56,022 bases of DNA, taken from the IMG/VR virus record IMGVR_UViG_3300018005_000018, positions 1 through 56,022 of that record. One strand, 5' to 3'. The notes under the pieces were generated by a model, which searched no databases, was not told where the DNA came from, and worked only from the letters and a program-made list of their open reading frames with translations. The translations under genes were made by a program, and so were the position numbers. Below are positions 1 to 56,022 of the stretch, in pieces (positions within the stretch are counted from its first letter, which is position 1; every line of letters starts with the position of its first letter). The stretch is from a virus (lineage: Duplodnaviria; Caudoviricetes).

Positions 1-3000
1 ATTCGTTGTTATTGTTGTCACCCCCCCTGCACTATTGATCGTAATATCGGAAGTCAAAACAACTGTTGCACCCTGATTAGAAATTGTTATTTGCTTGAAA
101 TCATAGGCTCCCGACCCATCATGAGCATAAGCCCATACAGTTACCGTACCATTACCGGAAGCAGTCAGAAGTCCTGAACTACTTATGCTTGCTGTCCCTG
201 TCCCTGCCACGACACTCCAATTGACTGTCTGATCAGTAGCATTTGTAGGTACGACTGCCGTAACAAAGAACTGTAATGTCCCCCCATTCGTTACTATTGT
301 AGTTGCGCTACCAGCACTATTAATAGTAATATCCTGCGTTAATATTACTGTGCTCTGGTTCGATATTGTTATTACTCTATCTCCATAGACACCCGATCCA
401 TCTGTGGCACTTGCTCTTACCGTCACAGTACCATTGCCTGTTGCTTGTAATAGGCCAGAACTACTAATTGTACCTGTTCCTGTGCCATTTATTACTGACC
501 AGGTAACTACCTGTATTGTGGCATCTGAAGGGGTTATAAGAGCACTCATCTGAAGTGTTCCACCATTAGTTGTTATTGTTGTGGCATTACTAGCACCAGA
601 GACACTTATTCCTGTTACCAGCACAGCACCTTTTGGATTATACTCAAATGCACCTATTGATGGTGGGCTGTTCCATAACTGTTTATCACCATCAAGAGTC
701 TGACCAGTAATTGCCACTCCTGTCCCTATTAATCCAGAAGTTGAAGCAAGATGTAAAAATCCTATTACTGGCAAACTACCATCTGCCTGACGGGATGCAG
801 TTAATGACGAACTACTTATGCTTGTGAAATCATCCTTAGTAACTGTATGACCGTTCCAACTATTATGATCTGCTGTTTGAGTGGATGTTTGAAAAATATC
901 ATTTGAACCATTATTAAAACTGATATTGTTTTTTAAAATATCTGCACAAGCAAAATATTGAAACTCGTACCCCTGTATGCCATTCAAGTAAGACACATTA
1001 TGATATAAAATCATCTTTACATCTGCTGACTGTTGTGAAAATCCTACCATTCTGTTATTATAGGAAACACAATTTATTGCTGTTCTCTTTGTAACTCCCG
1101 TATAATTCTGAGGGTCTGCACCAAATTTAAAGCCATTGCCTCCTCCTCCTACCGGTGTTGTTTCATCCAACGCATATCCCTGATGCCATGCCCAACAGTT
1201 TGTTAAGATATATATGCCACTATAACCCTGCTCTTGAAACATATCAAAACCATCAGAACTATTGTTCCACGACCGACATCCTGTTAATCTGATGACATAA
1301 TCATTAGAACAAAATCCTACATCAAAACCATCTGCGGCATCACCTTGCGAACCATAAGGATTATAGTTATCATGCGAATCACAGTTAAGAAAATTACATT
1401 CATCACCCGAAGGAACCCTTACCCCCATTCCTGGACCACCATTATTATGAGAATTACATTGTTCAATATTAATATGATTTGAACTTTCAATATACACTCC
1501 CTGACCACCCCAATGCGATCCTGTAGAAAGTTGATTACAATTTTTAACTTCTATGCCTTTAATGTGCCAGTATGAAGAACCAAAGATTCCTATTCCTATC
1601 CGATTGTAAGAAGTTGACGTAAGATTTGTACAATCCATAATAGGTGTTTCACCCGGATAGGCATATACCTGATAATAGTTGACTGATGTTCCATTCTTAC
1701 CACTTACAGCTACCGCACATTGATTGCCGTTTGACACATAACCTGTAGGTGTATAAGTTCCACCTCTGACATAAAGAATGTTCCCGGCAGCTATATGATT
1801 AACACCATAGTCAATCGTTGCCCAAGGATTACTAATTGTCCCGGCATTGCTATCACTACCTCCTGTAGCAGCTACATAATAAGTAGGACTAGAACTTGAT
1901 GTGGTTGTAAAGGATGCCTCTGCTCCATACGCTGTACCTGCACTATTAGTTGCATAGGCACGAACATAATAAGTAACACCATTTGTTAATCCCGTTATTG
2001 AACTGGTGAATGATCCTGTTCCAGTACCATCAGTGGTATGACTATTCACATTAGTAGGTCCGGAACTTGTTTTCCAACATACTCCTCTATAGATAATAGC
2101 TGCACCACCATCCTGAGTAACCGTACCACCGCTCATTGCCGTTGTTGAGGTTATCGAAGTGATAGCAGTTGTAGTGACAGTTGGTGTTGTTACACCTATT
2201 GCTGCATAAACTCTTGCTCCGACCTGCCATGTGCCATTCTGTACTGATGTTGCTGGTGCAGAATTTACCGTCCATACAGCCGATGTTGAAAGTCCCGTGT
2301 TCCATGTAGAACCTAAATCAGTACCATAATTAATTGATTGACGATTAGATGGAACTAAATCAGTAGTATTATTAAAATTAGGATTAACAACAACTGAATG
2401 TGTATCGTATCCTAATGCCTGCCATTGAGAAAATGTTTTCTGAACACCCAAATATTCAAATAATGGAGTGCCTGCTTCGCAATAAAAGATATTGTAATCT
2501 GATTCAAAACCCGTTAAACATCCACTCGGAGATGCTCCATTATAATAATCACTACCGTTGACAACAATATTATAAATCTGATATTTTGTATAAAAGATAT
2601 TATTCTTAATTTTTATATTAGTTGCAGGATAACCTGGATTCATATTGTTTTGGCTATTATAATAGACATGGACTATTCCCCTCCATGTTCCTCTTACTAA
2701 ATTGTTAGTAAAAGTAGGACTTGTATTATAAAATGTATTATTATATATAGGAACATTATTAATGCCTAATAAATAGCAACACACTAAAGCATCTCCCTGA
2801 AAAACATTATATGCCCATCCATTTGATGTATACGTATTACCAAGTGATTTACAGATAATCCCAGATGGCATATTATCAAAATAATTATATTTAACAAGTG
2901 CATTAATATTATTATGCACCATGCAACCATGCACAAGTTGATTATCAACTACTGTGCCTACCCATGTAAATTTATTTCCAGTTATAACCTCTCCATCCAA

Positions 3001-3246
3001 CATGTCATAAGTACCATTGTCCACATCATTATCAGTACCGGCCTGCAACATATACATATTAATTGTAGCTGACTGCAAGCTATTGTTCATAAAAGTAAAA
3101 GTAGTAGGCACGGTCTGTTGAGCATTATATCCCTGGGTATCAGAAGAGCCGTATACAAAAGACTGGTTTTGAACAGTAACTACCTGTTGTGCTTTTATAG
3201 CAAACGAAAATATTAAAAGAAATAAAATAATAAGTAATTTTCTCAT
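1..3246 (-). CDS. Secreted-type multidomain protein, 3'-truncated by window edge: signal peptide, beta-helix-like region, FN3-like domain, polysaccharide lyase family 9 (PelL-like) domain, tandem Ig-like (Big_2-type) repeats
   Basis: Absent from the ORF track because it has no stop in the window; translated by hand from ATG 3246 (ATGA overlap with upstream stop): MRKLLILFLLIFSFAIKA/QQV..., TYYVRAYATNSAGTAYG (FN3), YYVAATGGSDSNAGTISNPWATI, AADGFD, SWNNSSDGFDMF, GNGFKFG, then repeated VTWSV...GTGTxxISSSGLLxAxGNGTVTV units. Confidence 0.85.
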   Translation of the reverse strand, partial: MRKLLIILFLLIFSFAIKAQQVVTVQNQSFVYGSSDTQGYNAQQTVPTTFTFMNNSLQSATINMYMLQAGTDNDVDNGTYDMLDGEVITGNKFTWVGTVVDNQLVHGCMVHNNINALVKYNYFDNMPSGIICKSLGNTYTSNGWAYNVFQGDALVCCYLLGINNVPIYNNTFYNTSPTFTNNLVRGTWRGIVHVYYNSQNNMNPGYPATNIKIKNNIFYTKYQIYNIVVNGSDYYNGASPSGCLTGFESDYNIFYCEAGTPLFEYLGVQKTFSQWQALGYDTHSVVVNPNFNNTTDLVPSNRQSINYGTDLGSTWNTGLSTSAVWTVNSAPATSVQNGTWQVGARVYAAIGVTTPTVTTTAITSITSTTAMSGGTVTQDGGAAIIYRGVCWKTSSGPTNVNSHTTDGTGTGSFTSSITGLTNGVTYYVRAYATNSAGTAYGAEASFTTTSSSSPTYYVAATGGSDSNAGTISNPWATIDYGVNHIAAGNILYVRGGTYTPTGYVSNGNQCAVAVSGKNGTSVNYYQVYAYPGETPIMDCTNLTSTSYNRIGIGIFGSSYWHIKGIEVKNCNQLSTGSHWGGQGVYIESSNHINIEQCNSHNNGGPGMGVRVPSGDECNFLNCDSHDNYNPYGSQGDAADGFDVGFCSNDYVIRLTGCRSWNNSSDGFDMFQEQGYSGIYILTNCWAWHQGYALDETTPVGGGGNGFKFGADPQNYTGVTKRTAINCVSYNNRMVGFSQQSADVKMILYHNVSYLNGIQGYEFQYFACADILKNNISFNNGSNDIFQTSTQTADHNSWNGHTVTKDDFTSISSSSLTASRQADGSLPVIGFLHLASTSGLIGTGVAITGQTLDGDKQLWNSPPSIGAFEYNPKGAVLVTGISVSGASNATTITTNGGTLQMSALITPSDATIQVVTWSVINGTGTGTISSSGLLQATGNGTVTVRASATDGSGVYGDRVITISNQSTVILTQDITINSAGSATTIVTNGGTLQFFVTAVVPTNATDQTVNWSVVAGTGTASISSSGLLTASGNGTVTVWAYAHDGSGAYDFKQITISNQGATVVLTSDITINSAGGVTTITTN

Positions 3247-3845
3247 GGTGTAATAATTGAAGTTGTTGTTTGAATATAACATGAACCATTTGATTGTACT
3301 TGCATCCGGCCTATAAACACCGTGCCGGTAACTCCTGAATCATAAATAGGATATAAATGAGCTAATGTACAACCAGCAGGAGCAGTAAACTGTAACGAAA
3401 CACGATGAACTGTGGTTGATGTTTGAGAATAATAACTTGTTGGACTAATTATATTATTATCGTTGATTTGGTCATAAACTGACCATTTCAAATTAGTCAT
3501 TGTTCCCCTAGTACAATCAAAAGAAACATAATAAGTAACCCCAGGTACCACTGTGATATAATGACTTGCACCGGAATACCAGTCAACATATTCCAGATAA
3601 TAACCAGTCCCGCTTGTTGTTATTTGCTCAAGCGTTGTATTACCAGCAAGATCAACTGCCTGATTCTGAACAATGGCAATACCAGTCCCACTCCATGCAT
3701 CGTATGAAGCAGGGTCTATCACCTCTGACCATTTCAAAAGGTTTTGAGTACACCCGCCTGCAGAAGCAGCCAGTATACCTATTTTCTGACCAGATAAACT
3801 AATGGTCAGAAATAGTAGTAATAAATATATTAACAGTTTCTTCAT
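3243..3845 (-). CDS. Signal-peptide protein with carbohydrate-binding-like beta-sandwich; probable fibre tip/partner subunit
   Basis: Start MKKLLIYLLLLFLTISLSG/Q, then KIGILAASAGG, NLLKWSE, VVPGVTYYVSF, RVSLQFTAPAG: pattern of CBM-like domains in phage fibres. Confidence 0.65.
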   Translation of the reverse strand: MKKLLIYLLLLFLTISLSGQKIGILAASAGGCTQNLLKWSEVIDPASYDAWSGTGIAIVQNQAVDLAGNTTLEQITTSGTGYYLEYVDWYSGASHYITVVPGVTYYVSFDCTRGTMTNLKWSVYDQINDNNIISPTSYYSQTSTTVHRVSLQFTAPAGCTLAHLYPIYDSGVTGTVFIGRMQVQSNGSCYIQTTTSIITP

Positions 3846-3855
3846 TGTTGTATTA

Positions 3856-3966
3856 TTAATAAAACCCATCAAATTCTGTATCTCTCTGCTGTTCTTCCAT
3901 GTCTATAAGAAGTTTTCTAAACCAAAAGAAAACTATTAAACCGATTATAATTACTACTATTTTCAT
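3856..3966 (-). CDS. 36-aa single-transmembrane peptide
   Basis: MKIVVIIIGLIVFFWFRKLLIDMEEQQRDTEFDGFY; TAATG-coupled to the upstream fibre gene and fills the intergenic gap. Confidence 0.55.
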   Translation of the reverse strand: MKIVVIIIGLIVFFWFRKLLIDMEEQQRDTEFDGFY

Positions 3967-5309
3967 TATTCAAGACTTCCTATTAATTTCCATGTATTTG
4001 TACCTAACTTATGCAGGGAAGCGTCCCCAAGTACTGTTATCCCCAGATAACTCCCCTTACTAATTATTGTAACACCTCCTGTAGCAACTACGGTTGTTTT
4101 ACCTGCTCCTATACATTCTATATTTATCACTGTCCCAATAGGAAAAGCTACCGAGGAATTAAGAGGCACTGTTAATGTATTTGCACTAGCAACATTCATT
4201 GTTATAGTTGTGCCATCATCAGCAAGTTGAAGAACATAACTACTTGTTTCAGGTGTTATGGTTGCATGTTTCAATACTGCCACATCAGCAAGAGGAATAG
4301 TATCTTTTAATACAGCAACAATTGAATCAACCCTTGCAGAGATTGTTACACTTGCCGGGGCAGCACATGTCCAAAGTCCAGAAGCAACAGTCATTACATA
4401 CCCATCAACAGTGGCAGTAATGTTACTTGGTATAGTTACATCTGCTGAACCATCAACAGATATATTATTAACAAGTATTGGAGCGTACCATTTGGTTGCT
4501 GTTCCCGCATTACCCGTAATACTTGTCTGATCGCCTGTGTTTGTTCCAGTTAATCCCAATGCTGTTTTTACAGTAGCAAGAGATGTAACTTCTGGTGCAC
4601 CCGTTCCTGCTGTTGCACGATAAATAAAGGATGCTGTTGCCATATTAGCCATCTTAGCAAGTGTTACTGCTCCATTGGCTATTGTTAATGCTCCAGACCC
4701 CGTCACATCTCCTGTGTGTGTAGCATTTGTTACAAGCCCACTATAAAGGTTATTTATAGCATTATCTCCGGTGTTCGTTCCTGATACAGCCGTTGTTCCT
4801 GTTACTGTAAGCCTCGGTGTAGAACCTCCTGAGACAACAACACTGTTTACGCTTGCAGGAGTTATTGCACCAAGAATAAATGTAAGGTTTGCAGCACTTG
4901 TTGGATTAGCCACACTTGCCGAAACACCATTGGCAGTAGTCACGGCTACTGATGTAACTGTTCCTGCCCCTGATGTTGGTATGTCACCCGATCCTAATAG
5001 AGATATACCACCAACTGTTTTGATATTGGTTGCGCTTACCAATGTCGCTTGCTTAGCATTAAGTTGTGTCTGTATGGCACTCGTCACTCCATGAACATAT
5101 ATAAGTTCAGCATTTGTCGCTGTGAGACCATGCAATAAATTAAATTCTGCTGCCGTAGGAGTTAAAAGAGTGCCCATATATCTTATAGGCTTTGCATACT
5201 TAGTGCTGTCTGTAAAATAGGCTTTATATGAGACAGGATACCATTTCTGAGCAGTACATGATATTGCCAGAATAATCAGAAAAGAAATTAATAATGATAG
5301 TTTTTTCAT
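3966..5309 (-). CDS. Tail fibre-like protein with N-terminal signal peptide
   Basis: Start MKKLSLLISFLIILAISCTA/Q; fibre motifs GVTSAIQTQLNAKQ, GTVTSV, GTNTGD x2, HTGDVTGSGALTI; C-terminal YVLQLADDG...VAFPIGT...NTWKLIGSL domain common at phage fibre ends. Confidence 0.75.
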   Translation of the reverse strand: MKKLSLLISFLIILAISCTAQKWYPVSYKAYFTDSTKYAKPIRYMGTLLTPTAAEFNLLHGLTATNAELIYVHGVTSAIQTQLNAKQATLVSATNIKTVGGISLLGSGDIPTSGAGTVTSVAVTTANGVSASVANPTSAANLTFILGAITPASVNSVVVSGGSTPRLTVTGTTAVSGTNTGDNAINNLYSGLVTNATHTGDVTGSGALTIANGAVTLAKMANMATASFIYRATAGTGAPEVTSLATVKTALGLTGTNTGDQTSITGNAGTATKWYAPILVNNISVDGSADVTIPSNITATVDGYVMTVASGLWTCAAPASVTISARVDSIVAVLKDTIPLADVAVLKHATITPETSSYVLQLADDGTTITMNVASANTLTVPLNSSVAFPIGTVINIECIGAGKTTVVATGGVTIISKGSYLGITVLGDASLHKLGTNTWKLIGSLE

Positions 5310-5310
5310 C

Positions 5311-7101
5311 TTAGTATATGATTTTAATTTTTGCTCCAAGATACTCATTAAGGGTGTCTATATGTAATACATACACACCTCCAAGAAGTTCAATGCTTAT
5401 TCCTATAAGTGAGGTTATGTCATTTCCGTCAGCATCAAGGACAAACACATTATATGGTTCTTGTCCTGTAGTTAATGTAGTAGTTACATCTGTGGTAACT
5501 CCTGCACTTAAATCTTTTGTCTGTAAATATTTCATGTCGTCATCTGTTACTATTGGAATTGAATTATCTGGAATATTGTCATACCAGCACATTGCATCAG
5601 TCGTTAACGCTGCCCATGCTGTGTTGTCGGTTATTATTGGTATAAGAGTACCATCATTATAATGTGTTACGTTGAGGTTTGCTGCCATACATACCTGATC
5701 ACCTATTTTGATTGTATTATAAAGATTCCCATCATAATCAACCATTGTCCCAGGATCAATAGAATCATCTTTGATGAGACGAATAGACCAACCTATCTTT
5801 AATAATGAAGCATTTGTTATAAAAATAGTAGAATCACTATTAAGTTCCCTATCAAGCGCATGAGAAACATCACTTAAATCAGATGCCCAAAATCCACCTA
5901 CATAGTTCAAATTTAAAAAATCACCAGATTGATCACGTAATCCTGCTCCTAAGGCAGTAAATCCACTTGAATTATCTGCTCCTGTATCTTGATCCCAATG
6001 AACCAAACCTGCTTCTTTTAAATCGTTACCAATCACTAAAGCAGACCCTAAATAGTTCTCCAAAGTAACCCACTCAGCATCACTTGGCACGTGCCATCCT
6101 GCAGGTGCAATACTAGCACCGCCAACATTATAGTTCACTGCAAACCAATTATATAAAGCACCATAACCAGCATAAGGAGTAGGCGAGATCCCTGTATTCG
6201 TTGTCTGTAAAGTAATTATATTGGAATTATCGCTTGCGCCAACCTCATTATATGCTCTTACCCGATAAAAATAGTTTGTGACCTTTGATAATCCCGTTAT
6301 TGGAAGTGTCAAAACATCTCCTACATCGAGATCATCATATCCACTTACCATTGAGCTAAACGCACTATCAGTAGCCACATCGAGTCTATAACCTGTTGCA
6401 CCATCTGTTATCTGCCAATTAGCACTGAATGAGAATGGCTGTATATTACTTGCATCCAGAGCCACAGGTGCTAGAGGTGCTCCATCATCAGCGAGCCACA
6501 GCAACCCCTTTAATCCCAAATATTCAAAAACATTATCAAACCCACCTGCCGGTAATGACCGAAATGATGCAATGTCCTGCGCTCCTGTATTTGGAGGAGT
6601 CCAATGTGAATCACCTACCTCTTTAAGATTACCACCTGCAAGCATCAGTCCACCAAGATATGTCAACAGAGTTTCAAACTCTGCTTCAGTAGGTACATGC
6701 CATCCGGGAGGACAGAAATCTGCTTCCATTATCATATCATGCGTGTACAGACCTCCATATATTGACCTATTAGCCTCATCATCATTATAGACCTTGCTCC
6801 CGGGATAATCGGCAGAATAGTTCCTTTTCATCCATGTCTGAGTACCAATCACCGCAATATCAAATCCTTGGTAAATAAATTCACCACCAATGGCAGCACC
6901 ATAATAGGTAATGAGTGTATCGGGATTGATTAATACGGAAATTTCGCTTTGTAACGTTTCTGCATTACCTGATTGATTTTCCTCATCTGAAGATAATGTG
7001 CGACTATTAAGTAAGTCTGTGTAATCTCCTTCGGGAATCAAGGCAGGTGTATCGTCTTTATTAAGACCTCCAGTAAATTTATGGAGAGACTTCAGTTGCA
7101 T
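5311..7101 (-). CDS. Muzzle/tail-stabilisation-like N-terminus fused to FISUMP (Fib_succ_major) domains and FN3
   Basis: FTGGLNKDDTPALIPEGDYTDLLNSR N-terminus; IGTQTWMKRN...YGGLY...CPPGWHVPTEAEF; YRLDVATD...YFYRVRAYN (FN3); YGALYNW...APAGWHVPSDAEW...GWSIRLIKD. Confidence 0.75.
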   Translation of the reverse strand: MQLKSLHKFTGGLNKDDTPALIPEGDYTDLLNSRTLSSDEENQSGNAETLQSEISVLINPDTLITYYGAAIGGEFIYQGFDIAVIGTQTWMKRNYSADYPGSKVYNDDEANRSIYGGLYTHDMIMEADFCPPGWHVPTEAEFETLLTYLGGLMLAGGNLKEVGDSHWTPPNTGAQDIASFRSLPAGGFDNVFEYLGLKGLLWLADDGAPLAPVALDASNIQPFSFSANWQITDGATGYRLDVATDSAFSSMVSGYDDLDVGDVLTLPITGLSKVTNYFYRVRAYNEVGASDNSNIITLQTTNTGISPTPYAGYGALYNWFAVNYNVGGASIAPAGWHVPSDAEWVTLENYLGSALVIGNDLKEAGLVHWDQDTGADNSSGFTALGAGLRDQSGDFLNLNYVGGFWASDLSDVSHALDRELNSDSTIFITNASLLKIGWSIRLIKDDSIDPGTMVDYDGNLYNTIKIGDQVCMAANLNVTHYNDGTLIPIITDNTAWAALTTDAMCWYDNIPDNSIPIVTDDDMKYLQTKDLSAGVTTDVTTTLTTGQEPYNVFVLDADGNDITSLIGISIELLGGVYVLHIDTLNEYLGAKIKIIY

Positions 7102-7391
7102 ATTGAAGCCTCCTGATTATCAATCTGTTTTTTTATCTTCTTCAATTCCCATATCCTTCTTGAAGCATCACCCAATAAATCTTCTTTTTCACATCCAAGC
7201 AAAACCGAAAATTGTAGATCAGATTCGCCATATTTATTATAATGGAGTTGTAATTTTCTTGAATGATGTCTATTAAGCCTTAATTCAGATAAATGTTTAG
7301 TCCATCTATTTGAAATATGTATAGCACTACCAATATAGCATCGCTCTGGTTTAATTTTAGATTGAATTTGATATATGCCTGATAATTTCAT
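7092..7391 (-). pseudogene. GIY-YIG homing endonuclease remnant (internally deleted)
   Basis: SGIYQI...CYIGSA...RWTKH...KLQLHYNKYGE present, but the EQ..ID...FN segment carrying the catalytic Glu/Asn is missing after KEDLL. Confidence 0.7.
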
Positions 7392-8197
7392 CTCTTGGGA
7401 CCTTGTTGATAAGTACTGTACAATGCGCGTTTTAATTCTTCGATTGTAAAACTATTCTGAAACGATCTGAGCATATTAACTGCTTCTTCATGTTCTTGCT
7501 TTCTTCTGGATATTTCTGCCATTATTGCTTTCTGCTGCGCTCTCCCTGTCATAAATCCTGTCATGTCCATGGAGATCATCTGCCATTCAACGTATGTCCT
7601 GAGTGCAGGAACGGCTTCTCTTGGTATAAGTGTCCCTCCCGATTCTTTTACACCAGAAGAAATATATTCCAGAACAATCTCCGACCGTGGTGTATTTTCT
7701 CCCCAAAATACTATTTGTCCCATTTCTCTGTCAATACGATAATATACTCCATCAATCCCTCCGGGCAATCCAAATAATCCACCCACAAATTGCCCATTAC
7801 GCCAATGATCACTAAAAAAAATCGCATTAGATATGCTACTATTAGCACTATTTACCATTATATTTCCTATTGGCACCTGCGTATCATCAAAAACTCTTGG
7901 TAAAATAATACTATCTTTCCTTGTCAGTATTCTAAGTTGTCCATTTATAGGAATCCCAATTTTAACGTAATCCACAAAATCTCTTGGTAATGAAACGGTC
8001 TTAGCAGTACTCATGTGAATATATACAACTTCAACAGAGTTTAAATGCCACAATGACAATTCAGTAAATCCCTCAATTGCGATTTGTACCAATCGTTTAT
8101 ACTGTTTCATGGAATAATCGCCAAGTCTGTTTAACACAGACATGACTATATATCTGATAGTTACTACTCCTGCTGTTTTCGGATTTGCTGTACTCAT
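7388..8197 (-). CDS. Putative tail tubular/ring protein (crAss-like)
   Basis: LPRDFVDYVKIG and IVLEYISSG motifs; position downstream of capsid module. Confidence 0.65.
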   Translation of the reverse strand: MSTANPKTAGVVTIRYIVMSVLNRLGDYSMKQYKRLVQIAIEGFTELSLWHLNSVEVVYIHMSTAKTVSLPRDFVDYVKIGIPINGQLRILTRKDSIILPRVFDDTQVPIGNIMVNSANSSISNAIFFSDHWRNGQFVGGLFGLPGGIDGVYYRIDREMGQIVFWGENTPRSEIVLEYISSGVKESGGTLIPREAVPALRTYVEWQMISMDMTGFMTGRAQQKAIMAEISRRKQEHEEAVNMLRSFQNSFTIEELKRALYSTYQQGPKR

Positions 8198-8200
8198 GGT

Positions 8201-8863
8201 TTATAAAATGTTTGCTGAAGGTTCCATGTCATTTAATGTGTCTGCCTGTGGTGGTTTGTGGCTCATCACGTCAATCACCCTCTGTACAATCGTATCTTCC
8301 ATACCAGAAGGTAATGCCACATCATCATAGTCTCCGAGTTGCTCCATGTTGACAATCAATACCACATCCACCTGTGTTATTGCCGGTATAATAGGCAGTC
8401 TTTCCAATTTCAGAATATGACTAGGCTCGCCATCGCCAGTATTCATATTGCTCTGTTCCAGACGATATGTTGGCGTAGTGTCCATTATGTCCACTTCCAG
8501 TTCTGCAAATACTACATTTGCTCCGCTTTCTATCGGTGCAAAAACATTAGTATTGTCCGCACTATTCATAACACTTCTTATACCCATGCCATCAGGTAAC
8601 TGTACAGGAGTGAAAGGCAGAAAGCAATATGCTTTTGTCCCGGTCTGGCTTTGCACGTCAATGGTATAAGTTCGTGTCCATCCATCCAGTTGACTGAAAT
8701 CGCTTTCCCTCTTACCTTTTTCCCATGTTTCGTAGATGATCTGGTTGAATACATTCCGCAAATGACCAATAATGACATTCGGGGAATAAACAGCCTTCTG
8801 ATCACCAATGATGTCATTTGCAAAGTAGTCTTGCACCAGATCAACCAGTTCTATTACTTTCAT
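8201..8863 (-). CDS. Putative tail ring/adaptor protein
   Basis: LPFTPVQLP motif, ~220 aa, synteny with neighbouring ring-like genes. Confidence 0.55.
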   Translation of the reverse strand: MKVIELVDLVQDYFANDIIGDQKAVYSPNVIIGHLRNVFNQIIYETWEKGKRESDFSQLDGWTRTYTIDVQSQTGTKAYCFLPFTPVQLPDGMGIRSVMNSADNTNVFAPIESGANVVFAELEVDIMDTTPTYRLEQSNMNTGDGEPSHILKLERLPIIPAITQVDVVLIVNMEQLGDYDDVALPSGMEDTIVQRVIDVMSHKPPQADTLNDMEPSANIL

Positions 8864-8866
8864 GGT

Positions 8867-9016
8867 TTACTTTCTTTTCTTATGAACTCTCTCAGGACGA
8901 GACCGTCCTTTTGATTCCTTATCCCACTCCTTTACTTTCTTTTTTCCTCCAAGGGCTTTCATTCCTGCAGAAGTATGCCCCCATCTCCTTTGAGCCTCAG
9001 ATTTCCATGGTGCCAT
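8867..9016 (-). CDS. 49-aa basic phage protein (PxKSEAQRRW type)
   Basis: MAPWKSEAQRRWGHTSAGMKALGGKKKVKEWDKESKGRSRPERVHKKRK, below the ORF-track cutoff, TAATG-coupled. Confidence 0.7.
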   Translation of the reverse strand: MAPWKSEAQRRWGHTSAGMKALGGKKKVKEWDKESKGRSRPERVHKKRK

Positions 9017-9741
9017 TATTGTCCGGTGTTAAGTTGTTGATTAGCGATCTGTACTATATCGGCTTCACGAAGATTGATACCGATATATTTTAGCATAAGA
9101 GCAATGAGCGTTATATGCTCATCTTGAGGCCATTCTACTTCGATTGAGTTCGCAGCATCGTATGTGATAAAACCATCTCCCTGAATATATGCAAACACAG
9201 GATCACGAGGCCAGCGGAAATACGCAAAGTCCACGCTTGAGATTGGGACAGGATTCAGTTCTGATACTTCCCATGGCCAGATATGAATACCATCCTGCCT
9301 TACTGCTCCTACTGGCATTCTTAGTGTTGGTCTTTTGGTGTAGTTTCCAAGCCTTGTAGCAAGTTGGCTTTCCCGAAGTATCTCCACACCTCTTGGAAGG
9401 ACTGTGAGTTTCTTATTGATGTTTATGGCGAAATTATAAATGATCTCGTCCCTGTGAGCATAATCTGAAGGATAGGGCAACACCCCATTAACCAATGATA
9501 CATTTGGAAGAAATTTCTTGAACACCTTTAAGTCATCTGTTACTTTTAAAGTGATCTCCACATATTCCCTCGGTATAGGTTTCCCTGGTTGATATTCCTC
9601 TGGCAGTCCGTACTTGTTCCGAAAAAGATCAATATTAACAACCTTTATGAGTTGCTGGAATCTTTCTGGTGTAATAACATTCCCGTCAAAATCTTTATTG
9701 ACTATGTAGTTCAATAAATTATACATTTCAAACAAAGTCAT
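9016..9741 (-). CDS. Putative tail tubular/ring protein (crAss-like, P22 gp4-like position)
   Basis: YIVNKDFDGNVITPERF, YFRWPRDP, YIGINLRE motifs. Confidence 0.7.
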   Translation of the reverse strand: MTLFEMYNLLNYIVNKDFDGNVITPERFQQLIKVVNIDLFRNKYGLPEEYQPGKPIPREYVEITLKVTDDLKVFKKFLPNVSLVNGVLPYPSDYAHRDEIIYNFAININKKLTVLPRGVEILRESQLATRLGNYTKRPTLRMPVGAVRQDGIHIWPWEVSELNPVPISSVDFAYFRWPRDPVFAYIQGDGFITYDAANSIEVEWPQDEHITLIALMLKYIGINLREADIVQIANQQLNTGQ

Positions 9742-10136
9742 AATATATAGAGTTTAAAAGTTGAAGGGAGGATGCCCAATAATCTATCCATTGCTTTTTT
9801 TGATTCTGCTACGTCAAGCACACCATCACCATTTATGTCCTCAAAATAGCTGCCGACCAAAATACATCCAAGAGTATTTTTTGTGAAGTTCCCTTTATGA
9901 ATCAATATACCTTCCCTGTTTGGTTCATTAAGTACGCTGAAACACCATCCTTTCTCTGGATGATTGATCTTTTCAACATCATAAATACCTTCTGGTATGC
10001 AGGATATGTTGTGCTGATTTCCCAAATCAGGTAATTCAAGTGTCACACATTTATAATCCATAACGCTGCCATCCATAACTAACCAACAACCCTTTGTCAT
10101 GTCTTTTTGATATGCTCTGCTAATAATTGATTTCAT
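9738..10136 (-). CDS. DUF5675-type L,D-transpeptidase-like protein, candidate endolysin
   Basis: TLELP...ISCIPEGIY...REGILIHKGN...TLGCILVG His/Cys motif. Confidence 0.8.
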   Translation of the reverse strand: MKSIISRAYQKDMTKGCWLVMDGSVMDYKCVTLELPDLGNQHNISCIPEGIYDVEKINHPEKGWCFSVLNEPNREGILIHKGNFTKNTLGCILVGSYFEDINGDGVLDVAESKKAMDRLLGILPSTFKLYIL

Positions 10137-10735
10137 TTCTTCACATTTGTTTTTTTCATTTTTGTCGTATCACCTGTAAAATCTTTGGGATACATCCTGA
10201 GTTGATCCCCATTAGGTAAAACCGTAGGCATACCCCGACTGTTAGTTATAACCGGCATCCCCAGATTATCTATCTTACGACTATTCTTAGTGGTATGTAA
10301 GTTATTGAGGAATATCCCTGTCAAACCTATCAGCGCCATCACAACCCAGATCACCCTTTGCCATCCATCTTGTTTTTTCTTTTCTTCAAGGTCTGCTGCA
10401 ATCTTATCCCTCTCATCACGTTTTTCAACCTCATTTACCTGCACTCCCACTCTTGTTATCTCAGCAAGAAGGACATTATGGTTCTCATTGATTCCTTTTA
10501 ATTCCTCATGCACTCCTTCAATCGTCTTTAGTACTCCTTGCTGCCGTTCATTGATTAATGCCACCTGTCTGCAAAGCCCTTTCTCTGGATCACCATTACC
10601 CGTTATGATAACAGACAACTGCTGATTGCTCTTTATAAGATGGTTGATGTCATCTTTCTCAGAGCATTTATGAATATATACTCTTTTTGTTTTTGCCCGA
10701 ATGGCGGGTTTGCGCTTTGTTGCCATATCATCCAT
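10133..10735 (-). CDS. Coiled-coil membrane protein, possible lysis accessory (holin/spanin-like)
   Basis: GNGDPEKGL motif, heptad-rich middle, one TM segment (VIWVVMALIGLTGIFL); adjacent to candidate endolysin. Confidence 0.45.
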   Translation of the reverse strand: MDDMATKRKPAIRAKTKRVYIHKCSEKDDINHLIKSNQQLSVIITGNGDPEKGLCRQVALINERQQGVLKTIEGVHEELKGINENHNVLLAEITRVGVQVNEVEKRDERDKIAADLEEKKKQDGWQRVIWVVMALIGLTGIFLNNLHTTKNSRKIDNLGMPVITNSRGMPTVLPNGDQLRMYPKDFTGDTTKMKKTNVKK

Positions 10736-10823
10736 TCATTTCAGAGTAAGTTTTTGCTTTTTATGTAAGTAATGTTTTGCTTGTCAATTTTACGTTAGTT
10801 GCGATGCGTACCATAACCACTAT

Positions 10824-12353
10824 TTAGTCTAATCTTACTAACGAAACATTGCTTAAATCAAAAACATCACATCCTGATGAAGGCTCTGCCTCTATCTCAA
10901 ACCATCTATCAATATCATCATTACAAGTTAAATACACAATGTGTGTTCCATTTGTATATCTTCCATGTGTCCCCGCTGGAAATTCATCCCAATAACAACC
11001 TCCATTTGCTAAAAACGATAAAACTGCAATAGTTGGACAATTTGATATTGTAAATTCTAATTTATAATGTTTCCCAATTCTATATGGAATTTCCTGCCTT
11101 ATTACTGCTGATAATGGTCCTCTATGAGCAACACCTCCACTTATTGTCCAATCACCATAGACAAATAACCAAATATCTCCATTCTCCCATATTTCCGAAT
11201 TTATAAAATCTCCATTAAATAATAAATTACTTCCTATTGTATTTTTCCCAAACGGTTCTTTTCCATTAGAATACATATACTCTGTAATTGCATCTCCTAT
11301 CACTCCTTGCTCTCTATAATTAAATGCCCTTCCTACAAATATTAAAGATAATTGATCATCACTAAAATTTTGTTTAACCCCAAAATAATCATACGTTAGA
11401 ATCAATAATTCAACTTCAATATTTACTCCTGAAGAAATGTTTCCCCTAGCATCATCTCTATAATAATAAGGATGAATTGTGAATGAATTACTCGCTGTTC
11501 TTGAAACTATGGTTAAACCAGCATTTCCTAATTTGGGGATTGCAAAATTATAACTTGCATAATCGTTTATCGCCCCTTCTATGTGCTGATTCGTTGTATT
11601 AATCGTATTTAATTGCAAATTTGTATCAGAACTTACGCCATATCCCCCAAATTTGTATCTATGAGATATAGGATCATGTTTTCTTGAGTATACACCAAAA
11701 CTACAATTATTTGCAGCAAATCTTACTCCATGCGTTAACGGTATATAATTTGTTCTTGCATATTGACTTGTCCCATCTCCCTGTATACCTTCAAAAGCAG
11801 TCCACGTAGGGGCAACAACATCAGTTATATGATTAGCATTTTTAACCAAATTTCTATAACTACTTTCCTTTGTTTCTCCTGCCAATAGCCAAATACAATC
11901 AAAAGCATCAGATAAGTTTGTAATAGATAATCCTGTTTTAATTTTCCTAATTAAATCGTTTATTTTAATTTTGGTCAAATCACTTAATGGTGTTGCCAAA
12001 CCATTAATATATGTTGTTAATTCTGTTTCAGGAAAAACATTATTTATAACTGCATGAGACATTGTTCCTTTCCATACAACTGTTAATGAATTGCTATAAA
12101 CAACCGAAGTAGATAAAACCAATGTATAAACACTTCCCGCCCATGAACCACTTAAGACAGTAAACCCTGCAATAGTAAAATCACTTGCAACAAATTTATT
12201 ATTTGCTTTTGAACAAGTCAGAACAACATGAGTCGGTGCAGCATCTTCAACTTCTGCTGAAATTAGTGTATTCCAGTAACTTTGCCACGATTGACCGGAA
12301 CCGCCAAGACCAATATTAGTCTTAACTCCAATATTTGTACGAATACCGGGCAT
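10824..12353 (-). CDS. Putative head fibre/decoration protein with lectin-like domains
   Basis: Gly-rich N-terminal IGVKTNIGLGG, GIQGDGTSQY (LamG-like), C-terminal NLLFNGDF...WTISGGVA module; no signal peptide. Confidence 0.55.
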   Translation of the reverse strand: MPGIRTNIGVKTNIGLGGSGQSWQSYWNTLISAEVEDAAPTHVVLTCSKANNKFVASDFTIAGFTVLSGSWAGSVYTLVLSTSVVYSNSLTVVWKGTMSHAVINNVFPETELTTYINGLATPLSDLTKIKINDLIRKIKTGLSITNLSDAFDCIWLLAGETKESSYRNLVKNANHITDVVAPTWTAFEGIQGDGTSQYARTNYIPLTHGVRFAANNCSFGVYSRKHDPISHRYKFGGYGVSSDTNLQLNTINTTNQHIEGAINDYASYNFAIPKLGNAGLTIVSRTASNSFTIHPYYYRDDARGNISSGVNIEVELLILTYDYFGVKQNFSDDQLSLIFVGRAFNYREQGVIGDAITEYMYSNGKEPFGKNTIGSNLLFNGDFINSEIWENGDIWLFVYGDWTISGGVAHRGPLSAVIRQEIPYRIGKHYKLEFTISNCPTIAVLSFLANGGCYWDEFPAGTHGRYTNGTHIVYLTCNDDIDRWFEIEAEPSSGCDVFDLSNVSLVRLD

Positions 12354-12356
12354 GGC

Positions 12357-12644
12357 TTATGATCTTGCTTTTTTGAGCCAGAGCATAACGGAGTCCGTAG
12401 CACCATTGAGAGTGATTGATGTAATCGGTGTCTCAAATGAGATATATTCATTTACAATTAATGCAACATTTTCATACGTCTTGTTTGTCACGGCTACACC
12501 TTTCTGTGTGATGGAAAGGATTTGCGTGGCGTCTATCCTTACTGTGGCACCAAACGCCTCATATCCTGTAAGGACAGGTGTTGCTGACGCCCCAACAACA
12601 ATCTGACATCCTCTTGCGGCAATTAATTTATAATCCGGGTCCAT
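12357..12644 (-). CDS. Small beta-rich capsid decoration/fibre-base protein
   Basis: 95 aa ending ITSITLNG...VMLW; immediately upstream of fibre-like gene. Confidence 0.5.
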   Translation of the reverse strand: MDPDYKLIAARGCQIVVGASATPVLTGYEAFGATVRIDATQILSITQKGVAVTNKTYENVALIVNEYISFETPITSITLNGATDSVMLWLKKARS

Positions 12645-12689
12645 GGCTATATGTTATTAATTTGCGAGTAAAGTTATACTTTTAAAATG

Positions 12690-12725
12690 AAAAAATCCCG
12701 ATTCTAAATAAATAAAATCGGGATT
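12690..12725 (-). terminator. Rho-independent terminator
   Basis: AATCCCGATT / AATCGGGATT 10-bp stem followed by T-run on minus strand. Confidence 0.75.
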
Positions 12726-12756
12726 GATATTGGAAAGTATGAAAAGGTTAGGAAAA

Positions 12757-13665
12757 TTATTCTGCAACTTCCTCCTTAATTTTCTTGCCTGCTTTGGGGT
12801 TTTTGGTGAGCAAAACAGCTTGTATATCATCACGGAACGACTCATCTCCCATGTAAAGATCATAAAGACTCTCCATGGGTGTCTTGTTTGGTGATACCTT
12901 GCCTCCTGTGACCTTTTCTATCCCATCAGGTGTCTTCCATTGCCACAAGCGGTCTTTGTCATGGAATATGAGAACTCCCATGTCAATGACCTTCTTTAAT
13001 CTTACACGTGTTGCAATTTCTTCCGGTGCATTGATCATGTTAAAGAATCTGTCAAACCCATCTTTCATGCCATGTATCTTATCACTGATGGTATTTTTAA
13101 TCTGTGACATTGTCTTATCTTCCACAGTAATGTCGAGAGCCATAGCAATATCTTTCAACTTTTCTTCTTCCATGCCATATTCCTTGTTGTAAAGGATTAT
13201 GTCAAGCTGCGATTCTCTTGCTTTCTTTTCTGCCCTCTTTTCTGCTTCTGTCACAAGGTCTTCAAACATAAATTTTGGTTTGGACCCCTTATAGTTATCA
13301 CCACCAAAACAATGTTCACATTTCCTTAGAAGAAAATAGATCAGTTCAATATCATTCCTTTTAAGATACATTGAACCCATGAACTGAAGATGTGTTGGGG
13401 TGTAATTTTTTGCTCCCCTTTCATTGACAACCATGCTTTCTGCATACCTCCATACCTGAGTGCCTTTGTCTGTCTTGACAATAGCTTTTAATTTGAATGT
13501 GATGGAATTTGGTTTGTCTGGGAGTCTGTTGTGTGGTAATCTGCTTTTCTGAATACGCTCTGGCGGGTAAACAATCCTTACCGGAAACTTATGATGGAAA
13601 AAAGTCTCTATTGCATCAATGTCCGGTTTTGCGAGTGTGTAAGGTTCTTCATTTTTGTATAACAT
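12757..13665 (-). CDS. Conserved protein downstream of major capsid gene (crAss-like structural module)
   Basis: 302-aa ORF in the MCP+1 position. Confidence 0.55.
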   Translation of the reverse strand: MLYKNEEPYTLAKPDIDAIETFFHHKFPVRIVYPPERIQKSRLPHNRLPDKPNSITFKLKAIVKTDKGTQVWRYAESMVVNERGAKNYTPTHLQFMGSMYLKRNDIELIYFLLRKCEHCFGGDNYKGSKPKFMFEDLVTEAEKRAEKKARESQLDIILYNKEYGMEEEKLKDIAMALDITVEDKTMSQIKNTISDKIHGMKDGFDRFFNMINAPEEIATRVRLKKVIDMGVLIFHDKDRLWQWKTPDGIEKVTGGKVSPNKTPMESLYDLYMGDESFRDDIQAVLLTKNPKAGKKIKEEVAE

Positions 13666-13687
13666 GATATTTAATTTTTAAGGAAAG

Positions 13688-13712
13688 AGGATGCCCTGTT
13701 TGAGAGCACCCT
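13688..13712 (-). terminator. Stem-loop 3' of major capsid gene (weak terminator or mRNA stabiliser)
   Basis: GGGTGCTCT-caaac-AGGGCATCC with G-U pairs, followed by pyrimidines. Confidence 0.5.
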
Positions 13713-13738
13713 TATCCTGTGATTACTTTATTTTATTA

Positions 13739-15112
13739 TTAGCTTGCTTCAAGAAGGACAAACTGGTTGCCTCCACGGAAGTGAGCTCCTACATGACATC
13801 TCTGATAGGTGTTCTCTTTATCAAACTCGGTTACTTTAAACCGTCCTACACCTCCAACCTTCCATACTTCCATCCTTCTGGAATAGTCACCGAGAGCACG
13901 ATACCTTGTGCCTACGGAATCAACCATATTTCCAGAAACAGGATCTTTTTTCTTGTTGATAGGCATAAAGAGCCCTAACTGATTTGCGGTGTATCCTGGT
14001 GCTCCTTCAACCTCCGGGTTGTTAAACACTCCCATCCTCTTGAACAAGAATGTCCTTTCTGATAGTGTCAGATAGGTGAAGTTGACGGAAAGACTGAGGG
14101 CTTCGTTCCTATGAAACAGAACATCATTGACAGCTTCTTTCGCATACATGATGTTAGTGTTCTTAAAATAATCAAGCAACTTGTTCTCAATGTCCTGATG
14201 GAGTTTTAATCCAAGCAGTCCAAGGATATAGCTACCTGCGAAGTTCTGGTCAAGGGTGTTGTCCATCGTGTCAAACTCGTCAATGTCGAAGGCACCTGCG
14301 GTATATGATTGCTCATTACCTACCCTACGTACATAAGGTATTGCACCTTCTGTGAATTTGACTACCCTTCCGGTCACAGGGTCAGTTATCGAACCATCCC
14401 CACGTCTTCCCCACAGAAGGGCACCATCAATCTTCAATGACATACGATAATCAATGTCGATCTGCCCTTTGTAGTAAAATGCGGGAATCTTCTGTCCTTT
14501 GCTTGTGACATCGAACCAGTCCTGGTTGACCATCTCTGTCCCGGTATAGCCAATCGTTTCCTTTATTATCTGGGCATCATTGTCATATTCCCATGTTCCA
14601 GAGAGAGCAGCATCCGGCTGTCCACCACCTTCTGAGAAGGCTGCGGTACGAATGATGATTGTCTCCCCTGCTGTTACTGCGGGTATGTTGTCTGCCTGAT
14701 TGACCGGCTGAACAGATAGCACAGGTGCCGTCTTATCAGTCGTTTTGTCAATAGAGATTACCTGACCCATGACTTCGTTCGGGAACATCAGCACGTCCCA
14801 TCTGCGGACATAGAAGTTCCAGTTTGCGTCAAGGTCTTGCGGGGCAAGTGTTATTAACGCTACCGCCCCTGCTGCAGAAACAGCAACGGCATTATTAGCG
14901 TGTATAGTTGTGTGGATATGATTTTCCTCATAGTGTCCATAAGTGTCAAGTGCCACCGGTTCTTCAAATCCCATTGATCGAAGTAACTGGAAGAATGACG
15001 CTCCCTGATCTCCGTACCTGCTAAAAAGTACATTGAGTTTTTCAGGCTTGTATATGTCGAAGCCCGAAACTATGTCAGAGGCATATATCGCTGCAATAGC
15101 ATCTGGTCCCAT
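13739..15112 (-). CDS. Major capsid protein
   Basis: 457 aa after scaffold-like gene; NDAQIIKETIGYTG, ALLWG, FTEGAIP motifs typical of this phage group. Confidence 0.8.
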   Translation of the reverse strand: MGPDAIAAIYASDIVSGFDIYKPEKLNVLFSRYGDQGASFFQLLRSMGFEEPVALDTYGHYEENHIHTTIHANNAVAVSAAGAVALITLAPQDLDANWNFYVRRWDVLMFPNEVMGQVISIDKTTDKTAPVLSVQPVNQADNIPAVTAGETIIIRTAAFSEGGGQPDAALSGTWEYDNDAQIIKETIGYTGTEMVNQDWFDVTSKGQKIPAFYYKGQIDIDYRMSLKIDGALLWGRRGDGSITDPVTGRVVKFTEGAIPYVRRVGNEQSYTAGAFDIDEFDTMDNTLDQNFAGSYILGLLGLKLHQDIENKLLDYFKNTNIMYAKEAVNDVLFHRNEALSLSVNFTYLTLSERTFLFKRMGVFNNPEVEGAPGYTANQLGLFMPINKKKDPVSGNMVDSVGTRYRALGDYSRRMEVWKVGGVGRFKVTEFDKENTYQRCHVGAHFRGGNQFVLLEAS

Positions 15113-15176
15113 TTTTTATGGTTTTAAATGATGATTACTAAAAATATATTGCCTCTTGTGATTACTGTGTTTAAAA

Positions 15177-16355
15177 TTACCTTTTCATCTCAGCTTCAAA
15201 CGCTTTATCGGCTTTGGCTTCATCTGATAATGGCTGATCAACCAAATCTGGATGATCTCTGTTTTTATCAGACGGGTTACTGTAAGTTTTTAGCAGTTCC
15301 TCTTCTGTCATAGATCGTGCACGGTCAAATATGACCTTCACAATCTTATCAAAGTTTGGAAGTACCGCATCGGAGTACATCTGCATAGCAACGCTTCTGA
15401 CATTTGCTTCATTAACTTCCATCTGGTTGTTAATAACATAGTCAAGAGCATTTTTGTTAATAACCTTCTTCACATCCTCTGGTAATACAAAGTTTGCAAT
15501 CGGTTCTTTTGCCCCTTCCATAAGGATAGGTATTATTGCAAATGTCTCTCCCATCTTCTCACTTACTTTTTGCCAGTTAGCCTTTTGCGTGGCTTCAACT
15601 TCAGGTGTCCATTTCTTCTTACCCTGCGGTTCTTCCGCAACAGGCTCAGGCATTTTGATTTTCGCTTTCAGATCAAGAAGTTTCTCTTTGGCTTTTCTTC
15701 CATCGGAAGATACTTCAAGGAGATTGTCATCAAGGTCTTCCTGCGTCATATCGCCTGCTTCAACTTTTTTAGAGTCCACATTGTATCTCTTCTCGAGCAT
15801 CCTGCGTACCTGTGGCTCCTTGCCTGCCAATGAGGGGTCATCTATTATCCTCTGAAGGATAAGCGCATCCATGGCATCCATGTTTGCAACTTCAGTAGAA
15901 TGTAATTTCCCGAAGACCCCTACATCTTTTATCCCCGTCTCACGTGTAAACTCGTTCAACATTGCAAGCTCGTCAGTTGCAAATGCGTGTTTAGGTTTTG
16001 CCTTAACTTGAGTCTCAAGTTCTGGGATCCTCCGTCTCAGAGTCTCCAATTCCTGAAGTGCTGCGGGTATATTTGCTTTTTTAAAATCCTCCACTGTCGG
16101 GAACTGCTCTCCAAACATCTCGTTCAGCATGGCTTTCCTTATAGTTTCCGGATCTGGTACTTCTGTTTTATGTTCGTCCGGCTTCTTTTCATCCGGTTTT
16201 TTCTCATCAGGCTTTTTCTCGTCTGGTTTCTTTTCATCAGGTGGCTTTCCTCCACCTCTTTTAACTAAAATTTGTTCTGCGATGGCTGCCGGGTCACCGC
16301 CAATGGCGTCTGTTAAAGCGTTTATTTCATCATCTCTGCCGTCATTCTTGCTCAT
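15177..16355 (-). CDS. Putative scaffold/head assembly protein
   Basis: Acidic, helical, between portal and MCP; PDEKK tandem repeats near N-terminus. Confidence 0.6.
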   Translation of the reverse strand: MSKNDGRDDEINALTDAIGGDPAAIAEQILVKRGGGKPPDEKKPDEKKPDEKKPDEKKPDEHKTEVPDPETIRKAMLNEMFGEQFPTVEDFKKANIPAALQELETLRRRIPELETQVKAKPKHAFATDELAMLNEFTRETGIKDVGVFGKLHSTEVANMDAMDALILQRIIDDPSLAGKEPQVRRMLEKRYNVDSKKVEAGDMTQEDLDDNLLEVSSDGRKAKEKLLDLKAKIKMPEPVAEEPQGKKKWTPEVEATQKANWQKVSEKMGETFAIIPILMEGAKEPIANFVLPEDVKKVINKNALDYVINNQMEVNEANVRSVAMQMYSDAVLPNFDKIVKVIFDRARSMTEEELLKTYSNPSDKNRDHPDLVDQPLSDEAKADKAFEAEMKR

Positions 16356-16376
16356 AGTTTGCTTTTTTTAAGTGTA

Positions 16377-16384
16377 CAAATATA
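16377..16384 (-). promoter_or_regulatory. Bacteroidota -7 promoter box for scaffold-MCP
   Basis: TATATTTG ~22 nt upstream of ATG. Confidence 0.6.
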
Positions 16385-16392
16385 TAAATAAT

Positions 16393-18687
16393 TTATTGTT
16401 GTTCAACAGGCATCTGCGATTTTGCCCCATGTTTGAGAATATCAACACCTCCCTCAAGCTGAAGGAGTTCTTTCTTTCGTTCATGTTCGCTTTGTTTCGC
16501 CTTTTCGTCAATCAAAACTTTCGCTTGATAAAGTCTTATTGCTTCATCTGTCTTAATCTTTTCTGTTGCTTGAGCGAGTTCTTCCTTAATCTTAACAGCA
16601 TTTTGTTCTCTCTGACCATCGAGTTGCATATTTTCTCTCTGGAGTTTAAGTTGTTTATCTTTGTTCTGTTTGCTCTTATAATTGAGATATGCTTCTGCAT
16701 ATTTCAGATTTCCCGATTCAAGAAGCCTGTCTATCATCAAAAAGTCAGCCATCTGGATCATTGTCGTACCATCCTTATCAGGTGTCAGGGCTCTCATGGC
16801 TGCCTGTTTGATGTCATTACTCCGTTCATCAGTCGGCTTGGCTTCATATTTGATGTAATAATCAGCATCCACGGTATCTGCTCCTGCACTTATTATCTGC
16901 ACTCCCATTGTTCCGAGTACTGGCAAATATCCTTCATAGGCTTCTTTGTTATGCTTTATGAGCAGTTGTATCCTCAGCGACATGTTCTTTGCCGTGTTCT
17001 CTTTGATGTTCAGATATGCGTTATAAAGAGGTCTGAGCGCATTGTTTGTTGCTGCCATCGCCATCTTATTATTCCCAACGGGTGTATTCGGGTCTGGTTG
17101 AGATGCGTCTGATGCCTGTGTTATGCCGGTTGCTTCACGGATAGCATTTAAGTTAAGTTCAAAAATCTGAATAAACTCACCAAGTTGCGCTCCGATCCCT
17201 CCTGCAAGTTCCTGAATAGGCTTAAATCCTCCCGGTACATTTGGAATGCCTTTATGGGTAGTTGCTTTATATAGCAAAGTACCTGTCTGGTTTCTTAGCT
17301 TAATAAGATCGAGTTCGCTAATCTTTTTACCACCAAGTTTCATGTTCTGTAGTGAAGTCATTTCAATAGACAACCCTGATGGTGCTGCCATCGCAATAGT
17401 GTTTTGCAAACGGAAAAATGCCAAACAGAACTGATGGACATACTGTTCAGAAAGACTCACAAGTGACCTGTAAGGCAGTTTATAGAGATGATAAGAAAGA
17501 CCCACTTCTTTTTTACCTGGACGGGGAACATCATATTGCAGACCAAAATCCCAAACAAAATCTGTTCCTATGAGCCATTTACATTTATAAACAACTTTTA
17601 TGTCAAATTTTTCCGTTTTTCTCTTTTCATCATTATAGAACTTTCCCCATTTTTCATCCCCAAGGACTATTGTGCCAAATTTTGTCTTGCGCTTTGTTTT
17701 GTACTTGCTGTCAATAGACATCCATTCCGCATCAAACACCTCAATAGAGAAATTATCGTAGTTTGAAGCCCTGGTGTTTTTATCATAGACAAAATCACTG
17801 AGCGATACGTTACCTCCTATGCCACTATATGAATTGGCTAATTCCCTCAAAATATCTTCATCAATATCGGGATTGAGTTTGCGTACATCGGAGATAAGCA
17901 TCTGTGTCACCTCTCCTGCCCATTCCATGTTACGGTGGTCAGGATAACGAGAATATTGTGCAATGAAATATTTTGGGTCAACATATCGTGCTTTTACTTT
18001 ATTTGTGTACTGATCGGTATAGTCTTTCGTTGCTATTTTATTGATCGCACAAGCATCTCGTATAAGTTGTTTCTTGATTTCCTGCCATGAGGATATATAA
18101 AACGAATAATCAAGTGCCTGTTCAATCTCTATCTCTTTTGACAACTTAAACCCTCCAGCACCTTCATACAGGTTTAGTTCTTCCATGGTGTCGGGAACAT
18201 ACTCATTCGAGTTATCAATGCCCATGGATTTTTCGATATATGACAATGCCTCTTTGAACTTCATCCGATATTGCATATCCAATTTTGCAGATTCCCTGTC
18301 ATCTGTGCTTGTCGGATCAACGGCTGTGGCTACCACCTGATGATCAGTCTGCATAAGCATTCCTTCCACTACACGAAGGAACTTTGGCATTATTGCAGGT
18401 ATGTCCCAGTTGATATTCATATACCCTGTCATTTCGCCACTATCATCACTCTCATCAAGGAGTATCTTTTGATATTGGCGCACGTTCTGTCTTCCATTTG
18501 CCAATAATCTCAGGGAGTTGATCTCATCAATCTCGCTGAAGGGTATAGCTGTACGTCCTTGTCTCCATGAAGCATACATAGCCTGTAAGTATTGTCTTCC
18601 CCAATCTTCATTTTTTTCTTTCGGGTCTATTTCATCCTTTGGGAAAGGATAAGCTCCGGTACCATATTTTTCTAAGGAAAGTCCCAT
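16393..18687 (-). CDS. Portal protein
   Basis: ~765 aa after terminase; NINWDIPAIMPKF, AIREATGI motifs, coiled-coil C-terminus; ATG 18687 preferred over TTG 18708. Confidence 0.85.
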   Translation of the reverse strand: MGLSLEKYGTGAYPFPKDEIDPKEKNEDWGRQYLQAMYASWRQGRTAIPFSEIDEINSLRLLANGRQNVRQYQKILLDESDDSGEMTGYMNINWDIPAIMPKFLRVVEGMLMQTDHQVVATAVDPTSTDDRESAKLDMQYRMKFKEALSYIEKSMGIDNSNEYVPDTMEELNLYEGAGGFKLSKEIEIEQALDYSFYISSWQEIKKQLIRDACAINKIATKDYTDQYTNKVKARYVDPKYFIAQYSRYPDHRNMEWAGEVTQMLISDVRKLNPDIDEDILRELANSYSGIGGNVSLSDFVYDKNTRASNYDNFSIEVFDAEWMSIDSKYKTKRKTKFGTIVLGDEKWGKFYNDEKRKTEKFDIKVVYKCKWLIGTDFVWDFGLQYDVPRPGKKEVGLSYHLYKLPYRSLVSLSEQYVHQFCLAFFRLQNTIAMAAPSGLSIEMTSLQNMKLGGKKISELDLIKLRNQTGTLLYKATTHKGIPNVPGGFKPIQELAGGIGAQLGEFIQIFELNLNAIREATGITQASDASQPDPNTPVGNNKMAMAATNNALRPLYNAYLNIKENTAKNMSLRIQLLIKHNKEAYEGYLPVLGTMGVQIISAGADTVDADYYIKYEAKPTDERSNDIKQAAMRALTPDKDGTTMIQMADFLMIDRLLESGNLKYAEAYLNYKSKQNKDKQLKLQRENMQLDGQREQNAVKIKEELAQATEKIKTDEAIRLYQAKVLIDEKAKQSEHERKKELLQLEGGVDILKHGAKSQMPVEQQ

Positions 18688-18701
18688 TTTTGAGTTAATT
18701 T

Positions 18702-18713
18702 GCACCAAAGTTA
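18702..18713 (-). promoter_or_regulatory. Promoter box TAACTTTG(GTGC) for portal
   Basis: Matches TAnnTTTG; identical 12-mer at 32845-32856. Confidence 0.6.
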
Positions 18714-20957
18714 ATTAATTCTTACAGAACTATAAGTCTTTTTTCTTAGATAATTATCGAGAGTATATTCCTGCTCATCAATCTCCTCTATATCCTCATA
18801 AGCACTTATTGTGCCAAGTAGTGCGTATCCTGCTGCTGTAAATAGGTCATAATTGGTCATGTCTTCCGGGCCGTCAATATCTCTACATTCCTCCAATATC
18901 TCTATATGGTTTTCCTCATCAGCCTCATTCTCGATGAAGGATTGCCACTCTGAAAAAATTTGCTGTTTGATCTTTTCTCCGGTCTGTTCTCCCGGTGTTT
19001 TGCTAAGAGTAAATGTCTTTGGATCGTACTTATAAAGCAAGTAATGTGTATAACCTCTTTTTTCAAAATGATCCCATAACAATGATACGTTTATTTCGGG
19101 GAATATTTTTACTCCATAATAAACGCACATCATAAGCATATCTTCAGCATAAGTGTCTTTGTCGGGAGGGCGAAAATTATATGTGCAGGCAAACTTACGC
19201 TTCATCGAAAAATTACCATCTTTGATCTTACCTTTCTTCACAACTGCACCACCACCATTCGATATCCTGTTCCCTTTTGTTTTATTAAACTTAAATGGAT
19301 CGCCTCCGGCACTTCCCCATTGCGTATTCCCTGGCTCCCAAAGATTATCGTCTTCATTGCGAAATTTCCTGTTATCCTCACCAGCATCAAGTTGATGACT
19401 GACCAAAAATTTACCATGCGTATTAGCCACAAAGATCACTCGCCCATCCCTGACATTATCAAACCACCGGAAGTCTCCGCGTACTATTGGTAGTTTTTTT
19501 ATAGCCAGTTCATCAATATATATTTCGAGTTTTGTTAAGTTGAATCCCGAATCTTTTGATGCGGTGCGAAAACACTCTGCAAACCTTATAGGATAAAGTC
19601 TTATTCTTGTAGATAGTTTTTCTGGGTTATTAAGAAGACTTTTTCGTTCATTCATTATGTATTCGTATGCGCCAATCTTGCTACCAATGAACTGTGCCTG
19701 TGCTTTAGTTGGTGTGTTAATAATACTCATACCATAGGGATCAATAAAACCAGCCAGTCCATCATAGGCAGGTATAAATAAATTCACAAGCCCTGTTTCC
19801 GTCTGTCCATTAAGATTTCTGTGGTAATAATTACTCATTAAACATTGACTCTTAAATGCCTTGCCTCCTCCCTTCTCCATCTCGCCTACCGTGGATGTTT
19901 TTATTGTAAATCCAATAATCTTTCTACCATCCATAAGACATTCTCTCACGACTGCGTGCCTAGCCTCACAGTTCAACCCTTTTTTGAGACGACCTACCTC
20001 ATCATCATGGTGAAAATAAAGTTTTGTCCCTTCATAAGCCGTTTCTTCGGATGTGCCAAAATCTATCCCTGATTCGAGTCCCAACTCCGACATTGCCCTT
20101 GAACCTCCTGAAGAAAGTCTTTTTGCTGGAGGAGAAAAGGATAACTCAGTCTTTGGTGATGTTGAGCCTTCATAGTTTGGTTTAAAAAAGAACGGCAGTT
20201 TTTTCCATGGGCTAACAACATGGCGCAAAAAACAAATTTTTGCCTTATCATCAGTCATGGATTGTATGCCACCTCTGGCGTTTATTGTCCGACTTATGAT
20301 CTCATAGTTGATACATGATGCTTTATATGTTGCACCTTCTCGTCTGTGCTTAGCATAGTTGAATCCTATCAAAACCCTTTCTCCTGTTTCTATCCATTCG
20401 TAATCTCCGATTTTGCTTTTTATTGCATAACTGGTTTCTGGGTCACACTTGGGATATTTTTTTTCGGTATAAGCTATTCTGGCAAAGAGGAAAAACCTTC
20501 TGTCCCTGTCTCTGTATTCCGGCAGTCCCGTATCAATGTGCCACCATCCACAATAGAAATAATGCCACCCGTCAATGTATGTAGGTACTCCATTATTCCA
20601 AAACCAATAGCCATTAAGCCTCCTGTCCCATTGCAAACGTATAAACTCAATCTCCTCGGCATAGATGTCCTTGTGTTCTTCCAGTTCATCCCATATCTCA
20701 TCCAGAGTCTCAAATTTGACCTGTAGTTCTTTTAAGCGTTTCGGTAGTTTTGGAGGATGCCACATCTGCTCCCGTGCAGGTAGTCCCCAATTATCAATCT
20801 TATGTGGCTCCGGTGGTAATGGCAGTATTATCTCTATTGGAATAAGGTCTTTATCATCCGTGTTTACCCAAACACTCTTTGGCGATTCCTCATACTGTGA
20901 AAGTATCTGGGCATCGACCTCTTTGTAATAGCGTTTAAGTAATTCGTAAGGTTTCAT
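18711..20957 (-). CDS. terL: Terminase large subunit
   Basis: AKHRREGAT (variant Walker A), HDDEVG (Walker B), STV, GGDPF nuclease Asp, PEIN, C-terminal DLFTA. Confidence 0.9.
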   Translation of the reverse strand: MKPYELLKRYYKEVDAQILSQYEESPKSVWVNTDDKDLIPIEIILPLPPEPHKIDNWGLPAREQMWHPPKLPKRLKELQVKFETLDEIWDELEEHKDIYAEEIEFIRLQWDRRLNGYWFWNNGVPTYIDGWHYFYCGWWHIDTGLPEYRDRDRRFFLFARIAYTEKKYPKCDPETSYAIKSKIGDYEWIETGERVLIGFNYAKHRREGATYKASCINYEIISRTINARGGIQSMTDDKAKICFLRHVVSPWKKLPFFFKPNYEGSTSPKTELSFSPPAKRLSSGGSRAMSELGLESGIDFGTSEETAYEGTKLYFHHDDEVGRLKKGLNCEARHAVVRECLMDGRKIIGFTIKTSTVGEMEKGGGKAFKSQCLMSNYYHRNLNGQTETGLVNLFIPAYDGLAGFIDPYGMSIINTPTKAQAQFIGSKIGAYEYIMNERKSLLNNPEKLSTRIRLYPIRFAECFRTASKDSGFNLTKLEIYIDELAIKKLPIVRGDFRWFDNVRDGRVIFVANTHGKFLVSHQLDAGEDNRKFRNEDDNLWEPGNTQWGSAGGDPFKFNKTKGNRISNGGGAVVKKGKIKDGNFSMKRKFACTYNFRPPDKDTYAEDMLMMCVYYGVKIFPEINVSLLWDHFEKRGYTHYLLYKYDPKTFTLSKTPGEQTGEKIKQQIFSEWQSFIENEADEENHIEILEECRDIDGPEDMTNYDLFTAAGYALLGTISAYEDIEEIDEQEYTLDNYLRKKTYSSVRIN

Positions 20958-20959
20958 AT

Positions 20960-21790
20960 TTAAACATCACAATAATCCGTGCAGTTTCCCCAAAGTGTTC
21001 CTTGATTTTCATTAAAATTCACCTCATCAAGAGGTAATAATGAATCATGTAAATATATCTTCGATGTGATTCCTTTCATACTTGAATCCCTAATTGCCTT
21101 ATCAACCTCAACGGCTTTCTCAAAATCAGAAGAAACAGTTGTTTTCAAACGAATCCAATTCTGATCTGACTGAAATGGACAAAAGACACATGAAGATTTC
21201 TCTGGGATTGGCAAATTATGTTCTTTATACCAATTTAAAACGTCATTTCGAGACATTATTTCTGAGTCAATCTTAATACATTTTCCATCAGGATAAACCT
21301 TATATCCACAAAACGGATAAACATTAATCTTCCATCCCTCTTGCGGTATGTTCATTCTGGTTGCTTCATCAACTGTTATGCCTTGATAAATTTCTATTTT
21401 AGGAAAGCGCGATTTTCCTTTTAAATCAAGTGTCTCGCGGATTTTTTTATTAACCTGCATAATCTTATATTCAGGTGTGCATTGCCTCCGTAACATACCT
21501 TTCTTGTTATCGTTTATTGTAAAGGCTGGAATGGGTGCAAATCTATTGCCTGATGAATTAGATTGATTCAATAAATCATTTTGAAGATTTTTATAACTGG
21601 CTTTATGTAAAGTAATACCATTATTTTCGGTCATCCATTCAATTAAATAATTATAATATTCAATGGTTTTTGTTTTCTCTCCACCTGTATCTGCAAATAT
21701 AGCATGATCGCATCTTTCTATTTCTCCCATTGAACTCATGTAATATAATGCAGAACTCTGCACCCCTACTCCTAAACTGATTATTTTCAT
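20960..21790 (-). CDS. PAPS-reductase-like (adenine-nucleotide alpha-hydrolase superfamily) protein
   Basis: ISLGVGVQSS, IFADTGGE, RQCT, KSSCVFCPF, terminal CxxxC. Confidence 0.8.
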   Translation of the reverse strand: MKIISLGVGVQSSALYYMSSMGEIERCDHAIFADTGGEKTKTIEYYNYLIEWMTENNGITLHKASYKNLQNDLLNQSNSSGNRFAPIPAFTINDNKKGMLRRQCTPEYKIMQVNKKIRETLDLKGKSRFPKIEIYQGITVDEATRMNIPQEGWKINVYPFCGYKVYPDGKCIKIDSEIMSRNDVLNWYKEHNLPIPEKSSCVFCPFQSDQNWIRLKTTVSSDFEKAVEVDKAIRDSSMKGITSKIYLHDSLLPLDEVNFNENQGTLWGNCTDYCDV

Positions 21791-21791
21791 A

Positions 21792-23084
21792 TCAATTATG
21801 CACAAAGAGTGCCTTGTTTATCCCAACAACTCTTAATCCTCTCCTACTACATTCCGCAGCACATTCCTCGGCAAAGGCTCCATCTGCCTGTTCATGTTCG
21901 TGGTTGAATCCCACTGCCTTTGCCACATCCATCCTTGTGATGAATGAACCCATGTCAATGTAGCATACCTGTACTCTTGTCTGAAGTATATCATATCCCA
22001 TGTAGGAATGAATGGTATTACAATAGACCATACCTACATCTGGCTGACAGCTATTTATAAAAAACTCCACAAATGGTTGTATATACTCGTTATCGTCATT
22101 TGTAATCAATATAAAATCAGTTGGCTCTCCCTGTACCTCCTGTACCATCATCTTACGGTTTGGGAATCCCCATTTGCCATTTACTTGCGGAGTTGATCTG
22201 AAGTTTAGTCGTGCATCATTGAATGACTTTGCAAGAAAGGCTGTAAGTTCTATTGGTGCCGGACCATCGTGAACAATGTTCATAGTCCAGTTTGGGTTTG
22301 TCTGACAAAGAAAATCCCAGATAAGCCTTGCGAGTTGTTGTGATCTTTGATACACTGTTACAATAACATGAATCTTCATATTGCGGTTTCTTTCGTAGTT
22401 ACTTCGTGGATAGGTTACATCGAAATGCCCTTTTCCTTCGGTCAATAGCTTTCTAATGTTCAATCCCGAGTTATGAAACTCGAATGCCCTGACGTTTGTA
22501 TTAGAGCCAACCCAGAACTCCCTGTGATACCTCCAATCTGACTCCAGATAACCATGATTAAGTGTTTGCAGGTATCTTGTCTTTGCCCACCAGAAGTTGC
22601 CAGAGAAGTGAGGAAAATAGCCTATTGGCGTGTCTTGGTTCCAGAGGATGCCACAACAGTCATATCCGAGATCGAGTTTAGTCACACAATCTCTCCAGTT
22701 CTCAATATTAAAATATTCCATGTACCTGCGCCAGTCTTCGGTAGCCGGTGTACATTTAGTCACGCTTTTTGTATGGAAGTAGAACACATAATCATCGGGA
22801 TTAACCATGGAATAGTCTCTTACCCATTTCAGGGTGTTAGCCTCTTCGTTATTGTTTGGATGAACAACAATCTCAACCTTGTCTGAATCTTTCCATATAC
22901 CCTTTACCCATTCAATACCGTTCTCCGGTGATTTGCCCGGGTGATCGGTGATACCAATGTACAACTTACTGCAAGCATTAAATAATCCGAATTTGATAAG
23001 ACTGTCAAACTGACTAAGCATCATGGTCTGGTAATATGGTCCCGCCATAAATACATGATATGCTATGATAATTTTTTTTGTCAT
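21792..23084 (-). CDS. Two-domain glycosyltransferase: RgpF-like (HTK...GNFWW) domain plus GT2/GT-A domain
   Basis: YFHTKSVT...WRRY...HFSGNFWW; then IHVIVTVYQR...VHDG...TNDDN...IDMG. Confidence 0.75.
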   Translation of the reverse strand: MTKKIIIAYHVFMAGPYYQTMMLSQFDSLIKFGLFNACSKLYIGITDHPGKSPENGIEWVKGIWKDSDKVEIVVHPNNNEEANTLKWVRDYSMVNPDDYVFYFHTKSVTKCTPATEDWRRYMEYFNIENWRDCVTKLDLGYDCCGILWNQDTPIGYFPHFSGNFWWAKTRYLQTLNHGYLESDWRYHREFWVGSNTNVRAFEFHNSGLNIRKLLTEGKGHFDVTYPRSNYERNRNMKIHVIVTVYQRSQQLARLIWDFLCQTNPNWTMNIVHDGPAPIELTAFLAKSFNDARLNFRSTPQVNGKWGFPNRKMMVQEVQGEPTDFILITNDDNEYIQPFVEFFINSCQPDVGMVYCNTIHSYMGYDILQTRVQVCYIDMGSFITRMDVAKAVGFNHEHEQADGAFAEECAAECSRRGLRVVGINKALFVHN

Positions 23085-23818
23085 TTCTTTGCTACGAATA
23101 ATAGACAATCTCCGTGTGGTGTAGGCTCAACCATTTTTGTCATTATGCTTTTAAACCCGGCATCGAGAAAGCATCGCATCATCTCCTGTGGATACATCCA
23201 AAATGCTGTTTCGTTTAGACTTGCGCAATATTCTTCGAGGGTGTTTCTCAAATTTCCCCAGAACATCACCTTGCCTAAATATGTCTGTCCCATTGCCTCT
23301 ATATGACTTTCCTCCTTACATGGGTATTCAGCACTAGCTACCTGCGACCATACAAATACCATGTCTGTAATTTTTGCCATGTCGTAGATTAGTTGTGCGG
23401 GGTTTGTCTGATGATACAAAACTCCAAGTGCAGTCACCACATCAAATTTATCTCCCTTGTAGTTTGCTACATAGTTACAGAAGTCTCCAAATACAAACTT
23501 AGCTTTCATTAGTTGAAATGCCTCTTTGACTATCAGACATCGCATAAAACAATCGGAAAGTCCCTCTATACTTATGACCTCCTTTGCACCACGATCTACC
23601 ATCATTTTAGTATGTGCTCCCTCTAATGGCCCTAATTCAAGTATGTATTTCCCTTTTACATCGCCAACTGTCTCTATAAGCCATGTCAGATATGGACTCG
23701 TCTGCCACATCGCTGTGCCTCCGACCAACTTACCATTTATCTCAAACTGAGTAGTCCATCCTTTCATAATGGCAAACATAGATTCAGGAGAACAGTCTGT
23801 GCCAATTATTGTATTCAT
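23081..23818 (-). CDS. Class I SAM-dependent methyltransferase
   Basis: ILELGPLEG motif I, FDVVTALGVLYH. Confidence 0.85.
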   Translation of the reverse strand: MNTIIGTDCSPESMFAIMKGWTTQFEINGKLVGGTAMWQTSPYLTWLIETVGDVKGKYILELGPLEGAHTKMMVDRGAKEVISIEGLSDCFMRCLIVKEAFQLMKAKFVFGDFCNYVANYKGDKFDVVTALGVLYHQTNPAQLIYDMAKITDMVFVWSQVASAEYPCKEESHIEAMGQTYLGKVMFWGNLRNTLEEYCASLNETAFWMYPQEMMRCFLDAGFKSIMTKMVEPTPHGDCLLFVAKK

Positions 23819-24330
23819 AGTATTCTACTTATAACATTGAGGTTTGCAAACTCCCCAAATAATTCTTTTGCTGCGTTATTATAAGCAATTGCAGCAAGTT
23901 CTTCAGTTGCAAATGAACCCAATCCTTTGCGTTTTTTATCTATATTTATATAAGCAGTTATTGTCTTATATTTCTTTTGCTTATCATTCTTGCCTCTTAC
24001 AAAACTGACGCAAACTCCCTTAAATCTTGACTTACCCCAAGAAGTTTTATTTTGTTGATTTTGAGAATTTGTGCATAATCTTATATTATATTTTTGATTA
24101 TTCAACCCATTATGATCTTCATGATCAACCTGTACTCCTTGTGTAGCATTAAGTATTTCCCTGTGCATTTGAATATTTGGTCTCTGTTTGCCATTTAAAC
24201 GCCCATTATATCTTGTTGCATAATAAGTATTTCTATGTTTTCTGGCGAACCATTTCCATTGCATGAGGAAATCATAATTATCATCATCTACTAATGCGAT
24301 CTTACCTTGTGTTAAATGAATTTCTTTCAT
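23815..24330 (-). CDS. HNH-AP2 homing endonuclease
   Basis: MKEIHLTQGKIALVDD, MHREIL, VDHEDHNGLNNQKYNIR, FKGV...LGSF...AAIAYN; ATG 24330 preferred. Confidence 0.9.
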   Translation of the reverse strand: MKEIHLTQGKIALVDDDNYDFLMQWKWFARKHRNTYYATRYNGRLNGKQRPNIQMHREILNATQGVQVDHEDHNGLNNQKYNIRLCTNSQNQQNKTSWGKSRFKGVCVSFVRGKNDKQKKYKTITAYINIDKKRKGLGSFATEELAAIAYNNAAKELFGEFANLNVISRIL

Positions 24331-24432
24331 TGTACCAATATTTAAAAGAATGTACCAAAAAATGTAGTGAGAAAGAGTTGGTACTTCTCCTTTCATCGGG
24401 CAATTACCCCCGACTATCTCACCACAAAGATA
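24331..24432 (-). promoter_or_regulatory. Promoter plus structured RNA leader of the HNH-AP2 gene
   Basis: TATCTTTG (24425-24432); GTGGTGA/TCACTAC, TCGGG/CCCGA and GAAAGGAG/CTCTTTC stems; loop GTACCAA complementary to two downstream TTGGTAC. Confidence 0.55.
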
Positions 24433-24443
24433 TAAATTATTTT

Positions 24444-25655
24444 TCATTTACCTATAACGGATATATTCGGAAACATCACAATAAACTTACCAGAATACTG
24501 CCCTTTTAAAGAATCAATAATGTAGTCTTTGAAATTATGTGCGAGAATAAGTATATAATCGGGCTGAAAGGCTTTTAATGATTCCCGACTGATAACTTCA
24601 ATACCTGTTCCTGGCACGAACTTGCCCTGTTTGAACGGAGTGTCATCAATGATGAAGGGGATCATATCATCATTTATCCCACAGCTATTAAGAAACACAC
24701 ATCCTTTCGCTGCAGCACCAAAACAAACAATCGTCTTATTTATTGCCAAAAGATCATAAATGAATTTACGAAATGTCTCTATTTTCTCGTGTGTTCTCTT
24801 TCCCCATTTGACACAATATTCCTCGGTAATAGTTTTTTCCAGATTAAGGAATGACAATATTGTGCTATCAGGATATCTGTATGATGATTCTTTTACACTA
24901 AGCACACGTAATGTCCCTGCGTGCATATCGTGATATGATACATTAACAACCCTTAATCCTTCCTGTGCCAATAGATCAACAATATTTTTCAAGCAATAAT
25001 AATACACATGTTCATGATAAATCTGGTCATAGTTATCATTTGCAAGCGTTGTGAGGATATATGGAAATTCCAGACACCATACACCCTCATTTGATAAATT
25101 CCTCTCTACACCTCTCACAAATGAACGAATATCGACAGTATGCTGAAACACGTTTGTTGATGTTATTAGTTTTGCTTTATATGGTAATCTTGTTTGCGAA
25201 TCAAAATAAATATTCAGATATTCGATGCCATTCTCTTTGTTAATATCAATAAAACTTTTGCTACAATCCACGTTCACATAATGCAGATTACAGTTCTCTT
25301 TGCGGAACTCCATAAGGAGACTACCGTCATTGCCTCCTATGTCCACCACCAAATCTTTATCTTTGAAGTTCACATGACGGGATAAGTAGTCATACATTTT
25401 TGCACAATGATCAAGATAGGGTTTGTTAACTCCCGACTTATAGAGATAGTTTAGAAACATATCATCTTTATTGACAACATCAGTCAAACATATTAACCGG
25501 CTCTCATGGAAGAATTGTATTGCCAATGGGAATCTCTGACAAGCCAATGATTCTTTTTTTGTATCACAGAAATTATTCACCAATGGTACAGTCCCAAGAT
25601 TAAGAAATTCTACTCGTTTTATACTACCGGATATGGGACATGAATCAATCTTCAT
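24444..25655 (-). CDS. NDP-hexose C-methyltransferase (NovU/TcaB9-like)
   Basis: LGTVPLVN, VDIGGNDG, TNVFQH, YHEH, FGAAAKG, KQGKFVPGTGI motifs. Confidence 0.9.
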   Translation of the reverse strand: MKIDSCPISGSIKRVEFLNLGTVPLVNNFCDTKKESLACQRFPLAIQFFHESRLICLTDVVNKDDMFLNYLYKSGVNKPYLDHCAKMYDYLSRHVNFKDKDLVVDIGGNDGSLLMEFRKENCNLHYVNVDCSKSFIDINKENGIEYLNIYFDSQTRLPYKAKLITSTNVFQHTVDIRSFVRGVERNLSNEGVWCLEFPYILTTLANDNYDQIYHEHVYYYCLKNIVDLLAQEGLRVVNVSYHDMHAGTLRVLSVKESSYRYPDSTILSFLNLEKTITEEYCVKWGKRTHEKIETFRKFIYDLLAINKTIVCFGAAAKGCVFLNSCGINDDMIPFIIDDTPFKQGKFVPGTGIEVISRESLKAFQPDYILILAHNFKDYIIDSLKGQYSGKFIVMFPNISVIGK

Positions 25656-26554
25656 TTCAAATAATCTTTATAATCAGTTTCAATATAATCCCTAAGTGCG
25701 TCTTTCCATGGTCGCATAATATTAAGTCCACGCAAATCGAGTTTTTTATTAACAAGATTTTCAAATACCGGACGGATAGATGTGTATTGCTCTGCAAAAT
25801 ATTCCGAGTCCACAATGTTTATCTTGACACTTTTTTCCAGATGTAATATCTTCAATATTTCCCATGTTATGTCGAGTCTTGATGTCACACCCTTGCAAAC
25901 CATGTTGTAAAGACCATACATACCCGTTTCAATAAGGAGACTCACATTCATGGCAAAATCTTTTGTGTATGTCATAGTGCCTCCCCTGTCATTCACAATA
26001 GTCAGTTCTTTTGCTCCGTTTTTTAGTTGTGACATGATCTTCTGTACAAACTTTTTATCTTTTGTCGGGCCACCCCCAACCATCCATCCGGCCCGACAAA
26101 CATAATATTTTCTAGCATATTCAATGACAAACCTCTCTCCTGCCCATTTTGACCTTGCATAGACATCAAGAGGATTAGGTATGTCCCAATCATCACAAAG
26201 TTCTTTTGTCCCATCAAAAATGCCTGCTGTACTGATATACAGGATTGGTATATTGAGTGCATTGGCAATACGAACAGCATCTTCCACAGCGAGTGTGTTT
26301 ACTAGATATGCCTCATCAGGATTGGCTTTACAGAACTCCAGATCGGTATATGCTCCGAGATGGAAAAGATAATCTGGTTCAAAATTAAAAACATCATTTC
26401 TATAAGCCTGCAGTCGGCGAAAATCCAAAAATCTTAACCATGGTTCATTAACATTCTTATCAGTGCATCGCAGATCATAATCGTTATTAAACCAATGATA
26501 GAATGCATCTCCAAGCATACCGCCACATCCACTAATGTAAATTTTTTTCTTCAT
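25652..26554 (-). CDS. rmlD: dTDP-4-dehydrorhamnose reductase-like SDR
   Basis: GCGGMLG, AYTDLEFC, YISTAGIFDG, YARSKWAGE (YxxxK). Confidence 0.85.
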   Translation of the reverse strand: MKKKIYISGCGGMLGDAFYHWFNNDYDLRCTDKNVNEPWLRFLDFRRLQAYRNDVFNFEPDYLFHLGAYTDLEFCKANPDEAYLVNTLAVEDAVRIANALNIPILYISTAGIFDGTKELCDDWDIPNPLDVYARSKWAGERFVIEYARKYYVCRAGWMVGGGPTKDKKFVQKIMSQLKNGAKELTIVNDRGGTMTYTKDFAMNVSLLIETGMYGLYNMVCKGVTSRLDITWEILKILHLEKSVKINIVDSEYFAEQYTSIRPVFENLVNKKLDLRGLNIMRPWKDALRDYIETDYKDYLK

Positions 26555-27180
26555 ACTTTCTTATATTTCATTATAAAAACATCCTGCCCAGGTTCGACAA
26601 ATTCTTCAGCATAAAAATTTCCTCTTGCTTTACAGATATACTGTTCTGCCTGAAATCTATCATGTAGTTCAAGCGTATCAATCTTCGGCAGTTTGTTAAT
26701 AAACTGTCTATTAAACCACCAAAAGTTACCGGAAAAATGATCCGGACTATACATACGGTTCACAGATGACACATCATAGCCACATGTACATACCCTGTCA
26801 CAATGTTCTACCCATCTGTTTAAAATTGCCTCATTGAGCCATTCACGCCAATTACTTATATTTGTTTCAAATGGTCGAGTAATTCCTTTTGTGTGAAAAT
26901 AAAAGCCAACATATTCCGAAGTGTCCTGTTCGATAAGTCTGAGTGTTAAGAACTCATATTCACCCGGATTACCCGATATAATACGAATCTTTAGTTTTGG
27001 GTAGAGATTAGAAAATAATCTTTTAAATTGTGCTATTTCTTCCGGCAGTCCTATGAGCCCGATGTTTATTTCCTCACAAGCATCATATAGTCCTGATGTT
27101 AGTAATATGCGCATCTGGTTGGCACATATTGAATGCCAGATAGTGTGTAGCCAGATGTGCCAGAATCCTTTAATATTCAT
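26551..27180 (-). CDS. RgpF-like putative glycosyltransferase, paralogue of the N-domain of 21792-23084
   Basis: YFHTKGIT...WREW...HFSGNFWW. Confidence 0.65.
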   Translation of the reverse strand: MNIKGFWHIWLHTIWHSICANQMRILLTSGLYDACEEINIGLIGLPEEIAQFKRLFSNLYPKLKIRIISGNPGEYEFLTLRLIEQDTSEYVGFYFHTKGITRPFETNISNWREWLNEAILNRWVEHCDRVCTCGYDVSSVNRMYSPDHFSGNFWWFNRQFINKLPKIDTLELHDRFQAEQYICKARGNFYAEEFVEPGQDVFIMKYKKV

Positions 27181-27482
27181 TTTACTAATTTAAATATATT
27201 ACCATGATAACCAATTTCTTTGCCATCAACATATACGAACCACCCTCCGGCAGCAATCGTTCCGGGTTCTACTTTGGTTATGATATGTTCTCCCCATCCT
27301 AAATATTCATCTGCAAGATATTTGATTGCCTCTCTGTTTTTGTCTTCACTTAATGCACAATTTGGATATTCTTTATTATATAAAAGTCTATTTTCTTCAG
27401 AATATTCCATCAGCCGAACTTTATCATTAATATTAAATATAGGTAATACTTCTTTTTTATGAAAAAATTGTAAAATATTCAT
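27177..27482 (-). CDS. Hypothetical protein
   Basis: 101-aa ORF with ATGA coupling on both sides. Confidence 0.6.
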   Translation of the reverse strand: MNILQFFHKKEVLPIFNINDKVRLMEYSEENRLLYNKEYPNCALSEDKNREAIKYLADEYLGWGEHIITKVEPGTIAAGGWFVYVDGKEIGYHGNIFKLVK

Positions 27483-28120
27483 CTTGTTTTTTTTATTGAT
27501 ATTGGTGATTTACCTTCTTGCATTGCCTTTGCTATGTCCTCGGGTCGTAATGCTAACCTCTCGTTTTCCATATACCTCAAAAGTTCATCTCTCAGATAGG
27601 GGTTGTTATCTTCATTGAGTATTTCCAGAAGCGTTTCTTCTAGTTCTGTCTGTGCGTTTCTTGCATCAGGAATTTTTCTTGTCTCCCCCCCAATTATCTG
27701 AAGCATCAAAGTATAATAACTCTCATCCATTGCCACAAGATATGCGTATTTATAGTTACGGTGCATTCTCACATAAGTACAAATCTTTTTATTTACCTTT
27801 TCATTTTTACCCCTTAGAAAATCCTCAATTGGCGGTGCAAAGTTTCCTCCCTCTGCCGTCTCAAAACCACAATCATGAGCTACCTCTATTTTCCTTTTCA
27901 GAACATCATTGTATTTTTTCCTATATGGAGATCCTTTGTCGTACATACAGAGGACATAAAGCATAACCTTATTATCGTCAATGTCTTCCCCTGCAGTTGC
28001 TTTAAACTCCCTTATCTTACCCAAATCTTTGTAAAATGACAATACCGATGTACCTTCCGGTATCTTATCAACATTGTACATCATTGACTGAAACTCCTTA
28101 CCGTGAAATTGGCTTTTCAT
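27479..28120 (-). CDS. Conserved protein, possible terminase small subunit-like
   Basis: YVLCMYDKGSPY motif, helical C-terminus; upstream of terL in the same gene run; assignment positional only. Confidence 0.35.
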   Translation of the reverse strand: MKSQFHGKEFQSMMYNVDKIPEGTSVLSFYKDLGKIREFKATAGEDIDDNKVMLYVLCMYDKGSPYRKKYNDVLKRKIEVAHDCGFETAEGGNFAPPIEDFLRGKNEKVNKKICTYVRMHRNYKYAYLVAMDESYYTLMLQIIGGETRKIPDARNAQTELEETLLEILNEDNNPYLRDELLRYMENERLALRPEDIAKAMQEGKSPISIKKTR

Positions 28121-28806
28121 TATATTCTGGCGAATACGTTCCTGCGTTGAATCCTAAATAACTTCACTCCATCATTAACCTTCATATGCAACTCATATTG
28201 CATCGGTATATCCGATACTTTCTTTGAGATGATAATATCACCAACCGCAATATCCACTCCCTCATCTGTATGGTCATCCTCAGTGTATCTTCTATTTGGA
28301 TTGCCGAGATATTTGACACGGCTATACACAACATTTGTGATACTGTTTTTTCTAAGCATGACAAACTTCATCCCGATCTTTTCCATACGTGCTTTTTCTG
28401 CTGTTATTGCAGGATCTTCTACAGACTCAGTAAGTACATATCCGTTTATCGGAATTAACCGTCCCTCTCTCACAACAGCATATATCCGGTCATAGGGAAT
28501 AAGAACAAACCGATCTTCACCCTCATACACACACCTGGGGTCTTTTTTATTGAGCGCATTGACTACGCTTAGATAGTAGATGATCACCTTATCACCATAT
28601 CTTAACTCCATATCGCAAAGCCATGGCATCCCGAGATTAGCTTTTCCCGTATATTGCAGATGACTTGGAACGCCATAAACTTCACCTTCCACGGTACAAT
28701 GCATCTCTGGGTTGTAGCTCGTGTCTATGAACAATCCCCTGACCATTGTGTTTTCAGGATCGAGTTTTATCAAGACGAGATTGTTAAGAGTTTTTTTCCT
28801 GTCCAT
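28120..28806 (-). CDS. Tandem GroES-like double-domain protein
   Basis: LNNLVLIK...GEVYGV...LRYGDKV and PINGYVL...VKYLG...IAVGDII repeats; TAATG-coupled start. Confidence 0.7.
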   Translation of the reverse strand: MDRKKTLNNLVLIKLDPENTMVRGLFIDTSYNPEMHCTVEGEVYGVPSHLQYTGKANLGMPWLCDMELRYGDKVIIYYLSVVNALNKKDPRCVYEGEDRFVLIPYDRIYAVVREGRLIPINGYVLTESVEDPAITAEKARMEKIGMKFVMLRKNSITNVVYSRVKYLGNPNRRYTEDDHTDEGVDIAVGDIIISKKVSDIPMQYELHMKVNDGVKLFRIQRRNVFARI

Positions 28807-28982
28807 TAGTCTAACTCTCCTTTCTTCCATCCAATATACCAACAGAACTTAATCCAATGAATAAAAAAAAGCTTAAACCCTTTTTCAATTCTTATATCAA
28901 AATAAGGATATTTCTTCTTTTCATTCATGTCTGTGCAGATATGCATAAACCCGTGCCGTCCTATAAACTTATGCTTTTCCAT
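28806..28982 (-). CDS. Hypothetical protein
   Basis: Short coupled ORF MEKHKF... Confidence 0.45.
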   Translation of the reverse strand: MEKHKFIGRHGFMHICTDMNEKKKYPYFDIRIEKGFKLFFIHWIKFCWYIGWKKGELD

Positions 28983-29286
28983 AATCTTTATTTTTAATAC
29001 ATATCCACTTTCCATCTATCATCTCAAACCTGATCAGTCCTTTTTTCTCCTGAATCTCAAAACGTTTTGCCATGCCTCTCTTATCTTTTCTATTCATGGC
29101 GTTCCATAATTGTAGCTGATTAATACGTAAATTAATCTTCTGACCATTATACTCGATCACAACATAGTCATTAAACATCTGTTCTCCCATAACTCGTATT
29201 GGCTTTTCTTTTGGTGGTTTAGAAACTGGTCGTTCCCAAAATAAGTACTTCACCCATTTAAAAAATTTTATTATCTGCTTATTCAT
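28969..29286 (-). CDS. Hypothetical protein
   Basis: 105-aa ORF heading the packaging gene run. Confidence 0.6.
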   Translation of the reverse strand: MNKQIIKFFKWVKYLFWERPVSKPPKEKPIRVMGEQMFNDYVVIEYNGQKINLRINQLQLWNAMNRKDKRGMAKRFEIQEKKGLIRFEMIDGKWICIKNKDYGKA

Positions 29287-29311
29287 AGTGCAATAAATTT
29301 ATAAAAAATTA

Positions 29312-29512
29312 TCAATCTGGAAATTTCTTTTTATTTTCTCTTCTTGTTGCTGCAGTTGCTCTATTGTCTCGAAAAACCCTAAATGCCACTCTCCCTTTTT
29401 CTATTTTAAAATCCATCTTATGAACAAGGCCACAATCACAACAACATATTTTATATCCTTCCATTATTGGGAATATCCATTCTCCGGCTTCTGGTTCATT
29501 ATATTTTGCCAT
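29312..29512 (-). CDS. Small Cys-rich protein (CCDCGLVH type)
   Basis: GEWIFP...CCCDCGLVH...RDNRAT. Confidence 0.7.
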   Translation of the reverse strand: MAKYNEPEAGEWIFPIMEGYKICCCDCGLVHKMDFKIEKGRVAFRVFRDNRATAATRRENKKKFPD

Positions 29513-29535
29513 AATTATTTTATCAGTTGAGGTAC

Positions 29536-29620
29536 AAAAACCCCATGTACTCGACATGGGGTCGCACTACTATGAAAAACAAGAAAGCAGACCTGTTGGC
29601 AAACAGGCGATTCAAAGATA
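29536..29620 (-). ncRNA. Candidate ~75-nt small RNA: promoter, 5' hairpin, anti-start-codon segment, terminator
   Basis: TATCTTTG 29613-29620; CCTGTT/AACAGG hairpin; GTTTTTCATAGTAG; ACCCCATGT/ACATGGGGT + TTTT. Confidence 0.55.
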
Positions 29621-29647
29621 ATCTATTTTTGCTTCTTGTTTCCATTT

Positions 29648-30163
29648 TTATTCTTCAGGTAAGTTGTCTAAAAAAATTTGTCTTTCTTTTTCGTATTGGA
29701 TTTCTGATTCAGAAAGAGAAATTTCTTTTTCTTCTTCTTTTTCTTTATTTATTTCTTTATCTTCTTCTATTCTTATACTTCCTGCCGTCTGCTTGCCGTC
29801 TGCTTGTGCTTCTGCCTGTACGTCTGCTTGTGAAATTGGATTATAAATATCATATTTACAAAGTGTTAGTATTGTCGTTTTCCATGCCGTTGTGGTTGCC
29901 ACTTGTTGTTCACTTTTTAGTAAGTTAATGAATATCCGCACTTTATGAATTGACCAATTCCATCTCTTTGACAAAAATGAATAACTTACAGGATATTGAC
30001 CTCTTCCCCATTTTATTATTACTCCATCTATTAATTTTTTATTATCTATTGTAAATGATACTAACTGAATTAAATCTATCCATGCTTCTGCTCTACTATA
30101 TTCCCTATTCTCTTTCCAGAAGTTATGATCAAAGAGTTTTCTATTAATGCGAATGAAGGCCAT
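29648..30163 (-). CDS. Phage replisome-organiser-like N-terminal winged-helix protein
   Basis: FIRINRK...EAWIDLI...RGQY...LSKRWNWS...TLCKYDIY. Confidence 0.7.
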   Translation of the reverse strand: MAFIRINRKLFDHNFWKENREYSRAEAWIDLIQLVSFTIDNKKLIDGVIIKWGRGQYPVSYSFLSKRWNWSIHKVRIFINLLKSEQQVATTTAWKTTILTLCKYDIYNPISQADVQAEAQADGKQTAGSIRIEEDKEINKEKEEEKEISLSESEIQYEKERQIFLDNLPEE

Positions 30164-30194
30164 TTAACATTTGTAATTTCAATTATAAAAAAAA

Positions 30195-30377
30195 TTACTC
30201 TATTCCCAATCTTTTAAGTTTAGTCAGTTCTTCAACTGTGAAGAAGTTATCCTTTAATCTTTGAGCAAAAGTCTGCCGAGTAATGCCGAGCTCTGCAGCC
30301 ATCTCTATTTGAGTCTTGCTGTTTCGATTCATCCAGATAAGTACCTTCTCTGATGTTTTTATTATTCTGGTTTCCAT
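30195..30377 (-). CDS. Cro/XRE-family HTH regulator
   Basis: TQIEMAAELGITRQTFAQRL; TATATTTG box at 30438-30445. Confidence 0.8.
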   Translation of the reverse strand: METRIIKTSEKVLIWMNRNSKTQIEMAAELGITRQTFAQRLKDNFFTVEELTKLKRLGIE

Positions 30378-30585
30378 TCGTCAAACTTTACATTTGTTAT
30401 TTCATAGTTCAAAAAATATCCCATTACTGAGATAATGCAAATATAAACTAATTTTTAAATTTCCAAATAAAAATGATCCCCAGCATAGGAAAATTGTTAA
30501 TCAATATAAAATTCTACAAATAGTTGAAAACACTGATAAAAACCTAACCTGTAAATGAAAGAACGCACCGGGGATCAATTGTCAA

Positions 30586-30723
30586 TCAGTAAATATCAGT
30601 TGCCCTTTTTGTTTTTACCGTGGGCTTTCGTCTTCTCTTGTGATGATGGCTATGATGTTCATCATGCCTGATCACCAATGTAATTACGACAATCGTAATC
30701 GCTACAATTAAAAATATTTCCAT
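30586..30723 (-). CDS. 45-aa TM peptide with His-rich and basic tail
   Basis: MEIFLIVAITIVVITLVIRHDEHHSHHHKRRRKPTVKTKRATDIY, TAATG-coupled. Confidence 0.6.
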   Translation of the reverse strand: MEIFLIVAITIVVITLVIRHDEHHSHHHKRRRKPTVKTKRATDIY

Positions 30724-31049
30724 TACACGATGTCTGTAGCCGGAAGGGTTTCAACGATTGGAGGCCCCGTAACTACGTCAGCAGGTGTAATAAGATCAAG
30801 AGTAGCACCTTCAGTTGTTCCTTCACTGTTTGTTGCACTTACCTTGAAAAAATAAGTTGTGTCTGCATCCAAATCAGTGATTGGTGCTTGTGCGGGAATT
30901 GCATCATGTCCTGCAGGCACCACTGCCGGAAGATCCACCTCGATTGGATTTGCCAATAATGGGTCTGTCCCGTATAAGAATTTTACTGTTGTATTCAACC
31001 CATTAGGGTTTACGGATGCGTTTAATGTTGCTCCATGAATTGTTGCCAT
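30723..31049 (-). CDS. FN3-like single-domain protein
   Basis: ATLNASVNPNG...FLYGT...TTYFFKVSATNSEGT; TATCTTTG at 31077-31084 supports ATG 31049. Confidence 0.7.
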   Translation of the reverse strand: MATIHGATLNASVNPNGLNTTVKFLYGTDPLLANPIEVDLPAVVPAGHDAIPAQAPITDLDADTTYFFKVSATNSEGTTEGATLDLITPADVVTGPPIVETLPATDIV

Positions 31050-31120
31050 GACTTTATTTATTTTAAGTTTACTATGCAAAGATATAGATTTTCTAGTCTT
31101 TTTCATTTTTCTAGTTTTTT

Positions 31121-31987
31121 TCATATCTTATTTTTTACACAAAATTGATCAACTCTGTCAAATAGTTCCCTGTCTTCATCACGAAGTCTTAACCACACCC
31201 TGGCCATATAGCCTTTGTCTTTTTTAAGTGTTCCCCATAGATGGGTGTATTTTCGTTTCTCATTATTACCAACTTCCATAGCATCAGGATTGATGACCTT
31301 AACCTGATCGCGCCATCCATGCTTCTTGATGAGACAGGCAAGGAAATACTGTTCATGGAAGAGATTCTGGTGCATGAGCATATCTTTTTCTTTCTCAAAG
31401 AATACTTCCTGATTAGCTGGTGCGAAGATATATTCCGCACTTGTCTTTCGCCATTCTTCGAAGATGCTCAAATCATTGCCACCACATATTCCACAGTTAT
31501 AGGCAAAGTCATCCACAGGGTTGTCGCATATGTCCTGTGGCTTCACCGGAGCCCTGCCCCAACACTTTTTAAGCATGTTATAATACTGATAACCATCGGC
31601 ATCGAAAGGCTCGTGTGACTGAAAGCATAGTTTGGCATTAAGAATACGTGGTGCCAGGGCATCCCAGAGAAACACGTCATTGTCGATATGAACAAACGGC
31701 TTGGTCTGTTCACAGTAAGCAAGTAGTTTGCCGTATGCCCAGAAATGACGATCAACGCTTTTCATCTCATTGAGCTTATCGGAATAGCTTGTGATGGGAA
31801 GTTTTAGTTGAGTGATAACATCGACACCCCAATTGGAAGAAATAAACTGCACCTCCTTAAAATGACGGGAGGCGCAGAGTACTGAGAGTGCTGTGGTAAA
31901 GAGAAAATCGCTATACCTGGTGAATCCACATTTATTGCCGAAGGATTCATCGGGGTTAAAATAGCTGAATACTGCTTTCCTGATCAT
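31121..31987 (-). CDS. DUF6734-like DxD nucleotide-diphospho-sugar transferase
   Basis: FWAYGKL...PFVHIDNDVFLW...YNCGICGG...EQY...YTHLWG. Confidence 0.7.
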   Translation of the reverse strand: MIRKAVFSYFNPDESFGNKCGFTRYSDFLFTTALSVLCASRHFKEVQFISSNWGVDVITQLKLPITSYSDKLNEMKSVDRHFWAYGKLLAYCEQTKPFVHIDNDVFLWDALAPRILNAKLCFQSHEPFDADGYQYYNMLKKCWGRAPVKPQDICDNPVDDFAYNCGICGGNDLSIFEEWRKTSAEYIFAPANQEVFFEKEKDMLMHQNLFHEQYFLACLIKKHGWRDQVKVINPDAMEVGNNEKRKYTHLWGTLKKDKGYMARVWLRLRDEDRELFDRVDQFCVKNKI

Positions 31988-31999
31988 AGTTACGGAGTG

Positions 32000-32233
32000 T
32001 TACAGCCAGTAAACTCCGATTGCACCTACATAACTTGTCCCATAGGGGGCAGAGCCTCCACAGAGTACTGTTTTGGCGGTAGCGAATCTCCACTTCCACT
32101 CATTGAGGTCAATGACTTTTGTTACACAGTTTGCTATACTGTGCCATTGTGCGCCTTCTTTTGGTCCACTGGTCGCATTGATGACCGAGACTCGGGCTTT
32201 AAGGACGATACGTGCTCTTACGTTTGTTGCCAT
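32000..32233 (-). CDS. Small hypothetical protein
   Basis: 77-aa ORF with A-rich leader. Confidence 0.55.
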   Translation of the reverse strand: MATNVRARIVLKARVSVINATSGPKEGAQWHSIANCVTKVIDLNEWKWRFATAKTVLCGGSAPYGTSYVGAIGVYWL

Positions 32234-32276
32234 TTCGTTTAAGAATTAAATTAAAAAACTATGATTAAGAAAAAAA

Positions 32277-32816
32277 TTACAATGTTGTGAAGGATCTTAT
32301 TATCCCGTATTGAGTATTTCCCGTTGCTGATGTCTGCCCAAACACCCGGAAATAATATTTTGTTTTGGTAGTGAGTCCTGCAGCAGCATAAGTAAGTGAC
32401 TTAATAGTTGTCTGTACTCCTGTGGGACTTCCTGTGGCTACAACGGTACTGCCCAGTTCTCTTGTGAGCCCATATTTAAATCCTGCAGTACATAGAGCTC
32501 CTGTGATACGTCCATTAAGGGTCGCAGTAGTCGCAGCAACAGAACTTGCATCATCTGTCTCTATTTTTGGAGGATCGGCTATCTGGAGAGGATCAGCACG
32601 ATAGCCATATAAATAACATTTCATCATATCAGCAAGACGTGTGATCAATTCATCTGCAGGCACCTGGATGAAAGGCAGTCTGACGGCATCGTCAATTACA
32701 TATTTTTTCTGCCCCGATTCTCTTTTGGGGGGTTTTGAAGAATCTTCCGGATCAAGAAGTTCCGTTTCAGTGATGACTGCTTTAAGTTTTACTTTTAAGT
32801 CGTGAATGATTGCCAT
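32277..32816 (-). CDS. Protein with C-terminal FN3-like domain
   Basis: ASSVAATTATLNG...GFKYG...TKYYFRVFG...YG...SFTT; TAACTTTG at 32849-32856. Confidence 0.7.
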   Translation of the reverse strand: MAIIHDLKVKLKAVITETELLDPEDSSKPPKRESGQKKYVIDDAVRLPFIQVPADELITRLADMMKCYLYGYRADPLQIADPPKIETDDASSVAATTATLNGRITGALCTAGFKYGLTRELGSTVVATGSPTGVQTTIKSLTYAAAGLTTKTKYYFRVFGQTSATGNTQYGIIRSFTTL

Positions 32817-32899
32817 GGCATTTAATTTTTAGTTTGATATATCAGCACCAAAGTTATTCTTTACTTTCTAATAAACAAAATTAACACTGAAAGATAAAA

Positions 32900-33163
32900 T
32901 TAATAACTGTCCCCAAACTTTTTCCCCGGTACTTGAATTTTTTGTCTACCCCTTAATATAAACTTTTCATATATTCTTATAACTACACATTCATTAGTTT
33001 CATAATAATGCCTTCCTTTTCTTGTAAACACAGTAACAAGATTCTCATAACCTAATCCACTCTTCTCAGATAATATCCTCCTATTACTACAAGATATCGG
33101 CTCAGATTCTAACCTCCTACCCTCGCTATCTTTTCTGCAATATATATATACCATCCTAGCCAT
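32900..33163 (-). CDS. Hypothetical protein, possibly DNA-binding
   Basis: 87-aa ORF; TATCTTTG at 33192-33199. Confidence 0.55.
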   Translation of the reverse strand: MARMVYIYCRKDSEGRRLESEPISCSNRRILSEKSGLGYENLVTVFTRKGRHYYETNECVVIRIYEKFILRGRQKIQVPGKKFGDSY

Positions 33164-33725
33164 TACAAAAATACATTATGTTAATTAAAAACAAAGATAA
33201 CCATTACAGCTCAGGGAATAGGCTTTCTGTAAAATTATTATAAACAAATTACTAACAGGATATGTGTGTCAGTATCTGCAGCGACTAATCATCTTGCCAG
33301 GCATCGAACCGAAAAGGAAAACGGTTTTAGCGAATCCACCCCCCTGCCATTGCGGTCATGCGCACAATCAGAAGCCCAAAAAAGCACCTTTACAAGCGAT
33401 CAGAACTATTAAAAAGTGGTTCAGAACTCCTAATAAGGGTGGTAAACCGATTCTCAGGAAGAAAAAACCCTCCTTAAATTAGCAAGATATTACCAAAAGC
33501 CTGAAATTCTGCAAAAATGAAAATTATAACATACTGATATTGACTATATTAATTTTCTATTTTACATAATAATAGTTATGGGCTTTTTATTCAACGAGTT
33601 TTTTAGTTTCAAAATGTAATCAATACCATAATATTATGTAAAATTACCAAATAACTATGTTAAAATAGTTTAATTTTGTGGAGTTAAGTCATTTAGGTTT
33701 GAATATTTGATTAAATTACGTATCA

Positions 33726-34307
33726 ATGACAGAAGAATTAGACACAAATGAAGCCAAAAGCCCTTTTTTACCTTCCTCTCCTTCTCTTACTCCTTATTTA
33801 ACTAATCTATATAACTCTTTAGATAGCTTTAATAAGGGTGTGTTTATACAGGTGTTCCGGTTTATCTGGTCATATTTGTTTGGGTGTAATACTTTGATGA
33901 GGCGTTCCGGTGTTCTTTATAACTTCTGGCTTGTTGATTCTATTCGTCTGCGCTTTTCTCTTACCACTTCCGAGCTTTCCGCTCTTTCTTTTCTTTATAA
34001 GGTGTCAAATAAAGGTGTTAATCTGGTGCGTTCTGAATTGTTTTATAATGGTCCGGTTCTTCCGGATTTTCTTGTTGTGTCAAAAATCAATCTTTTGCAC
34101 GATCTTAAACGGGCCGGATATATTACCAGGCATACAAAAGACCCCGGACAACCTTACAGTCAGCACGCACAACATAACAAACAACCGGTATTTATCTGCC
34201 TTACTTCTTCTGGTGTGCGTGTTATCGAAAGCATTGAAAAAGACTTGTACAAGATTCTTTTAAATACTTCTCTTGATGATCTTACTGGTTTAAATAAAAA
34301 AACCTGA
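33726..34307 (+). CDS. MarR-like winged-helix protein
   Basis: LTTSEL...LKRAGYITR...ICLTSSG; TAATTTTG at 33671-33678. Confidence 0.6.
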   Translation: MTEELDTNEAKSPFLPSSPSLTPYLTNLYNSLDSFNKGVFIQVFRFIWSYLFGCNTLMRRSGVLYNFWLVDSIRLRFSLTTSELSALSFLYKVSNKGVNLVRSELFYNGPVLPDFLVVSKINLLHDLKRAGYITRHTKDPGQPYSQHAQHNKQPVFICLTSSGVRVIESIEKDLYKILLNTSLDDLTGLNKKT

Positions 34308-34330
34308 ACTATTTCATTAGGTCAGGTTTT
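34299..34330. terminator. Bidirectional terminator between convergent genes
   Basis: AAAACCTGA / TCAGGTTTT inverted repeat. Confidence 0.7.
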
Positions 34331-34356
34331 AAATATTGCATATTTAGCTGCGTTAA

Positions 34357-34536
34357 CTATCTCATAAACGCGTCAAATCCTGCATTAAATGCAATAGGAT
34401 TATTCCTTCTTAACCATGTCCCATATTTACAATGATCTGGGATTCTTCCCCCGTTGCTTCTCTTGTCATCTTCGGGAATGTCTAATTCATTCAGATATTC
34501 CTCGTATTCTTTTTTATAATTTGTTTTTGCTTTCAT
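34357..34536 (-). CDS. 59-aa hypothetical phage protein
   Basis: MKAKTNYKKEYEEYLN...YGTWLRRNNPIAFNAGF, hand-translated. Confidence 0.7.
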   Translation of the reverse strand: MKAKTNYKKEYEEYLNELDIPEDDKRSNGGRIPDHCKYGTWLRRNNPIAFNAGFDAFMR

Positions 34537-34565
34537 TGTCTTGTGTTTTATTGGTTAATATTCAA

Positions 34566-34799
34566 TTAAATTTCAATGTAGTTTAGATATCCTGCGCTCA
34601 TGCGCTCGACTTGACTCCAGTTTATTTCTGCCTCAATATCTGGCTTGTTTATTGCCCTAATATGCGGAAAGTCTAATAATCTTCCGCATATTTTAGCGGG
34701 GTGCACCTGATTTTTCTTGCCTCTGATAAGAATATATATATCTTTTTCATTAGCTTTTTCAAAGATCAGATCTTTTGCGTCTTGTGTTAAGTCTTGCAT
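34566..34799 (-). CDS. Hypothetical protein
   Basis: MQDLTQD...ICGRLLDFP...INW. Confidence 0.55.
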   Translation of the reverse strand: MQDLTQDAKDLIFEKANEKDIYILIRGKKNQVHPAKICGRLLDFPHIRAINKPDIEAEINWSQVERMSAGYLNYIEI

Positions 34800-34803
34800 G
34801 ATC

Positions 34804-35040
34804 TTACAGATTAATAATGATACATTCCAATTCTGCCTCAAATATTGCCTGCTCTTCTGCATCTTCAGCGCATAGCGGGCACAAATTAACGTCTAAAGGA
34901 TGTATTATCCCTTCTTCAATTAGCATCTCCAATTCTTTCGAGATCGTGAACCAGGTTCCGCAATTTGCGCACTTGGCTTGCTGTCCTTTGAATAATTTAA
35001 TTAATTCGCTGGTCTTTAGTGGTTTTCGTGTGTTTTTCAT
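34804..35040 (-). CDS. Zn-finger hypothetical protein
   Basis: CANCG...CPLC; TAACTTTG at 35064-35071. Confidence 0.6.
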   Translation of the reverse strand: MKNTRKPLKTSELIKLFKGQQAKCANCGTWFTISKELEMLIEEGIIHPLDVNLCPLCAEDAEEQAIFEAELECIIINL

Positions 35041-35063
35041 ATCGTTTATATTAATTAACAGAT

Positions 35064-35177
35064 CAAAGTTAAAATTTAGTTTTCATATTAGCAAATCTTT
35101 TTACATATTTATTTTGCATTATTATATTATTATTTTTGCTTTTTGCTTGTTTATTATATATATAAGGTATAAATTTG
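35064..35177. promoter_or_regulatory. Divergent promoter pair in very AT-rich spacer
   Basis: TAACTTTG (minus, 35064-35071) and TAAATTTG (plus, 35170-35177). Confidence 0.65.
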
Positions 35178-35205
35178 TACTGTTAACCAATTAAAAACAC
35201 ACACA

Positions 35206-35496
35206 ATGAAGACAACAAAAGCAACAGTTAAGAGCTTCATTCGAAGGAATGAAGGTAACCTGTTTATTAACGTTAAATCATCCTTTGATGGTATGACAGA
35301 TTGCTGTGAGCCTTTGCATGATGGATTTGTAAAGGCAAATAAGACTGAAGAATTTTCAGAACGTACTCTTGGAATAGCCGGAGCCTGGTTTGTCGGTCAA
35401 AGTCGTGATTACTTCACGCCTTATAATGTAAATGGTTATAACGGTTATGAGGTGAGTAATAGCTGCGGTCATTTTATTATAGCAGTTAAAAATTAA
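35206..35496 (+). CDS. Hypothetical early-type phage protein
   Basis: KSSFDGMTDC...GAWFVGQSRDYF...VSNSCG. Confidence 0.7.
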   Translation: MKTTKATVKSFIRRNEGNLFINVKSSFDGMTDCCEPLHDGFVKANKTEEFSERTLGIAGAWFVGQSRDYFTPYNVNGYNGYEVSNSCGHFIIAVKN

Positions 35497-35519
35497 TTAA
35501 GCCTTTTAAAAAATACACA

Positions 35520-35975
35520 ATGGAAACTTACAAGAGCAAAATGCCGGAAATAAAACTAATCCTCAAAAAAGGAGAGGTCTTGAAATGCAAGATCAAAGAA
35601 AGCAAGGACGCTGCCGATTTATTTCGGCAGATATGGGATAAAGACAGTTTAGAATTATACGAAAGTTTTATTTGTATTTATCTTAATCGAGCAAACAACA
35701 CAATAGGATGGTTAAAAATAAGTCAAGGGGGACTATCGGGGACAGTCACAGATGTAAGGCTAATTTTAGCAACTGCCTTGGGCTGTGCTGCATCTGGTAT
35801 GATTATGGCACACAATCACCCTTCAGGCAATATTAATCCTTCTGATTCTGATTCTAAAATAACACAAAAGATTAAAGAAGGTGGTAATATTATGGACATT
35901 CAGGTTTTAGATCATATAATATTGTCAGGCGAAAATGAAGACTATTACAGTTTTGCGGATAATGGATTTATTTAA
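35520..35975 (+). CDS. radC: RadC-like JAB-domain protein
   Basis: E...LNRAN...GGLSGTVTD...AHNHPSGNINPSDSD...LDHII. Confidence 0.92.
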   Translation: METYKSKMPEIKLILKKGEVLKCKIKESKDAADLFRQIWDKDSLELYESFICIYLNRANNTIGWLKISQGGLSGTVTDVRLILATALGCAASGMIMAHNHPSGNINPSDSDSKITQKIKEGGNIMDIQVLDHIILSGENEDYYSFADNGFI

Positions 35976-36057
35976 TGTTTTTGCCCGTTGCAAGTCGGGA
36001 CAATACAGAGCACTCCGGCAAATAACCGGAGTAATGTAAACCAAAAACACACGCATT

Positions 36058-36159
36058 ATGAACTACATTTATTTAATTCCGGTTTTATTCGTGGCCTTGT
36101 GCCTCATTATGATTGTTCTTCCCCAAGTTAAACCCTTTTCGTCTGTTAAAAAACTTTAA
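36058..36159 (+). CDS. 33-aa hydrophobic peptide
   Basis: MNYIYLIPVLFVALCLIMIVLPQVKPFSSVKKL, preceded by an AAAAACACAC leader. Confidence 0.5.
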   Translation: MNYIYLIPVLFVALCLIMIVLPQVKPFSSVKKL

Positions 36160-36163
36160 AGTT

Positions 36164-36364
36164 ATGGCACGCAAAAAATGCACTCTGGAAAGTATTGGAA
36201 TTACCACGTTAAAACCTGGTCAATTCTTTTATTCACACAAAGCCGACAAAGATATTACGGCAATTTCTCATTATTATCGGGTGAGAGTAGGAACCGAAAG
36301 ACTAATTTTAATCAATCCGCAAACCTGCAAAGCTCAAAAAATTACCAAAGTGACAATTTTATGA
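36164..36364 (+). CDS. Hypothetical protein
   Basis: MARKKCTLES... Confidence 0.55.
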   Translation: MARKKCTLESIGITTLKPGQFFYSHKADKDITAISHYYRVRVGTERLILINPQTCKAQKITKVTIL

Positions 36365-36576
36365 TTGATATAATGACCGTTAAAAAACCACAAGCAATCG
36401 GGAAGAACTTTATAGTTAAGCGGTGCGCTAGGTGTCGCCAGTTAGTCCTGGATGATCCTGCGCACCCTGTTAATGGTCTGCTGCGTGAAGCCTGTAACCC
36501 TAAGACAGCCGGAGAATATTGGACCACGAAGCAATTACGAAGCACCAAAGCACAAAGGACCTTTAATTTTGGCTAA
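36361..36576 (+). CDS. Hypothetical Cys-containing protein
   Basis: ATGA-coupled start; CARC. Confidence 0.5.
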   Translation: MIDIMTVKKPQAIGKNFIVKRCARCRQLVLDDPAHPVNGLLREACNPKTAGEYWTTKQLRSTKAQRTFNFG

Positions 36577-36664
36577 ACGGGAGGCACTAAGAAACGGGAG
36601 ATGCTAATTTCCTTAACGGGAGAGAGACAAAATAATGCGATCAGTATATTGATCAAAACGGGAG
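36576..36664 (+). repeat. Four direct copies of AACGGGAG
   Basis: Copies start at 36576, 36593, 36615, 36657 in an intergenic region. Confidence 0.85.
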
Positions 36665-36710
36665 ACACTATAATATTTGAAAGTTCTTTAACCTAAAAAA
36701 GCAATAAAAA

Positions 36711-37334
36711 ATGAACACACAAAAACTTAAAAATTTAAATGCCTGCAGAGAAGCTGTTGAGTATGTAAAAACTCAAAAATCTACTACTCTTGCTTGGCAA
36801 AACTGCCCTCGCGGTGATTGGATGCTTTGGCTTGCATCAAAACTTGGTGTCAATAAGAGATTATTAATTCTTGCAAAAGGCAAATGTGCACAGACTGTGC
36901 TTCATCTTATGAAAGATCAACGAAGTAAGGACGCTGTAAAAGCCGCTATTGATTATGGAGAAGGTAATATTAATGATCAACAACTAGCTGCTTATGCTGC
37001 TGATGCTGCTGCTTATGATTATGCTGCTGATGCTGCTGCTTATGCTGCTGATGCTGCTGCTTATGCTGCTAATGCTGCTAATGCTGCTAATGCTGCTTAT
37101 GCTGCTGCTTATGCTGCTAATGCTGCTTATGCTGCTGATGCTGATGCTTATGCTGCTAATGCTGCTAATGCTGCTAATGCTGCTAATGCTGCTTATGCTG
37201 CTGCTTATGCTGCTAATGCTGCTGATGCTGCTGCTTATGATGCTGCTAGAAAGAACAATCAACTACTAACTGCCAATATTTGCAGAGAGATTCTTACAAA
37301 AGAAGTTTTAACAAAATACAGAAAATTGAAATGA
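36711..37334 (+). CDS. Phage protein with RGDWMLW domain and Ala-rich (AAYAA/AANAA) repeat
   Basis: NACREA...CPRGDWMLWL N-domain; microsatellite-encoded Ala tract. Confidence 0.8.
   Translation: MNTQKLKNLNACREAVEYVKTQKSTTLAWQNCPRGDWMLWLASKLGVNKRLLILAKGKCAQTVLHLMKDQRSKDAVKAAIDYGEGNINDQQLAAYAADAAAYDYAADAAAYAADAAAYAANAANAANAAYAAAYAANAAYAADADAYAANAANAANAANAAYAAAYAANAADAAAYDAARKNNQLLTANICREILTKEVLTKYRKLK
36987..37247 (+). repeat. Coding trinucleotide microsatellite (GCT with GAT/TAT/AAT)
   Basis: ~87 consecutive codons drawn only from GCT, GAT, TAT, AAT. Confidence 0.95.
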
Positions 37335-37474
37335 GCAGCAAAAAACGAGATAATGCTATCTCTAAAATCCTTAAGGATTACGAAAAACGCAAAAGTAAAA
37401 AGCGGGTAAAACTCGGTATATTATTGAAAGAGAATGCTTCTATAAGACGCAAGTGGTACTATTTCTGGAAATAA
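37331..37474 (+). CDS. Small basic hypothetical protein
   Basis: MSSKKRDNA..., ATGA-coupled. Confidence 0.45.
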   Translation: MSSKKRDNAISKILKDYEKRKSKKRVKLGILLKENASIRRKWYYFWK

Positions 37475-37476
37475 GT

Positions 37477-37530
37477 TATCTTTGCGTTAAGAAGGAGCTC
37501 CGGTTGTGTGTGTTCCGTCTCCTTCTTTTT
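37477..37530 (+). ncRNA. Candidate ~40-nt hairpin RNA or attenuator with TTGTGTGTGTT loop
   Basis: TATCTTTG 37477-37484; AAGAAGGAG/CTCCTTCTT and CGG/CCG stems; T-run. Confidence 0.55.
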
Positions 37531-37559
37531 AAAAACACACTTAACCAAATCTAAGCAAT

Positions 37560-38108
37560 ATGAAAAACTTACTTTTGATTATCCTTCTCTGCGGTGCTTC
37601 CCTTGCTTCCGGCAATTCTGACTATCATACATTGTACATTATTCAAGTTCATGGTATAATAAAACCAATTGATAAAGTGGATGTTCAGTTTAAACTATTT
37701 GCGAGCCATTTAAGCCTCATTGAGTCCTCAAATGATTGGAAGGTCGTCAATAGCCTTGGAATGATAGGAAAATACCAGTTTAGCCCTGCTACGCTTGAAA
37801 TTCTCGGATACCACAACATAACTCCCGAAAGATTTAAAGCCGATCCGTCTATTTTTTCGGAAGCAATGCAAGAACAGGCTTTGCAGGATCTCATAAAAAA
37901 TAATCAGAACTCACTTAAAAAATTTGCTTCCTATATTGGTCAGGTGATCAATGGAACACTTATCACAAAAGCCGGGCTTCTCGGAGCTGCTCACTTAGCT
38001 GGTGTCGGGGGTGTTCAGAAGTTTCTCACAAGTGCTCACAATGCCACAGACTGCAATGGTGCATCTGTACAACGATATTTAACAGAATTTCAAAATTTTA
38101 ACGTATGA
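37560..38108 (+). CDS. Lysozyme/transglycosylase-like protein with N-terminal hydrophobic signal
   Basis: IESS (catalytic Glu) ...GKYQF...AAHLAGVGGV; MKNLLLIILLCGASLA. Confidence 0.75.
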   Translation: MKNLLLIILLCGASLASGNSDYHTLYIIQVHGIIKPIDKVDVQFKLFASHLSLIESSNDWKVVNSLGMIGKYQFSPATLEILGYHNITPERFKADPSIFSEAMQEQALQDLIKNNQNSLKKFASYIGQVINGTLITKAGLLGAAHLAGVGGVQKFLTSAHNATDCNGASVQRYLTEFQNFNV

Positions 38109-38251
38109 AGACAAAACAGAAAGAGTTTAAAGACGGTCTTGGTCACGAATTTGCCGAAGCGCCTCATGTCTTTGGCTGCCTCATTGTCGGGGTTATCCTG
38201 ATGATTGCTGTATATGAATTATTTCGTTATCTTATTCATTTAAAACCATGA
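38105..38251 (+). CDS. 48-aa single-TM protein
   Basis: ...VFGCLIVGVILMIAVYELF...; ATGA-coupled. Confidence 0.6.
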   Translation: MKTKQKEFKDGLGHEFAEAPHVFGCLIVGVILMIAVYELFRYLIHLKP

Positions 38252-38412
38252 AAAAATTTACAACATTAATCTTTTTGGTTGTCTGCTTTTTCTTTCTCAT
38301 GCTGGCAGTAGGTGGCGATAAATCCGTTGCAGCAAGGCTTGTATTTCTACTTTTATCTTTTGGTGCTGTATTTTCTGCGCTTTACATTCACTTCGAAATG
38401 GAGAAAAAATGA
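38248..38412 (+). CDS. 54-aa two-TM protein
   Basis: MKKFTTLIFLVVCFFFLMLAVGG...LVFLLLSFGAVFSALYI; ATGA-coupled on both sides. Confidence 0.6.
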   Translation: MKKFTTLIFLVVCFFFLMLAVGGDKSVAARLVFLLLSFGAVFSALYIHFEMEKK

Positions 38413-38675
38413 GAACATACACACCAAAACAGAAGAAACCCGTTAAGCTCGCTATACAGACAAAGAAGGTTCGTATTGATTACAAAACGGAGATTGAAGT
38501 ATCTGTAGCCATTTCAGATGAAGATGCCAGAAAACACTTCTGGTTAAGAAACAAGAGCTATCCGCATCCAAAGCCTATTATACCAACTATTCCAGAAGCA
38601 GATATAGCAGAAGGAGTGTCTCAGGAAGAACTTGTAGGGATTATTGACGATGAAAATTTACCGGAAATAGAATAA
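38409..38675 (+). CDS. Hypothetical protein
   Basis: 88-aa ORF. Confidence 0.6.
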   Translation: MRTYTPKQKKPVKLAIQTKKVRIDYKTEIEVSVAISDEDARKHFWLRNKSYPHPKPIIPTIPEADIAEGVSQEELVGIIDDENLPEIE

Positions 38676-38701
38676 GAGGGATGAGATATGGAGTAGTCCC
38701 C

Positions 38702-38728
38702 GCCTCACAGAAATGTGGGGCTTTTTTT
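38702..38728 (+). terminator. Rho-independent terminator ending plus-strand block
   Basis: GCCTCACA-gaaa-TGTGGGGC + T7. Confidence 0.85.
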
Positions 38729-38835
38729 ATTGATTCTTGGATTCTCTATCATATCAACTGAATAACAGACAATTAGTTTTAAAAAACACCCAAAAACAGG
38801 TCAAAAATAGCATTCTTGGATTCCGGTGTAAATAT

Positions 38836-39483
38836 CTACTTCTTTAAACTATCAAAAAACACTTTATTGAGATGCCCAACAACTTCCATAACTTCCTGCA
38901 GCCCATATTTAACACCAATAATTAATCCTTTTGTTGTCGGGAAATATAACTTGTATTCTTTTCGCAACTCCTCTGCCAAGTCTTTTAATTTCTGCCAATT
39001 TGCGGTGTTTTTGCCTTCGGACTGCTCCTCAACCTCTAATGCGTAAGTTATTCGCTGTTCTTCTGTACCATTGTCCCATAGATTGTGTTCATCAAGTGTT
39101 CCGAGAACAATATTTCTGGCATAATACTTAAAATTTGGGTATTTATTCTGTCCTTTTGGTAACACGTGCATAAAACAACTTATCCATAGGGGGGTATTTA
39201 AGTAGTCCCTGAGCCACACACCTGTGATAAATGACTTTTTATCGCTATACTGCCATATTAAGCGAAATAATGCCATTTCTGTGAACTGAGAAGGTTTTAT
39301 TGGCTGTACACTATTTGGTGTTGTTTCAAAATTTCTCACAGTTGTTATGTTTAATTTAAGTTTATTGCGTACATTCTTTCCATCTGTCCGTTTCCATTGA
39401 TGCCTTTCACAATAACCTAAACCAGTATTTTTGTCGGTACCCCAAACTCCAAAATTGCAATTTTCAACAGAACAGGTTCTCAT
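38836..39483 (-). CDS. NinG/HNH-like nuclease-fold protein
   Basis: N-terminal C-x4-C...C-x2-H; SFITG...CFMHVLPKG...YP...NIVL...EH...WD. Confidence 0.55.
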   Translation of the reverse strand: MRTCSVENCNFGVWGTDKNTGLGYCERHQWKRTDGKNVRNKLKLNITTVRNFETTPNSVQPIKPSQFTEMALFRLIWQYSDKKSFITGVWLRDYLNTPLWISCFMHVLPKGQNKYPNFKYYARNIVLGTLDEHNLWDNGTEEQRITYALEVEEQSEGKNTANWQKLKDLAEELRKEYKLYFPTTKGLIIGVKYGLQEVMEVVGHLNKVFFDSLKK

Positions 39484-39513
39484 AATAATTCTTTTGTTTT
39501 CATAATATTTGAA

Positions 39514-39993
39514 TTATCTAAACATATTGAAATTCACAATAAACTCAATGGCAAGTGCCGTACAATGTGTTGACATATTAACACCAGTCCCAACATCAAA
39601 AGAGATTCTATTTGTAAATTCAGGTATATCTCTGTGAGGAAAATACCTCAACCCAATCAATGCCATAACAGACGGTTCAGGTTCATAGTTATATTTCGGC
39701 CTATCATAGTAAACCATTCCTGCCGATGCTGCGGCTGTGGTAAAGTATAAAGATTCCCTTCCAGGATCGGGATTAGTAAACAATGTCAATGCACCTGAAA
39801 AGCTATGGAACCATCTATCCGGATAAAGTAGTTTCATAGGTCTCCATCCTGCAGAAAGTGAAACATTCCCATATTTCAGTTCCATTCCGGCACATCCCTT
39901 TGCTTGGGAATCCCCGATACGTAGATTAATAGTCTGTGCGTTTGAAATTGCCGGAATCATCAAGAAAAATAAAATCAGTTTTTTCATAGCCAT
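39514..39993 (-). CDS. Putative outer-membrane beta-barrel protein
   Basis: Signal MKKLILFFLMIPAISNA/Q; alternating strands (VSLSAGW, LIGLRYF, SFDVGTGV); near-terminal aromatic FIVNFNMF. Confidence 0.65.
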   Translation of the reverse strand: MAMKKLILFFLMIPAISNAQTINLRIGDSQAKGCAGMELKYGNVSLSAGWRPMKLLYPDRWFHSFSGALTLFTNPDPGRESLYFTTAAASAGMVYYDRPKYNYEPEPSVMALIGLRYFPHRDIPEFTNRISFDVGTGVNMSTHCTALAIEFIVNFNMFR

Positions 39994-40001
39994 GGGATTA
40001 A

Positions 40002-40211
40002 TTATTTATTATATAAATTCAATAAATTATCTACTAAAAGGAATGCTTCTACTGTATAATTTCTTGTAATATTATCATTTAGAATTTGATCATGCAATTT
40101 CTCTTTTGCACATTTTAGTTCAAATATCAATTTTTTTGACGGTTTAGACATGGGTTTGTGGAGTAAATAATATGCCTTTATTAACCATATAAATTTTTTC
40201 AGCTTTTTCAT
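40002..40211 (-). CDS. Hypothetical protein
   Basis: 69-aa ORF. Confidence 0.5.
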   Translation of the reverse strand: MKKLKKFIWLIKAYYLLHKPMSKPSKKLIFELKCAKEKLHDQILNDNITRNYTVEAFLLVDNLLNLYNK

Positions 40212-40228
40212 AGTATAGTTTTTAAATT

Positions 40229-40307
40229 AAAAAAGAGGCATTCATCTATCTCAGATTTGTGCCTCCTTTGTTTTGTCAGTAACTACAAGAAGTCTGGCAC
40301 AAATATA
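40229..40307 (-). promoter_or_regulatory. Promoter followed within ~70 nt by terminator-like hairpin (attenuator or sRNA)
   Basis: TATATTTG 40300-40307; GAGGCA/TGCCTC + T6. Confidence 0.5.
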
Positions 40308-40316
40308 ATATTAATT

Positions 40317-41819
40317 TTAATTTGTGTCAAGTAATTCGTTGATCATTTTTACAGTTGCATTCTTGCAAAATGTCTCTTTATCCGGGAATGCCATTACTAT
40401 GCCCTTTTTCCCTGCCAGTTCCAGATAACGGGTTGCATCTATTTTTGGTGATATGCTCAGAAATAGATTGAATAAAGTTTTTGTTGTGGCAAAATCCCTA
40501 CCCTCACCTTTATCAAAAGGAGGTATCACTAATCCATATTTATTCGTGCTAGTTTCTTCTTTTGACTTTGATGGACCATTGAGAAAGTCGTCTGCAGCCT
40601 TTTCTGCTTTTACCTTGTCAAACTCTTTATTTGGCAAAACTTCTCCTGTCTGTGTATCTGCATCTGGTAGAGTTGGTAATAATTTCCCAAGTTTCCCTTC
40701 CTGATGAGCAAAAATAATCTCCCTGCATTTCTTATTTGTATTTTTCCCCGGGAGTATCTGTAATGCTTCCATCATATCCATATCGTTATTGATGATTTTA
40801 AGAAGTTCAGATGTCTCCATCTTCTCCATGACTGCAAGAGTCAAGTCACCTTCTTTGGGTTCTCTGTGTATCACTTTCCCATCAAGAACCTCAATAGAAC
40901 CCTTGTCACCCACAAATGGAGATTCGTCTTCTGGATTAGCAATATCATCCACTCTTTTCTCAGGTGGCTCAGGCACATTCACAGTCTCAGTCTCATTACT
41001 GACATTATTAACCGTTGGCTGCATGATAGTCTGTTTAATTTCGCTAAAATCTGGTCCTTTGATCTTATCCGCAACACGCTCTGTCATTTTTTCGCTTCTT
41101 TTCTGCGCGTGTTCCTTGTCTGGAATAGTGATCTTATTTCCATCAGCGGTTTCAATTACCTCTGCTACATCTTTTGGAAGGTCCATCGCTTCCTCTGTGG
41201 TATAGATGCCTGCCATGACATCCGGGAACATATCTCTGGCTAAGAATCCTAATGCTCTGTAATTAATCATTCTTGCCGGGTATTTCCACCACGCAGAGGC
41301 TTTATATTTCCATCCATCCTGTCCATTGACTTGTTGTTCTGTGATCCATAACCCCGCTCTTTTTGCCTGTGCAACCGAGAATGACCTTGATAACGTCTGA
41401 CCATTATCTGACCGTGTGGCTGTAATCTTAACAACCAAATCACCATTTTCTATTGATCCTGTTTCTTCCTCAACCCATGAACTCGGCTTCAATTTCCCTG
41501 AATTAAAGATCATACTTTTTGCCAAATCACCTTTTATCGAAAGCAAACCATTAACAGGAATGATATGTTGTAATGCGGTCAACGGAGGTAATTGTAATTG
41601 ATAACCCTGAATCAATACAGCCACGACTGCCGGAGTCTTTCCCTTTGTGAAGTCAGGCTTCCCATCAGGTAGCTTCTCATAGAAGTGATTTGGAACGAGC
41701 TTGCTATCCAGAAGGATTTTTGCAAACCGTTCCATTTTTTCCACGCTATCATAGGCATCTTCCACGAATTTTGGAAGTCGCGTCTCTGCCGATTTTACTA
41801 ATGCTTTTTCTGTTTCCAT
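40317..41819 (-). CDS. RecT-like single-strand annealing protein with long C-terminal extension
   Basis: GYQLQLPPLTALQHI..VNG, FSVAQAKRAGL, WWKYPARMI..RA...ARDMFPDV..GIYTTEE. Confidence 0.8.
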   Translation of the reverse strand: METEKALVKSAETRLPKFVEDAYDSVEKMERFAKILLDSKLVPNHFYEKLPDGKPDFTKGKTPAVVAVLIQGYQLQLPPLTALQHIIPVNGLLSIKGDLAKSMIFNSGKLKPSSWVEEETGSIENGDLVVKITATRSDNGQTLSRSFSVAQAKRAGLWITEQQVNGQDGWKYKASAWWKYPARMINYRALGFLARDMFPDVMAGIYTTEEAMDLPKDVAEVIETADGNKITIPDKEHAQKRSEKMTERVADKIKGPDFSEIKQTIMQPTVNNVSNETETVNVPEPPEKRVDDIANPEDESPFVGDKGSIEVLDGKVIHREPKEGDLTLAVMEKMETSELLKIINNDMDMMEALQILPGKNTNKKCREIIFAHQEGKLGKLLPTLPDADTQTGEVLPNKEFDKVKAEKAADDFLNGPSKSKEETSTNKYGLVIPPFDKGEGRDFATTKTLFNLFLSISPKIDATRYLELAGKKGIVMAFPDKETFCKNATVKMINELLDTN

Positions 41820-41824
41820 ATTAT

Positions 41825-42292
41825 TTAATTTATTGGTTTTATATAGTCTTTGTTGTACTTCCATGTCCTGTTATCAATCCCATGGATTCCCATTTCTCTT
41901 TCACTCCATTGGCATTTAATGAGTTTGCCTTCTTTTGTCAGGTTGGTTATTGTTCTCCGTGCAGAAGTTAGTAATATACCAGTAAATTCCTCAACTTCGG
42001 GAGGGGTGAATCTAGTTTCAGGATGTCGTGCAAAGAAATCCAAAATACGTTCTTTCTGGCTCTTTGCCCTGATCCGTGCCTTTTCAAGTCGATTATCGCT
42101 CAATGGCACGGTGTCATGAAAAATAAGTTCTCTCTGTTCTGTCATAGTATCTGATTCTATATTTTCAATAATATACAGTGTTGATAAAACCAATAATACG
42201 ACAATGATAGCCATTATTGCTGCCACGGTATCGACCATTGCCATAATACCGACGACAACTATTATTGGTACGGATTTTTTAAGTGTTTTCAT
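41825..42292 (-). CDS. Winged-helix protein with hydrophobic N-terminus
   Basis: SQKERILDFF...TSARRTITNLTKEGKL; two N-terminal hydrophobic segments. Confidence 0.6.
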   Translation of the reverse strand: MKTLKKSVPIIVVVGIMAMVDTVAAIMAIIVVLLVLSTLYIIENIESDTMTEQRELIFHDTVPLSDNRLEKARIRAKSQKERILDFFARHPETRFTPPEVEEFTGILLTSARRTITNLTKEGKLIKCQWSEREMGIHGIDNRTWKYNKDYIKPIN

Positions 42293-42612
42293 TTTTTTAG
42301 AATACTTAACCCAATGTTTTTATTATAATATCTAGTTATACCATCTTTTGTTGTGGAGAATCCGCTAAGTGCAAAATTAAGATCAACCCATTCGCCGTCT
42401 TTGACATCTGCTAATTGTCCCATTGTACTCATATTAAATTCAAAACTTACAGGATATGAATAAGTCCCTATAAATGCCTGTAAAACCAGTATTCTGAATG
42501 TTATTGTATTCCCCATCTTTGTAGGATGACTCTCGGGTTGACCTATAAAAAGCACCTTCCCCGAAAAAGGGAACTCATTAACTTGCCTATTTCTGCCTTC
42601 GTGGTATGCCAT
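42289..42612 (-). CDS. DUF3127-type OB-fold ssDNA-binding protein
   Basis: GKVL...FRILVL...YPVSFEF...VDLNFALSG...YYN. Confidence 0.75.
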   Translation of the reverse strand: MAYHEGRNRQVNEFPFSGKVLFIGQPESHPTKMGNTITFRILVLQAFIGTYSYPVSFEFNMSTMGQLADVKDGEWVDLNFALSGFSTTKDGITRYYNKNIGLSILKK

Positions 42613-42614
42613 AA

Positions 42615-43189
42615 TTATACTTTATTTAAAGGATGGTTTGTCTTATTATCAATAACAAAATTATTGTATGCTTCTGCTGCTTGATGCGATGTAGAATACC
42701 AACCTAATTTATATTCAATATTATTCCATTGGATTCTTGCCAGCCATGGCTTTTTAAGATTTTTCTTTTTACGAAAAATTACACCTCTATATCCAGATGT
42801 GTTGCTCGATCTGAGAAGACTATTGTTTTGACAACTAATATTAAATGTTACCCATCGACAATTATCGGGTTCGTAATTGCCATCATTATTCTCTCTGTCT
42901 AAAAGAAGTCCTGTTTCATAACCGTTCAATAAAGACCATTCATAAAACATTAAAACAGATTTCCTCCATCCCGTACAGACGGAAATGCCTCTGCCTCCAT
43001 AATTTTTATATTCTACTACACTTGGGTTATAGCACCTTTGTATCATATTCCTCCATGCTCCATAAATAGGATGTCTTGCAAGTCCATGAATAATTCTCTT
43101 TTCTGATCTCAGTTCTAATTGTTTACAACCACATGATCTTGTATGACCTGAATTGACATGTGAAACGCTTGCCTTAAAAGCTTTACCGC
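42615..43189 (-). pseudogene. HNH-AP2 endonuclease lacking its native N-terminus
   Basis: TRSCGC, WRNMIQRC, YGGRGI, LDRENNDGNYEPDNCRW, NTSGYRGV, AAEAYN; family-like sequence begins abruptly at [C]GKAF at the insert edge. Confidence 0.7.
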
Positions 43190-43197
43190 TTAGTTTT

Positions 43198-44076
43198 CTA
43201 ACAAGCTTTCTGCTCGTCAATTTGCTTTTGCAGTTCGGCGCAAAAATTAACATATCCGCGGTATTCATTAACCTGCTCATCAGTATAATTTCCGCGTCTT
43301 GCAATTTCAAGGCCGCTCTTAAGCCATTCGCTTATTGTGTATTTGTGGCAACCTATGTTAATATCACCAGTTCCATACCAAATAACTGTATGTTTTGTGC
43401 CGGTGATGCAAATAGTTTTTTGTATTACAACCCCATCGCCAATCGAAGCCCTTGAGCCAATAAAAGCCCAATCGCCAATCGAAGCCCCATCGCTAATCGA
43501 AGCCCCATCGCCAATCGAAGCCCTTGAGCCAATCAAAGCCCCATCGCCAATCGAAGCCCCATCGCCAATCGAAGCCCTTGAGCCAATCAAAGCCCCATAG
43601 CCAATCGAAGCCCCATCGCCAATCGAAGCCCTTGAGCCAATCGAAGCCCCATAGCCAATCGAAGCCCCATCGCCAATCGAAGCCCCTTCGCCAATCAAAG
43701 CCCCATCGCCAATCGAAGCCCCATAGCCAATCGAAGCCCTTGAGCCAATCGAAGCCCCATAGCCAATCAAAGCCCCATCGCCAATCGAAGCCCCATCGCC
43801 AATCGAAGCCCCTGAGCCAATCGAAGCCCTTGAGCCAATCGAAGCCCCATCGCCAATCGAAGCCCCATCGCCAATCGAAGCCCTTGAGCCAATCAAAGCC
43901 CCATCGCCAATCGAAGCCCTTGAGCCAATCGAAGCCCAATCGCCAATCGAAGCCCCATCGCCAATCGAAGCCCAATCTTTAATAATAATTTTTCGCTCTG
44001 CGAGCGCTTCTTTTGCTGTTTCAAAATCAAACGATTGCCAGCCTTTGCCGTCAACCCATAAGTTTATAGTTTTCAT
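43198..44076 (-). CDS. Hexapeptide-repeat (left-handed beta-helix) protein
   Basis: Start MKTINLW; ~30 x G[D/S/Y][G/R/W]A[S/L]I; C-terminal IGCHKYTISEW domain. Confidence 0.8.
   Translation of the reverse strand: MKTINLWVDGKGWQSFDFETAKEALAERKIIIKDWASIGDGASIGDWASIGSRASIGDGALIGSRASIGDGASIGDGASIGSRASIGSGASIGDGASIGDGALIGYGASIGSRASIGYGASIGDGALIGEGASIGDGASIGYGASIGSRASIGDGASIGYGALIGSRASIGDGASIGDGALIGSRASIGDGASISDGASIGDWAFIGSRASIGDGVVIQKTICITGTKHTVIWYGTGDINIGCHKYTISEWLKSGLEIARRGNYTDEQVNEYRGYVNFCAELQKQIDEQKAC
43433..43978. repeat. 18-bp tandem repeat array, ~30 units
   Basis: Unit CCAATCGAAGCCCCATCG with a few recurring variants. Confidence 0.95.
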
Positions 44077-44149
44077 CCTTTTTCCGTTTTGTTTAATGTT
44101 GTAATCTATTCCAAAGTGTGAGGGTTGCGCGGTGCATGCGTTCAAATTT

Positions 44150-44340
44150 TGCATACTCTTTGCAGTCAATCGCACACTCGCCTTTAATGTAGTCGCCAGG
44201 TCGCAGCCGGTTTTCGTGCGCCGGCAGCGGGCCATAAATCCTTCAATGTACTTGAGCCATTCAAGGGGCGTGAGGTCAGCCTTTTCGCGGTTGCAGGGCA
44301 CGCAGCTGCGCACCTTCAAAACGCCGCCAACATGGGCCGA
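44150..44340 (-). pseudogene. C-terminal fragment of an HNH nuclease
   Basis: HVGG...SCVPCNREKADLTPLEWL with no N-terminal CxxC/DH half; left boundary approximate. Confidence 0.55.
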
Positions 44341-45039
44341 CTAATTAAAATACCGTTTGACGTCTGCCTCAAGGTCTTCAAGCTTACGCTGGGCTTCCTT
44401 GATGTTTTTTTCAGCCTCAAGCCGCTGCTGGCCAGAGTAGCGTTCAATGGCTTCGGCTTTGAGCACTTCAAGCGGCTTGGCAACGTCACCCCAGCGGGCA
44501 AGCAGATAATGCTTGACGTCGTTTTCACAGCTGCAAGTGCTTTCACTGTATGGCTTCAAGTTATGTTCTTTTAGCCATTGGCCGCATTCAGCCACGCTTT
44601 TAAGCTTGGCGTCCCAGTGACACTTCCAAACTTCGCTCACAAGTATGAAGTCGTAGCTTATGCCAATAGCGACGGGGTCTTGCTTTTGGTCATCGTGCCA
44701 AATTTCAATCTTCTGAAAATAGCCCTCTTTAATACTCAGGGCCACAAGGTCAAGCACCTCAAGCGGTATGGGCGCACGGTTGTACTTGGCAACAAGGTCA
44801 ACCACGGGACAAAGCACCTTAAACACCCGTGTTAAGCCTTCGTTCATATAAAGGAACGGCACGGGGCTTTTTGCGGTTTCAACATTCAGCTTCTGCTGGC
44901 CTTCAAGGCCAAGCGTAGCGCAAATTTCATTCCATTTTGCGAGCGCATCGGCATCGTAAATGAGTTCGGCGGTTTCCGTGACAATGTACTTTTCAACCAC
45001 GGTCGGCCGGTTGCTGTTCATGCTGTTCAATTGTGTCAT
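44341..45039 (-). CDS. Conserved hypothetical phage protein
   Basis: Start MTQLNS; LGLEGQ...LCP...PIPLEVL...IEIW...DP...YLLARWG. Confidence 0.7.
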   Translation of the reverse strand: MTQLNSMNSNRPTVVEKYIVTETAELIYDADALAKWNEICATLGLEGQQKLNVETAKSPVPFLYMNEGLTRVFKVLCPVVDLVAKYNRAPIPLEVLDLVALSIKEGYFQKIEIWHDDQKQDPVAIGISYDFILVSEVWKCHWDAKLKSVAECGQWLKEHNLKPYSESTCSCENDVKHYLLARWGDVAKPLEVLKAEAIERYSGQQRLEAEKNIKEAQRKLEDLEADVKRYFN

Positions 45040-45538
45040 CTTCGTTTTTGTTATTGGTTTCGTTTTCAAATTGTTTTTTCTCAATGGCCGCCAGCGGTTC
45101 ACATAGGCGGGCCTCAATGTCGGCAACCTCTTTGCGCAGCAGTGGTTCGCTTTGCATGAGTATGCGGCACTTGGTTTTTGAAAAGTGTATGTTATCCCGC
45201 TTTGGGCCAAGCGTTTTGGCAACTTCATGCTCACTGCCGAACTGTACGGCAAGGTGTGCAATAACTTGGCGGGCACGCACAAATTCCTTATACCGGCGTT
45301 TGCCCCGCACGTCTTGTAGGGGCAATTTGTAGTAATCAGCCACGGCACTTTCAATGAGTAGCAACTGATGGGCCTGCATAGTTTCGGCCTTGGCGTTAGG
45401 CTTCCATTTAAGAAATTCCGTTAGCAACTGTTCAGGGCTGTTTTCGTTGCGGTGTTCATGGTAAAACTGCGCCCAAACCACCATTTCATAGAAAGTGTAT
45501 TGGCGGCCGCGCAGGGCTTGTCGTTTGTTTTCTGTCAT
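44993..45538 (-). CDS. Protein with DnaA C-terminal (domain IV-like) HTH
   Basis: IESAVADYYKL...VRGKRR...VRARQV...EVAKTLG.KRD. Confidence 0.75.
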   Translation of the reverse strand: MTENKRQALRGRQYTFYEMVVWAQFYHEHRNENSPEQLLTEFLKWKPNAKAETMQAHQLLLIESAVADYYKLPLQDVRGKRRYKEFVRARQVIAHLAVQFGSEHEVAKTLGPKRDNIHFSKTKCRILMQSEPLLRKEVADIEARLCEPLAAIEKKQFENETNNKNEDDTIEQHEQQPADRG

Positions 45539-45631
45539 GGCTGCATAATTTTAAGTCGCACAAGTTCATTGTAACACCGCATTGTCGCGGGTTTCGGGCA
45601 GGCGGGTGAGTATTTCCTTCACCTGTGCCAT

Positions 45632-45761
45632 GGTATTAAAATTAAAAGTCCCGCAAACAGAAGGCTCATCAACTACACCCGGAGGGATAATTGCATCTGC
45701 TTTTGGGACTAATATAATTTCTTTTGATTCCATGATGTAGTTAATGAGCACTACAAATATA
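45632..45761 (-). promoter_or_regulatory. Promoter plus A-B-A'-B' structured RNA leader
   Basis: TATATTTG 45754-45761; 16/16 pairing (2 G-U) of 45734-45749 with 45664-45679; 13/15 pairing of 45696-45710 with 45647-45661. Confidence 0.7.
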
Positions 45762-45779
45762 TGTAAAATAATCCACATC

Positions 45780-46196
45780 TCATAAAGTTTTTAAAGTAAT
45801 TTCCGTGCGTGGTCTCTCTGAATAAAGTTTATATGCAGTTAATTGACAGATAAGTGCATCATCTTTGTAATAGATTTTATTGAGTGCATCCTGGACAAAT
45901 TTTGTCAAATTATCTAAGTCTGGTCTTCCTGAATGATGTTCCGGTGCGGAATCTTTTAACATATCACTGTTTTTACCGCTTCTGTAATGAGATCGGGGTC
46001 TGGACATGTAGAACACCAACTCCAAGGCAATAGGCTCGGAAATCGGTTCTTTTGGGGCTTCCTGTTGAATTATTGAGGCAAATGTTTCTTTTGACTTTGC
46101 AGACGGATCATAACTGCCAGAAAAAGTCCCTCTGGTAAAATGCCTGTGCCTTGCTTGTGCCTTTGGCTCACCCAATATTGTGCGTTTTATTTCCAT
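45780..46196 (-). CDS. rusA: RusA-family Holliday junction resolvase
   Basis: GEPKAQARHR...RPDLDNLTKFVQDALN..YKDDALI. Confidence 0.92.
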   Translation of the reverse strand: MEIKRTILGEPKAQARHRHFTRGTFSGSYDPSAKSKETFASIIQQEAPKEPISEPIALELVFYMSRPRSHYRSGKNSDMLKDSAPEHHSGRPDLDNLTKFVQDALNKIYYKDDALICQLTAYKLYSERPRTEITLKTL

Positions 46197-46426
46197 TACT
46201 TCTTCACCTCCGTTCCTATTATTTTCAATTGTTCTGGCAGAAAACACATCACCTCTCCTGTCTTGACATGCTGGCAAATTGCAACTGTAAAACTCACTCC
46301 TGTCTCATTGATAATGTCCATTTTCAATCCCCAATGTAACAAAAAATACAAGTCTTTCTCAATTGGCGATTCATCTTCTTTCAGTTCACCCTCTTTCTCA
46401 TATGTTACCTCTGCCAATGTTCTCAT
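46196..46426 (-). CDS. Hypothetical protein
   Basis: LHWG...TVAIC...TGEV...PEQLK. Confidence 0.6.
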   Translation of the reverse strand: MRTLAEVTYEKEGELKEDESPIEKDLYFLLHWGLKMDIINETGVSFTVAICQHVKTGEVMCFLPEQLKIIGTEVKK

Positions 46427-46741
46427 CTTTTATGTATTTCCAAATCCATCCTTGTTTTGTCGGTGTGCCTCGAAGCATTGCTTTGTATATCCCATCAGCC
46501 GTAAATCCTGTCTTTCTTGCTGCCTCTTTTTGGCTTCCAAAAGTGTTCAATAAATTATCTTGTGCATCATCTGACCGATTTTTTTACTTCCATGTCCAAA
46601 TTCAATATGTCTGCCTCTCTCATATCCTGCCACCCATGCCAGATCAACATATTTCCTCACTTCTCCTATGCAGTCCTCACAGACTATCCCTCCCATCCTC
46701 ATGTCCCTCACAATACGATTAACAGCAATATCTTTCTCCAT
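46398..46741 (-). pseudogene. NUMOD1-type DNA-binding protein split by a 1-nt frameshift
   Basis: KKIGQ then, in another frame, DAQDNLLNTFGSQKEAARKTG...GWIWKY; one base missing near 46570. Confidence 0.7.
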
Positions 46742-46744
46742 AGG

Positions 46745-47848
46745 TTAATAACATTCCTGATTGATCTTGACAAACTCTTTCATAAGTTGTTCTTCTGTAG
46801 GTTTCTCCTTTATGCGATTATTGAATGTACGTGATTTTGCGCCTTTGCGTTCGCTCCAATCAACTGTTCCCAGTCTGCCAAAATCAATCTGCTCAGCACC
46901 AGCTAATGTCAAGTCTTTTACTAGAATGTTCTTAATACTGTCCCTTTCATCATCAATAATACCTTTGATGCCATTAAGGACTTTATCACGCTTACACAGA
47001 TCATAAGTACGCATTGTCCCTTCGATAGAATCTCTTTCCCTGAGAAATTTCTCATTCATAAAAGATGTATATGCCTCCGTGTGATCCGGCTCAGGTTCGT
47101 ATTTCTGAATGATAGCATCGTATTTCTCCACTTCTGCTATGTTACCTGCCTTCTCTGCCTCCTGCTTCTTGGAAAACGCTTCTTTCGCGGGTAAAACACG
47201 ATTTTCCCAAAACTGCTTGCTTATGTCAATGATGCGTGTGCAAAGACCATCATCCCTTTGAACTTTCTCAACCATGAACTCATTGCCGTCTTTTAATATA
47301 GCTATCTCTGCATAATCGGTTTCTAGAATAATCATATAGACATGAACCTGTATCAGATAACTTATGGGGATTCCGTCGATCCACATTTGGCTTGACCAAT
47401 AACTAAGTGTCTTAATTTCGAGTACTGCCTCCGTTGTTAATTTCTCGCCTGTAAGAAGATTAATCCCCCCCTTAATATTCTGTATCCTGTCAAATGAACC
47501 AAATAACCACGGATAAGTCGGATTGACCACAAGTCTATTAACATTTCTGCATTGGCGAATAATCTTATTATTTTTGAAGTTTTCAATCCATCCATCATTT
47601 GTACCATCGTAAAACTCCCATAACTTGGCGATATTATCCTCCATATATCTTCCAAAGAACATCTTTGCATTGTCAATCTGTCGTGGTTCTGCCATGCCGA
47701 TTTTTTCATAGAAGGTGCGTGTCACAGTATCGTATTTATTTAATCCGAGTACCGTACTCATCTCACTTCCTCCTATTCCTGATTGACGGTATTTGAACCA
47801 TTCAGAGGTTTGCTGCGGTATATATGTTATTATAAGATCACTTTTCAT
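46745..47848 (-). CDS. YqaJ/lambda-exonuclease-family recombination nuclease
   Basis: EWFKYRQSGIGGSE, FGRYMED, GSFDR, LEIKT, QVHVYM. Confidence 0.9.
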   Translation of the reverse strand: MKSDLIITYIPQQTSEWFKYRQSGIGGSEMSTVLGLNKYDTVTRTFYEKIGMAEPRQIDNAKMFFGRYMEDNIAKLWEFYDGTNDGWIENFKNNKIIRQCRNVNRLVVNPTYPWLFGSFDRIQNIKGGINLLTGEKLTTEAVLEIKTLSYWSSQMWIDGIPISYLIQVHVYMIILETDYAEIAILKDGNEFMVEKVQRDDGLCTRIIDISKQFWENRVLPAKEAFSKKQEAEKAGNIAEVEKYDAIIQKYEPEPDHTEAYTSFMNEKFLRERDSIEGTMRTYDLCKRDKVLNGIKGIIDDERDSIKNILVKDLTLAGAEQIDFGRLGTVDWSERKGAKSRTFNNRIKEKPTEEQLMKEFVKINQECY

Positions 47849-48098
47849 AACAATCTTTTTTTGGTAATATCATTATCAATTTTGGTGGCACAATTGTTAC
47901 ATATTCCTTCTGTAATATAATGGCATCCTTAAGGTCTTGTGGTAAATGATCATAATTTAATTCTTCATAAATACCTTCTTCTTTCGTTTTTTTATACCAA
48001 TAAGGCATGTGGTAATATTTATCACCTGAAGCAGTAATTACAATAGTTGAAACCATATTCAGGATTTCTTCGCGTTCTTTTGAGAATTTTATTTTCAT
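47838..48098 (-). CDS. Hypothetical protein
   Basis: 86-aa coupled ORF. Confidence 0.55.
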   Translation of the reverse strand: MKIKFSKEREEILNMVSTIVITASGDKYYHMPYWYKKTKEEGIYEELNYDHLPQDLKDAIILQKEYVTIVPPKLIMILPKKDCYEK

Positions 48099-48520
48099 AT
48101 ATTCAATGCTTTAGGTGGCTTAATATCCAATTTTAATGGCAGTAACTCTTTGTATATATCGCCAAAGATTGCTGCAAGCATATCGGCCTGCGCATTCATC
48201 ATTTCAGCCTCCTGTTTACCATCATTACTAATGTTCGCATACCAAATGTCATACCATTTTGATAAGTTATTCACAAGTGTTTCATGCTGCTCCACAAGTT
48301 TTAATGCCTCGAAATAGAAGTCCTGATAGAATTGAAGCCATTGTGACATTATAATCAACTTGGCATTGGCTACCTTTCTCTGTTCATCATCACGCCATGG
48401 GTAGCTCTTATCCTCCATGATGACCTTTGCTTCTTTTACTTTTGTCTCTTGTGGATCGAGTACTTTTTGTTTCCACTGTTCTAGCTTATTGGCAAAAGCA
48501 TAATTGTTAACATTGCTCAT
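48095..48520 (-). CDS. Hypothetical helical protein
   Basis: Start MSNVNN preferred. Confidence 0.6.
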   Translation of the reverse strand: MSNVNNYAFANKLEQWKQKVLDPQETKVKEAKVIMEDKSYPWRDDEQRKVANAKLIIMSQWLQFYQDFYFEALKLVEQHETLVNNLSKWYDIWYANISNDGKQEAEMMNAQADMLAAIFGDIYKELLPLKLDIKPPKALNI

Positions 48521-48770
48521 AGTAAAATATTTTATATTCATTAGTAAAATAATGATCAACATCGTCAATGACAATAACACTGCAACTTTTTCGAGGAAAC
48601 TTAACCTTATCTCCTATTTTGATGTTCTTACAAGCCTTTCCTGCCTGTATTACAATACCTGTCTCTGCTAACATCTCTTTCGATGTTCCGGGTATTATTA
48701 ACTTTCCTGTCTTTGTTCTTTCAGGTAAGTTGTCTGGCTTAATTAAAACTGCGTTTCCTAATATTTGCAC
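48507..48770 (-). CDS. groES: Co-chaperonin GroES
   Basis: LGNAVLIKP...TKTGKLIIP...GIVIQAG...IKIGDKV. Confidence 0.9.
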   Translation of the reverse strand: MQILGNAVLIKPDNLPERTKTGKLIIPGTSKEMLAETGIVIQAGKACKNIKIGDKVKFPRKSCSVIVIDDVDHYFTNEYKIFYYEQC

Positions 48771-49261
48771 TACTTCTTTCCTTTCTCTTCTTTTGGTGTA
48801 TAGTTTTTATCAATGAACTCCTCAAATAGTTTAATGAAAGTCTTGCCGGCATGAACAGCCTTTTCTTCTGATTCAAAGCATAGGTGCGAACTGACATTCG
48901 TATTCGTGTTATCGTAGTTGTAATCCGCATACGAAAAACCGAACCCGGAAGAAAAATTAAAATATGGCCACCATTTTTTTTCATCGCTATTATTCCAGTC
49001 CGGGATCCATCCCTGGTTGATTGCCCTTATTACTGCTTTCAATTTCATATAGGCAATTTCATCAGAAGTATCAGAACAACTGAAAACTTCACTTGGATCA
49101 AGTTCAAGTTCTTTGCAGGCATCTTCGAAGGTTTTGATATCCCTGAAGTCTTTCTTCCGGAAGCAATCTTTACCAAATGCTTCCTCCAGCTCCGCCTTAA
49201 ACCAGTCTTCTGATTTAGGATAGAGTTTCTTTGCTTTTTCTTTGTTGATTTCCACTTTCAT
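48770..49261 (-). CDS. Conserved Bacteroidota phage protein
   Basis: IKTFEDAC...KL..VIRAINQGWIPDW...WWPYF...LCFESEEKA. Confidence 0.7.
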   Translation of the reverse strand: MKVEINKEKAKKLYPKSEDWFKAELEEAFGKDCFRKKDFRDIKTFEDACKELELDPSEVFSCSDTSDEIAYMKLKAVIRAINQGWIPDWNNSDEKKWWPYFNFSSGFGFSYADYNYDNTNTNVSSHLCFESEEKAVHAGKTFIKLFEEFIDKNYTPKEEKGKK

Positions 49262-49265
49262 GAAA

Positions 49266-49814
49266 TTAGTATTTAGCTGTTATGAACTCCTCGTTCCCGG
49301 ACATAGCATTATATAAGTCCTGCCTTTCTGGTTCGGGGATAGGTCTGATCAAACATAACTTTAAGTTCTTATCAAGCCATGTATAAAAATAGTACGATCC
49401 TCTGTACGCAATTCTAAAAGTATATTTTTCATCAAGATCCATCTCTACAATACCTCGCTTCACCATGCGTGCCAAATCTTTTGTCTGAGTGATCTCGGCA
49501 TTATAATTCTCTTCAGCATCCTTCAATGCTTTTTTTGCATCAGTCATGGCGTGTTCTGCATCAGACCATTTTTTTTCAAATACTGGAACAATGTTTTCAA
49601 GTAGGTCAGAATATTCCTCACGAATATCTACTTTTTCTTTGTTGTCCATGTGACGACTTGCTGTCAATGGTTGGTTAACAGCTGTAAGTTTTCCTCCGAT
49701 AAACTTAGCCATATCTTCTGCTGTATCAAATACTCCAAATGATTCTGGCATATTACTGCCATCATGTGCCACTTGAAATTCAATGTGTGTTGGTCTGTAA
49801 AATTCGTTCTTCAT
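49266..49814 (-). CDS. Hypothetical coiled-coil protein
   Basis: 182-aa ORF. Confidence 0.6.
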   Translation of the reverse strand: MKNEFYRPTHIEFQVAHDGSNMPESFGVFDTAEDMAKFIGGKLTAVNQPLTASRHMDNKEKVDIREEYSDLLENIVPVFEKKWSDAEHAMTDAKKALKDAEENYNAEITQTKDLARMVKRGIVEMDLDEKYTFRIAYRGSYYFYTWLDKNLKLCLIRPIPEPERQDLYNAMSGNEEFITAKY

Positions 49815-49833
49815 AGCAATTTATATTAAGTTA

Positions 49834-51780
49834 TTAAAATGGTAATTCCTCTGATTCATCACTCTCAAATACTTCTTCTTTTTCAGGATTAAGTTTCCCT
49901 TCAATGGATTTGACTTCTTTCTTCTCATCAATAATAAAAAATCTCCCTCCCTTGCTGTAATCCATGCGCATCCTGATCTTACCCATCCTGCCAATCTCCT
50001 CAAATCTTATCTTCTCAACATTTACAACAGTTGGTGCATTGCTGTCATAAATTATCTTATCATCCTCAGTAGCATCATCCGGTATTTCTATTGCAGGACG
50101 TTTCCTGTTTGTATATCGATGCAATATTATTCCAATATCCGGTTTTTCCTTCCATGCCGAACTACCTTTGATGTCATAAAGACAAGGCATCCTATAATTA
50201 ATACCTACTTTCTCAATCTTAGTAGGGTGCGCAATAAGAATACAATGAACATCATAAACATCACAGAAATTGACAATATAATCAAGCTGTTTGCTTATGA
50301 ATGTTGTTTCGGTCTGGTTCTTTGGTTGCTCATGCTCGATCTTATTCCACGCATCAATAACGAATCCAAAGATATTCTCCGTCTTTTTGAGGTAAATAAG
50401 ATACTGTAAGAGACTTTCCATACTGTTAACATGATCACTATCCACCTTTCCGTTCCATGTCTCAAAATTGAGCTTATTAGGCGATATAAAGAAGAAATGT
50501 TTCTGGATATATCTCATGGTCTTTGCACGGAGTTCTTCCGTCATGGAGTTCTTAAAACCCCTTCTGAATGATTGCCCTGTTATTACCTCTGCCACTTTTG
50601 CCTGTTCTCTTGATACGGGACGGTTTTCAGGAGTGAATAATGCCCATTTGATAACTTCTTCGTTATTGTGGCGCACAAATTCCGAAAGATACCATCTTGC
50701 CCAAACTGATTTTCCAGCAGAAGGTAATCCTGTAAGTACAGTAAACTGTTTTCTTTTCAGAGTAAATAATTTGTCTAATTCTTCGATGCCAATTCCATAT
50801 CCCGGAGTAAAACCATCGGCAGCAATCATCTCCAATTCCTCTTTTACATCCTGCGGCCTGATAATGCCCCTTATCGGGAATGATGACAGATTATTGTAAC
50901 ATTCATCCACACCTTCCTTGCCCAATGCCGGAAGGAGAACATCAGACTTATTATTGCCCTTGAACACATCGTTGATGTCTTTATAGCCAATCGGATAGTT
51001 TATGTACTTACACCTTTCCTTTCCAAATATAAAAGCTAATTTGTCCCTCAGAACACGACCTGGCGCATCATTATCAGTTGAGAAGATTATCCTTTCAACA
51101 TCTTCAAAAACACTTTTCATATATTTATCATTGGCATAATCGAACTCATGGTCAAACTCTTTTGCATCAGGATTAGGTGCTCCCTGTGGTACGCTGACCA
51201 CATTCTTATAGCCACACTGTTTCCATGTCAGCCAATCCCATTCACCTTCAGTTATTATGACCTCTTTTTTATCTCCCTCATCAAATGATAATGATTGCAT
51301 ACCAAGAAAGATAGACCTTGTACCAAGATTCTTAGGCATCTGCCACCATTTTGGCGCATCCTGATCAGGTTTCCATCTTACATTAAAATATTTTACATTA
51401 ACAAGTGTCTCATTGATATAAAATGGGAATCCCATGATCGGTTTGCCAGACATAGAATATTCATAAATCTTTTCTTTCTGTGCAACCTTCATGTCTATAC
51501 CACGCTTTTCCAGATATTCCCTGACCTCTTTGGAATATGTCTCAGCAATTTGTTTTGGCATCTGCGATTTCTCCAAGACCTGATTATATTTGTCCATCAA
51601 ATCCAGATTACCACTCCAATAGCAATGATGACATTTAAAGTACCTGTTATCCGGTTCATTATTCACGGTAAGACAATGAACATTCTTATGATGCTGACGT
51701 GTCTCATTGCACTTCGGGCAAATGGCAGTCCACCGTGTACGTCCTTCTAATACTTTTATGCCAAGATCGCTAAATTCCAT
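49834..51780 (-). CDS. Bifunctional primase-helicase (T7 gp4/Twinkle-like)
   Basis: CPKC...CHHC zinc finger; ITEGEWD and TDNDAPG TOPRIM; GLPSAGKS Walker A; VIDAWN; IAHP. Confidence 0.93.
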   Translation of the reverse strand: MEFSDLGIKVLEGRTRWTAICPKCNETRQHHKNVHCLTVNNEPDNRYFKCHHCYWSGNLDLMDKYNQVLEKSQMPKQIAETYSKEVREYLEKRGIDMKVAQKEKIYEYSMSGKPIMGFPFYINETLVNVKYFNVRWKPDQDAPKWWQMPKNLGTRSIFLGMQSLSFDEGDKKEVIITEGEWDWLTWKQCGYKNVVSVPQGAPNPDAKEFDHEFDYANDKYMKSVFEDVERIIFSTDNDAPGRVLRDKLAFIFGKERCKYINYPIGYKDINDVFKGNNKSDVLLPALGKEGVDECYNNLSSFPIRGIIRPQDVKEELEMIAADGFTPGYGIGIEELDKLFTLKRKQFTVLTGLPSAGKSVWARWYLSEFVRHNNEEVIKWALFTPENRPVSREQAKVAEVITGQSFRRGFKNSMTEELRAKTMRYIQKHFFFISPNKLNFETWNGKVDSDHVNSMESLLQYLIYLKKTENIFGFVIDAWNKIEHEQPKNQTETTFISKQLDYIVNFCDVYDVHCILIAHPTKIEKVGINYRMPCLYDIKGSSAWKEKPDIGIILHRYTNRKRPAIEIPDDATEDDKIIYDSNAPTVVNVEKIRFEEIGRMGKIRMRMDYSKGGRFFIIDEKKEVKSIEGKLNPEKEEVFESDESEELPF

Positions 51781-52106
51781 TATATCTTTAGGTATTTTTC
51801 ACTCTTGCTGTTTCTTATGACAAACTTCGGACCTTCGTTCTCCTCGTCAGAAAACGGGAAGCAATAATCTAACTCAGTTGTTAAAACAGAATCCCTATAA
51901 GAAGGACGCATCTTATTTGTTATCGTAGACACAGCCATCTTTGTTAATTGCGAAAACTGATTTACGGTAAACATATTGTACCTTAAATATGTCCTTACCA
52001 TCTCAATAGGGATGCCTGTTCTTTCCGATATTGCATCGTTGAGTGCCTGATCTATTTTTACAAATTGGCATTCGATTCCGCTTATTAAACCAAATTTTTC
52101 TTCCAT
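51780..52106 (-). CDS. Putative HTH DNA-binding protein
   Basis: TVNQFSQLTKMAVSTITN; TATATTTG at 52133-52140. Confidence 0.55.
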   Translation of the reverse strand: MEEKFGLISGIECQFVKIDQALNDAISERTGIPIEMVRTYLRYNMFTVNQFSQLTKMAVSTITNKMRPSYRDSVLTTELDYCFPFSDEENEGPKFVIRNSKSEKYLKI

Positions 52107-52198
52107 GGATAATTATGATTAAATATTCGCAACAAATATAATAAATATATAATACAATACAAATAAAATAAACAAATTATTTTTAATAACCACAAAAC

Positions 52199-52225
52199 AA
52201 AAAGAGGCTATCCGTAGATAACCTC
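52199..52225 (-). terminator. Rho-independent terminator after holin-like gene
   Basis: GAGGTTATC-tacg-GATAGCCTC + T5. Confidence 0.8.
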
Positions 52226-52251
52226 CATTTTATGAGTCTGTGCGTGCGTTG

Positions 52252-52998
52252 TTAAAATGTAACAGTCGCACCAAGCAAAAGTCCGATTTTACTATTACCT
52301 ATATTATAGTCAACACCAACGTTTAGAAAATCAAATGCACTGACTGTTAATGCAGGCTTTATGGATGCTATGGAGATATTCTCCATGTTTGTACCCAATA
52401 ATAGCAAGAAATTAAAGCCAAATGTGTTTATAAGCGTACCATCAGCATTTGTAGTGTAATAACGATACCCTACTCCCGGACCGACTGCATCCAGTGCAGA
52501 TGACTGCCATTGCTTTGATAACTTATCATAAGTTAGCTCTGTTGCTACAATAGCTGCTTGAAATCTCCATAGCCACATACCCGGTGTTGCTAGTTGTGCT
52601 GTGGTCTTAATAATTGTACTCTTTACTTGGAATAGATTCTTAGGTACAGGCTTCCAAATACTTACTCCATCCTGTGCATGTGCAGTAATTCCTATTCCTG
52701 ACATGATAACCGCCAAAATAAGAATCTTTGAGGCATTTTGAATTGGTGCAACCTTCATAGGCGTTGCATTTTTCTCTGTTGTCAACATCTGTCCCTGTGA
52801 ATTTGTTCCAAGATTTTTAAGAACATAAGCAAGACCAGCACTTAAAGCTATCATTCCAACAGATTTAAATAATGCTAGGTCTAAAGGTTTTCCGGCTGCG
52901 ATGGCTTCATACAAAAAGGTTATGACGGCTGTAATAAGTGCAACCACTAATCCTTTAAAAAAGTCACGAGCATTTAATGTAAAAAAGTTTGATTTCAT
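52252..52998 (-). CDS. Holin-like 2-TM domain fused via an internal signal sequence to a putative beta-barrel
   Basis: FTLNARDFFKGLVVALITAVI...AGLAYVLKNL; KILILAVIMSGIGITAHA/QD; amphipathic strands ending LLLGATVTF; TATATTTG at 53050-53057. Confidence 0.65.
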   Translation of the reverse strand: MKSNFFTLNARDFFKGLVVALITAVITFLYEAIAAGKPLDLALFKSVGMIALSAGLAYVLKNLGTNSQGQMLTTEKNATPMKVAPIQNASKILILAVIMSGIGITAHAQDGVSIWKPVPKNLFQVKSTIIKTTAQLATPGMWLWRFQAAIVATELTYDKLSKQWQSSALDAVGPGVGYRYYTTNADGTLINTFGFNFLLLLGTNMENISIASIKPALTVSAFDFLNVGVDYNIGNSKIGLLLGATVTF

Positions 52999-53083
52999 TT
53001 TAGATGATTTTAATATTATGTAAATCCTATACATTGTAGAAACTTTCATCAAATATACAATTATTTCTGAACTTCAAATAAAT

Positions 53084-56020
53084 CTATTTTTTAGTTGGCT
53101 TAAAATCAGCTTTAGTCTGAGCAACGGCCTGGTTCCATTCATCCCTTAATCGTACTTGTAATTCCGTTAATTCTGGATTTCTATTATCTGGTTTTTGCTG
53201 ACTTGACTTCCACTGCGATTCTTTCAGGCCAATATGATTCTTTACATTTTGTCCAAACCGGTTAACTGTTATCTCATTGAATGCCTTCACATCTTCTTCC
53301 GACAGTTCAATTTTCTTTCCTCCCCTGTTTATGCTGGTTACACGATTTATGTTCTTAAATGCCCCATATTCCATTAATTTATCATAGACCTCTTTATTTT
53401 GCTCTTTTAAGTGTTCTGTGAAATATACGCTCTTAGGTGTAGGATAGACTTTCTTCTCAGCTTCAGACATCTTGTTATAAAGATCAACTTTGTCATCCTC
53501 TGGCAAACGGTTATACATTTCAATATTGATGTCTTTATTTTCTCCTCCGATATTGTCCAATAAATCCTGTCCTTGGAAAATAGTTATCTTGCCATCCTTG
53601 ACATTTTGATTTATAATATCAGTCATCTTACTAAGATTTTCTTTAGACAATGGCTTGCCGGCTTCTCCTGCTTCGACAATCTTATGTATGTCTTCTCTGA
53701 CCTTCAGCTTATTTTTTTGATTTTCTGATTGCTTTCCTCTGGGATATCTGTCATAATAAGTGTTCCTGATATTCTTTTCTAATGGAGTGAAATAATGCCT
53801 TTCCCTTACACCTATGGTGTTAATAAAATTATCCCATAGCCTGTTATCACTTTGATTCTTTCCCCACCCTTCAGGGAACATCTTCGTTATCTGTGTCGGC
53901 ATTGGTGATGTAACAATAGATTTTAACCAATCCGTTGTGCTCTCAGGGATGCCTTGATAATCACGTCTTGTCAACCCTTCCACCCCTACGCTTCGGAATA
54001 ATGGAGATAACCTATTATATGTAAACCTTCGTGGGTCATTAAATAACTCCCACATATCTTCCGGCACACTTCTCATGGTATATTCATTTTTCTTATAAAC
54101 AAAAGAAAAAGGTTTATCGAAGTGATAATCATCATCAAATAACTTATTCAAAAGCCTTGATGCAACAAACAATGTTCCGCCTAAGATTATTAATGCTCGC
54201 CTCTGCTCTGCACCTTTTGGAGTCAATGCCTGCCCAACAAACTTAGTACGTGCTTCCAGAAAATCCGGTGCTAGTGCCATTGTTCTGAATATATGCTGCA
54301 TGGTAGGGTTTCTACCTATCAAATCATAGTTGAGATTCCCATAAGCAGCATTGGATTGATTGGCTGATAACGCATAAATCTGATCTTGTGAATATTTTTT
54401 TTGGTATCTTTTTAAATTACGGTCCAGCATGTGCTCAGCAGTCGTTAATTTTAATTTTGGTATGTATTCATTAAACAGATATTCCTGTAGTGGCAATATG
54501 GTGTCTTTTATAATAGGAATCTTACTTGCTATGTTTAAAGAAGCGAGCCCTTCTGCGAAATTTGACTTTGCCTGAAAATCATATAACTGCAAGCCACCTT
54601 TTATTAATTTTTGATGCGTAACATCTTCCGGATTAAATTCTTTCAAGCCCCATATAGGATTCACGGTGTGCCCTATGGCATGAAACCCTTCCTGTATATA
54701 ATGGAAGAAAGGTGATAACATAAAGATCGTCTGCTTTGTCACATTAACCCCTTTTGATATTGCCCTCAAAGGAACGGATTTCATCAGATCGGACTTACCG
54801 AGTATGTTTGATAACCTGGTAGCATAATCTGGATGTACAACTAATTCTCCTTTTGCGAATACATTTGTTCCATCTGGTGTTTTTGTTGCCCAGTACCAAT
54901 CCCGGAAAGCCGGATGGTTCACATATTTGTAATCAGATACCTCTTCAGGTTTTGTATAAGGATTCACCAGTGCTGCTTTTGCAATATTCTCATCTTTTGT
55001 CAGGCTTCCCATCCCTGCATTGGCAATAACAGGTCTGCCATCGGCTGCTTTGCCTTCTGTGAGATTTTTTATGAAAGCACGCGAGTAAAGAGTTCTGGCA
55101 AATCCTTTTGAGTAAGCAGGGATGATGTCTTTGAAATCCTTATCTGCTCTGAACCCTGCCTGTTCCAGATCAAAGAAAGTCTTAAAAATTCTTCCTCTGG
55201 CATATTTGAAATTGGTGTTTAATTTGCCATTATCAAAACCACCTATTACTTTTGTCACCTTTGGGTCATCCGGTCTGACTCCAAAGTGTGTGACATAATT
55301 TTCAACCTGTGATTTTAATATTCCCGCATCATATCCCATTTTAAGCATATCATCAAAATATTCTTTTATGGAGTTTGCTATCTTTATCTCATCAGGAGTA
55401 AGGGTTTGCGCATCTTTATATCCCTGTTTGAAAGCTACCTTTGAATCATTCTCTCTCTTTTTAAGTGTCTCAACATCTCCATCTGCTTCAATATAATTCA
55501 CAATGGCATTCCTGCGTGATCTTAAAGGGATTTTCTTCTCTGCAAGTTTTGTAAAATCCATTAATGCCTTATCATTTATCTGCTTTGCCAGACTCCAATC
55601 ACCAAGTGCTTGCTTATAATCTGTCCAGTCAGGCATACTCGAATATGCTTTCCATACAGCTTTGGCATTTTCTTTTAAATTGGTCAAGTTGTTCCTGATC
55701 TTATCATCAATATTCTTAGGTGCAAATTTTGAGATTTTGTTTTTTATACTCTGCAACCATTCTTTCATCGAGACTTTCTGTGTAGGAACAGATTTTAAAT
55801 CTTCAATCAATTTAGCTTCCCGTTCTGATTTTATTTTTCCAAACTCAGTTTCTTCAAAAGGAATAGGTTTCTCTGCTTTAGCCATTTCTGCAAGTTCGGG
55901 GACATTATATATTTTCTCTCTCAAATCCTGTTCTTCTTTCTTTGTTATTTCACCTGCCTTCAAAGCATCCTGTACATCACCAATGGATCTATATGTCTTG
56001 CCCTTAAACTCTATTCCTTT
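53084..56020 (-). CDS. C-terminal part of a giant virion/ejection-type (large polyvalent-like) protein, 5'-truncated by window edge
   Basis: Frame stays open to the window end; helical, ENYVTH, A..SN.AYG.LNY, LAPDF motifs seen in phage internal virion proteins. Confidence 0.6.
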   Translation of the reverse strand, partial: KGIEFKGKTYRSIGDVQDALKAGEITKKEEQDLREKIYNVPELAEMAKAEKPIPFEETEFGKIKSEREAKLIEDLKSVPTQKVSMKEWLQSIKNKISKFAPKNIDDKIRNNLTNLKENAKAVWKAYSSMPDWTDYKQALGDWSLAKQINDKALMDFTKLAEKKIPLRSRRNAIVNYIEADGDVETLKKRENDSKVAFKQGYKDAQTLTPDEIKIANSIKEYFDDMLKMGYDAGILKSQVENYVTHFGVRPDDPKVTKVIGGFDNGKLNTNFKYARGRIFKTFFDLEQAGFRADKDFKDIIPAYSKGFARTLYSRAFIKNLTEGKAADGRPVIANAGMGSLTKDENIAKAALVNPYTKPEEVSDYKYVNHPAFRDWYWATKTPDGTNVFAKGELVVHPDYATRLSNILGKSDLMKSVPLRAISKGVNVTKQTIFMLSPFFHYIQEGFHAIGHTVNPIWGLKEFNPEDVTHQKLIKGGLQLYDFQAKSNFAEGLASLNIASKIPIIKDTILPLQEYLFNEYIPKLKLTTAEHMLDRNLKRYQKKYSQDQIYALSANQSNAAYGNLNYDLIGRNPTMQHIFRTMALAPDFLEARTKFVGQALTPKGAEQRRALIILGGTLFVASRLLNKLFDDDYHFDKPFSFVYKKNEYTMRSVPEDMWELFNDPRRFTYNRLSPLFRSVGVEGLTRRDYQGIPESTTDWLKSIVTSPMPTQITKMFPEGWGKNQSDNRLWDNFINTIGVRERHYFTPLEKNIRNTYYDRYPRGKQSENQKNKLKVREDIHKIVEAGEAGKPLSKENLSKMTDIINQNVKDGKITIFQGQDLLDNIGGENKDINIEMYNRLPEDDKVDLYNKMSEAEKKVYPTPKSVYFTEHLKEQNKEVYDKLMEYGAFKNINRVTSINRGGKKIELSEEDVKAFNEITVNRFGQNVKNHIGLKESQWKSSQQKPDNRNPELTELQVRLRDEWNQAVAQTKADFKPTKK

Positions 56021-56022
56021 TG

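Follow-up and report, generated by a model that had tools for sequence, protein, structure and literature searches.

Genome Setting and Gene Organization

The window, the whole stretch of DNA analyzed, is 56,022 nucleotides in length and on sequence comparison its source is an uncultured short-tailed phage of Flavobacteriia-type hosts, the terminase and portal having 24–34% identity to those of podophages of Cellulophaga, Flavobacterium, Tenacibaculum, and Maribacter. The genes considered here are all on the minus strand at the extreme end of a linear contig which has no terminal repeat. They are P0005 (5311..7101), encoding a 596-aa tail protein with matches to Pfam Fib_succ_major (three stretches) and fn3; P0004 (3966..5309 including the stop codon, coding 3969–5309), a 447-aa fibre-like protein with a leader, beginning MKKLS; a 36-aa ORF (3856..3966); P0003 (3243..3845 including the stop codon, coding 3246–3845), a 200-aa putative tip protein with a leader, a docking motif and a CBM-like beta-sandwich; and P0002 (1..3246), representing residues 1–1082 of a 1181-aa beta-helix protein the last 99 residues of which are cut off by the end of the contig.

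Translation of P0004, P0003, and P0002 is coupled to that of the tail genes in a late operon. As read from the sequence, a single base separates the stop codon of P0005 from the ATG of P0004, the TAA of P0004 and the ATG of the 36-aa ORF overlap (TAATG), 10 bases lie between this ORF and the ATG of P0003, and the stop of P0003 overlaps the start of P0002 (ATGA). The 36-aa ORF, described in the initial annotation as a membrane peptide between two large genes, does possess an N-terminal hydrophobic stretch, a putative helix, followed by a charged tail; it matched no PHROG family. P0005 is encoded directly upstream of the fibre gene, and its N-terminal 51 residues align at 37% identity with the beginning of the 1551-aa structural protein of MW202828.1. 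P0005 also resembles, in a comparison made by eye only, gp097 of phage phi40:1, a virion protein by MS/MS.

The position at a contig end, together with the existence of cellular homologues of P0002, could indicate that the region is not phage late DNA, but either host DNA mis-assembled at this end or an accessory cassette that is mobile and has no connection with the tail. This is very improbable, as the junctions with the tail gene and among the four genes are of 1 to 10 bases or overlapping, the G+C content of the module (0.35–0.40) is the same as that of the remaining genome, and proteins identical to those of the module are present on two longer contigs (66,028 and 66,346 bases). Full-length fibre homologues also adjoin giant virion proteins in viral and metagenome contigs, while none of the 27 matches to P0004 in 185,579 species genomes covers the leader region or the C-terminal domain; the P0004 family does not appear to be cellular.

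N-Terminal Leaders and Their Conservation

Leaders were called with a home-made heuristic and not with SignalP, any in-frame start within the first 45 codons being allowed, and nine of 80 non-overlapping ORFs of the window passed. P0004, P0003, and P0002 have the strongest cores among these nine (mean hydropathy 3.0–3.4) and share one build, in which K/R precedes a hydrophobic core, small residues come next and Gln stands directly behind them, in agreement with the Q-rule of Bacteroidota. The leaders previously proposed for three successive large genes were found in the translations as SCTA/Q21 in P0004 (residues 1–20, 5250..5309), SLSG/Q20 in P0003 (residues 1–19, 3789..3845) and AIKA/Q20-Q21 in P0002 (residues 1–19, 3190..3246). 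Signal peptidase I is predicted to cut before Q21, Q20, and Q20, respectively; P0004 has an alternative lipobox cut before C18 and P0003 has no lipobox. Under the Q-rule, the Gln exposed by signal peptidase I is made pyroglutamate by a periplasm-facing glutaminyl cyclase (accessible part of PMC10653852).

It had been suggested that leaders are specific to this module. They are indeed concentrated there, and by the heuristic none is present in P0005, which lies outside the exported set, or, as had been noted, in the head-fibre-like gene at 10824–12353. However, a lysozyme-like gene (37560–38108, plus strand) and a further gene (39514–39993, minus strand) also carry leaders by the heuristic, so that these are not exclusive to the tail module. 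No leader was found in any of 12 structural-region proteins checked in MW202828.1, the closest complete relative, and on a related 13.5-kb contig six consecutive leader-bearing genes adjoin a giant virion protein.

A survey of homologues, as proposed in the initial annotation, began from 2921 homologues of P0004 (E ≤ 0.001, among 8000 scored) and 491 representatives for P0003 (E ≤ 0.001). The leader was flagged in 33 of the 119 fibre homologues listed, 31 of these being real and all 31 having Gln at the predicted site or beside it. Leaders were present in 53 of 154 P0003 relatives, with Gln at or near the site in 48, giving Gln-followed leaders in 31/119 and 48/154 of the two sets. Every fibre homologue which spans the N-terminus has a leader, its sequence varying while its architecture is kept, and the leaderless fibre matches that were read are similar in the shaft or C-terminal domain only. 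The earlier proposal of export is well supported by this comparison, and export of P0004, P0003, and P0002 across the inner membrane, standing alone, is on sequence grounds highly probable.

Alternatively, the leaders may serve not for export but as a cytoplasmic-side tether, as an assembly or trimerisation handle, or as a segment cut by a phage protease, with the fibres joining particles in the cytoplasm. Cytoplasmic assembly is the textbook route for tailed phages. The absence of a signal peptide has been used as a sign of the phage origin of binding proteins (accessible part of PMC6199706), and the leaders of some capsid proteins of P. gingivalis phages have been read as prohead segments removed by a protease (PMC10367356, in part). 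This role is nevertheless improbable, given that the leaders show the full n-h-c build of host Sec substrates and obey the phylum Gln rule in 31 of 31 and 48 of 53 cases, a rule without meaning unless signal peptidase I and a cyclase facing the periplasm are at work (PMC10653852, same part). In addition, the cellular relatives of P0002 are genuinely secreted with the same kind of leader, and the co-variation of a Cys pair in P0003 is that expected of a disulfide.

The Fibre-Like Protein P0004

The fibre motifs earlier attributed to P0004 are all present (GTVTSV, GTNTGD twice, and FPIGT), and its C-terminal 100 aa match PHROG tail and virion-structural families. The C-terminal globular domain (approximately residues 350–447, 3969..4262) is a candidate docking platform for P0003; an AF2 model of residues 351–447 had pLDDT values of 94–97, and Foldseek matched the domain with the capsid spike of phage Pa223, the KP1 baseplate, CBA120 TSP4 (residues 1–335), and T4 gp9 and gp10. 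The MADKKIS-type N-terminal virion-attachment stretch that is canonical in leaderless fibres is absent from P0004, and no virion partner for the mature N-terminus was identified. Shaft motifs of P0004 match Bacteriovoracaceae genomes.

Host O-glycosylation had been offered as one benefit of export. The fibre sequons named for it exist (DST34, DSI328, and DTI336), although three against 1.9 expected is at chance level, being reached in 601 of 2000 shuffles; with no sequon in P0003 and none in P0002 against 4.5 expected, glycosylation found no support.

The lipobox of P0004, overlooked in the initial annotation, would if used favour membrane anchoring of the fibre. The lipobox rule fits 22 of 34 leader-bearing fibres, P0004 among them, against one of 53 leader-bearing P0003 relatives, this sole case being a fibre fusion, and a textbook LAGC box without Gln is seen in the fibre homologue P0106. 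These observations, and the loss of the canonical attachment N-terminus, speak for a serious rival, namely that the proteins are exported and never become virion-bound, the fibre being an envelope or vesicle lipoprotein with a sugar-binding tip and the enzyme acting in the periplasm or after release. Candidates for receptor binding without a leader, P0005 and a 509-aa protein, are also encoded by this phage, and a structural function of the exported set is therefore not required. Phage-fibre-like trimers, the mosaic adhesive trimer (MAT) fibres, are exported and surface-displayed for glycan recognition in Bdellovibrio (Caulton et al., 2024; PMC10769870, in part), and shaft matches of P0004 fall in Bacteriovoracaceae; MAT fibres are, however, products of cellular predator genes, their likeness to P0004 lying in the shaft only, with no leader or C-domain match. 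In an envelope role the proteins might mask or destroy a polysaccharide receptor, loosen capsule or slime around the burst, or stick infected cells to new hosts.

Such a role is on balance less likely than joining the virion. The genes are translationally coupled within a late structural operon and are not among early or accessory genes, and the module is flanked by a tail protein and, by contig comparison, a giant virion-protein gene. Between close fibre orthologues (L083 vs. L085) the lipobox position is either Cys or Tyr with Gln retained, which argues that lipidation is dispensable and that the cut at Gln is the constant feature. Moreover, a cytoplasmic enzyme would equally be released at lysis, and export would thus need another reason.

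The Proposed Tip Protein P0003 and Its Candidate Docking Motif

On the basis of its AF2 model (mean pLDDT 90.4) and Foldseek matches to CBM4/16/22 and phage baseplate-fibre chains (E about 4e-6), P0003 is a carbohydrate-binding beta-sandwich, an assignment which is new here. By motif comparison, the mature N-terminus holds a putative docking motif (residues 20–31, 3753..3788) containing GILAASAGG. The initial annotation had placed this motif at the very N-terminus of partner genes, which holds for leaderless fibres sharing the C-terminal domain of P0004: at 13 of 13 such loci the gene immediately next starts M-I-[ILV]-[AS]-[ST]-[HS]-G-[IV]-[ILV]-[AG]-S, with G[IV][ILV][AG]S at residue 7. The motif of P0003 is positioned four residues past the predicted cut, compared with seven residues from the start in leaderless partners, and in leader-bearing P0003 relatives it lies 2–5 residues past Gln. 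A stretch of the P0004 N-terminal type (37% identity, E 1e-8) and a P0003 domain are joined in one leader-bearing chain in P0134. Disulfide formation, the other proposed benefit of export, is plausible, as Cys32 and Cys189 co-occur among 35 aligned P0003 relatives (both in nine, neither in 25, one only in one).

The Beta-Helix Protein P0002

P0002 contains a Pel9A-like right-handed beta-helix (residues 454–748, 1003..1887; Pfam PF22842, E 3.9e-16, 59.4 bits, cut-off 25.2) and Big_2 immunoglobulin-like repeats from approximately residue 851 to the contig end (1..696; Pfam PF02368, PHROG major-tail Ig-domain families). A full-length copy, P0278 (1181 aa, on the 66,346-base contig), is identical to P0002 and has Big_2 in three stretches. 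Gln-followed leaders are also found in the homologues P0279, P0293, P0329, P0349, and P0358. From these comparisons, P0002 would be a polysaccharide-cleaving double beta-helix enzyme, kin of cellular enzymes secreted by the type IX pathway.

Type IX cargo carries a leader and a C-terminal PF18962 domain, which is present in the cellular homologues P0308, P0329, and P0376; P0329 and P0376, which also have leaders, are 40–63% identical to the beta-helix regions of P0002 over 43–100% of the 800 residues queried. This kinship with secreted enzymes is also in keeping with an envelope role. In contrast, no PF18962 is present in P0278, which terminates in a short tail of the GK[IV] type also found in other phage copies (P0279, P0293, P0349, P0358, and two L083 proteins). 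Without a C-terminal sorting domain, P0002 should remain in the periplasm.

Comparison with Cellulophaga Phage phi18:3

In phi18:3 (Pachyviridae, Baltivirus) 12 proteins are annotated from MS/MS, of which three (gp085, gp086, and gp087) have leaders with Gln; virion status is here taken from the record annotation alone, and the leaders go unremarked in the record notes. That leader-bearing proteins are among only 12 particle proteins in this annotation argues against an envelope role without virion attachment. Like the three of the window, gp085–087 are large and are encoded one after another among the late genes of a podophage of Flavobacteriia, and their leaders have the same K-rich start and hydrophobic core, the predicted cut being followed by Gln. 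One of the three is beta-helix/pectate-lyase-like, its phi13:2 counterpart being annotated as a pectate lyase, and gp089, a membrane peptide of ~33 aa after the leader genes, resembles the 36-aa ORF. The two sets differ in that gp085–087 immediately precede the lysis genes and terminase while the set of the window comes after a tail protein, in that none of gp085–087 has a lipobox Cys whereas P0004 does, and in that no fibre and docking-partner pair was recognised in phi18:3. No BLASTP similarity at E ≤ 0.01 was found between phi18:3 proteins and those of the window. The genome slot of gp085–087 holds leaderless fibres in phi40:1 and elemoE.

Comparison with Other Systems

Branched receptor-binding complexes built through N-terminal docking are formed by T4 gp9/gp10 with fibres and by CBA120 TSP4 with TSP1–3. 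Their docking-type domains match the fold of the P0004 C-domain, and an adjoining partner with a conserved N-terminal strand is likewise present here. However, these complexes form in the cytoplasm out of proteins which, unlike P0004 and P0003, have no leader, and their docking domains lie near the N-terminus of the platform protein, whereas that of P0004 is at the distal end of the fibre; docking in the window is predicted.

Sec-exported phage proteins include endolysins with signal peptides or signal-anchor-release sequences, T5 Llp, Cor-type lipoproteins and lipoprotein spanins. These are tailed-phage products which wait or act in the envelope, as proposed for the set of the window, but are small lysis and exclusion factors and not fibre, lectin or beta-helix homologues of virion receptor-binding parts. 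Five Q-rule genes with unknown function are described in temperate P. gingivalis phages and, in the accessible part of that report, are interpreted as altering the outer membrane of the host (Matrishin et al., 2023; PMC10367356), a reading in line with an envelope role; they are taken up again in PMC10653852 (in part). Their signal peptidase I leaders expose Gln as here, which is read as an adaptation to the export and pyroglutamate system of Bacteroidota, but as far as described in that part of PMC10367356 they are not the fibre, tip or depolymerase of a structural operon. A literature search found no paper on tail fibres bearing leaders.

Proposed Mechanism and Significance

The preferred reading, with a probability of about 0.45, is that of a Sec-routed receptor-binding and depolymerase module which is assembled in the periplasm and joins virions at lysis. 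The leaders would carry P0004, P0003, and P0002 through the host Sec pathway across the inner membrane, where signal peptidase I would remove those of P0003 and P0002 before Gln and P0004 would be either cut before Q21 or lipidated at C18, the exposed Gln being converted to pyroglutamate by the host glutaminyl cyclase. P0004 would then trimerise in the periplasm, and the newly exposed N-terminal strand of P0003 would dock on its gp9/gp10/TSP4-like C-terminal domain; we infer this periplasmic assembly from gene order, motif position and predicted fold. The product would be a fibre tipped by a carbohydrate-binding beta-sandwich, probably disulfide-stabilised, while P0002, its sorting domain lost, would stay periplasmic. 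The matured proteins may meet the cytoplasm-built particles, and attach to them, once lysis breaches the envelope; by analogy with phi18:3, whose record annotation is the one experimental hint, this weakest step has, given export, roughly even odds.

The presence of leaders on fibre-like, tip and sugar-cutting proteins suggests that production of the host-recognition gear of this phage probably takes place outside the cytoplasm. Tailed phages otherwise form within the cytoplasm, and leader-bearing host-recognition gear would depart from that.

Genome context of the source phage

The source contig was found to be linear, with 56,022 bases and no terminal repeat. Nearly all long ORFs are encoded on the minus strand, the G+C content is even across the window (0.35–0.47) and no tRNA genes were detected in it. 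PHROG families were matched by a large terminase and a portal, by a structural protein of capsid type, by a primase-helicase and by recombination proteins resembling RecE/RecT. The terminase and portal are 24–34% identical to counterparts in short-tailed phages of Flavobacteriia (68 Flavobacterium 'elemo' records, 15 Cellulophaga records, Tenacibaculum, Maribacter and the uncultured 60.8-kb MW202828.1), while a tblastn search with the capsid protein gave no match among named phages. On the basis of these identities and of the capsid result, the source is a podophage of a Bacteroidota host that is itself uncultured and stands far from every cultured one.

Two proteins of the window have identical copies on public contigs of 66,028 and 66,346 bases, so that about 10 kb is absent from the window. 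The missing stretch lies, on the minus strand, between the end of P0002, a beta-helix protein cut by the contig end, and a 5'-truncated protein of 978 residues at 53084–56020 (−), which matched no Pfam or PHROG family. From its position and size, we regard the latter as corresponding to the giant virion proteins that relatives encode (2923 aa in L084, 3859 aa in MW202828.1 and 1691 aa in phage phi40:1, the last being a virion protein by MS/MS). The missing ~10 kb probably holds most of this gene, of which the last 978 codons remain. A scan with the 269-aa structural protein returned one locus, which ends at the match and so shows nothing of the genes downstream. Also present among the structural genes are a 99-aa GIY-YIG homing-endonuclease-like gene wedged between two of them (7092–7391, −; Pfam E 8e-7, PHROG E 3e-11), a DUF5675 protein (9738–10136, −; Pfam E 1e-24) and a protein of 200 aa whose C-terminal part forms a membrane helix (10133–10735, −).

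A tail gene module with predicted signal peptides

Reading along the minus strand from position 7101, the module consists of P0005 (596 aa, 5311–7101), P0004 (447 aa, 3966–5309), a 36-aa ORF (3856–3966), P0003 (200 aa, 3243–3845) and P0002 (at least 1082 aa, 1–3246). The tail protein P0005, directly downstream of the GIY-YIG-like gene, has no leader and carries three Fib_succ_major stretches and an fn3 domain. Four junctions follow one another in the module: a 1-base gap, an overlap of the form TAATG, a 10-base gap and an overlap of the form ATGA. With such tight spacing, the four genes after the tail gene are translated as one unit with it. The 36-aa membrane peptide and gp089 of the cultured Cellulophaga phage phi18:3 (L163 12893–12994) both accompany leader-bearing genes. 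These peptides of ~33–36 aa share a hydrophobic N-terminus and an acidic/basic tail; neither was assigned to a family and no sequence similarity was found between them.

The N-termini of P0004, P0003 and P0002 each comprise two basic residues, an uncharged core of 11–12 residues and small residues followed by Gln, with predicted cleavage sites of SCTA/Q, SLSG/Q and AIKA/Q, respectively. All three thus have the positive n-region, hydrophobic core and small −1/−3 residues of Sec/signal peptidase I substrates, and Gln occupies +1 in each (3/3). Such substrates are expected to have a positively charged n-region, an uncharged hydrophobic core of about 8–15 residues and small residues at −1 and −3. 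The rule used here was home-made, and because it lets a protein begin at any in-frame start codon among the first 45 codons, it gives control ORFs extra chances to pass. It was passed by 9 of 80 non-overlapping ORFs, among which the three module proteins had the strongest cores (mean hydropathy 3.0–3.4). As to the other six, we read one as a nucleotide-binding loop in an enzyme of the PP-loop type, and another, on the plus strand, is an ORF unlikely to be a gene. Membrane proteins account for two more, and the remaining two look like real leaders (37560–38108, +, and 39514–39993, −). The latter ORF, outside the tail module, encodes a 159-aa protein with a leader and then Gln (ISNA/Q), making it a fourth protein that follows the Gln +1 rule of Bacteroidota; it matched no Pfam or PHROG family. 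Proteins of this kind are encoded by Porphyromonas gingivalis phages, where the sections concerned describe them as of unknown function and perhaps modifying the host outer membrane (PMC10367356, PMC10653852).

Conservation of the leaders

A survey of homologues with and without signals bore out the three leaders, with Gln after the predicted cut, that the initial annotation had picked out in P0004, P0003 and P0002. Of the 119 best fibre homologues, leaders were flagged in 33, two of which were set aside (one miscalled start and one plain lipoprotein without Gln). The 31 real leader-bearing homologues differ widely in leader sequence, and all of them (31/31) have Gln at, or at most three residues from, the predicted site. 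Among the matches listed, every one that aligns with the N-terminal part of P0004 possesses a leader. The leaderless matches inspected have only the central shaft or the C-terminal domain in common with P0004, and many begin with a different, well-known fibre N-terminus of the MADKKIS type. For P0003, an exhaustive HMMER search gave 491 representatives; 53 of the 154 family sequences examined have a leader, with Gln at the site in 48 of them. Gln was likewise found in all five leader-bearing phage-type homologues of P0002 that were inspected. The 13.5-kb metagenome contig L083 encodes a giant virion-type protein followed by six consecutive leader-bearing genes (a fibre, two beta-helix proteins and three smaller ones), and then a gene whose start resembles that of the 509-aa protein of the window.

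In 185,579 species genomes, 27 weak matches to P0004 were obtained, many of them in Bacteriovoracaceae, and none of the 27 covers the leader region or the end-domain. For this reason the full-length P0004 family is regarded, from its sequence distribution, as a phage family and not a cellular one. The shaft motif (residues about 49–170) recurs in many Bacteriovoracaceae and Bdellovibrio genomes, which fits the fibre-like adhesins that Bdellovibrio is described as exporting in the relevant part of a published study (PMC10769870).

Conservation is the best answer to whether the leaders exceed chance, and it indicates that they are real and maintained. Export of P0004, P0003 and P0002 is accordingly considered very probable.

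The fibre protein P0004

The fibre motifs described in the initial annotation (GTVTSV, GTNTGD and the FPIGT end domain), as well as the three sequons it named, are all present in P0004. A confident monomer fold was obtained only for the last 100 residues (pLDDT 94–97), as would be expected of a protein with a trimeric shaft. In structure, this C-domain matches the capsid spike of a phage, a baseplate protein from a Klebsiella phage, the first 335 residues of CBA120 tailspike 4, and T4 gp9 and gp10; the TM-scores, normalised to the whole query, are low because only the C-domain aligns. The matched domains are platforms for attaching other fibres or spikes. By sequence, the C-domain also has matches in PHROG families of virion and tail proteins, in minor tail proteins of named phages and in 13 leaderless fibres, and the shaft is common to thousands of fibre proteins. 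A tail-attaching N-terminal domain is absent from P0004, the MADKKIS-type start being replaced by the leader and a different short stretch, and no tail partner for P0004 was found.

A lipobox of the PROSITE type consists of [LVI..][AST..][AGS]-C at positions 15–35 following an uncharged stretch, with K/R near the start. Cys18 of P0004, in the context ISC and three residues before the Gln, fits this rule, as do 22 of 34 leader-bearing fibres in total, P0004 included (several with the textbook boxes LTAC or LVAC), versus 1 of 53 in the P0003 family, the one being a fibre fusion. Use of this Cys is uncertain, since close orthologues lose it: the residue is Tyr in L083 and Cys in the related contigs L085 and L081, with the Gln kept in each. 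Seven clades lack the Cys altogether. The sequences are compatible with cleavage before Gln, lipidation at Cys, or both in sequence. If lipidation is used, the fibre would be membrane-tethered, at least for a time.

The candidate tip protein P0003 and its proposed docking motif

No Pfam family was matched by P0003, and its confidently predicted fold (AF2 pLDDT 90.4) is a beta-sandwich/jelly-roll of the CBM4/16/22 type. Foldseek returned 124 matches at E≤0.001, including 4bj0_A (E 3.7e-6, TM 0.54 on target) and 8xmz_A (TM 0.66 on target), and baseplate-fibre chains of Pseudomonas phages Pa193 and E217 were also matched. P0003 is therefore likely to be a carbohydrate-binding-module-like protein, with sugar binding as a prediction from the model. 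Cys32 and Cys189 are both present or both absent in 34 of 35 aligned relatives, the pattern of a putative disulfide. Although Cys32 fits the lipobox pattern, this reading was rejected on the grounds that a Lys separates the hydrophobic core from the box, that Cys32 co-varies with Cys189, and that leaderless relatives begin with the same motif.

BLASTP located the end-domain of P0004 in 13 retrieved loci, in each case at the C-terminal end of a leaderless fibre. The initial annotation had stated that a GILAASAGG-type motif, which in P0003 follows the leader, usually opens the partner gene of such fibres. In all 13 loci the next gene, 0–4 bases on, indeed starts with M-I-[ILV]-[AS]-[ST]-[HS]-G-[IV]-[ILV]-[AG]-S (one partner start reads MIIATHGILASAGG), with the 13 loci representing nine distinct partner starts and not 13 independent cases. 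The rest of the 13 partner proteins gave no BLASTP match to P0003 at E≤1e-4, suggesting that only the N-terminal strand of the partner goes with the fibre end-domain. In leader-bearing relatives of P0003 the motif lies 2–5 residues past the Gln, and a few leaderless relatives begin directly with it. In one homologue, P0134, a single chain combines a leader, an N-terminal stretch of the P0004 type (37% identity, E 1e-8) and a P0003 domain.

We infer that the GILAASAGG motif is a docking strand for the fibre end-domain, the binding itself being a prediction. As this motif would have to sit near a free N-terminus, removal of the leader would be required in P0003. The position of the motif is thus indirect evidence for leader cleavage and for P0003 and P0004 working in the same compartment. 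A complex prediction with three copies of P0004 residues 320–447 and P0003 residues 21–200, run without controls, gave a score of 0.01 (mark 0.32), which counts neither for nor against docking. Docking of P0003 at the fibre tip is plausible, with gene order and the shared motif as new support.

The beta-helix protein P0002

P0002 carries a Pel9A-like beta-helix (PF22842, 59.4 bits versus a gathering threshold of 25.2) and Big_2 repeats. A second beta-helix apparently precedes the Pel9A-like one; it is our own reading of the repeats and corresponds to no Pfam family. The identical full-length form P0278 has 1181 residues, in which Pfam gives only PF22842 (62.0 bits), PF02368 and PF13229. A scan of viral contigs with P0002 gave no relative. 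Cellular homologues, on contigs of 443–588 kb, start with a leader of the same type and carry a PF18962 type IX sorting domain at the C-terminus. A reading of P0002 as type IX secretion cargo was rejected, as P0278 lacks PF18962 and ends in a short tail.

This GK[IV]-type tail, situated where the cellular relatives carry the sorting domain, recurs in the phage homologues P0279, P0293, P0349 and P0358 and in two beta-helix proteins of L083 (6776–8308 and 9835–12516). These tails have one or two G-K-[IV] turns and end in Q or R, the proteins being otherwise diverse. We read P0002 as a host-type secreted enzyme that was probably captured together with its leader, with the sorting domain swapped for the short tail, which may be an attachment peptide.

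Glycosylation sequons

The initial annotation had proposed that export could give host O-glycosylation at the D-[ST]-[AILVMT] sequons DST, DSI and DTI of the fibre. These are present, but the count is that predicted by composition (3 versus 1.9 expected, with at least 3 in 601 of 2000 shuffles). With no sequon in P0003 and none in P0002 (4.1 expected), sequon enrichment in the window was rejected. In mature P0278, 0 were found versus 4.5 expected, a result seen in 36 of 5000 shuffles; this absence may be avoidance of the host O-glycosylation motif or a side effect of repeat composition.

Virion attachment or envelope location

The leading reading is that the exported proteins dock with each other and are attached to the particle at lysis, a chain of events to which we give a probability of about 45% as a whole. 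The module genes lie in the late structural operon and are translationally coupled, and the fibre–partner pair plainly derives from virion fibres. Further support comes by analogy from phi18:3, in whose record 12 proteins are marked as particle proteins by MS/MS. Three of these, gp085–087, each have such a leader followed by Gln, and occupy the place where phi40:1 and Flavobacterium phage elemoE carry leaderless fibres. However, gp085–087 have no detectable sequence relation to the module proteins of the window, and BLASTP of the four module proteins against gp083–095 gave no match at E≤0.01. The nearest complete genome, MW202828.1, argues against attachment, with no leader among the 12 structural-region proteins checked.

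The main rival is a membrane-anchored, non-virion role of the exported proteins, which we regard as rather unlikely. It draws on the lack of the usual tail-attachment start in P0004 and on the presence of leaderless receptor-binding candidates in the same phage, and it must be set against the operon position and fibre ancestry that favour attachment at lysis.

On the strand opposite to the late genes, the region 37560–38412 (+) encodes a 182-aa leader-bearing protein (37560–38108), possibly with a lipobox (LLC/G), followed by a 54-aa membrane protein. The former matches a tail-lysozyme PHROG (E 6.9e-8) and, weakly, a Pfam transglycosylase-like domain, and resembles an endolysin exported by Sec and accompanied by a small holin-like protein. 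From this pairing, the phage probably already has one protein that stays in the periplasm until lysis.

Possible particle assembly in two compartments

To our knowledge, the parts of tailed-phage particles are all assumed to fold and assemble in the cytoplasm. In the open-access papers and bioRxiv preprints searched, no description was found of tailed-phage tail fibres or tailspikes with Sec leaders. In the relevant part of a paper on Bacteroides phage binding proteins, absence of a signal peptide is treated as expected of phage proteins and used as a mark of phage origin (PMC6199706).

If the present case is real, the export route has been taken up jointly by a fibre, the partner that docks onto it and a depolymerase, with a docking motif that would be exposed only once the leader is removed. 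It is tentatively proposed, as a somewhat doubtful generalisation, that in some Bacteroidota tailed phages the building of particles is split between two compartments. The cytoplasm would be the site of assembly for the head, the tail and the injected proteins, while the host-recognition gear (fibre, docked lectin tip and depolymerase) would pass through Sec, be cut back to leave a pyroglutamate N-terminus, form disulfides and possibly start out lipid-anchored in the periplasm. It would be joined to the particle only when the inner membrane and wall have just been breached.

Were this true, lysis would be the last step of virion assembly, and the Sec, signal peptidase and glutaminyl cyclase functions of the host would shape phage infectivity. 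Phage engineering, host-range prediction and depolymerase mining would have to express these receptor-binding proteins with export in mind, and there would be a testable reason why fibres of Bacteroidota phages resist annotation. Should the proteins remain with the cell instead, they would represent a new kind of late-expressed, fibre-shaped envelope factor. Either reading can be tested at the bench in the cultured relative phi18:3.

Follow-up and report, generated by a model that had tools for sequence, protein, structure and literature searches.

A promoter-to-terminator mini-RNA unit is present on the minus strand of a phage DNA of 56,022 nt, the whole of which was analysed and is called the window here. 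The unit consists of a promoter-like box (P1), a 5' hairpin (H1), an exposed middle region and a second hairpin (H2). The genes flanking it lie on the same strand as the unit, which directly follows a DnaD-like helicase-loader gene. Downstream of it runs a 29-kb co-directional block that contains small ORFs and genes for sugar-modifying enzymes, HNH, terminase, portal and tail proteins. The features of the unit and of two genes considered as its targets are as follows.

29613..29620, minus strand: P1, -7 promoter box TATCTTTG, fitting the Bacteroidota consensus TAHHTTTG
29591..29608, minus strand: H1, 5' hairpin GCCUGUU-UGCC-AACAGGU, from the terminator scan and the fold
29564..29590, minus strand: exposed U/C-rich middle region CUGCUUUCUUGUUUUUCAUAGUAGUGC, from the fold and alignments
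29534..29563, minus strand: H2, GC-rich hairpin followed by the U run UUUUUGU, likely intrinsic terminator and RNA 3' end (RNAfold)
31121..31987, minus strand: gene A, DUF6734, 288 aa (Pfam PF20508, E 2.4e-41)
31972..31991, minus strand: proposed target site AACUAUGAUCAGGAAAGCAG, -4 to +16 of gene A, with the AUG at 31987-31985 (predicted duplexes)
31936..31941, minus strand: UCGGCA in codons 16-18 (UUC GGC AAU) of gene A, the complement of the family H1 loop UGCCGA
28120..28806, minus strand: gene B, tandem GroES/Cpn10-like, about 228 aa (Foldseek E 7e-6, tandem Cpn10 chain)

The 75-nt RNA that runs from 29608 to 29534 has a predicted fold of -24.9 kcal/mol (z = -3.52), which was equalled by 1 of 200 shuffles. 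H1 of the window contains six Watson-Crick pairs and one G-U pair around the loop UGCC (seven pairs are listed in the terminator scan) and is the counterpart of a family stem of 5-9 bp with the 7-nt loop AUGCCGA, the window version of which is UUGCCAA. The stretch between the hairpins (29590-29564) contains UGUUUUUCAUAGUA. This middle region carries the conserved core CUGCUUUCUUGUUU followed by CAUAG and is the pairing region of the predicted gene A duplexes. In the modelled fold, UUCUUGUUUUUCAU may be displayed in the loop of a weak hairpin, CUGCU/AGUAG. H2 is formed by the stem GACCCCAUGU/ACAUGGGGUU and the loop CGAGU (29563-29539), with UUUUUGU behind it; the terminator hairpin described in the first-pass annotation is thus present, with 10 pairs by RNAfold instead of the 9 given there. 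The sequence GCAAG before H2 was seen in the folds with two alternative partners, CUUG of the core and CUUGC after H2.

The -7 box of Bacteroidota sigma-A promoters reads TAHHTTTG (T-12, A-11, T-8, T-7, T-6 and G-5) and ends 5 nt before the start (PMC6847099). The sequence TATCTTTG at 29620-29613 agrees with it and is a predicted promoter, with G29608, the first base of H1, as the predicted transcription start. An exact TAHHTTTG precedes H1 in 18 of 27 members of the family described below, the remaining members having TACCTTTA or TAACTTGG, and the gap between box and H1 is 3-8 nt in the members read. No -33 element TTTG was found 15-25 nt upstream of the box in the window; in that source, this element is described as much less evident (PMC6847099). 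H2 of the window has the form of an intrinsic terminator, a GC-rich 10-bp stem directly before UUUUUGU. A consensus terminator scan of the window did not list H2 and listed H1 instead. Most members have a U-rich tail after H2, and it is poor in L009 and the closely related L246 and L256; several members have only a weak U tract and L110 has none, which leaves some read-through possible. Between H2 and the next gene, a second exact -7 box occurs in 12 of 27 members and TAnnTTGC in four more, and in most members the downstream gene would therefore be independent of read-through. No recognizable second promoter was found after H2 in the window, and likewise no exact one in L008, L110 and others. 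SD-like 4-mers at -18 to -4 were found for 4 of 76 window genes; in a control window within genes the count was 9 of 76. Both the promoter box and the starts lacking Shine-Dalgarno (SD) sequences point to a Bacteroidota host.

The unit of promoter, H1, core and H2 was identified with a covariance model in 27 distinct sequences from phages or metagenomes, with one copy per genome. Related phages were searched for promoter-core-terminator units, as the first-pass annotation had proposed, and such units were found. The single copy was established with the model in the window and in three of five related genomes, and in the other two a lone copy was seen at the locus. The model was built from three well-aligned sequences; MAFFT/RNAalifold on four sequences misaligned H1. 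A loose pattern scan of viral contigs gave at least 119 stretches, and the search for the family covered loci selected by pattern or by neighbour. At E up to 1, the model gave 10 matches in 93 sources, 85 of which were pattern stretches, and two matches in the other 29. Three metagenome matches without the hairpins (L272, L228 and L271) were excluded, and two weak model matches (L160 and L167) are coding sequence without the hairpins. A further unit, L321, is truncated by a contig end (E 0.17) and stands outside the 27; its gene A start was used. A scan of genome contigs gave 59 stretches with no true member, and neither a prophage copy nor a host was found in it. No match was obtained in an exact 25-mer search of viral contigs, in blastn of 28900-30300 against phage GenBank records, or in a locus search with the DnaD-like protein alone. 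The stretch is contained in 12 sequencing runs, all of DNA (peat and other metagenomes), and no RNA run was found.

Both hairpins covary. Over the two, 95.4% of 394 cells are paired, compared with 61.9 +/- 1.8 in shuffles (0 of 500 reached the observed value) and 38-49% in slid controls. Two-sided changes were found at 16 of 16 model pairs, namely at 6 of 6 in H1 (91% of cells paired) and at 10 of 10 in H2 (98%). The H1 loop reads ATGCCGA in 24 of 27 members, and the core CUGCUUUCUUGUUU is nearly invariant. The CAU after the core, which lies in the segment previously regarded as the essential seed, is absent from 7 of 27 members, with CUGCUUU..CUUGUUU and the H1 loop retained. The unit stays constant as its upstream and downstream neighbour genes vary between members. 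Conservation as a whole, with compensatory stem changes in 27 sequences, indicates that the unit is more than a chance arrangement, and the earlier description of a discrete mini-RNA with a promoter and a terminator holds.

The unit was compared with known classes of RNA elements. In Rfam 15, the only match of the whole window at gathering thresholds was twister-P3 at 35977-36048, and the unit belongs to no family; at 29450-29700 (E up to 10), the best row scored 21.7 bits where the threshold is 54, and no row had E below 0.46. The family model of the c4 RNA of phages P1/P7 was not matched by the unit. No tRNA or tmRNA gene was found in the window by ARAGORN. A cis-antisense RNA of the OOP/sar type was rejected, the flanking genes being on the same strand and the sole opposite-strand frame being unconserved. 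From 29573 that plus-strand frame extends, in antisense orientation, into the DnaD-like gene. In L003 it ends after 4 codons, in L263 after 10 and in L220 after 18, and 7 of 27 members have no ATG; a translated plus-strand ORF, named in the first-pass annotation as what would refute an RNA, is not borne out, and the RNA reading survives. A type I toxin-antitoxin system was rejected as well, since the plus-strand frame, which varies among relatives, is no conserved small hydrophobic toxin ORF. The AUG in the H1 loop opens frames that differ in length and phase between members, and a leader peptide was rejected on this ground. For a CRISPR-repeat mimic, every genome stretch that fitted the pattern gave a single match. 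A second site for the core complement AAACAAGAAAGCAG, allowing up to two mismatches, was not found in the window, and counts in five related genomes were at background. The unit has the sequence characters of a trans-encoded small RNA, namely its own promoter and terminator signals, a conserved seed and conserved complementarity to a distant site. It probably represents a new phage small-RNA family and probably acts as a translational repressor.

Pairing with start codons of phage genes had been proposed from the window sequence, and the kind of target was right, the AUG of the DUF6734 gene being matched; the genes then named were not. The three named matches do exist, with 12 contiguous bases at 40202-40215 (minus strand), 11 at 35031-35044 (minus strand) and 10 at 37556-37569 (plus strand). 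Matches to the 14-mer with up to three mismatches number 24, compared with 13.57 +/- 3.81 in shuffles, one in 100 of which has as many as 24, and the exact 12-mer occurs twice against 0.04 expected. The two that were scored rank poorly, at fraction 0.16 among all start regions for gene 40002-40211 (E -14.0) and at 0.42 for gene 37560 (E -10.1), and five related genomes contain no homologue of either gene. The gene at 35040 is absent from the gene calls and stood outside this ranking.

The DUF6734 gene is proposed as the primary target from comparative complementarity. Its start lies 2.4 kb upstream of the RNA on the same strand, and three blocks of the RNA match its mRNA in antiparallel order. 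Block 1, UCAUAGU/ACUAUGA, covers 7 bp at the AUG (-3 to +4). Block 2 pairs CUGCUUUCUU(G) with (C)AGGAAAGCAG at +5 to +15, in codons 3-6, as the 11-bp duplex CUGCUUUCUUG/CAGGAAAGCAG. In block 3, UCGGCA(A) of codons 16-18 faces the H1 loop; in the window this block comprises 5 bp only (UUGCC with GGCAA), the loop being UUGCCAA. H1, which had been taken as a plain hairpin, thus supplies with its loop one of the three blocks. The gene A site of the window is at percentile 0.0016 among 2452 ATG-centred windows; from the window alone, this target is not significant, and better duplexes occur inside genes (-28.8 kcal/mol).

The complementarity to gene A is conserved across the family. In a ranking of 30 gene families common to at least four of six genomes, DUF6734 had the best start-region pairing in all five genomes that hold it, with a mean z of -2.81 (-1.41 for the next family), and 0 of 1000 permutations reached it. 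Among all ATG windows, the gene A pairing falls below 1% in 9 of 16 lineages and below 7% in 13 of 16; it is poor in L004 (percentile 0.255), L323 (0.27) and L326 (0.28). Cognate RNA-mRNA pairs from 17 lineages averaged -19.25 kcal/mol, compared with -17.25 for swapped pairs (permutation p 0.0032; p 0.07 with only 8 lineages), in tests that treat lineages of shared ancestry as independent and so overstate their independence. Ten DUF6734 homologues from phages without the RNA gave -10.0 on average at their starts (Mann-Whitney p 1.7e-5); they include three with the identical start MI(K/E)RAVFSYFNP in different codons. These RNAduplex energies ignore accessibility, and the gene calls are crude, being ATG-only ORFs. 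Over 16 ungapped pairs, the core block comprises 160 positions, with 122 Watson-Crick pairs, 22 G-U pairs and 16 mismatches, and matched changes were found in RNA and mRNA, such as CUUUC/GAAAG versus CUUUUC/GAAAAG. The motif UCGGCA is present in 15 of 17 lineages (missing from L322 and L327), at +46 in eight and in the 5' UTR in seven. All seven with the 5' UTR motif have lost Gly17, and the three blocks are not colinear in them. As background, UCGGCA occurs in 6 of 465 other genes and is absent from all three close homologues lacking the RNA. The model of the gene A protein has a pLDDT of 60 and its best Foldseek match is glycogenin (E 0.025), a weak resemblance to the GT8/GT-A glycosyltransferase fold that serves as a lead only. 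A literature search for DUF6734 found no paper under that name.

The start region of the GroES-like gene just downstream (gene B) carries the same blocks in some related phages. Its pairing percentile is 0.002 in L009 and 0.0027 in L110, compared with 0.25 in the window, and the cognate test gave p 0.11. Gene B is probably a second target in some relatives and is weakly matched in the window itself. Its fold match rests on a model of pLDDT about 60 and is a lead only.

On the comparative evidence, it seems fairly likely that the unit is a stand-alone gene for a phage small RNA of about 75 nt that base-pairs with the DUF6734 mRNA and represses it. The host RNA polymerase would start at G29608, five bases past the Bacteroidota-type -7 box, transcribe H1, the exposed U/C-rich region and H2 with its U run, and stop there. 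The RNA would then pair in trans with the DUF6734 mRNA through the three blocks, its pairing elements being CUGCUUUC, CAUAG and the H1 loop. Since messenger RNAs without an SD sequence need an open start region, initiation should be blocked once the duplex covers the AUG and codons 1-6. The RNA, perhaps acting as a timer, would in this way shut off the DUF6734 gene. Transcription, termination, repression rather than activation, and timing are what we infer from the sequence. A more specific form of this mechanism is possible and distinctly less probable, namely a protein-independent antisense regulator with three contacts that serves as a phage developmental timer. In this form, the H1 loop would kiss UCGGCA and nucleate pairing, which would then zip across the start codon. 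As lineages diverge, the contact site would change its place on the mRNA (coding region or 5' UTR) and switch from one mRNA to another (DUF6734 or GroES-like), so that a single conserved RNA would be rewired to different genes.

Among the other explanations, a cis-acting leader is unlikely and yet the least improbable of them. Transcripts from P1 would stop at H2 unless a factor reads the H1 loop and the single strand, by antitermination of the nut/put/Q type or by attenuation, and the 29-kb late block would be gated in this way. The order of promoter, structured RNA and terminator directly upstream of a long same-strand block reaching to the tail genes is consistent with such a leader, as are the alternative partners of GCAAG and the 15 of 27 members with no exact second promoter after H2 (11 of 27 if TAnnTTGC is counted). 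An invariant H1 loop beside a conserved single strand also recalls hairpin-plus-boxA sites. The second box present in the other members argues against it, as does the exchange of the downstream gene between members that carry an unchanged unit. No NusG-, Q- or N-like protein was found among 36 ORFs compared with PHROGs and 11 with Pfam, many ORFs being matchless. A leader would also leave the three blocks complementary to gene A, and the relocation of UCGGCA, unexplained. A protein-binding or decoy RNA that titrates a host factor or nuclease without base pairing is very improbable. The H1 loop is nearly invariant, a 7-nt loop on a 5-7 bp stem is reminiscent of an anticodon stem-loop (U at loop position 2 and GCC at the anticodon position), and the pyrimidine tract could be a binding site for S1 or an RRM protein. 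A protein partner was not found, and the loop complement UCGGCA in the gene A mRNA of 15 of 17 lineages, with its relocation, is predicted by RNA-RNA contact and not by a decoy.

The broad trans-acting silencer of AUG-AAA-AA starts envisaged in the first-pass annotation, with many weak targets in phage and host, is quite improbable. The segment UUUUUCAUAG does complement common Met-Lys starts, ATGAAA opens 17 of 76 called window genes, and the 14-mer (up to three mismatches) has 24 matches against 13.6 expected. Start regions are nevertheless not enriched over windows inside genes: pairing at or below -20 kcal/mol was found for 5 of 68 start regions and 319 of 9795 internal windows (Fisher p 0.07; Mann-Whitney p 0.61). 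The low ranks of the named targets and the lack of homologues in five related genomes also speak against it, and the loss of CAU with retention of the flanking core and the H1 loop fits a specific partner. Least credible of all is an element acting as DNA, whether an inverted repeat with the gene A start that serves in recombination, or an origin or helicase-loader site with single-stranded DNA hairpins. The unit adjoins the DnaD-like helicase-loader gene in the window, and same-strand complementarity amounts to an inverted repeat in DNA. Against this, G-U, a pair formed only in RNA, accounts for 22 of the 38 core-block positions that are not Watson-Crick, the promoter-terminator frame is kept as the upstream neighbour varies, and no recombinase family was found among 36 ORFs compared with PHROGs.

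Several known RNAs resemble the proposed regulator in part. The c4 antisense RNA of phages P1/P7 (immI operon; Rfam accession presumably RF01695), about 77 nt long, represses a nearby phage gene of the same orientation, its short exposed segments pairing at the translation start, and it is processed from the same transcript as its target. The proposed pairing of a small phage RNA through short exposed segments at a translation start is alike. The unit described here differs in having its own promoter box and a main candidate target 1.6-3.5 kb upstream, in the absence of a sequence or structure match, and in a host of another phylum with SD-less starts. In lambdoid phages, the pR'-tR' 6S RNA with Q and the nut/put sites act in cis on RNA polymerase. 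These late-operon transcripts share with the unit the order of promoter, short structured RNA and terminator before a late block, whereas most members here have a separate promoter box after the terminator and their conserved bases complement a distant mRNA. Among trans-encoded small RNAs of Bacteroidota, GibS of Bacteroides thetaiotaomicron is one example. Rfp18 of Flavobacterium psychrophilum is another, with targets predicted by mRNA pairing (PMC9723704). Such RNAs resemble the unit in promoter type, richness in hairpins and a conserved pairing region; they are chromosomal and regulate host genes, whereas the unit is carried by a phage and has a phage gene as its best-supported target. They have no sequence relation to it by Rfam. 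Lambda OOP (77 nt) and P22 sar (68/69 nt) are small phage RNAs with their own promoter and terminator that control a phage gene by base pairing (PMC12197685). They are encoded on the strand opposite their targets and are fully complementary to them, whereas the RNA here lies on the same strand as its candidate target, 2.4 kb away, and matches it in three short imperfect blocks.

To our knowledge, phage-encoded small RNAs come almost only from phages of Proteobacteria, with a few from Firmicutes. A term search of the 2025 review of phage small RNAs gave no mention of Bacteroid* or Flavobacter* (PMC12197685). A literature search combining phage-encoded small RNA with Bacteroid likewise found nothing. 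The phylum Bacteroidota is, as far as we know, without Hfq and without SD-led initiation. If the three-contact timer is true, it would have no described precedent among phage small RNAs of Bacteroidota-type hosts. The family brings together 27 sequences with a covariance model, promoter and terminator signals that are conserved, and a specific candidate target matched by three blocks. In SD-less organisms initiation depends mainly on whether the start region is open, and the family would be a compact, naturally occurring case of RNA-based translational control in such organisms. The shift of UCGGCA between the coding region and the 5' UTR would be an unusually clear comparative sign of RNA-RNA contact. 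DUF6734 is an uncharacterised family carried by phages with sugar-modifying enzymes, and the RNA may therefore time a glycosylation step.

The putative small RNA is encoded on the minus strand, which carries the majority of the genes in the window (56,022-base virus record; estimated completeness 76%). The first-pass annotation read this unit as a promoter, a hairpin, an unpaired segment and a terminator, and this anatomy is correct. The unit and its flanks are composed as follows:

29648-30163, minus strand: DnaD-like helicase-loader gene (PHROG, E = 3.3e-13), one flank of the unit
29620-29613, minus strand: P1, a -7 box (TATCTTTG) read from the sequence and separated from H1 by four bases
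29608-29591, minus strand: hairpin H1, GCCUGUU-UGCC-AACAGGU
29590-29564, minus strand: middle stretch CUGCUUUCUUGUUUUUCAUAGUAGUGC between the hairpins
29563-29539, minus strand: hairpin H2, GACCCCAUGU-CGAGU-ACAUGGGGUU, then UUUUUGU
29512, likely ATG: small Cys-rich open reading frame, the other flank

The 75-nt RNA (29608-29534) folds at -24.9 kcal/mol (z = -3.52 against 200 shuffles), with a weak middle hairpin (CUGCU/AGUAG) that exposes UUCUUGUUUUUCAU as its loop. ARAGORN detected no tRNA in the window, and no Rfam family matches the small RNA, which lies outside any described family. Rfam does identify a type-P3 twister ribozyme elsewhere in the window (35977-36048, plus strand; E = 3.7e-8, 51 bits vs a gathering threshold of 39.9). 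It begins two bases after a 151-aa 'DNA repair protein' open reading frame (35520-35975) ends, in a plus-strand gene island.

Loci of related phages were found with a neighbouring 240-aa protein, and the same unit occupies the same place where this protein is only 46-57% identical. A covariance model built from three well-aligned members was searched against loci from motif scans of viral, metagenome and genome contigs, and against loci around DUF6734-gene homologues. The resulting family contains at least 27 distinct sequences, with duplicates removed and three false matches discarded after reading. Because it was gathered partly with motifs drawn from itself, its true diversity is probably underestimated. 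The 59 pattern-matching stretches taken from bacterial and archaeal genomes yielded no member. Searched with the model, even when filters were switched off, the window contains only one copy. Three of five related genomes likewise contain one; the remaining two were matched only in their loci.

In the 27-sequence alignment, which was made with the model and fitted to the structure, so that pairing is favoured, and whose sequences are related, 95.4% of 394 cells are paired vs 61.9 +/- 1.8 in 500 shuffles, none of which reaches the observed value. Two-sided changes occur at all 16 modelled pairs, pairing falls to 38-49% once the 3' partners are shifted by 1-3 columns, and both hairpins also appear in per-sequence folds made without the model. 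AUGCCGA forms the H1 loop in 24 members. The core CUGCUUU(0-8 nt)CUUGUU is likewise present in 24, the exceptions having AUGCUUUUCUUGUU, CUGCUUUUCUUUUU or CUGCUUUUUUUGAUCAU. It is these invariant parts that are telling; the CAU stressed in the first-pass annotation follows the core in 20 members and is missing from the other seven. In L003 (3385-3420) and other members, per-sequence folds pair GC(G/A)AG before H2 either with CUUG of the core or with CUUGC after H2, which are possible alternative structures.

According to a passage of PMC6847099, the -7 box of the Bacteroidota primary sigma factor is TANNTTTG, refined as TAHHTTTG (T-12, A-11, T-8, T-7, T-6, G-5), and the identical consensus is given in a passage of PMC9723704. 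P1 matches TAHHTTTG, and the +1 predicted from it is G29608, the first base of H1. Besides P1, the phage genes look Bacteroidota-like in their upstream sequences: A makes up 37-57% of the bases at -12 to -1 of the called genes, and between -18 and -4 there is a shortage of SD-like 4-mers (4/76 genes vs 9/76 in a within-gene control window). The window contains 80 TAnnTTTG sites; 20 are intergenic (13.5% of the sequence), and 12 of these are followed within 100 nt by a start in the same orientation. Throughout the family the -7 box lies 3-8 nt upstream of H1. A -7-box-like TATTTTTG abuts P1 on the opposite strand (29624-29631, plus). The window, L002 and L008 all keep the complement of this sequence, AAAAATAGAT, upstream of P1. 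The site may act as a divergent promoter or serve as an A-rich upstream element.

The main rival to a separate small RNA is a cis-acting leader that would gate the downstream operon through termination or antitermination at H2. No recognisable second promoter follows H2 in the window, so some read-through or a different promoter type is needed there, as a leader would have it. Against this, 12 of the 27 members carry an exact TAHHTTTG between H2 and the next gene, and four more (L037, L220, L285 and L202; L037:624-718 and equivalents) have TAnnTTGC, as TA(A/T/C)CTTGC, directly after the U run. A similar box, TAnnTTGY, belongs to an alternative sigma motif that a passage of PMC9723704 describes for Flavobacterium psychrophilum. 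The downstream gene is not constant either, being the Cys-rich open reading frame, a 105-aa family, a 53-aa open reading frame or an MDFKLDI... protein. The second promoters and the varying downstream gene fit a self-contained transcription unit. In the same four L037-group members, TAACTTGG replaces the usual -7 box. In L110 (3179-3290, equal to G005:6449-6560) H2 is longer (12-13 bp, loop GAAA) and without a U run, and termination there is doubtful.

Targets were sought with RNAduplex, whose energies leave accessibility aside. The first-pass annotation had proposed a silencer of AUG-AAA-AA starts with three named genes; these start-codon complementarities are present in the window, but the genes are absent from its ten best start regions. 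Nor do start regions as a class surpass internal windows (-20 kcal/mol or lower in 5/68 vs 319/9795, Fisher p = 0.07; Mann-Whitney p = 0.61). The best start region, at -25.6 kcal/mol, is that of gene A, and the window by itself supports no target claim. Gene A and a cluster of sugar- or nucleotide-modifying genes (20960-26554, minus strand), which has the small RNA on one side and the terminase on the other, are as follows:

31121-31987, minus strand: gene A, Pfam DUF6734 (E = 2.4e-41)
25652-26554, minus strand: epimerase-like gene
24444-25655, minus strand: C-methyltransferase
21792-23108, minus strand: GT2 glycosyltransferase domain
20960-21805, minus strand: PAPS-reductase-like gene

The fold model of gene A is weak (pLDDT 60), with GT8 glycosyltransferases as best matches (E = 0.025); together with the cluster, this GT-A-like lead hints at a glycosylation pathway.

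Five related genomes, two of which carry terminal repeats and have a completeness rating of 100%, were compared using crude ORF calls, proteins grouped into families, and each genome's own RNA scored against each start region. Among 30 families present in at least four of the six genomes, that of gene A stands out, with rank fractions of 0.01, 0.02, 0.01, 0.06 and 0.04 in all five genomes holding it and a mean z of -2.81 (next family -1.41; 0/1000 permutations reach the gene A value). Searching with the DUF6734 alignment returned 47 loci, and in 19 of them the covariance model places the RNA 0.7-2.6 kb downstream of gene A. Cognate pairs average -19.25 vs -17.25 kcal/mol for swapped pairs (permutation p = 0.0032; 17 lineages, with crude gene calls and a kinship that overstates independence), and a smaller test with eight lineages gave p = 0.07. 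Gene A lies below 1% of all ATG-centred windows in 9/16 lineages and below 7% in 13/16; the poor percentiles are those of L004 (0.255), L323 (0.27) and L326 (0.28).

Two blocks of the predicted duplex span the gene A start. Across the AUG, the RNA segment UCAUAG(U) pairs with (A)CUAUGA of the mRNA, and RNA CUGCUUUC(UU) pairs with mRNA (AG)GAAAGCAG in codons 3-6. Of the 160 positions of the core block aligned without gaps, 122 are Watson-Crick, 22 are G-U and 16 are mismatched, with matched changes such as CUUUC/GAAAG vs CUUUUC/GAAAAG. Position -1 of the mRNA forms a U-A pair in four lineages, C-G in two, U-G in one and a mismatch in one. Ten homologues from phages in whose locus no RNA was found average -10.0 in their start regions (Mann-Whitney p = 1.7e-5). 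L330-L332, three of the ten, retain the peptide MI(K/E)RAVFSYFNP with other codons (Ala GCU/GCG, Arg CGG/CGU) and no CUAUG; the complementarity is therefore not dictated by the protein sequence.

A third block involves UCGGCA, the complement of the loop sequence UGCCGA, which occurs in the gene A mRNA of 15/17 lineages. It is found at +46 in eight lineages including the window, inside Phe-Gly-Asn codons (UUC GGC AAU), and in the 5' UTR at -8, -9 or -23 in seven, all of which have lost this glycine (Gly17). L322 and L327 have neither site, and three close gene A homologues without the small RNA have no UCGGCA site; the hexamer occurs at -30 to +60 in 6 of the 465 other genes called in six genomes. 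In window-type lineages the mRNA order, CUAUG, GAAAGCAG and UCGGCAA about 30 nt later, is exactly antiparallel to that of the RNA blocks, namely CAUAG, the core and the H1 loop. The window loop UUGCCAA gives a 5-bp match (UUGCC/GGCAA), and the L006 loop UUGCCGA a 7-bp match to UCGGCAA. No single observation is judged to point more strongly to contact between the RNA and gene A mRNA than the relocation of UCGGCA. Across the sequences compared, the unit is conserved, both hairpins covary and the three-block complementarity is maintained.

A second gene is probably an extra target in relatives, not in the window:

28120-28806, minus strand: gene B, GroES/Cpn10-like, downstream of the small RNA

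Its percentiles are strong in L009 (0.002), L110 (0.0027), L291 (0.012), L043 (0.018), L003 (0.021), L202 (0.030), L004 (0.033) and L037 (0.045), and weak in the window (0.25), L002 (0.56), L006 (0.34), L008 (0.26) and L256 (0.25). The gene B mRNA of L110, CUAUGAAAC-C-AAGAAAG-ACAU-UCGGCAAU, contains all three blocks in order, UCGGCA occurs in 5/22 gene B start regions, and the RNAs of L003 and L004 alone have a CAUUC insertion, which matches GAAUGA in the gene B of these two. The cognate test for gene B was not significant (p = 0.11). The listed ORF (28120-28842, minus strand) begins at TTG 28842; translation probably begins instead at ATG 28806 (MDRKKTLNN), to judge from the homologous starts of relatives (MNRKLTFNN, MENKRTFNN). 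In the L008 phage, a 105-aa-family gene (G003:C1:2529-2855) with TCGGCA at +18 and a rank fraction of 0.02 against its own RNA could be a further lineage-specific target.

In the proposed mechanism, whose transcription, termination, timing and sign of effect are predicted from sequence, the small RNA would be made from P1, shielded by H1 and H2, and bind DUF6734 mRNA at -4 to +16 and at +46. The start codon would be occluded in a system reliant on an unstructured start region, and the outcome would be repression, with mRNA decay optional. The small RNA would act like trans-encoded small RNAs generally, and its closest counterpart among known systems is presumably the P1/P7 c4 RNA.

Follow-up and report, generated by a model that had tools for sequence, protein, structure and literature searches.

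A terminator hairpin with a conserved GU-repeat loop before the probable lysis cassette in one phage clade, and its possible pairing with CA-rich gene starts

A hairpin with an 11-nt GU-repeat loop was found in an uncultivated phage, whose whole IMG/VR record of 56,022 bp (completeness estimate 76%) is the window analysed here. By its stem and U-tract, the hairpin is a predicted intrinsic terminator, which closes a rightward accessory operon just before a probable lysis cassette. By its conservation across related phages, the loop sequence is under selection. An earlier sequence-only reading had described the hairpin, the T-run behind it, and a complement of the loop at 35196-35206 that includes the A of an ATG; all of these were found in place. 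The observation was thus confirmed, and its interpretation was partly supported. A reading similar to the sRNA GcvB, in which the GU loop would pair with CA-rich initiation regions of the same module, is put forward here tentatively, with a confidence somewhat short of even.

The minus-strand block at 1-21 kb carries tail, virion, portal and large-terminase genes, and the minus-strand block at 38.8-56 kb carries recombination and replication genes (RecT-, RusA- and RecE-like, and primase/helicase), as assigned by PHROG and Pfam. Between the two blocks is a + strand module of small genes (33.2-38.7 kb). The phage host is probably Bacteroidales, since a muramidase homolog of 79% identity is named from a Bacteroidales MAG, the leaders in the window are A-rich without Shine-Dalgarno sequences, and TAnnTTTG boxes are located upstream of the transcription units of the module. 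These features match the traits reported for Bacteroidota, including the -7 box consensus TAnnTTTG, mRNAs without Shine-Dalgarno sequences, and the need for A-rich leaders (PMC7366714). The TAnnTTTG motif is common by chance and not enriched, with 80 copies in the whole window against 66 expected. A blastn search of positions 35000-39000 against the phage GenBank collection gave no match.

The terminator hairpin occupies positions 37489..37527 of the + strand and contains an asymmetric internal loop, as indicated by the predicted fold and by stem covariation. The outer stem is formed by AAGAAGGAG (37489-37497) and CUCCUUCUU (37519-37527), and the inner stem by CGG/CCG (37501-03 and 37515-17). 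The hairpin loop TTGTGTGTGTT (37504..37514), that is UUGUGUGUGUU, has the form UU(GU)4U and is a putative seed. The U-rich tract UUCUUUUU (37523..37530) overlaps the outer stem, and the T-run ends at 37530. Four nucleotides before the hairpin is TATCTTTG (37477..37484), a match to the TAnnTTTG-type -7 box; the CA box AAAAACACAC (37531..37540) follows in the muramidase leader, and is a proposed cis partner of the loop. The predicted energy of the hairpin is -14.6 kcal/mol (z -4.7), and an equal or better fold was obtained in 0 of 200 shuffles. No family matching the hairpin was found by an Rfam scan of 37470-37560 with E values up to 10. A terminator scan that allowed loops of 3-8 nt also passed over it.

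The operon upstream of the hairpin starts with the -7 box TAAATTTG (35170..35177, +), in a block that is nearly identical in the relatives L002 and G001. The CA-repeat AACACACACAA (35196..35206, +), which is the loop complement, lies at the initiation region of the first gene, a 96-aa ORF (35206..35496, +). This ORF has no Pfam or PHROG match and no homolog in G001-G003, and the genes that come first in G001 and G002 are unlike it. The ORF is followed by a RadC-like JAB-domain protein (35520..35975, +; Pfam RadC 2.9e-36, PHROG 5e-30) and, within the operon, by a full-length type-P3 twister ribozyme (35977..36048, +; Rfam RF03154, 51 bits against a gathering threshold of 39.9), which is also present in L002 and G001. 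The ribozyme is followed by small ORFs, then by a protein of 207 aa that contains an Ala/Asn/Tyr repeat, and by a basic ORF of 47 aa. One CA box (36047..36052, +) is located before the small ORF 36058-36159. Another CA run (36715..36721, +) covers codons 2-4 of the gene 36711-37334 (MNTQ...), and the ATGAACACACAA start of this gene recurs in G013/G014. No strong + strand terminator was seen between the CA leader and the hairpin in the window.

The gene downstream of the hairpin encodes a 182-aa secreted protein of the lytic-transglycosylase type (37560..38108, +), with a signal-peptide-like N-terminus, here called the muramidase. The sequence-only reading had called it lysozyme-like, which agrees with its predicted lytic transglycosylase fold. 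The protein matches the PHROG tail lysozyme family (6.9e-8), whereas the Pfam Transglycosylase-like match (21.7 bits) is under the cutoff of 27. Its AF2 model has a pLDDT of 83, and all but two of the Foldseek matches listed from the PDB are lytic transglycosylases or phage lysins; the other two are resuscitation-promoting factor domains. These Foldseek matches have weak E values (0.016-0.4), and the best of them have probabilities of up to 0.99. The residues E55-S56 (Glu-Ser) are unchanged in 20 homologs, and a PDB sequence search with the muramidase profile found nothing relevant. Two small hydrophobic ORFs of 48 and 54 aa follow (38105..38412, +), with one and two hydrophobic helices. They match no PHROG or Pfam family, and may be holins, judging from their size, hydrophobicity and position. 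The 182-aa protein and these small ORFs probably form a lysis cassette. Next is the gene 38409-38675, a conserved 88-aa ORF with a CA box in codons 4-6 (38419..38424, +), and the + strand module ends with an ordinary intrinsic terminator that has no GU loop (38702..38721, +). In no lineage was a TAnnTTTG box seen in the stretch from the hairpin to the ATG of the muramidase, and therefore the lysis genes appear to depend on read-through.

Relatives were collected with an alignment of 20 muramidase proteins, which gave 174 loci; a single-protein query had found none. Hairpins with a GT loop were scanned for in these 174 loci, in one locus copied from the window, and in the window itself. In the scan of 175 loci, GC-rich stems with a GU loop and a U-tract were found directly upstream of the muramidase gene only. 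Ordered by muramidase identity, the carriers are L002 (79%), G001/G003 (45%), G002/L004 (44%) and L072 (41%), plus the window. A sixth lineage, G009, was recovered by a covariance model made from two carriers, and its record was also reached independently through a leader motif; a seventh lineage, G013/G014, was recovered by a loop-plus-U-tract pattern. In G009 the muramidase has been swapped for a different SLT-domain gene (Pfam 33.7 bits) with no tblastn match to the muramidase gene of the window, and the hairpin has been kept. Weak matches of the covariance model (L191, L193, L194, L195, L176, L182, L185 and G011) were rejected as ordinary hairpins without a GU loop, and L222 and L223 as chance pattern matches.

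The stems of these hairpins differ in sequence, yet all of them pair (GGGACUCGG, GGGUGCCGG, GGGUGCCAG, GAGCUCCGG, GCCGGG and ACCGGGCGGG). The predicted energies range from -14.6 to -23.1 kcal/mol in six lineages, with -20.2 kcal/mol in G013, and a U-tract of at least 6 nt is directly 3' of the stem in all seven. The hairpins were aligned with a covariance model because MAFFT misaligned them; in this alignment of the seven lineages, which is fitted to the structure and has two rows slightly off register, 93% of the cells are paired and seven of the nine pairs show changes on both sides. This stem covariation was matched by none of 500 shuffles, and its score was 0.63, as compared with at most 0.29 when the partner was slid. 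The loop has the form U(2-4)(GU)3-4U(0-3) in 7/7 lineages, with one CA insert in G002. The loop sequences are that of the window, UUUUGUGUGUGU, UUUGUGUGUU (in four lineages) and UUUCAGUGUGUGUUU. When the window is compared with L002, the upstream DNA is unalignable and the stems differ; only four islands are kept: TTATCTTTG, the loop, the U-tract and the leader of the muramidase gene. Each of the genomes of the window, G001, G002, G009 and G010 contains 17-27 terminator-like hairpins and no other GU-run loop, as counted with a crude terminator finder that passed over the bulged hairpins of the window and G002. The covarying stem and the near-invariant, unique loop indicate a real, selected RNA structure with a constrained loop sequence.

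One alternative is that the hairpin is a plain intrinsic terminator with an inherited, low-complexity GU loop; the CA-rich, G-poor leaders would be the usual unstructured ribosome-entry sites, and the complementarity would be a by-product. The likeness to intrinsic terminators is clear in the GC-rich stem of 9-13 bp, the immediate U-tract, and the position at the end of a gene block. However, of stem and loop it is normally the loop that drifts faster; in these hairpins, 7/9 stem pairs changed and the loop stayed. The loop was also held while the muramidases diverged to 41-79% identity or were replaced, with flanks that can no longer be aligned. Moreover, ordinary terminators have short and unconstrained loops, whereas those of the phage hairpins are conserved in sequence and, at 10-15 nt, larger than usual. 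On the other side is the common descent of the carriers. In tblastn searches with 73 window ORFs, the window, G001, G009 and G002 grouped as one clade, in which structural proteins share 44-81% identity; G010 belongs to this clade more distantly, and G004, G006 and G007 share few genes only. All phages with the GU loop fall in the one clade, and therefore the co-occurrence of loop and CA leader is a single evolutionary observation, not seven. With these points and those on the leaders given below, this explanation is considered quite unlikely.

The same features might also be explained by a protein. The GU loop would then be a recognition element, through which an RNA-binding protein of the phage or host sets the read-through into the lysis genes, and the CA match would be incidental. 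Conservation of the loop with a changing stem, as seen here, is the hallmark of protein-recognised hairpins, and the apparent read-through dependence of the lysis genes, with no TAnnTTTG box before the muramidase, would fit as well. The 5' U-run of the loop is also conserved, though it has no partner in most leaders. Lambda N with boxB would be a parallel, and so would the binding of single-stranded RNA by a host protein of the RRM type. The Bacteroides RRM protein RbpB is described as binding single-stranded RNA with some sequence preference (bioRxiv 10.1101/2021.04.27.441718). RbpB itself was rejected as the reader of the loop, as the motifs published for it in that preprint (GUAGGAUA and UCCUGUGC) are not GU repeats. 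No candidate protein emerged; the genes beside the hairpin differ between window/L002 and G001/G002/G009, and no Q- or N-like antiterminator was named by PHROG and Pfam scans of 59 window ORFs. This explanation also leaves the build-up of CA runs at the module starts unaccounted for, and it is judged unlikely.

The sequence-only reading had proposed a kissing-loop RNA of about 40 nt. The conserved hairpin, the selected loop and the maintained complementarity speak for this, whereas its own promoter box is found only in the window and L002. The element TTATCTTTG before the hairpin is kept at 9/9 positions in L002, with the box 4-8 nt upstream. In G001, G002, G009 and G013 there is no promoter box right before the hairpin, which simply follows the upstream gene. 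A separate sRNA gene of about 40 nt is therefore not the general form. The same comparison bears on the possibility that the CA/GT repeats act as DNA, either by binding a module regulator or as hotspots of recombination or slippage, with the hairpin being irrelevant. The module is indeed where CA/GT 7-mers of either strand concentrate, and a -7 box stands about 20 nt upstream of both sites in the window and L002. However, the four lineages without a promoter before the hairpin do not fit this. The repeat strand strictly follows the direction of transcription, and the site is within a covarying inverted repeat with a U-tract, which a duplex-DNA site would not need. A DNA-level role is therefore given hardly any credence.

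Pairing of the loop in cis, with AACACAC at 37534-37540, had also been suggested. In such an attenuator or pseudoknot, the loop and this box 20 nt downstream would control the termination or the translation of the muramidase. The box is present, and as part of AAAAACACAC it is kept in L002; a shorter AAACAC is found after the U-tract in G001, L072, G009 and G013. G002 keeps the loop and has no box, and for this reason the cis pseudoknot was rejected as a conserved function. In addition, loops of the G001 type allow only five pairs, and the linker, estimated at about 7 nt, is short for spanning a 13-bp stem in an H-type pseudoknot. The cis arrangement is thus very unlikely.

The CA runs at gene starts are concentrated in the module. 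In the window, ACACAC lies within -30..+20 of a same-strand start at 6 of 23 sites, as compared with 3.4% expected (p ~1e-4, with gene starts picked from the ORF list), and all six sites are in the 35.0-38.5 kb module. The fraction of ACACACA copies located in the module is 6/12 in the window, 8/12 in G001, 8/9 in G002 and 6/7 in G013. The sequence-only reading had spoken of early genes with CA leaders. The leader of gene 35206 is indeed conserved; however, it is the only leader with a long CA run, so that the plural was overstated, and 'early' was drawn from position alone. Shorter CA runs lie in or near four further + block starts and one divergent start. Some of the CA runs are coding, as in the MKHTxGxW paralogs and the MNTQ starts. 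In the genes with the N-terminal HTxGxW, the codons are CAC-ACA in five of five cases, against 27% CAC and 42% ACA genome-wide, which is only a hint because these genes are paralogs and not independent.

The leader of the operon has been kept in the relatives. The 38-nt promoter and leader block TAAATTTGTACTGTTAACCAATTAAAAACACACACAATG is present nearly letter for letter in G001 and with few changes in L002. The first genes behind this block are unrelated between the window and G001, whose muramidases are 45% identical. The corresponding leaders of L002, G001, G002 and G009 have retained a CA run of 6-8 nt. In G002, G009 and G013, TATCTTTG promoters are followed by leaders with ACACAC(AC). The sense strand is always GU in the hairpin and always CA at the starts. 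The long CA leader of G013 belongs to a divergent, leftward unit.

A CA-type leader motif, AACCAATWAAAAACACAC, was found in nine viral loci, and the full order of promoter, motif and ATG in five of them (L191, L193-L196). Among the four AACCAATWAAAAACACAC records searched whole, a GU-loop terminator was found in G009 only; none was found in G010 (100% complete) or in the records of G011 and G012. AACCAATWAAAAACACAC leaders thus exist in phages that lack the GU loop, which indicates that CA leaders are more widespread than the loop. This is in line with the ordinary-terminator explanation, as are the A-rich leaders without Shine-Dalgarno sequences throughout the window. A presence test of ACACACAC (0/5 records without and 3/3 with the GU loop) was given no weight, because the three GU-less records that were compared with the window (G004, G006 and G007) are unrelated phages.

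The complementarity of loop and leader is exact in the window. The reverse complement of the loop, AACACACACAA, has exactly one other site there, at 35196-35206, and this match ends on the A of the ATG of the ORF 35206-35496. By chance, 0.06 exact copies would be expected per window, both strands counted, and two copies arose in none of 100 shuffles. With one mismatch allowed, there are 3 sites against 1.74 expected, which is unremarkable and again agrees with a by-product of low complexity; CA and GU repeats may arise by slippage. When G-U pairs are allowed, no site in the window is predicted to bind the loop better than the leader at 35185-35208 (-14.8 kcal/mol). Several come close, at -14.0 to -14.6 kcal/mol, and many non-start sites are nearly as good. 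An 11-nt loop cannot make 11 pairs while its stem is closed. The 5' U-run of the loop meets a matching A-run after the CA repeat in the window only.

In the lineages with enough context, the cognate loop-leader duplexes are predicted to have 8-11 contiguous pairs and -10 to -15 kcal/mol. Several module starts of G001 and G002 are among the top 14 targets of their loops, mixed with non-start sites; the operon leader of G001 is not among the top 14 of its own loop. Covariation of loop and leader in related phages, on which the sequence-only reading had rested its check, did not emerge. Combinations of non-cognate loops and leaders score as well as the cognate ones, and therefore the relationship is one of co-conservation, not covariation. 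The absence of this covariation favours the plain-terminator explanation. In the window, L002, G001, G002 and G009, one strand carries both the leader and the hairpin, at a distance of 1.9-5.1 kb, and in the window the twister ribozyme sits between them.

In the GcvB-like reading, the hairpin would end the accessory operon and insulate the promoter-less lysis cassette. The loop UU(GU)4U would base-pair with CA/ACA-rich initiation regions, and would lower translation or alter stability. Its first or main target might be the operon's own leader, AACACACACAAUG. The loop would be carried on the 3' end of the operon mRNA. From there it might pair with the leader of its own mRNA (5'-3' pairing), or a stable 3' fragment might bring it to its targets in trans; for the window and L002, an RNA of about 42 nt started at TATCTTTG is perhaps a further carrier. 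Because the long CA leader of G013 is on the divergent strand, 5'-3' pairing in one mRNA cannot be the sole mode. In this account we infer transcription and termination, as well as the loop-leader pairing and its effect. A further-reaching 'anti-enhancer' circuit is possible but rather doubtful. In it, CA/ACA repeats would act as translation enhancers of the accessory genes in hosts that do without Shine-Dalgarno pairing, and would be silenced by the GU loop of the module terminator, through kissing-type contacts in cis or in trans, and the hairpin would also gate read-through into the lysis cassette. As the same hairpin would gate lysis read-through, the time of lysis would be tied to the shutting off of early genes.

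The sRNA GcvB acts by silencing translation enhancers that are rich in ACA/CA (PMC3879156, citing Sharma et al. 2007). It resembles the phage element in that a single-stranded G/U-rich stretch is complementary to C/A-rich elements of several mRNAs, located within or close to their ribosome-binding regions, and the C/A elements of its targets themselves favour translation (PMC3879156). There are also clear differences. GcvB is a chromosomal sRNA of about 200 nt, whereas here the GU stretch is the terminator loop of a phage operon. There is no sequence or structure homology between the two, and the function of the phage hairpin is a prediction only. The seed of GcvB lies in a linear region, and GcvB depends on Hfq. 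Bacteroidetes hosts are relevant in this respect, as papers on Bacteroides report the phylum to be without Hfq (PMC13370968), and also without CsrA.

Other systems share single features with the phage hairpin. The terminator loop drives regulation in SdsR, RseX and ArrS of E. coli (PMC11979758), so that an intrinsic-terminator loop carries the regulatory specificity there too. These RNAs are described as acting 'likely without base-pairing' on a structured 5'UTR, with Hfq and RNase E (PMC11979758), whereas the phage loop has plain complementarity to initiation regions. Pairing between the 5' and 3' UTRs of one mRNA has been described for icaR in S. aureus (PMC3868564) and hbs in B. subtilis (PMC5737220), where a 3'-terminal element is complementary to the ribosome-binding region of the same transcript, as may be the case in the phage. 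In contrast, the phage operon is polycistronic, a self-cleaving twister ribozyme lies between the partners, and the long leader of G013 lies on the opposite strand.

Among phages, the P1 c4 and P4 CI RNAs are immunity RNAs made from the transcript that they regulate. They, too, are small structured phage RNAs; their loops pair with sites in the ribosome-binding regions or leaders of their own operon, as is proposed for the hairpin. However, they come from the 5' part of the transcript, serve lysogenic immunity, and share no sequence with the hairpin. The order of promoter box, terminator and lysis genes in the window and L002 recalls the lambda PR'-tR' region (6S RNA) with Q, but the four other lineages have no promoter before the hairpin. 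Lambda N-boxB also combines a conserved loop with a variable stem, although boxB itself is not a terminator.

The kinds of element involved here are known ones: the intrinsic terminator, the GU seed against a CA enhancer, and the phage antisense RNA. A conserved, seed-like terminator loop before the lysis cassette of Bacteroidota phages was found neither in Rfam nor in the papers that the literature searches returned, the supplementary motif tables of the Bacteroides papers aside. Nothing relevant came from a literature search on transcription maps of Bacteroidota phages.

Post-transcriptional control is poorly known in Bacteroidota and their phages, and these hosts do not use Shine-Dalgarno-led initiation. 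Whether the pairing is right or wrong, the hairpin is a new RNA motif, conserved and with a loop under selection, located where the lysis cassette is entered. If the proposed pairing is true, it would be a simple and testable example of RNA-based timing in Bacteroidota phages, the silencing of CA enhancers by GU seeds would have arisen more than once, and the 42-nt hairpin with a 10-nt leader box would be a compact and portable regulatory part. The 'anti-enhancer' circuit, if true, would be the first phage regulon with a terminator-loop seed, and would parallel GcvB by convergence in a phylum that has no Hfq.

Full-length type-P3 twister ribozymes (Rfam RF03154, gathering score 39.9) were detected in the window at 35977-36048 on the plus strand (51 bits), in the related phage locus L002 at 982-1052 (47.2 bits), and in locus L176 of the related record G001 at 6067-6137 (59.6 bits). 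In all three lineages the ribozyme lies between cistrons of the same rightward operon. Cleavage by the twister would split the operon mRNA between the CA-repeat leader of the first gene and the GU-loop terminator, the hairpin in front of the muramidase gene.

The G001 locus also contains a second GU-loop hairpin, UUGCGCCUGGG-GUGUGUU-CCUGGGCGCAA (L176:5133-5161, equal to G001 25132-25160; -19.8 kcal/mol), which has no U-tract and is located upstream of a 66-aa 'MARKKCTL' gene; the window's homologue of this gene, at 36164-36364, shares 87% identity with it. In the related record G009, a different lytic transglycosylase with an SLT domain (L197:1036-1458, minus strand) takes the place of the muramidase after the terminator; this replacement has left both the hairpin and the 142-aa gene upstream of it in place.

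Directly upstream of the hairpin in the window is a very basic 47-aa ORF (MSSKKRDNAISKILKDYEKRKSKKRVKLG..., 37331-37474, plus strand), which has no family match and is missing in L002. It could encode an RNA-binding peptide, or else be no gene. The preceding gene (36711-37334) includes a repeat rich in Ala, Asn and Tyr (36972-37283; GCT/GCA-rich DNA), where metagenome runs gave very high depth from unrelated contigs. The isrG match of this repeat is weak, at 30 bits where the gathering score is 100, and is spurious.

The elements that the sequence-only reading had placed at 29.6 kb and 30.5 kb correspond to window positions 29540-29660 and 30360-30740. The former includes a minus-strand hairpin resembling a terminator (29591-29608), which adjoins the TATCTTTG/TATTTTTG boxes; the latter includes an AT-rich intergenic region of 340 bp (30380-30720).

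A family of small paralogous proteins beginning with MKHTxGxW or similar has several members per genome in the early module, namely in G001 (at 26146 and 26882 on the plus strand, plus two minus-strand copies), G009, and the related record G002 (8256, minus strand); every copy carries a CA run within codons 2-4. The leader motif AACCAAT(T/A)AAAAACACAC is present in the viral contigs L191, L193, L194, L195 and L196; an ATG follows the motif after 2-4 nt, and a TAnnTTTG-like box precedes it by 10-25 nt. Together, the motif and the box look like a promoter-leader cassette common to Bacteroidota phages.

Follow-up and report, generated by a model that had tools for sequence, protein, structure and literature searches.

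A conserved promoter-proximal leader with two predicted alternative folds, associated with phage homing endonuclease genes

Background

Homing endonuclease genes of T-even phages are restrained by RNA structure. The relevant passages of PMC2988022 describe 5' hairpins over the ribosome-binding site by which the genes of I-TevI, I-TevII, I-TevIII, segB and mobE are curbed. In T4, according to the same passages, a late promoter lies inside the 5' arm of the hairpin and late transcripts are made without the inhibitory arm (PMC2988022). We describe here a leader from a window of 56,022 nucleotides of viral DNA (the whole stretch that was analysed). It resembles the T-even hairpins, as far as these passages present them, by a stable 5' RNA structure that would occlude the translation start of a phage homing endonuclease gene, by a promoter immediately beside the structure, and by its occurrence in intron-free, free-standing endonuclease cassettes (PMC2988022). 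It differs from the T4 case described there in that transcription is predicted to start on the first base of the anti-sequestering strand, which would give every transcript all four strands, and in having two conserved predicted folds, an upstream ORF and no Shine-Dalgarno sequence. Moreover, one leader sequence serves at least five nuclease families here, whereas each of the T-even genes described has its own hairpin.

The maturation-protein gene of MS2 is under kinetic control by delayed folding: the equilibrium fold hides the start, and the nascent fold is translatable. The hok mRNA adopts metastable folds, and an overlapping upstream frame is translationally coupled to that of the toxin (mok-hok). 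The leader described here would share with both an equilibrium fold that hides the start, only a nascent or non-equilibrium fold being translatable. It differs from them by its unrelated sequence and its other strand arrangement; moreover, its early fold would be a helix of 16-20 bp behind barriers of 19-33 kcal/mol, which would trap the RNA durably instead of delaying it by seconds.

Trp-type leader-peptide attenuators and erm-type translational attenuation are also known, and Rfam includes a Bacteroid-trp leader. As in these systems, a short ORF upstream of the putatively regulated gene runs through alternative helices, but the pairings are interleaved (1:3 and 2:4) instead of 1:2, 2:3 and 3:4, regulatory codon runs are absent, the peptide is unconserved and the U-tract is weak. 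HEARO, the IscB-associated omega RNA, is a motif next to an HNH nuclease gene and serves as guide-RNA scaffold for IscB. The likeness consists in an RNA adjoining an HNH gene; the difference is that between a guide scaffold and a putative mRNA leader, and no Rfam match of this kind was found in the window. To our knowledge, the restraint of homing endonuclease genes outside T-even phages is little known, and cis-regulatory RNAs are poorly charted in Bacteroidota. The phages carrying the present leader appear to use promoters and translation signals of the Bacteroidota type, and the leader has strong covariation support.

Helices of the leader in the window

The leader is a conserved stretch of ~118-125 nt on the minus strand, which would be transcribed into mRNA from its promoter onwards and is predicted to take two mutually exclusive folds. 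A repeat search, combined with reading of the sequence, gave its two long helices. The 5' strand A, GCUCAUUAACUACAUC (45749-45734), pairs 16/16 with A', GGUGUAGUUGAUGAGC (45679-45664), two of the pairs being U-G. The 5' strand B, AGUCCCAAAAGCAGA (45710-45696), pairs 13/15 with B', UCUGUUUGCGGGACU (45661-45647), around a 2-nt internal loop; B' begins 2 nt past A'. A start codon, AUG1 (45733-45731), stands directly 3' of A and in frame with a second one, AUG2 (45631-45629), which is separated from B' by a U/A-rich spacer of 15 nt (45646-45632). The spacer is probably the ribosome landing region. Both helices with their 16/16 and 13/15 pairings and the two U-G pairs, the U-rich tract followed by an AUG and the in-frame upstream AUG had all been proposed in a sequence-only reading of this DNA, and they were recovered at these positions. 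AUG2 heads a 21-codon ORF in the window; in relatives the homing endonuclease ORF begins with it. As a minor observation, the spacer weakly resembles a terminator tail.

Shorter elements complete the leader. Loop L2 (45693-45680) contains the 5' strand of a hairpin C (45693-45687 and 45685-45684) and its tetraloop, which is UCCG in the window copy; the 5' half of A' (45679-45670) doubles as the 3' strand of C. The strand formed by AUG1 and the next two bases (45733-45729) is common to the two predicted states.

The best interleaved helix pair of the window leader has an energy of -33.3 kcal/mol, compared to -11.7 +/- 3.8 in dinucleotide shuffles, none of which (0/300) reach the observed value. 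The fold z-score is -3.16 / -3.0 for the minus strand and -0.99 for the plus strand, the latter being no better than shuffles. Four DNA runs of peat metagenomes, one of them possibly its source, contain all or part of the stretch; the leader is covered without variation in contigs of two of them (X1 and X2) and uncovered in X3 and X4, and no RNA sequencing runs containing the stretch are listed.

Homologous leaders and covariation

Twelve further full-length copies were found in viral and metagenome contigs, which makes 13 with the window copy. Most of them were retrieved via peptide patterns, so that open frames are favoured among the homologues. Over the 13 copies, 376/377 pair cells of helices A and B are paired and 13 of the 29 pairs are changed on both sides. 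Helix A is unbroken in all copies (208/208 cells; 9/16 pairs double-changed) and helix B nearly so (168/169 cells; 4/13 pairs double-changed). The paired fraction, the double changes and the covariation score of this alignment were each reached by 0/500 shuffles, a control that overstates the significance because the 13 sequences are related; slid controls, which are free of that problem, were 38-49% paired. G-U pairs occupy ~50 of the 377 cells (~13%). Since, in addition, the plus strand folds no better than shuffles, the structure belongs to the sense (minus) strand, in agreement with the RNA-level selection that had been suggested from the minus-strand G-U pairs of the window copy. Two divergent variants, L149 and L165, keep the A-B-A'-B' order with other helix sequences (0/300 shuffles each).

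A covariance model, R1, was built from 12 sequences, the window copy among them, and comprises the -7 box, 4 nt, A, AUG1, B, A', B', the spacer and AUG2. It scores the window copy at 152.9 bits (E 1.7e-37) and an independent full copy, L164, at 136.9 bits; the divergent copies are matched at E 0.012 (L165) and E 0.25 (L149). In L004-L008 and 18 of L138-L159, R1 found beyond the known copies only L149 (E 0.25) and a partial match in L144 (E 0.085). Most HNH-AP2 genes fetched by protein similarity are without the leader, which is a lineage-restricted element. An exact 17-mer scan of viral contigs returned at least 114 stretches, and among 122 loci nhmmer retained the L002 contig alone as homologous. 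A degenerate pattern of the 23-nt loop found the same three contigs already known when run on viral contigs, and blastn of the 1.4-kb leader locus against phage records gave no match.

No Rfam family fits the leader at its gathering score (cmscan, Rfam 15, 4227 families). At E<=10 the only matches are TeloSII_ncR49 (20.5 bits vs 55) and SNORD65 (14.1 bits vs 41), both at chance level (E 1.7-1.8); the sole gathering-score match in the whole window is a twister-P3 at 35977-36048. A group I intron or other ribozyme at the leader site was rejected, Rfam giving no match there. The sequence-only reading had staked its inference on homologues with compensatory changes, which exist (13 copies, 13/29 pairs double-changed), and on the leader lying outside existing Rfam families, none of which accounts for it. 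In the literature (full texts) we found the T4 precedent and no description of the present leader.

Promoter and predicted transcript start

Immediately upstream of helix A lies a -7 box, TATATTTG (45761-45754), of the Bacteroidota sigma-A type TAnnTTTG. The Bacteroidota -7 box is placed at -12..-5 in the passage of PMC9723704 that deals with it, which would make the first base of A (45749) the +1; the transcript start, like both folds and any regulation, is a prediction. TAnnTTTG is found in 15/16 leaders, the exception being L165 with TAnnTTTA, and the distance from the box to helix A is 4 nt in 16/16. Helix A begins at the predicted +1 in each of the 15 significant leaders and the +1 base is a purine in 13/13 copies. 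A TTG at -32..-35 is present in 10/16 leaders and absent from the window copy. The genes upstream differ among loci, and similarity between loci starts exactly at the -7 box. Judging by the predicted start, the box lies upstream of all helices and not within the 5' arm, where the T4 promoter is found.

Across the window TAnnTTTG is not enriched (80 matches vs 66 +/- 9 expected). Judged from the promoter type alone, the hosts of these phages are probably Bacteroidota. A tblastn search of phage records with the RecE-like exonuclease yielded, among the matches listed, only matches of ~24-28% identity from mixed hosts. The 23-nt degenerate loop pattern had no match in 185,579 prokaryote genomes and therefore gave no prophage or host clue.

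Neighbouring genes and upstream ORF

The gene upstream of the leader, on the same strand (46277-45780), encodes a RusA-like resolvase (Pfam RusA 2e-26; phrog_140 5e-37) and stops ~30 nt before helix A; L123 has the same order of RusA and leader. Downstream, the 21-codon ORF that starts at AUG2 stops at 45566 and is followed by a gene for a 181-aa protein (45538-44993, minus strand) that has a DnaA C-terminal HTH (Pfam Bac_DnaA_C 1.5e-7, 31.8 bits vs a cut-off of 31.5) and is not a nuclease; no relatives of this protein were found in viral contigs. The earlier view of this place as an HNH-AP2 locus therefore does not hold in the window. The leader of the window is an orphan, with no endonuclease gene behind AUG2.

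The situation is different in related copies, for 12 of the 15 DNA copies (13 close and 2 divergent) have a homing endonuclease gene directly downstream, as in T4. The downstream ORF belongs to HNH_3/AP2 in eight cases, to NUMOD4+HNH_3 in two, and to a phrog_374 HNH and an endonuclease VII in one each; three copies have none. In a protein search, the leader peptide was found at E<=1e-3 in 35 cluster representatives. Nineteen of these, longer than 80 aa and with the leader ORF at their N-terminus, were scanned, and 16 of the 19 predicted proteins match endonuclease families (phrog_99, 5; phrog_374, 5; phrog_59, 2; GIY-YIG-type, 4; nothing, 3). Judging by these matches, one leader sequence is common to nuclease genes of at least five families. 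Of the class of leaders that had been proposed to control homing endonucleases, the association thus stands (12/15 DNA copies, 16/19 proteins), and control is what this association suggests.

An upstream ORF runs from AUG1 through all helices. In the window it reads on in frame past AUG2 and extends over 55 codons (45733-45566, minus strand), against 34 in relatives. AUG1 is present in 13/13 copies and the frame is open in all of them. It is in frame with AUG2 in 5/13, ends with a TGA overlapping AUG2 in 7/13, and ends 14 nt past AUG2 in one. Two compensated pairs of indels in L1 preserve both frame and length. In L149, whose leader sequence is largely different, a 30-codon upstream ORF ends at an ATGA on the endonuclease start. 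An open frame of this length arises in 9-26% of mononucleotide shuffles, depending on leader type. Variation of the ORF shows no third-codon-position bias over the 13 copies, and no match was found in Pfam and PHROG. A short leader ORF, as found in leader-peptide attenuators, is present; a regulatory codon run is absent from the peptide, which is variable and unconserved.

Alternative folds

Helix A:A' excludes B:B' by topology, without sharing a strand with it. Several conserved pairings are compatible with B:B'. L2 is the most conserved stretch of the leader; hairpin C is 97% paired across copies, with a UUCG tetraloop in 11/13, and RNAalifold independently predicts B and C. A further helix, D, joins the AUG1 region to the AUG2 region and is 97% paired with two double-changed pairs, part of this pairing being automatic since CAUG is self-complementary. 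An extension of helix A, in which the AUG1 strand pairs with the UCCG/UUCG (45683-45680), is paired in 48/52 cells. Column 93 covaries with column 22 in helix A and with column 72 in hairpin C. The covarying pairs number one in hairpin C and two in helix D and come from few related sequences, a thin support for these two helices.

We call state I the fold with A:A' and state II the nested fold with B:B', hairpin C and the start-codon pairing. As helix A is incompatible with the latter, a two-state leader is indicated rather than a pseudoknot; this preference is also based on the 2-nt link between A' and B', on the length of both helices, which exceeds one turn, and on the conserved helices that re-use A' and the AUG1 region. 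State II is computed to be more stable in 12/13 copies, with ddG from -10.4 to +2.7 kcal/mol. Transcripts of the window copy have A:A' as their minimum-energy fold at lengths of 76-120 nt, and state II takes over from 125 nt upwards, once AUG2 is made. Nested-path barriers between the folds amount to 19-33 kcal/mol; the choice of fold is therefore probably made during transcription. Positions -12..+3 of AUG2 have a mean unpaired probability of 0.56 in state I against 0.27 in state II, with state I giving the higher value in 13/13 copies. In silico, state II thus includes the endonuclease start region in a hairpin, as in T4 (97% paired, 0.27 unpaired). Between the states the accessibility of AUG2 changes about two-fold, not in an all-or-none manner.

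Two other pairings were rejected: that of L1 with the U-tract, in the register of the window minimum-energy fold, is only 63% paired across copies, and a hairpin of the -7 box region with the 3' half of A, seen in the window fold, is present by eye in ~5/12 copies.

Proposed function and alternative explanations

The observations consist of the conserved helices, which on paper exclude one another, the promoter position and the association with endonucleases. To account for them, we propose that promoter and leader form the 5' module of a mobile homing endonuclease cassette, carried by a lineage of phages, in which two folds gate initiation at AUG2; we put the probability of this explanation at roughly one half. 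The promoter would be followed at once by a leader of ~118 nt with two exclusive folds. In state I strand A, the initial 16 nt of the RNA, would pair with A', four more pairs burying the U and G of AUG1, and B, B', the A/U-rich spacer and AUG2 would be left single-stranded. In state II, A would become a free 5' tail and the remainder one long hairpin, made of B:B', the UUCG-capped C re-using the 5' half of A', and the AUG1 region paired with the AUG2 region; AUG2 and its landing region would be concealed. State I, formed first during transcription, would be open and state II, more stable, closed, which would constitute a gate on AUG2. A ribosome loading on the nascent leader at the upstream ORF, whose 34 codons start right after A and end at AUG2 or run in frame into it, would melt every helix and reach the endonuclease start. 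In the window, the orphan leader would now head the 21-codon ORF and the DnaA_C-like gene. We infer that translation, rather than termination or decay, is the gated step. The endonuclease ORF could be reached in either state, by ribosomes that initiate directly at AUG2 (state I) or by those that enter from AUG1 while the RNA is nascent; a portable on/off control of these genes is therefore offered as a proposal.

Leader-peptide attenuators are an established kind of control, and a transcription attenuator would use the same strands otherwise: B:B', with C in its loop, and the U-rich tail would be an intrinsic terminator and A:A' the antiterminator. A ribosome on AUG1 would cover A while A' emerges and so allow the terminator; with no ribosome, A:A' would form and transcription would read through into the endonuclease gene. 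Consistent with this, the start of the upstream ORF abuts the 3' end of A, no fold of transcripts of 76-120 nt, with the polymerase on the tail, is better than A:A', and in the window copy (W), L002 and L123 the G+C-rich base of B:B' is directly followed by UUUUAAUUUU. A good U-run is found in these 3/13 copies only, however: the tail of the other ten is UUAUAUAU-like or CUAUUUUU, with 0-2 U directly past the stem, and that of L149 is UUUACUUAU, 6 nt from AUG2. The stem encloses 33 nt, a simple terminator scan finds nothing at the spacer, and the leader peptide is unconserved and without a regulatory codon run. Termination would also leave unexplained why the upstream ORF reaches AUG2 and why both start regions pair, and we hold it to be unlikely. 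The same is true, to a slightly greater degree, of a role in mRNA stability or processing, where the blunt 5'-terminal helix of 16-20 bp would block 5'-end-dependent decay, or a long helix would be an RNase III site, and the alternative fold would expose the 5' tail and mark the RNA for decay. Protective 5' stem-loops are well documented, as are RNase III sites in phage leaders, and such a role would accord with the position of helix A at the predicted +1 in 15/15 significant leaders, its invariant 4 nt to the -7 box and its integrity in 13/13 copies. Yet 16 bp is short for RNase III, and the conserved B:B', hairpin C, the start-codon pairing and the upstream ORF are left without explanation; such a role would in any case be compatible with a gate on AUG2 rather than exclusive of it.

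A static H-type pseudoknot with A:A' and B:B' formed together, for instance as a ribosome roadblock or a protein-binding fold, seems improbable. Both helices are conserved with covariation, and the loops of 23 and 16 nt would be long enough in contour length. Against it, A' and B' are joined by only 2 nt and the helices (16 bp and 13-15 bp) exceed one turn, so that, from the geometry, a 3' strand attached to the polymerase would have to thread a closed loop; moreover, a pseudoknot has no need for a conserved C, D and extension of A that re-use A' and the AUG1 region. We consider very improbable that the inverted repeats act at the DNA level, as an operator or recombination site, or are the by-product of a conserved N-terminal peptide. 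Promoter-proximal inverted repeats can indeed be operators, and I-TevI represses its own promoter according to the passages cited above (PMC2988022). But in the duplex, or on the opposite strand, the ~13% of G-U cells would read as A-C mismatches, the plus-strand z-score is -0.99, and at least five nuclease families would have to depend on a single operator. As to a peptide, every copy keeps an open frame; the double-changed stem pairs, however, swap amino acids non-conservatively (D-E, G-K, D-S), a third-position bias is lacking, and the peptide is unfused to the nuclease in 7/13 copies.

If two folds do gate AUG2, a leader of ~120 nt with two defined folds, an upstream ORF and natural compensatory variants would offer a testable model of co-transcriptional fold choice, and also a model for translation control without a Shine-Dalgarno sequence. 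The leader is a candidate for a new Rfam family and a possible marker for endonuclease cassettes in metagenomes. A broader idea, which we regard as doubtful, is that of a shared and self-contained module: a bistable RNA, kinetically set and resettable by ribosomes, behind which unrelated nucleases (HNH / beta-beta-alpha-Me, endonuclease VII, GIY-YIG) were each placed. Its DNA might double as landing pad and recombination handle for the replacement of endonuclease genes, orphans such as the leader of the window being empty sites. If true, this would be the first RNA regulatory family defined by a mobile nuclease cargo and not by a metabolite or protein ligand.

The leader at 24.4 kb

A parallel A-B-A'-B' topology had also been reported at 24.4 kb in the window. 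It does not stand out there, as the best interleaved pair from the predicted +1 is reached by 72/300 shuffles; the fold z-score of this leader is -1.99. The R1 model of the 45.6 kb leader matches it only at E 1.2, and its membership of the same class is unsupported. The two loci were moreover thought to be tied to HNH-AP2 genes. This does not hold at 45.6 kb; it does at 24.4 kb, the only such locus of the two, where an HNH-AP2-type gene is found at 23815-24447 (phrog_99, 2.7e-27).

Organization of the leader in the window

The leader is single-copy in a 56 kb viral metagenome record classed as linear and ~76% complete, and the genes around it are on the minus strand. A RusA-like gene (45780-46277, minus; Pfam RusA, 2e-26) ends ~30 nt before the element, which opens with the -7 box TATATTTG (45761-45754, minus). 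On the same strand follow helix strand A (45749-45734), the upstream start codon AUG1 (45733-45731), which abuts A as the sequence-only reading had noted, an A-rich loop L1 of 20 nt, strand B (45710-45696), loop L2 of 16 nt, strand A' (45679-45664), a linker of 2 nt and strand B' (45661-45647). The U-rich tract and AUG described behind B' correspond to a U/A-rich spacer of 15 nt and to AUG2 (45631-45629). A repeat search bore out the proposed pairing of A with A' (16/16, two U-G pairs included) and of B with B' (13/15). The HNH-AP2 gene that the same reading had placed at this locus is absent: the frame from AUG2 has 21 codons (stop at 45566), and the product of the next gene (44993-45538, minus) is 181 aa long and has a DnaA C-terminal HTH. 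Within 44800-46400, G+C ranges over 0.25-0.45 on the side of the RusA gene and the leader versus 0.43-0.53 downstream of the leader, which hints at different origins of the two sides.

Leader homologues and downstream genes

The leader locus gave no blastn match in phage records. A search with the leader-covering ORF yielded one viral contig (L002), in which these 135 nt follow another gene and immediately precede an HNH_3/AP2 endonuclease ORF. The N-terminal 45 residues of the leader ORF retrieved six predicted proteins, in which this ORF is fused to differing endonuclease-like bodies. The peptide alignment led to eight loci from metagenome contigs and four from viral contigs, all confirmed by nhmmer. 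Twelve distinct leader copies were aligned after removal of duplicates, and a covariance model built from them with helix A only detected a 13th full copy (L164, 136.9 bits) on the contig of L132, together with two divergent copies, L165 (E 0.012) and L149 (E 0.25). The L132 contig, viral and 12.6 kb long, carries three cassettes of leader and HNH-AP2 gene (10482-10618, 2481-2617 and 821-945, all minus); the third leader has diverged, and a one-base frameshift or an assembly error apparently interrupts the nuclease ORF behind it.

When the downstream genes were tallied, an endonuclease was found in 12 of the 15 DNA copies. It is of HNH_3/AP2 type in eight (L002, L127, L129, L132, L164, L149, L134, where it is short, and L165, where it is apparently frameshifted), NUMOD4 plus HNH_3 in two (L124, L125), a phrog_374-type HNH cut by the contig end in L123 and an endonuclease VII in L126. 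The three copies lacking a nuclease are those of the window, L128 and L130. By eye, the first ~nine codons in L130 are typical of HNH-AP2 genes before the sequence diverges, which suggests that a nuclease was lost there. ORFs resembling, by eye, DnaA C-terminal HTH proteins adjoin three cassettes (L126:1089-1574, L127:228-593, L129:417-794), as in the window, so that the cassettes may favour a replication and recombination module.

When 1.84 billion cluster representatives were searched with a profile, 35 proteins matched at E<=1e-3, five of which were left out as internal multi-stretch repeat matches (P0016, P0034, P0038, P0039, P0042). The 19 proteins longer than 80 aa were compared with PHROGs: five match phrog_99, five phrog_374, two phrog_59, four homing-endonuclease families and three none; the remaining 11 are 34-66 aa long. 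The four in homing-endonuclease families, known as proteins alone (P0028, P0032, P0033, P0036), have the leader ORF fused to homing-endonuclease PHROG matches (phrog_7168, phrog_314), and two of them also match the GIY-YIG family phrog_5123, a nuclease superfamily other than HNH. What is unusual is that one leader sequence should serve at least five families of selfish nucleases. HNH-AP2 genes do not carry the leader in general: in HNH-AP2 loci L004-L008 and 18 of L138-L159 (L139, L143, L145 and L147 being omitted as duplicates), the covariance model found it only in L149, with a partial match in L144 away from the nuclease gene.

No Rfam 15 family matches the leader, and no description of one like it came up in full-text searches of the literature. 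The RNA family is new, and its general kind, the cis-acting two-state mRNA leader, is already known.

Promoter and host

Similarity among leader loci starts exactly at the -7 box, the upstream sequence and genes being unrelated. In 15 of 16 leaders, TAnnTTTG is separated from helix A by 4 nt (TAnnTTTA in L165); TTG is found at -32 to -35 in 10 of 16 and is missing there from the window copy. TAnnTTTG is the Bacteroidetes consensus (PMC7366714) and the Flavobacterium sigma-A box spans -12 to -5 (PMC9723704); this spacing places the predicted +1 on the first base of A, a purine in 13/13 copies. Judging from the promoter type alone, the host probably belongs to the phylum Bacteroidota; protein similarity to cultured phages was too low to indicate a host.

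Conservation of the interleaved helices

The best interleaved helix pair of the window leader reaches -33.3 kcal/mol against -11.7 +/- 3.8 for dinucleotide shuffles, none of which (0/300) attains its score. Across the 13 aligned copies, the 16 pairs of helix A are formed in 208/208 cells, with nine pairs changed on both sides, and the 13 pairs of helix B in 168/169 cells, with four such pairs. Column shuffles never matched the observed paired fraction, double-change count or covariation score (0/500), and sliding the partners by 1-3 columns lowered pairing to 38-49% and double-change pairs to 0-1.

A DNA-level or coding-only explanation is a rival to selection on the RNA. G-U pairs, which the sequence-only reading had taken to favour selection at the RNA level, occupy ~50 of 377 pair cells, which argues for sense-orientation RNA (or a single strand) rather than duplex DNA; compared with shuffles, folding is stronger on the sense strand (z -3.16 and -3.0) but not on the opposite one (z -0.99). 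On the coding side, AUG1 is present in 13/13 copies with a frame open for 34 codons, which is in frame with AUG2 in five, ends in a TGA overlapping AUG2 (ATGA) in seven and ends 14 nt later in one. Two compensated indel pairs in L1 preserve frame and length. In L149, with its mostly dissimilar leader sequence, an upstream ORF of 30 codons likewise runs to an ATGA; in L165 the stop lies inside B'. Depending on the leader type, 9-26% of mononucleotide shuffles contain a frame of such length, and the finding of most copies through peptide patterns biases the set towards open frames. Part of the AUG1 conservation is due to pairing roles, CAUG being self-complementary. Variable columns spread evenly over the three codon positions, and non-conservative residue replacements caused by stem changes, argue against a functional peptide. 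In our reading, translation of the upstream frame may matter and the peptide itself does not.

A second fold and its interpretation

Run without hints, RNAalifold predicted B:B' plus a hairpin C, in which columns 71-80, from L2, pair with columns 85-94, the 5' half of A', and whose cap is UUCG in 11/13 copies. In three sequences, column 93 has changed together with column 22, to which it pairs in helix A, and with column 72, its counterpart in hairpin C. Pairing between columns 29-34, around AUG1, and columns 131-137, around AUG2, is kept in 97% of cells and includes two double changes; in the A fold, AUG1 instead contributes its U and G, along with the two bases that follow, to pairing with UUCG (48/52 cells). 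Helix A is incompatible with this nested fold. Each of three strands (A', the AUG1 region and the tetraloop) thus has a choice of two conserved partners, as is characteristic of a switch. The leader, then, is promoter-proximal, carries an upstream ORF, has two conserved folds that are predicted to exclude each other, and travels with endonuclease genes.

Energies were compared on the transcript from +1 through 18 nt past AUG2. The nested fold (state II) is the stabler in 12/13 copies (ddG -10.4 to +2.7 kcal/mol), and the region -12 to +3 of AUG2 is more open in the A:A' fold (state I) in 13/13 (mean 0.56 versus 0.27). In the growing chain of the window copy, A:A' is the minimum-energy fold from 76 to 120 nt and state II takes over only at >=125 nt, once AUG2 is made. 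For direct nested refolding, the computed barriers are 19-27 kcal/mol from I to II and 28-33 kcal/mol in the reverse direction; with this order of folding, they indicate that in the model the fold is probably chosen during transcription, or reset by the ribosome.

Among sequencing runs queried for the sequence, no RNA run was listed as containing it. On these models, we give roughly even odds (about 0.5) to the leader gating initiation at AUG2. State I would form first and be open, state II would be closed and more stable, and a ribosome catching AUG1 on nascent RNA would translate across every helix as far as the start of the nuclease gene. The closest known parallel is that of T-even phage endonuclease genes, where hairpins lie over the ribosome-binding site (PMC2988022); there the promoter is inside the inhibitory arm, unlike in the present leader. 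An element acting on 5'-end stability or through RNase III is a rival to such gating. Transcription attenuation is weakened as an explanation by a poor U-tract in 10/13 copies and an enclosed loop of 33 nt. The sequence-only reading had proposed a pseudoknot or a two-state leader, and the second half of this proposal is favoured. A static pseudoknot, with A:A' and B:B' formed together, appears unlikely, since A' and B' are joined by only 2 nt, both helices exceed one turn and the competing helices would be without a role.

The locus at 24.4 kb and other elements of the window

A leader of parallel topology had been claimed at 24.4 kb. The gene there is indeed of HNH-AP2 type (phrog_99, 2.7e-27), and the locus also has a -7 box and an upstream AUG that is in frame, but the parallel topology is unproven: the long helix uses bases upstream of the predicted +1, the interleaved score of the leader from +1 is ordinary (reached by 72/300 shuffles), its fold z-score is -1.99 and the covariance model matches it with E 1.2 only. 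No close homologue of this leader was found among the loci retrieved.

At 46398-46550 (minus), a 50-aa ORF resembles a PHROG annotated as HNH endonuclease (phrog_20162, 6.5e-6), the match being confined to the C-terminal end of the latter. The stretch 46455-46788 is replaced by 358 other letters on a related contig from a peat metagenome DNA run, and so varies between strains. An HNH endonuclease ORF at 42615-43310 (minus; phrog_374 type, 8e-49), whose family is also found behind the leader in L123, P0004 and P0006, has no ATG of its own and abuts a hexapeptide gene; it may be a truncated or fused copy. The latter gene (43198-44319, minus) is a 373-aa ORF made nearly entirely of hexapeptide (left-handed beta-helix) repeats (Pfam Hexapep, 4.9e-34; phrog_5353, 1e-82), across which all six frames are open. 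Finally, a twister ribozyme of type P3 (RF03154; E 3.7e-8, 51 bits with the gathering score at 39.9) is located at 35977-36048 (plus), directly after the stop of the ORF 35520-35975 (plus).
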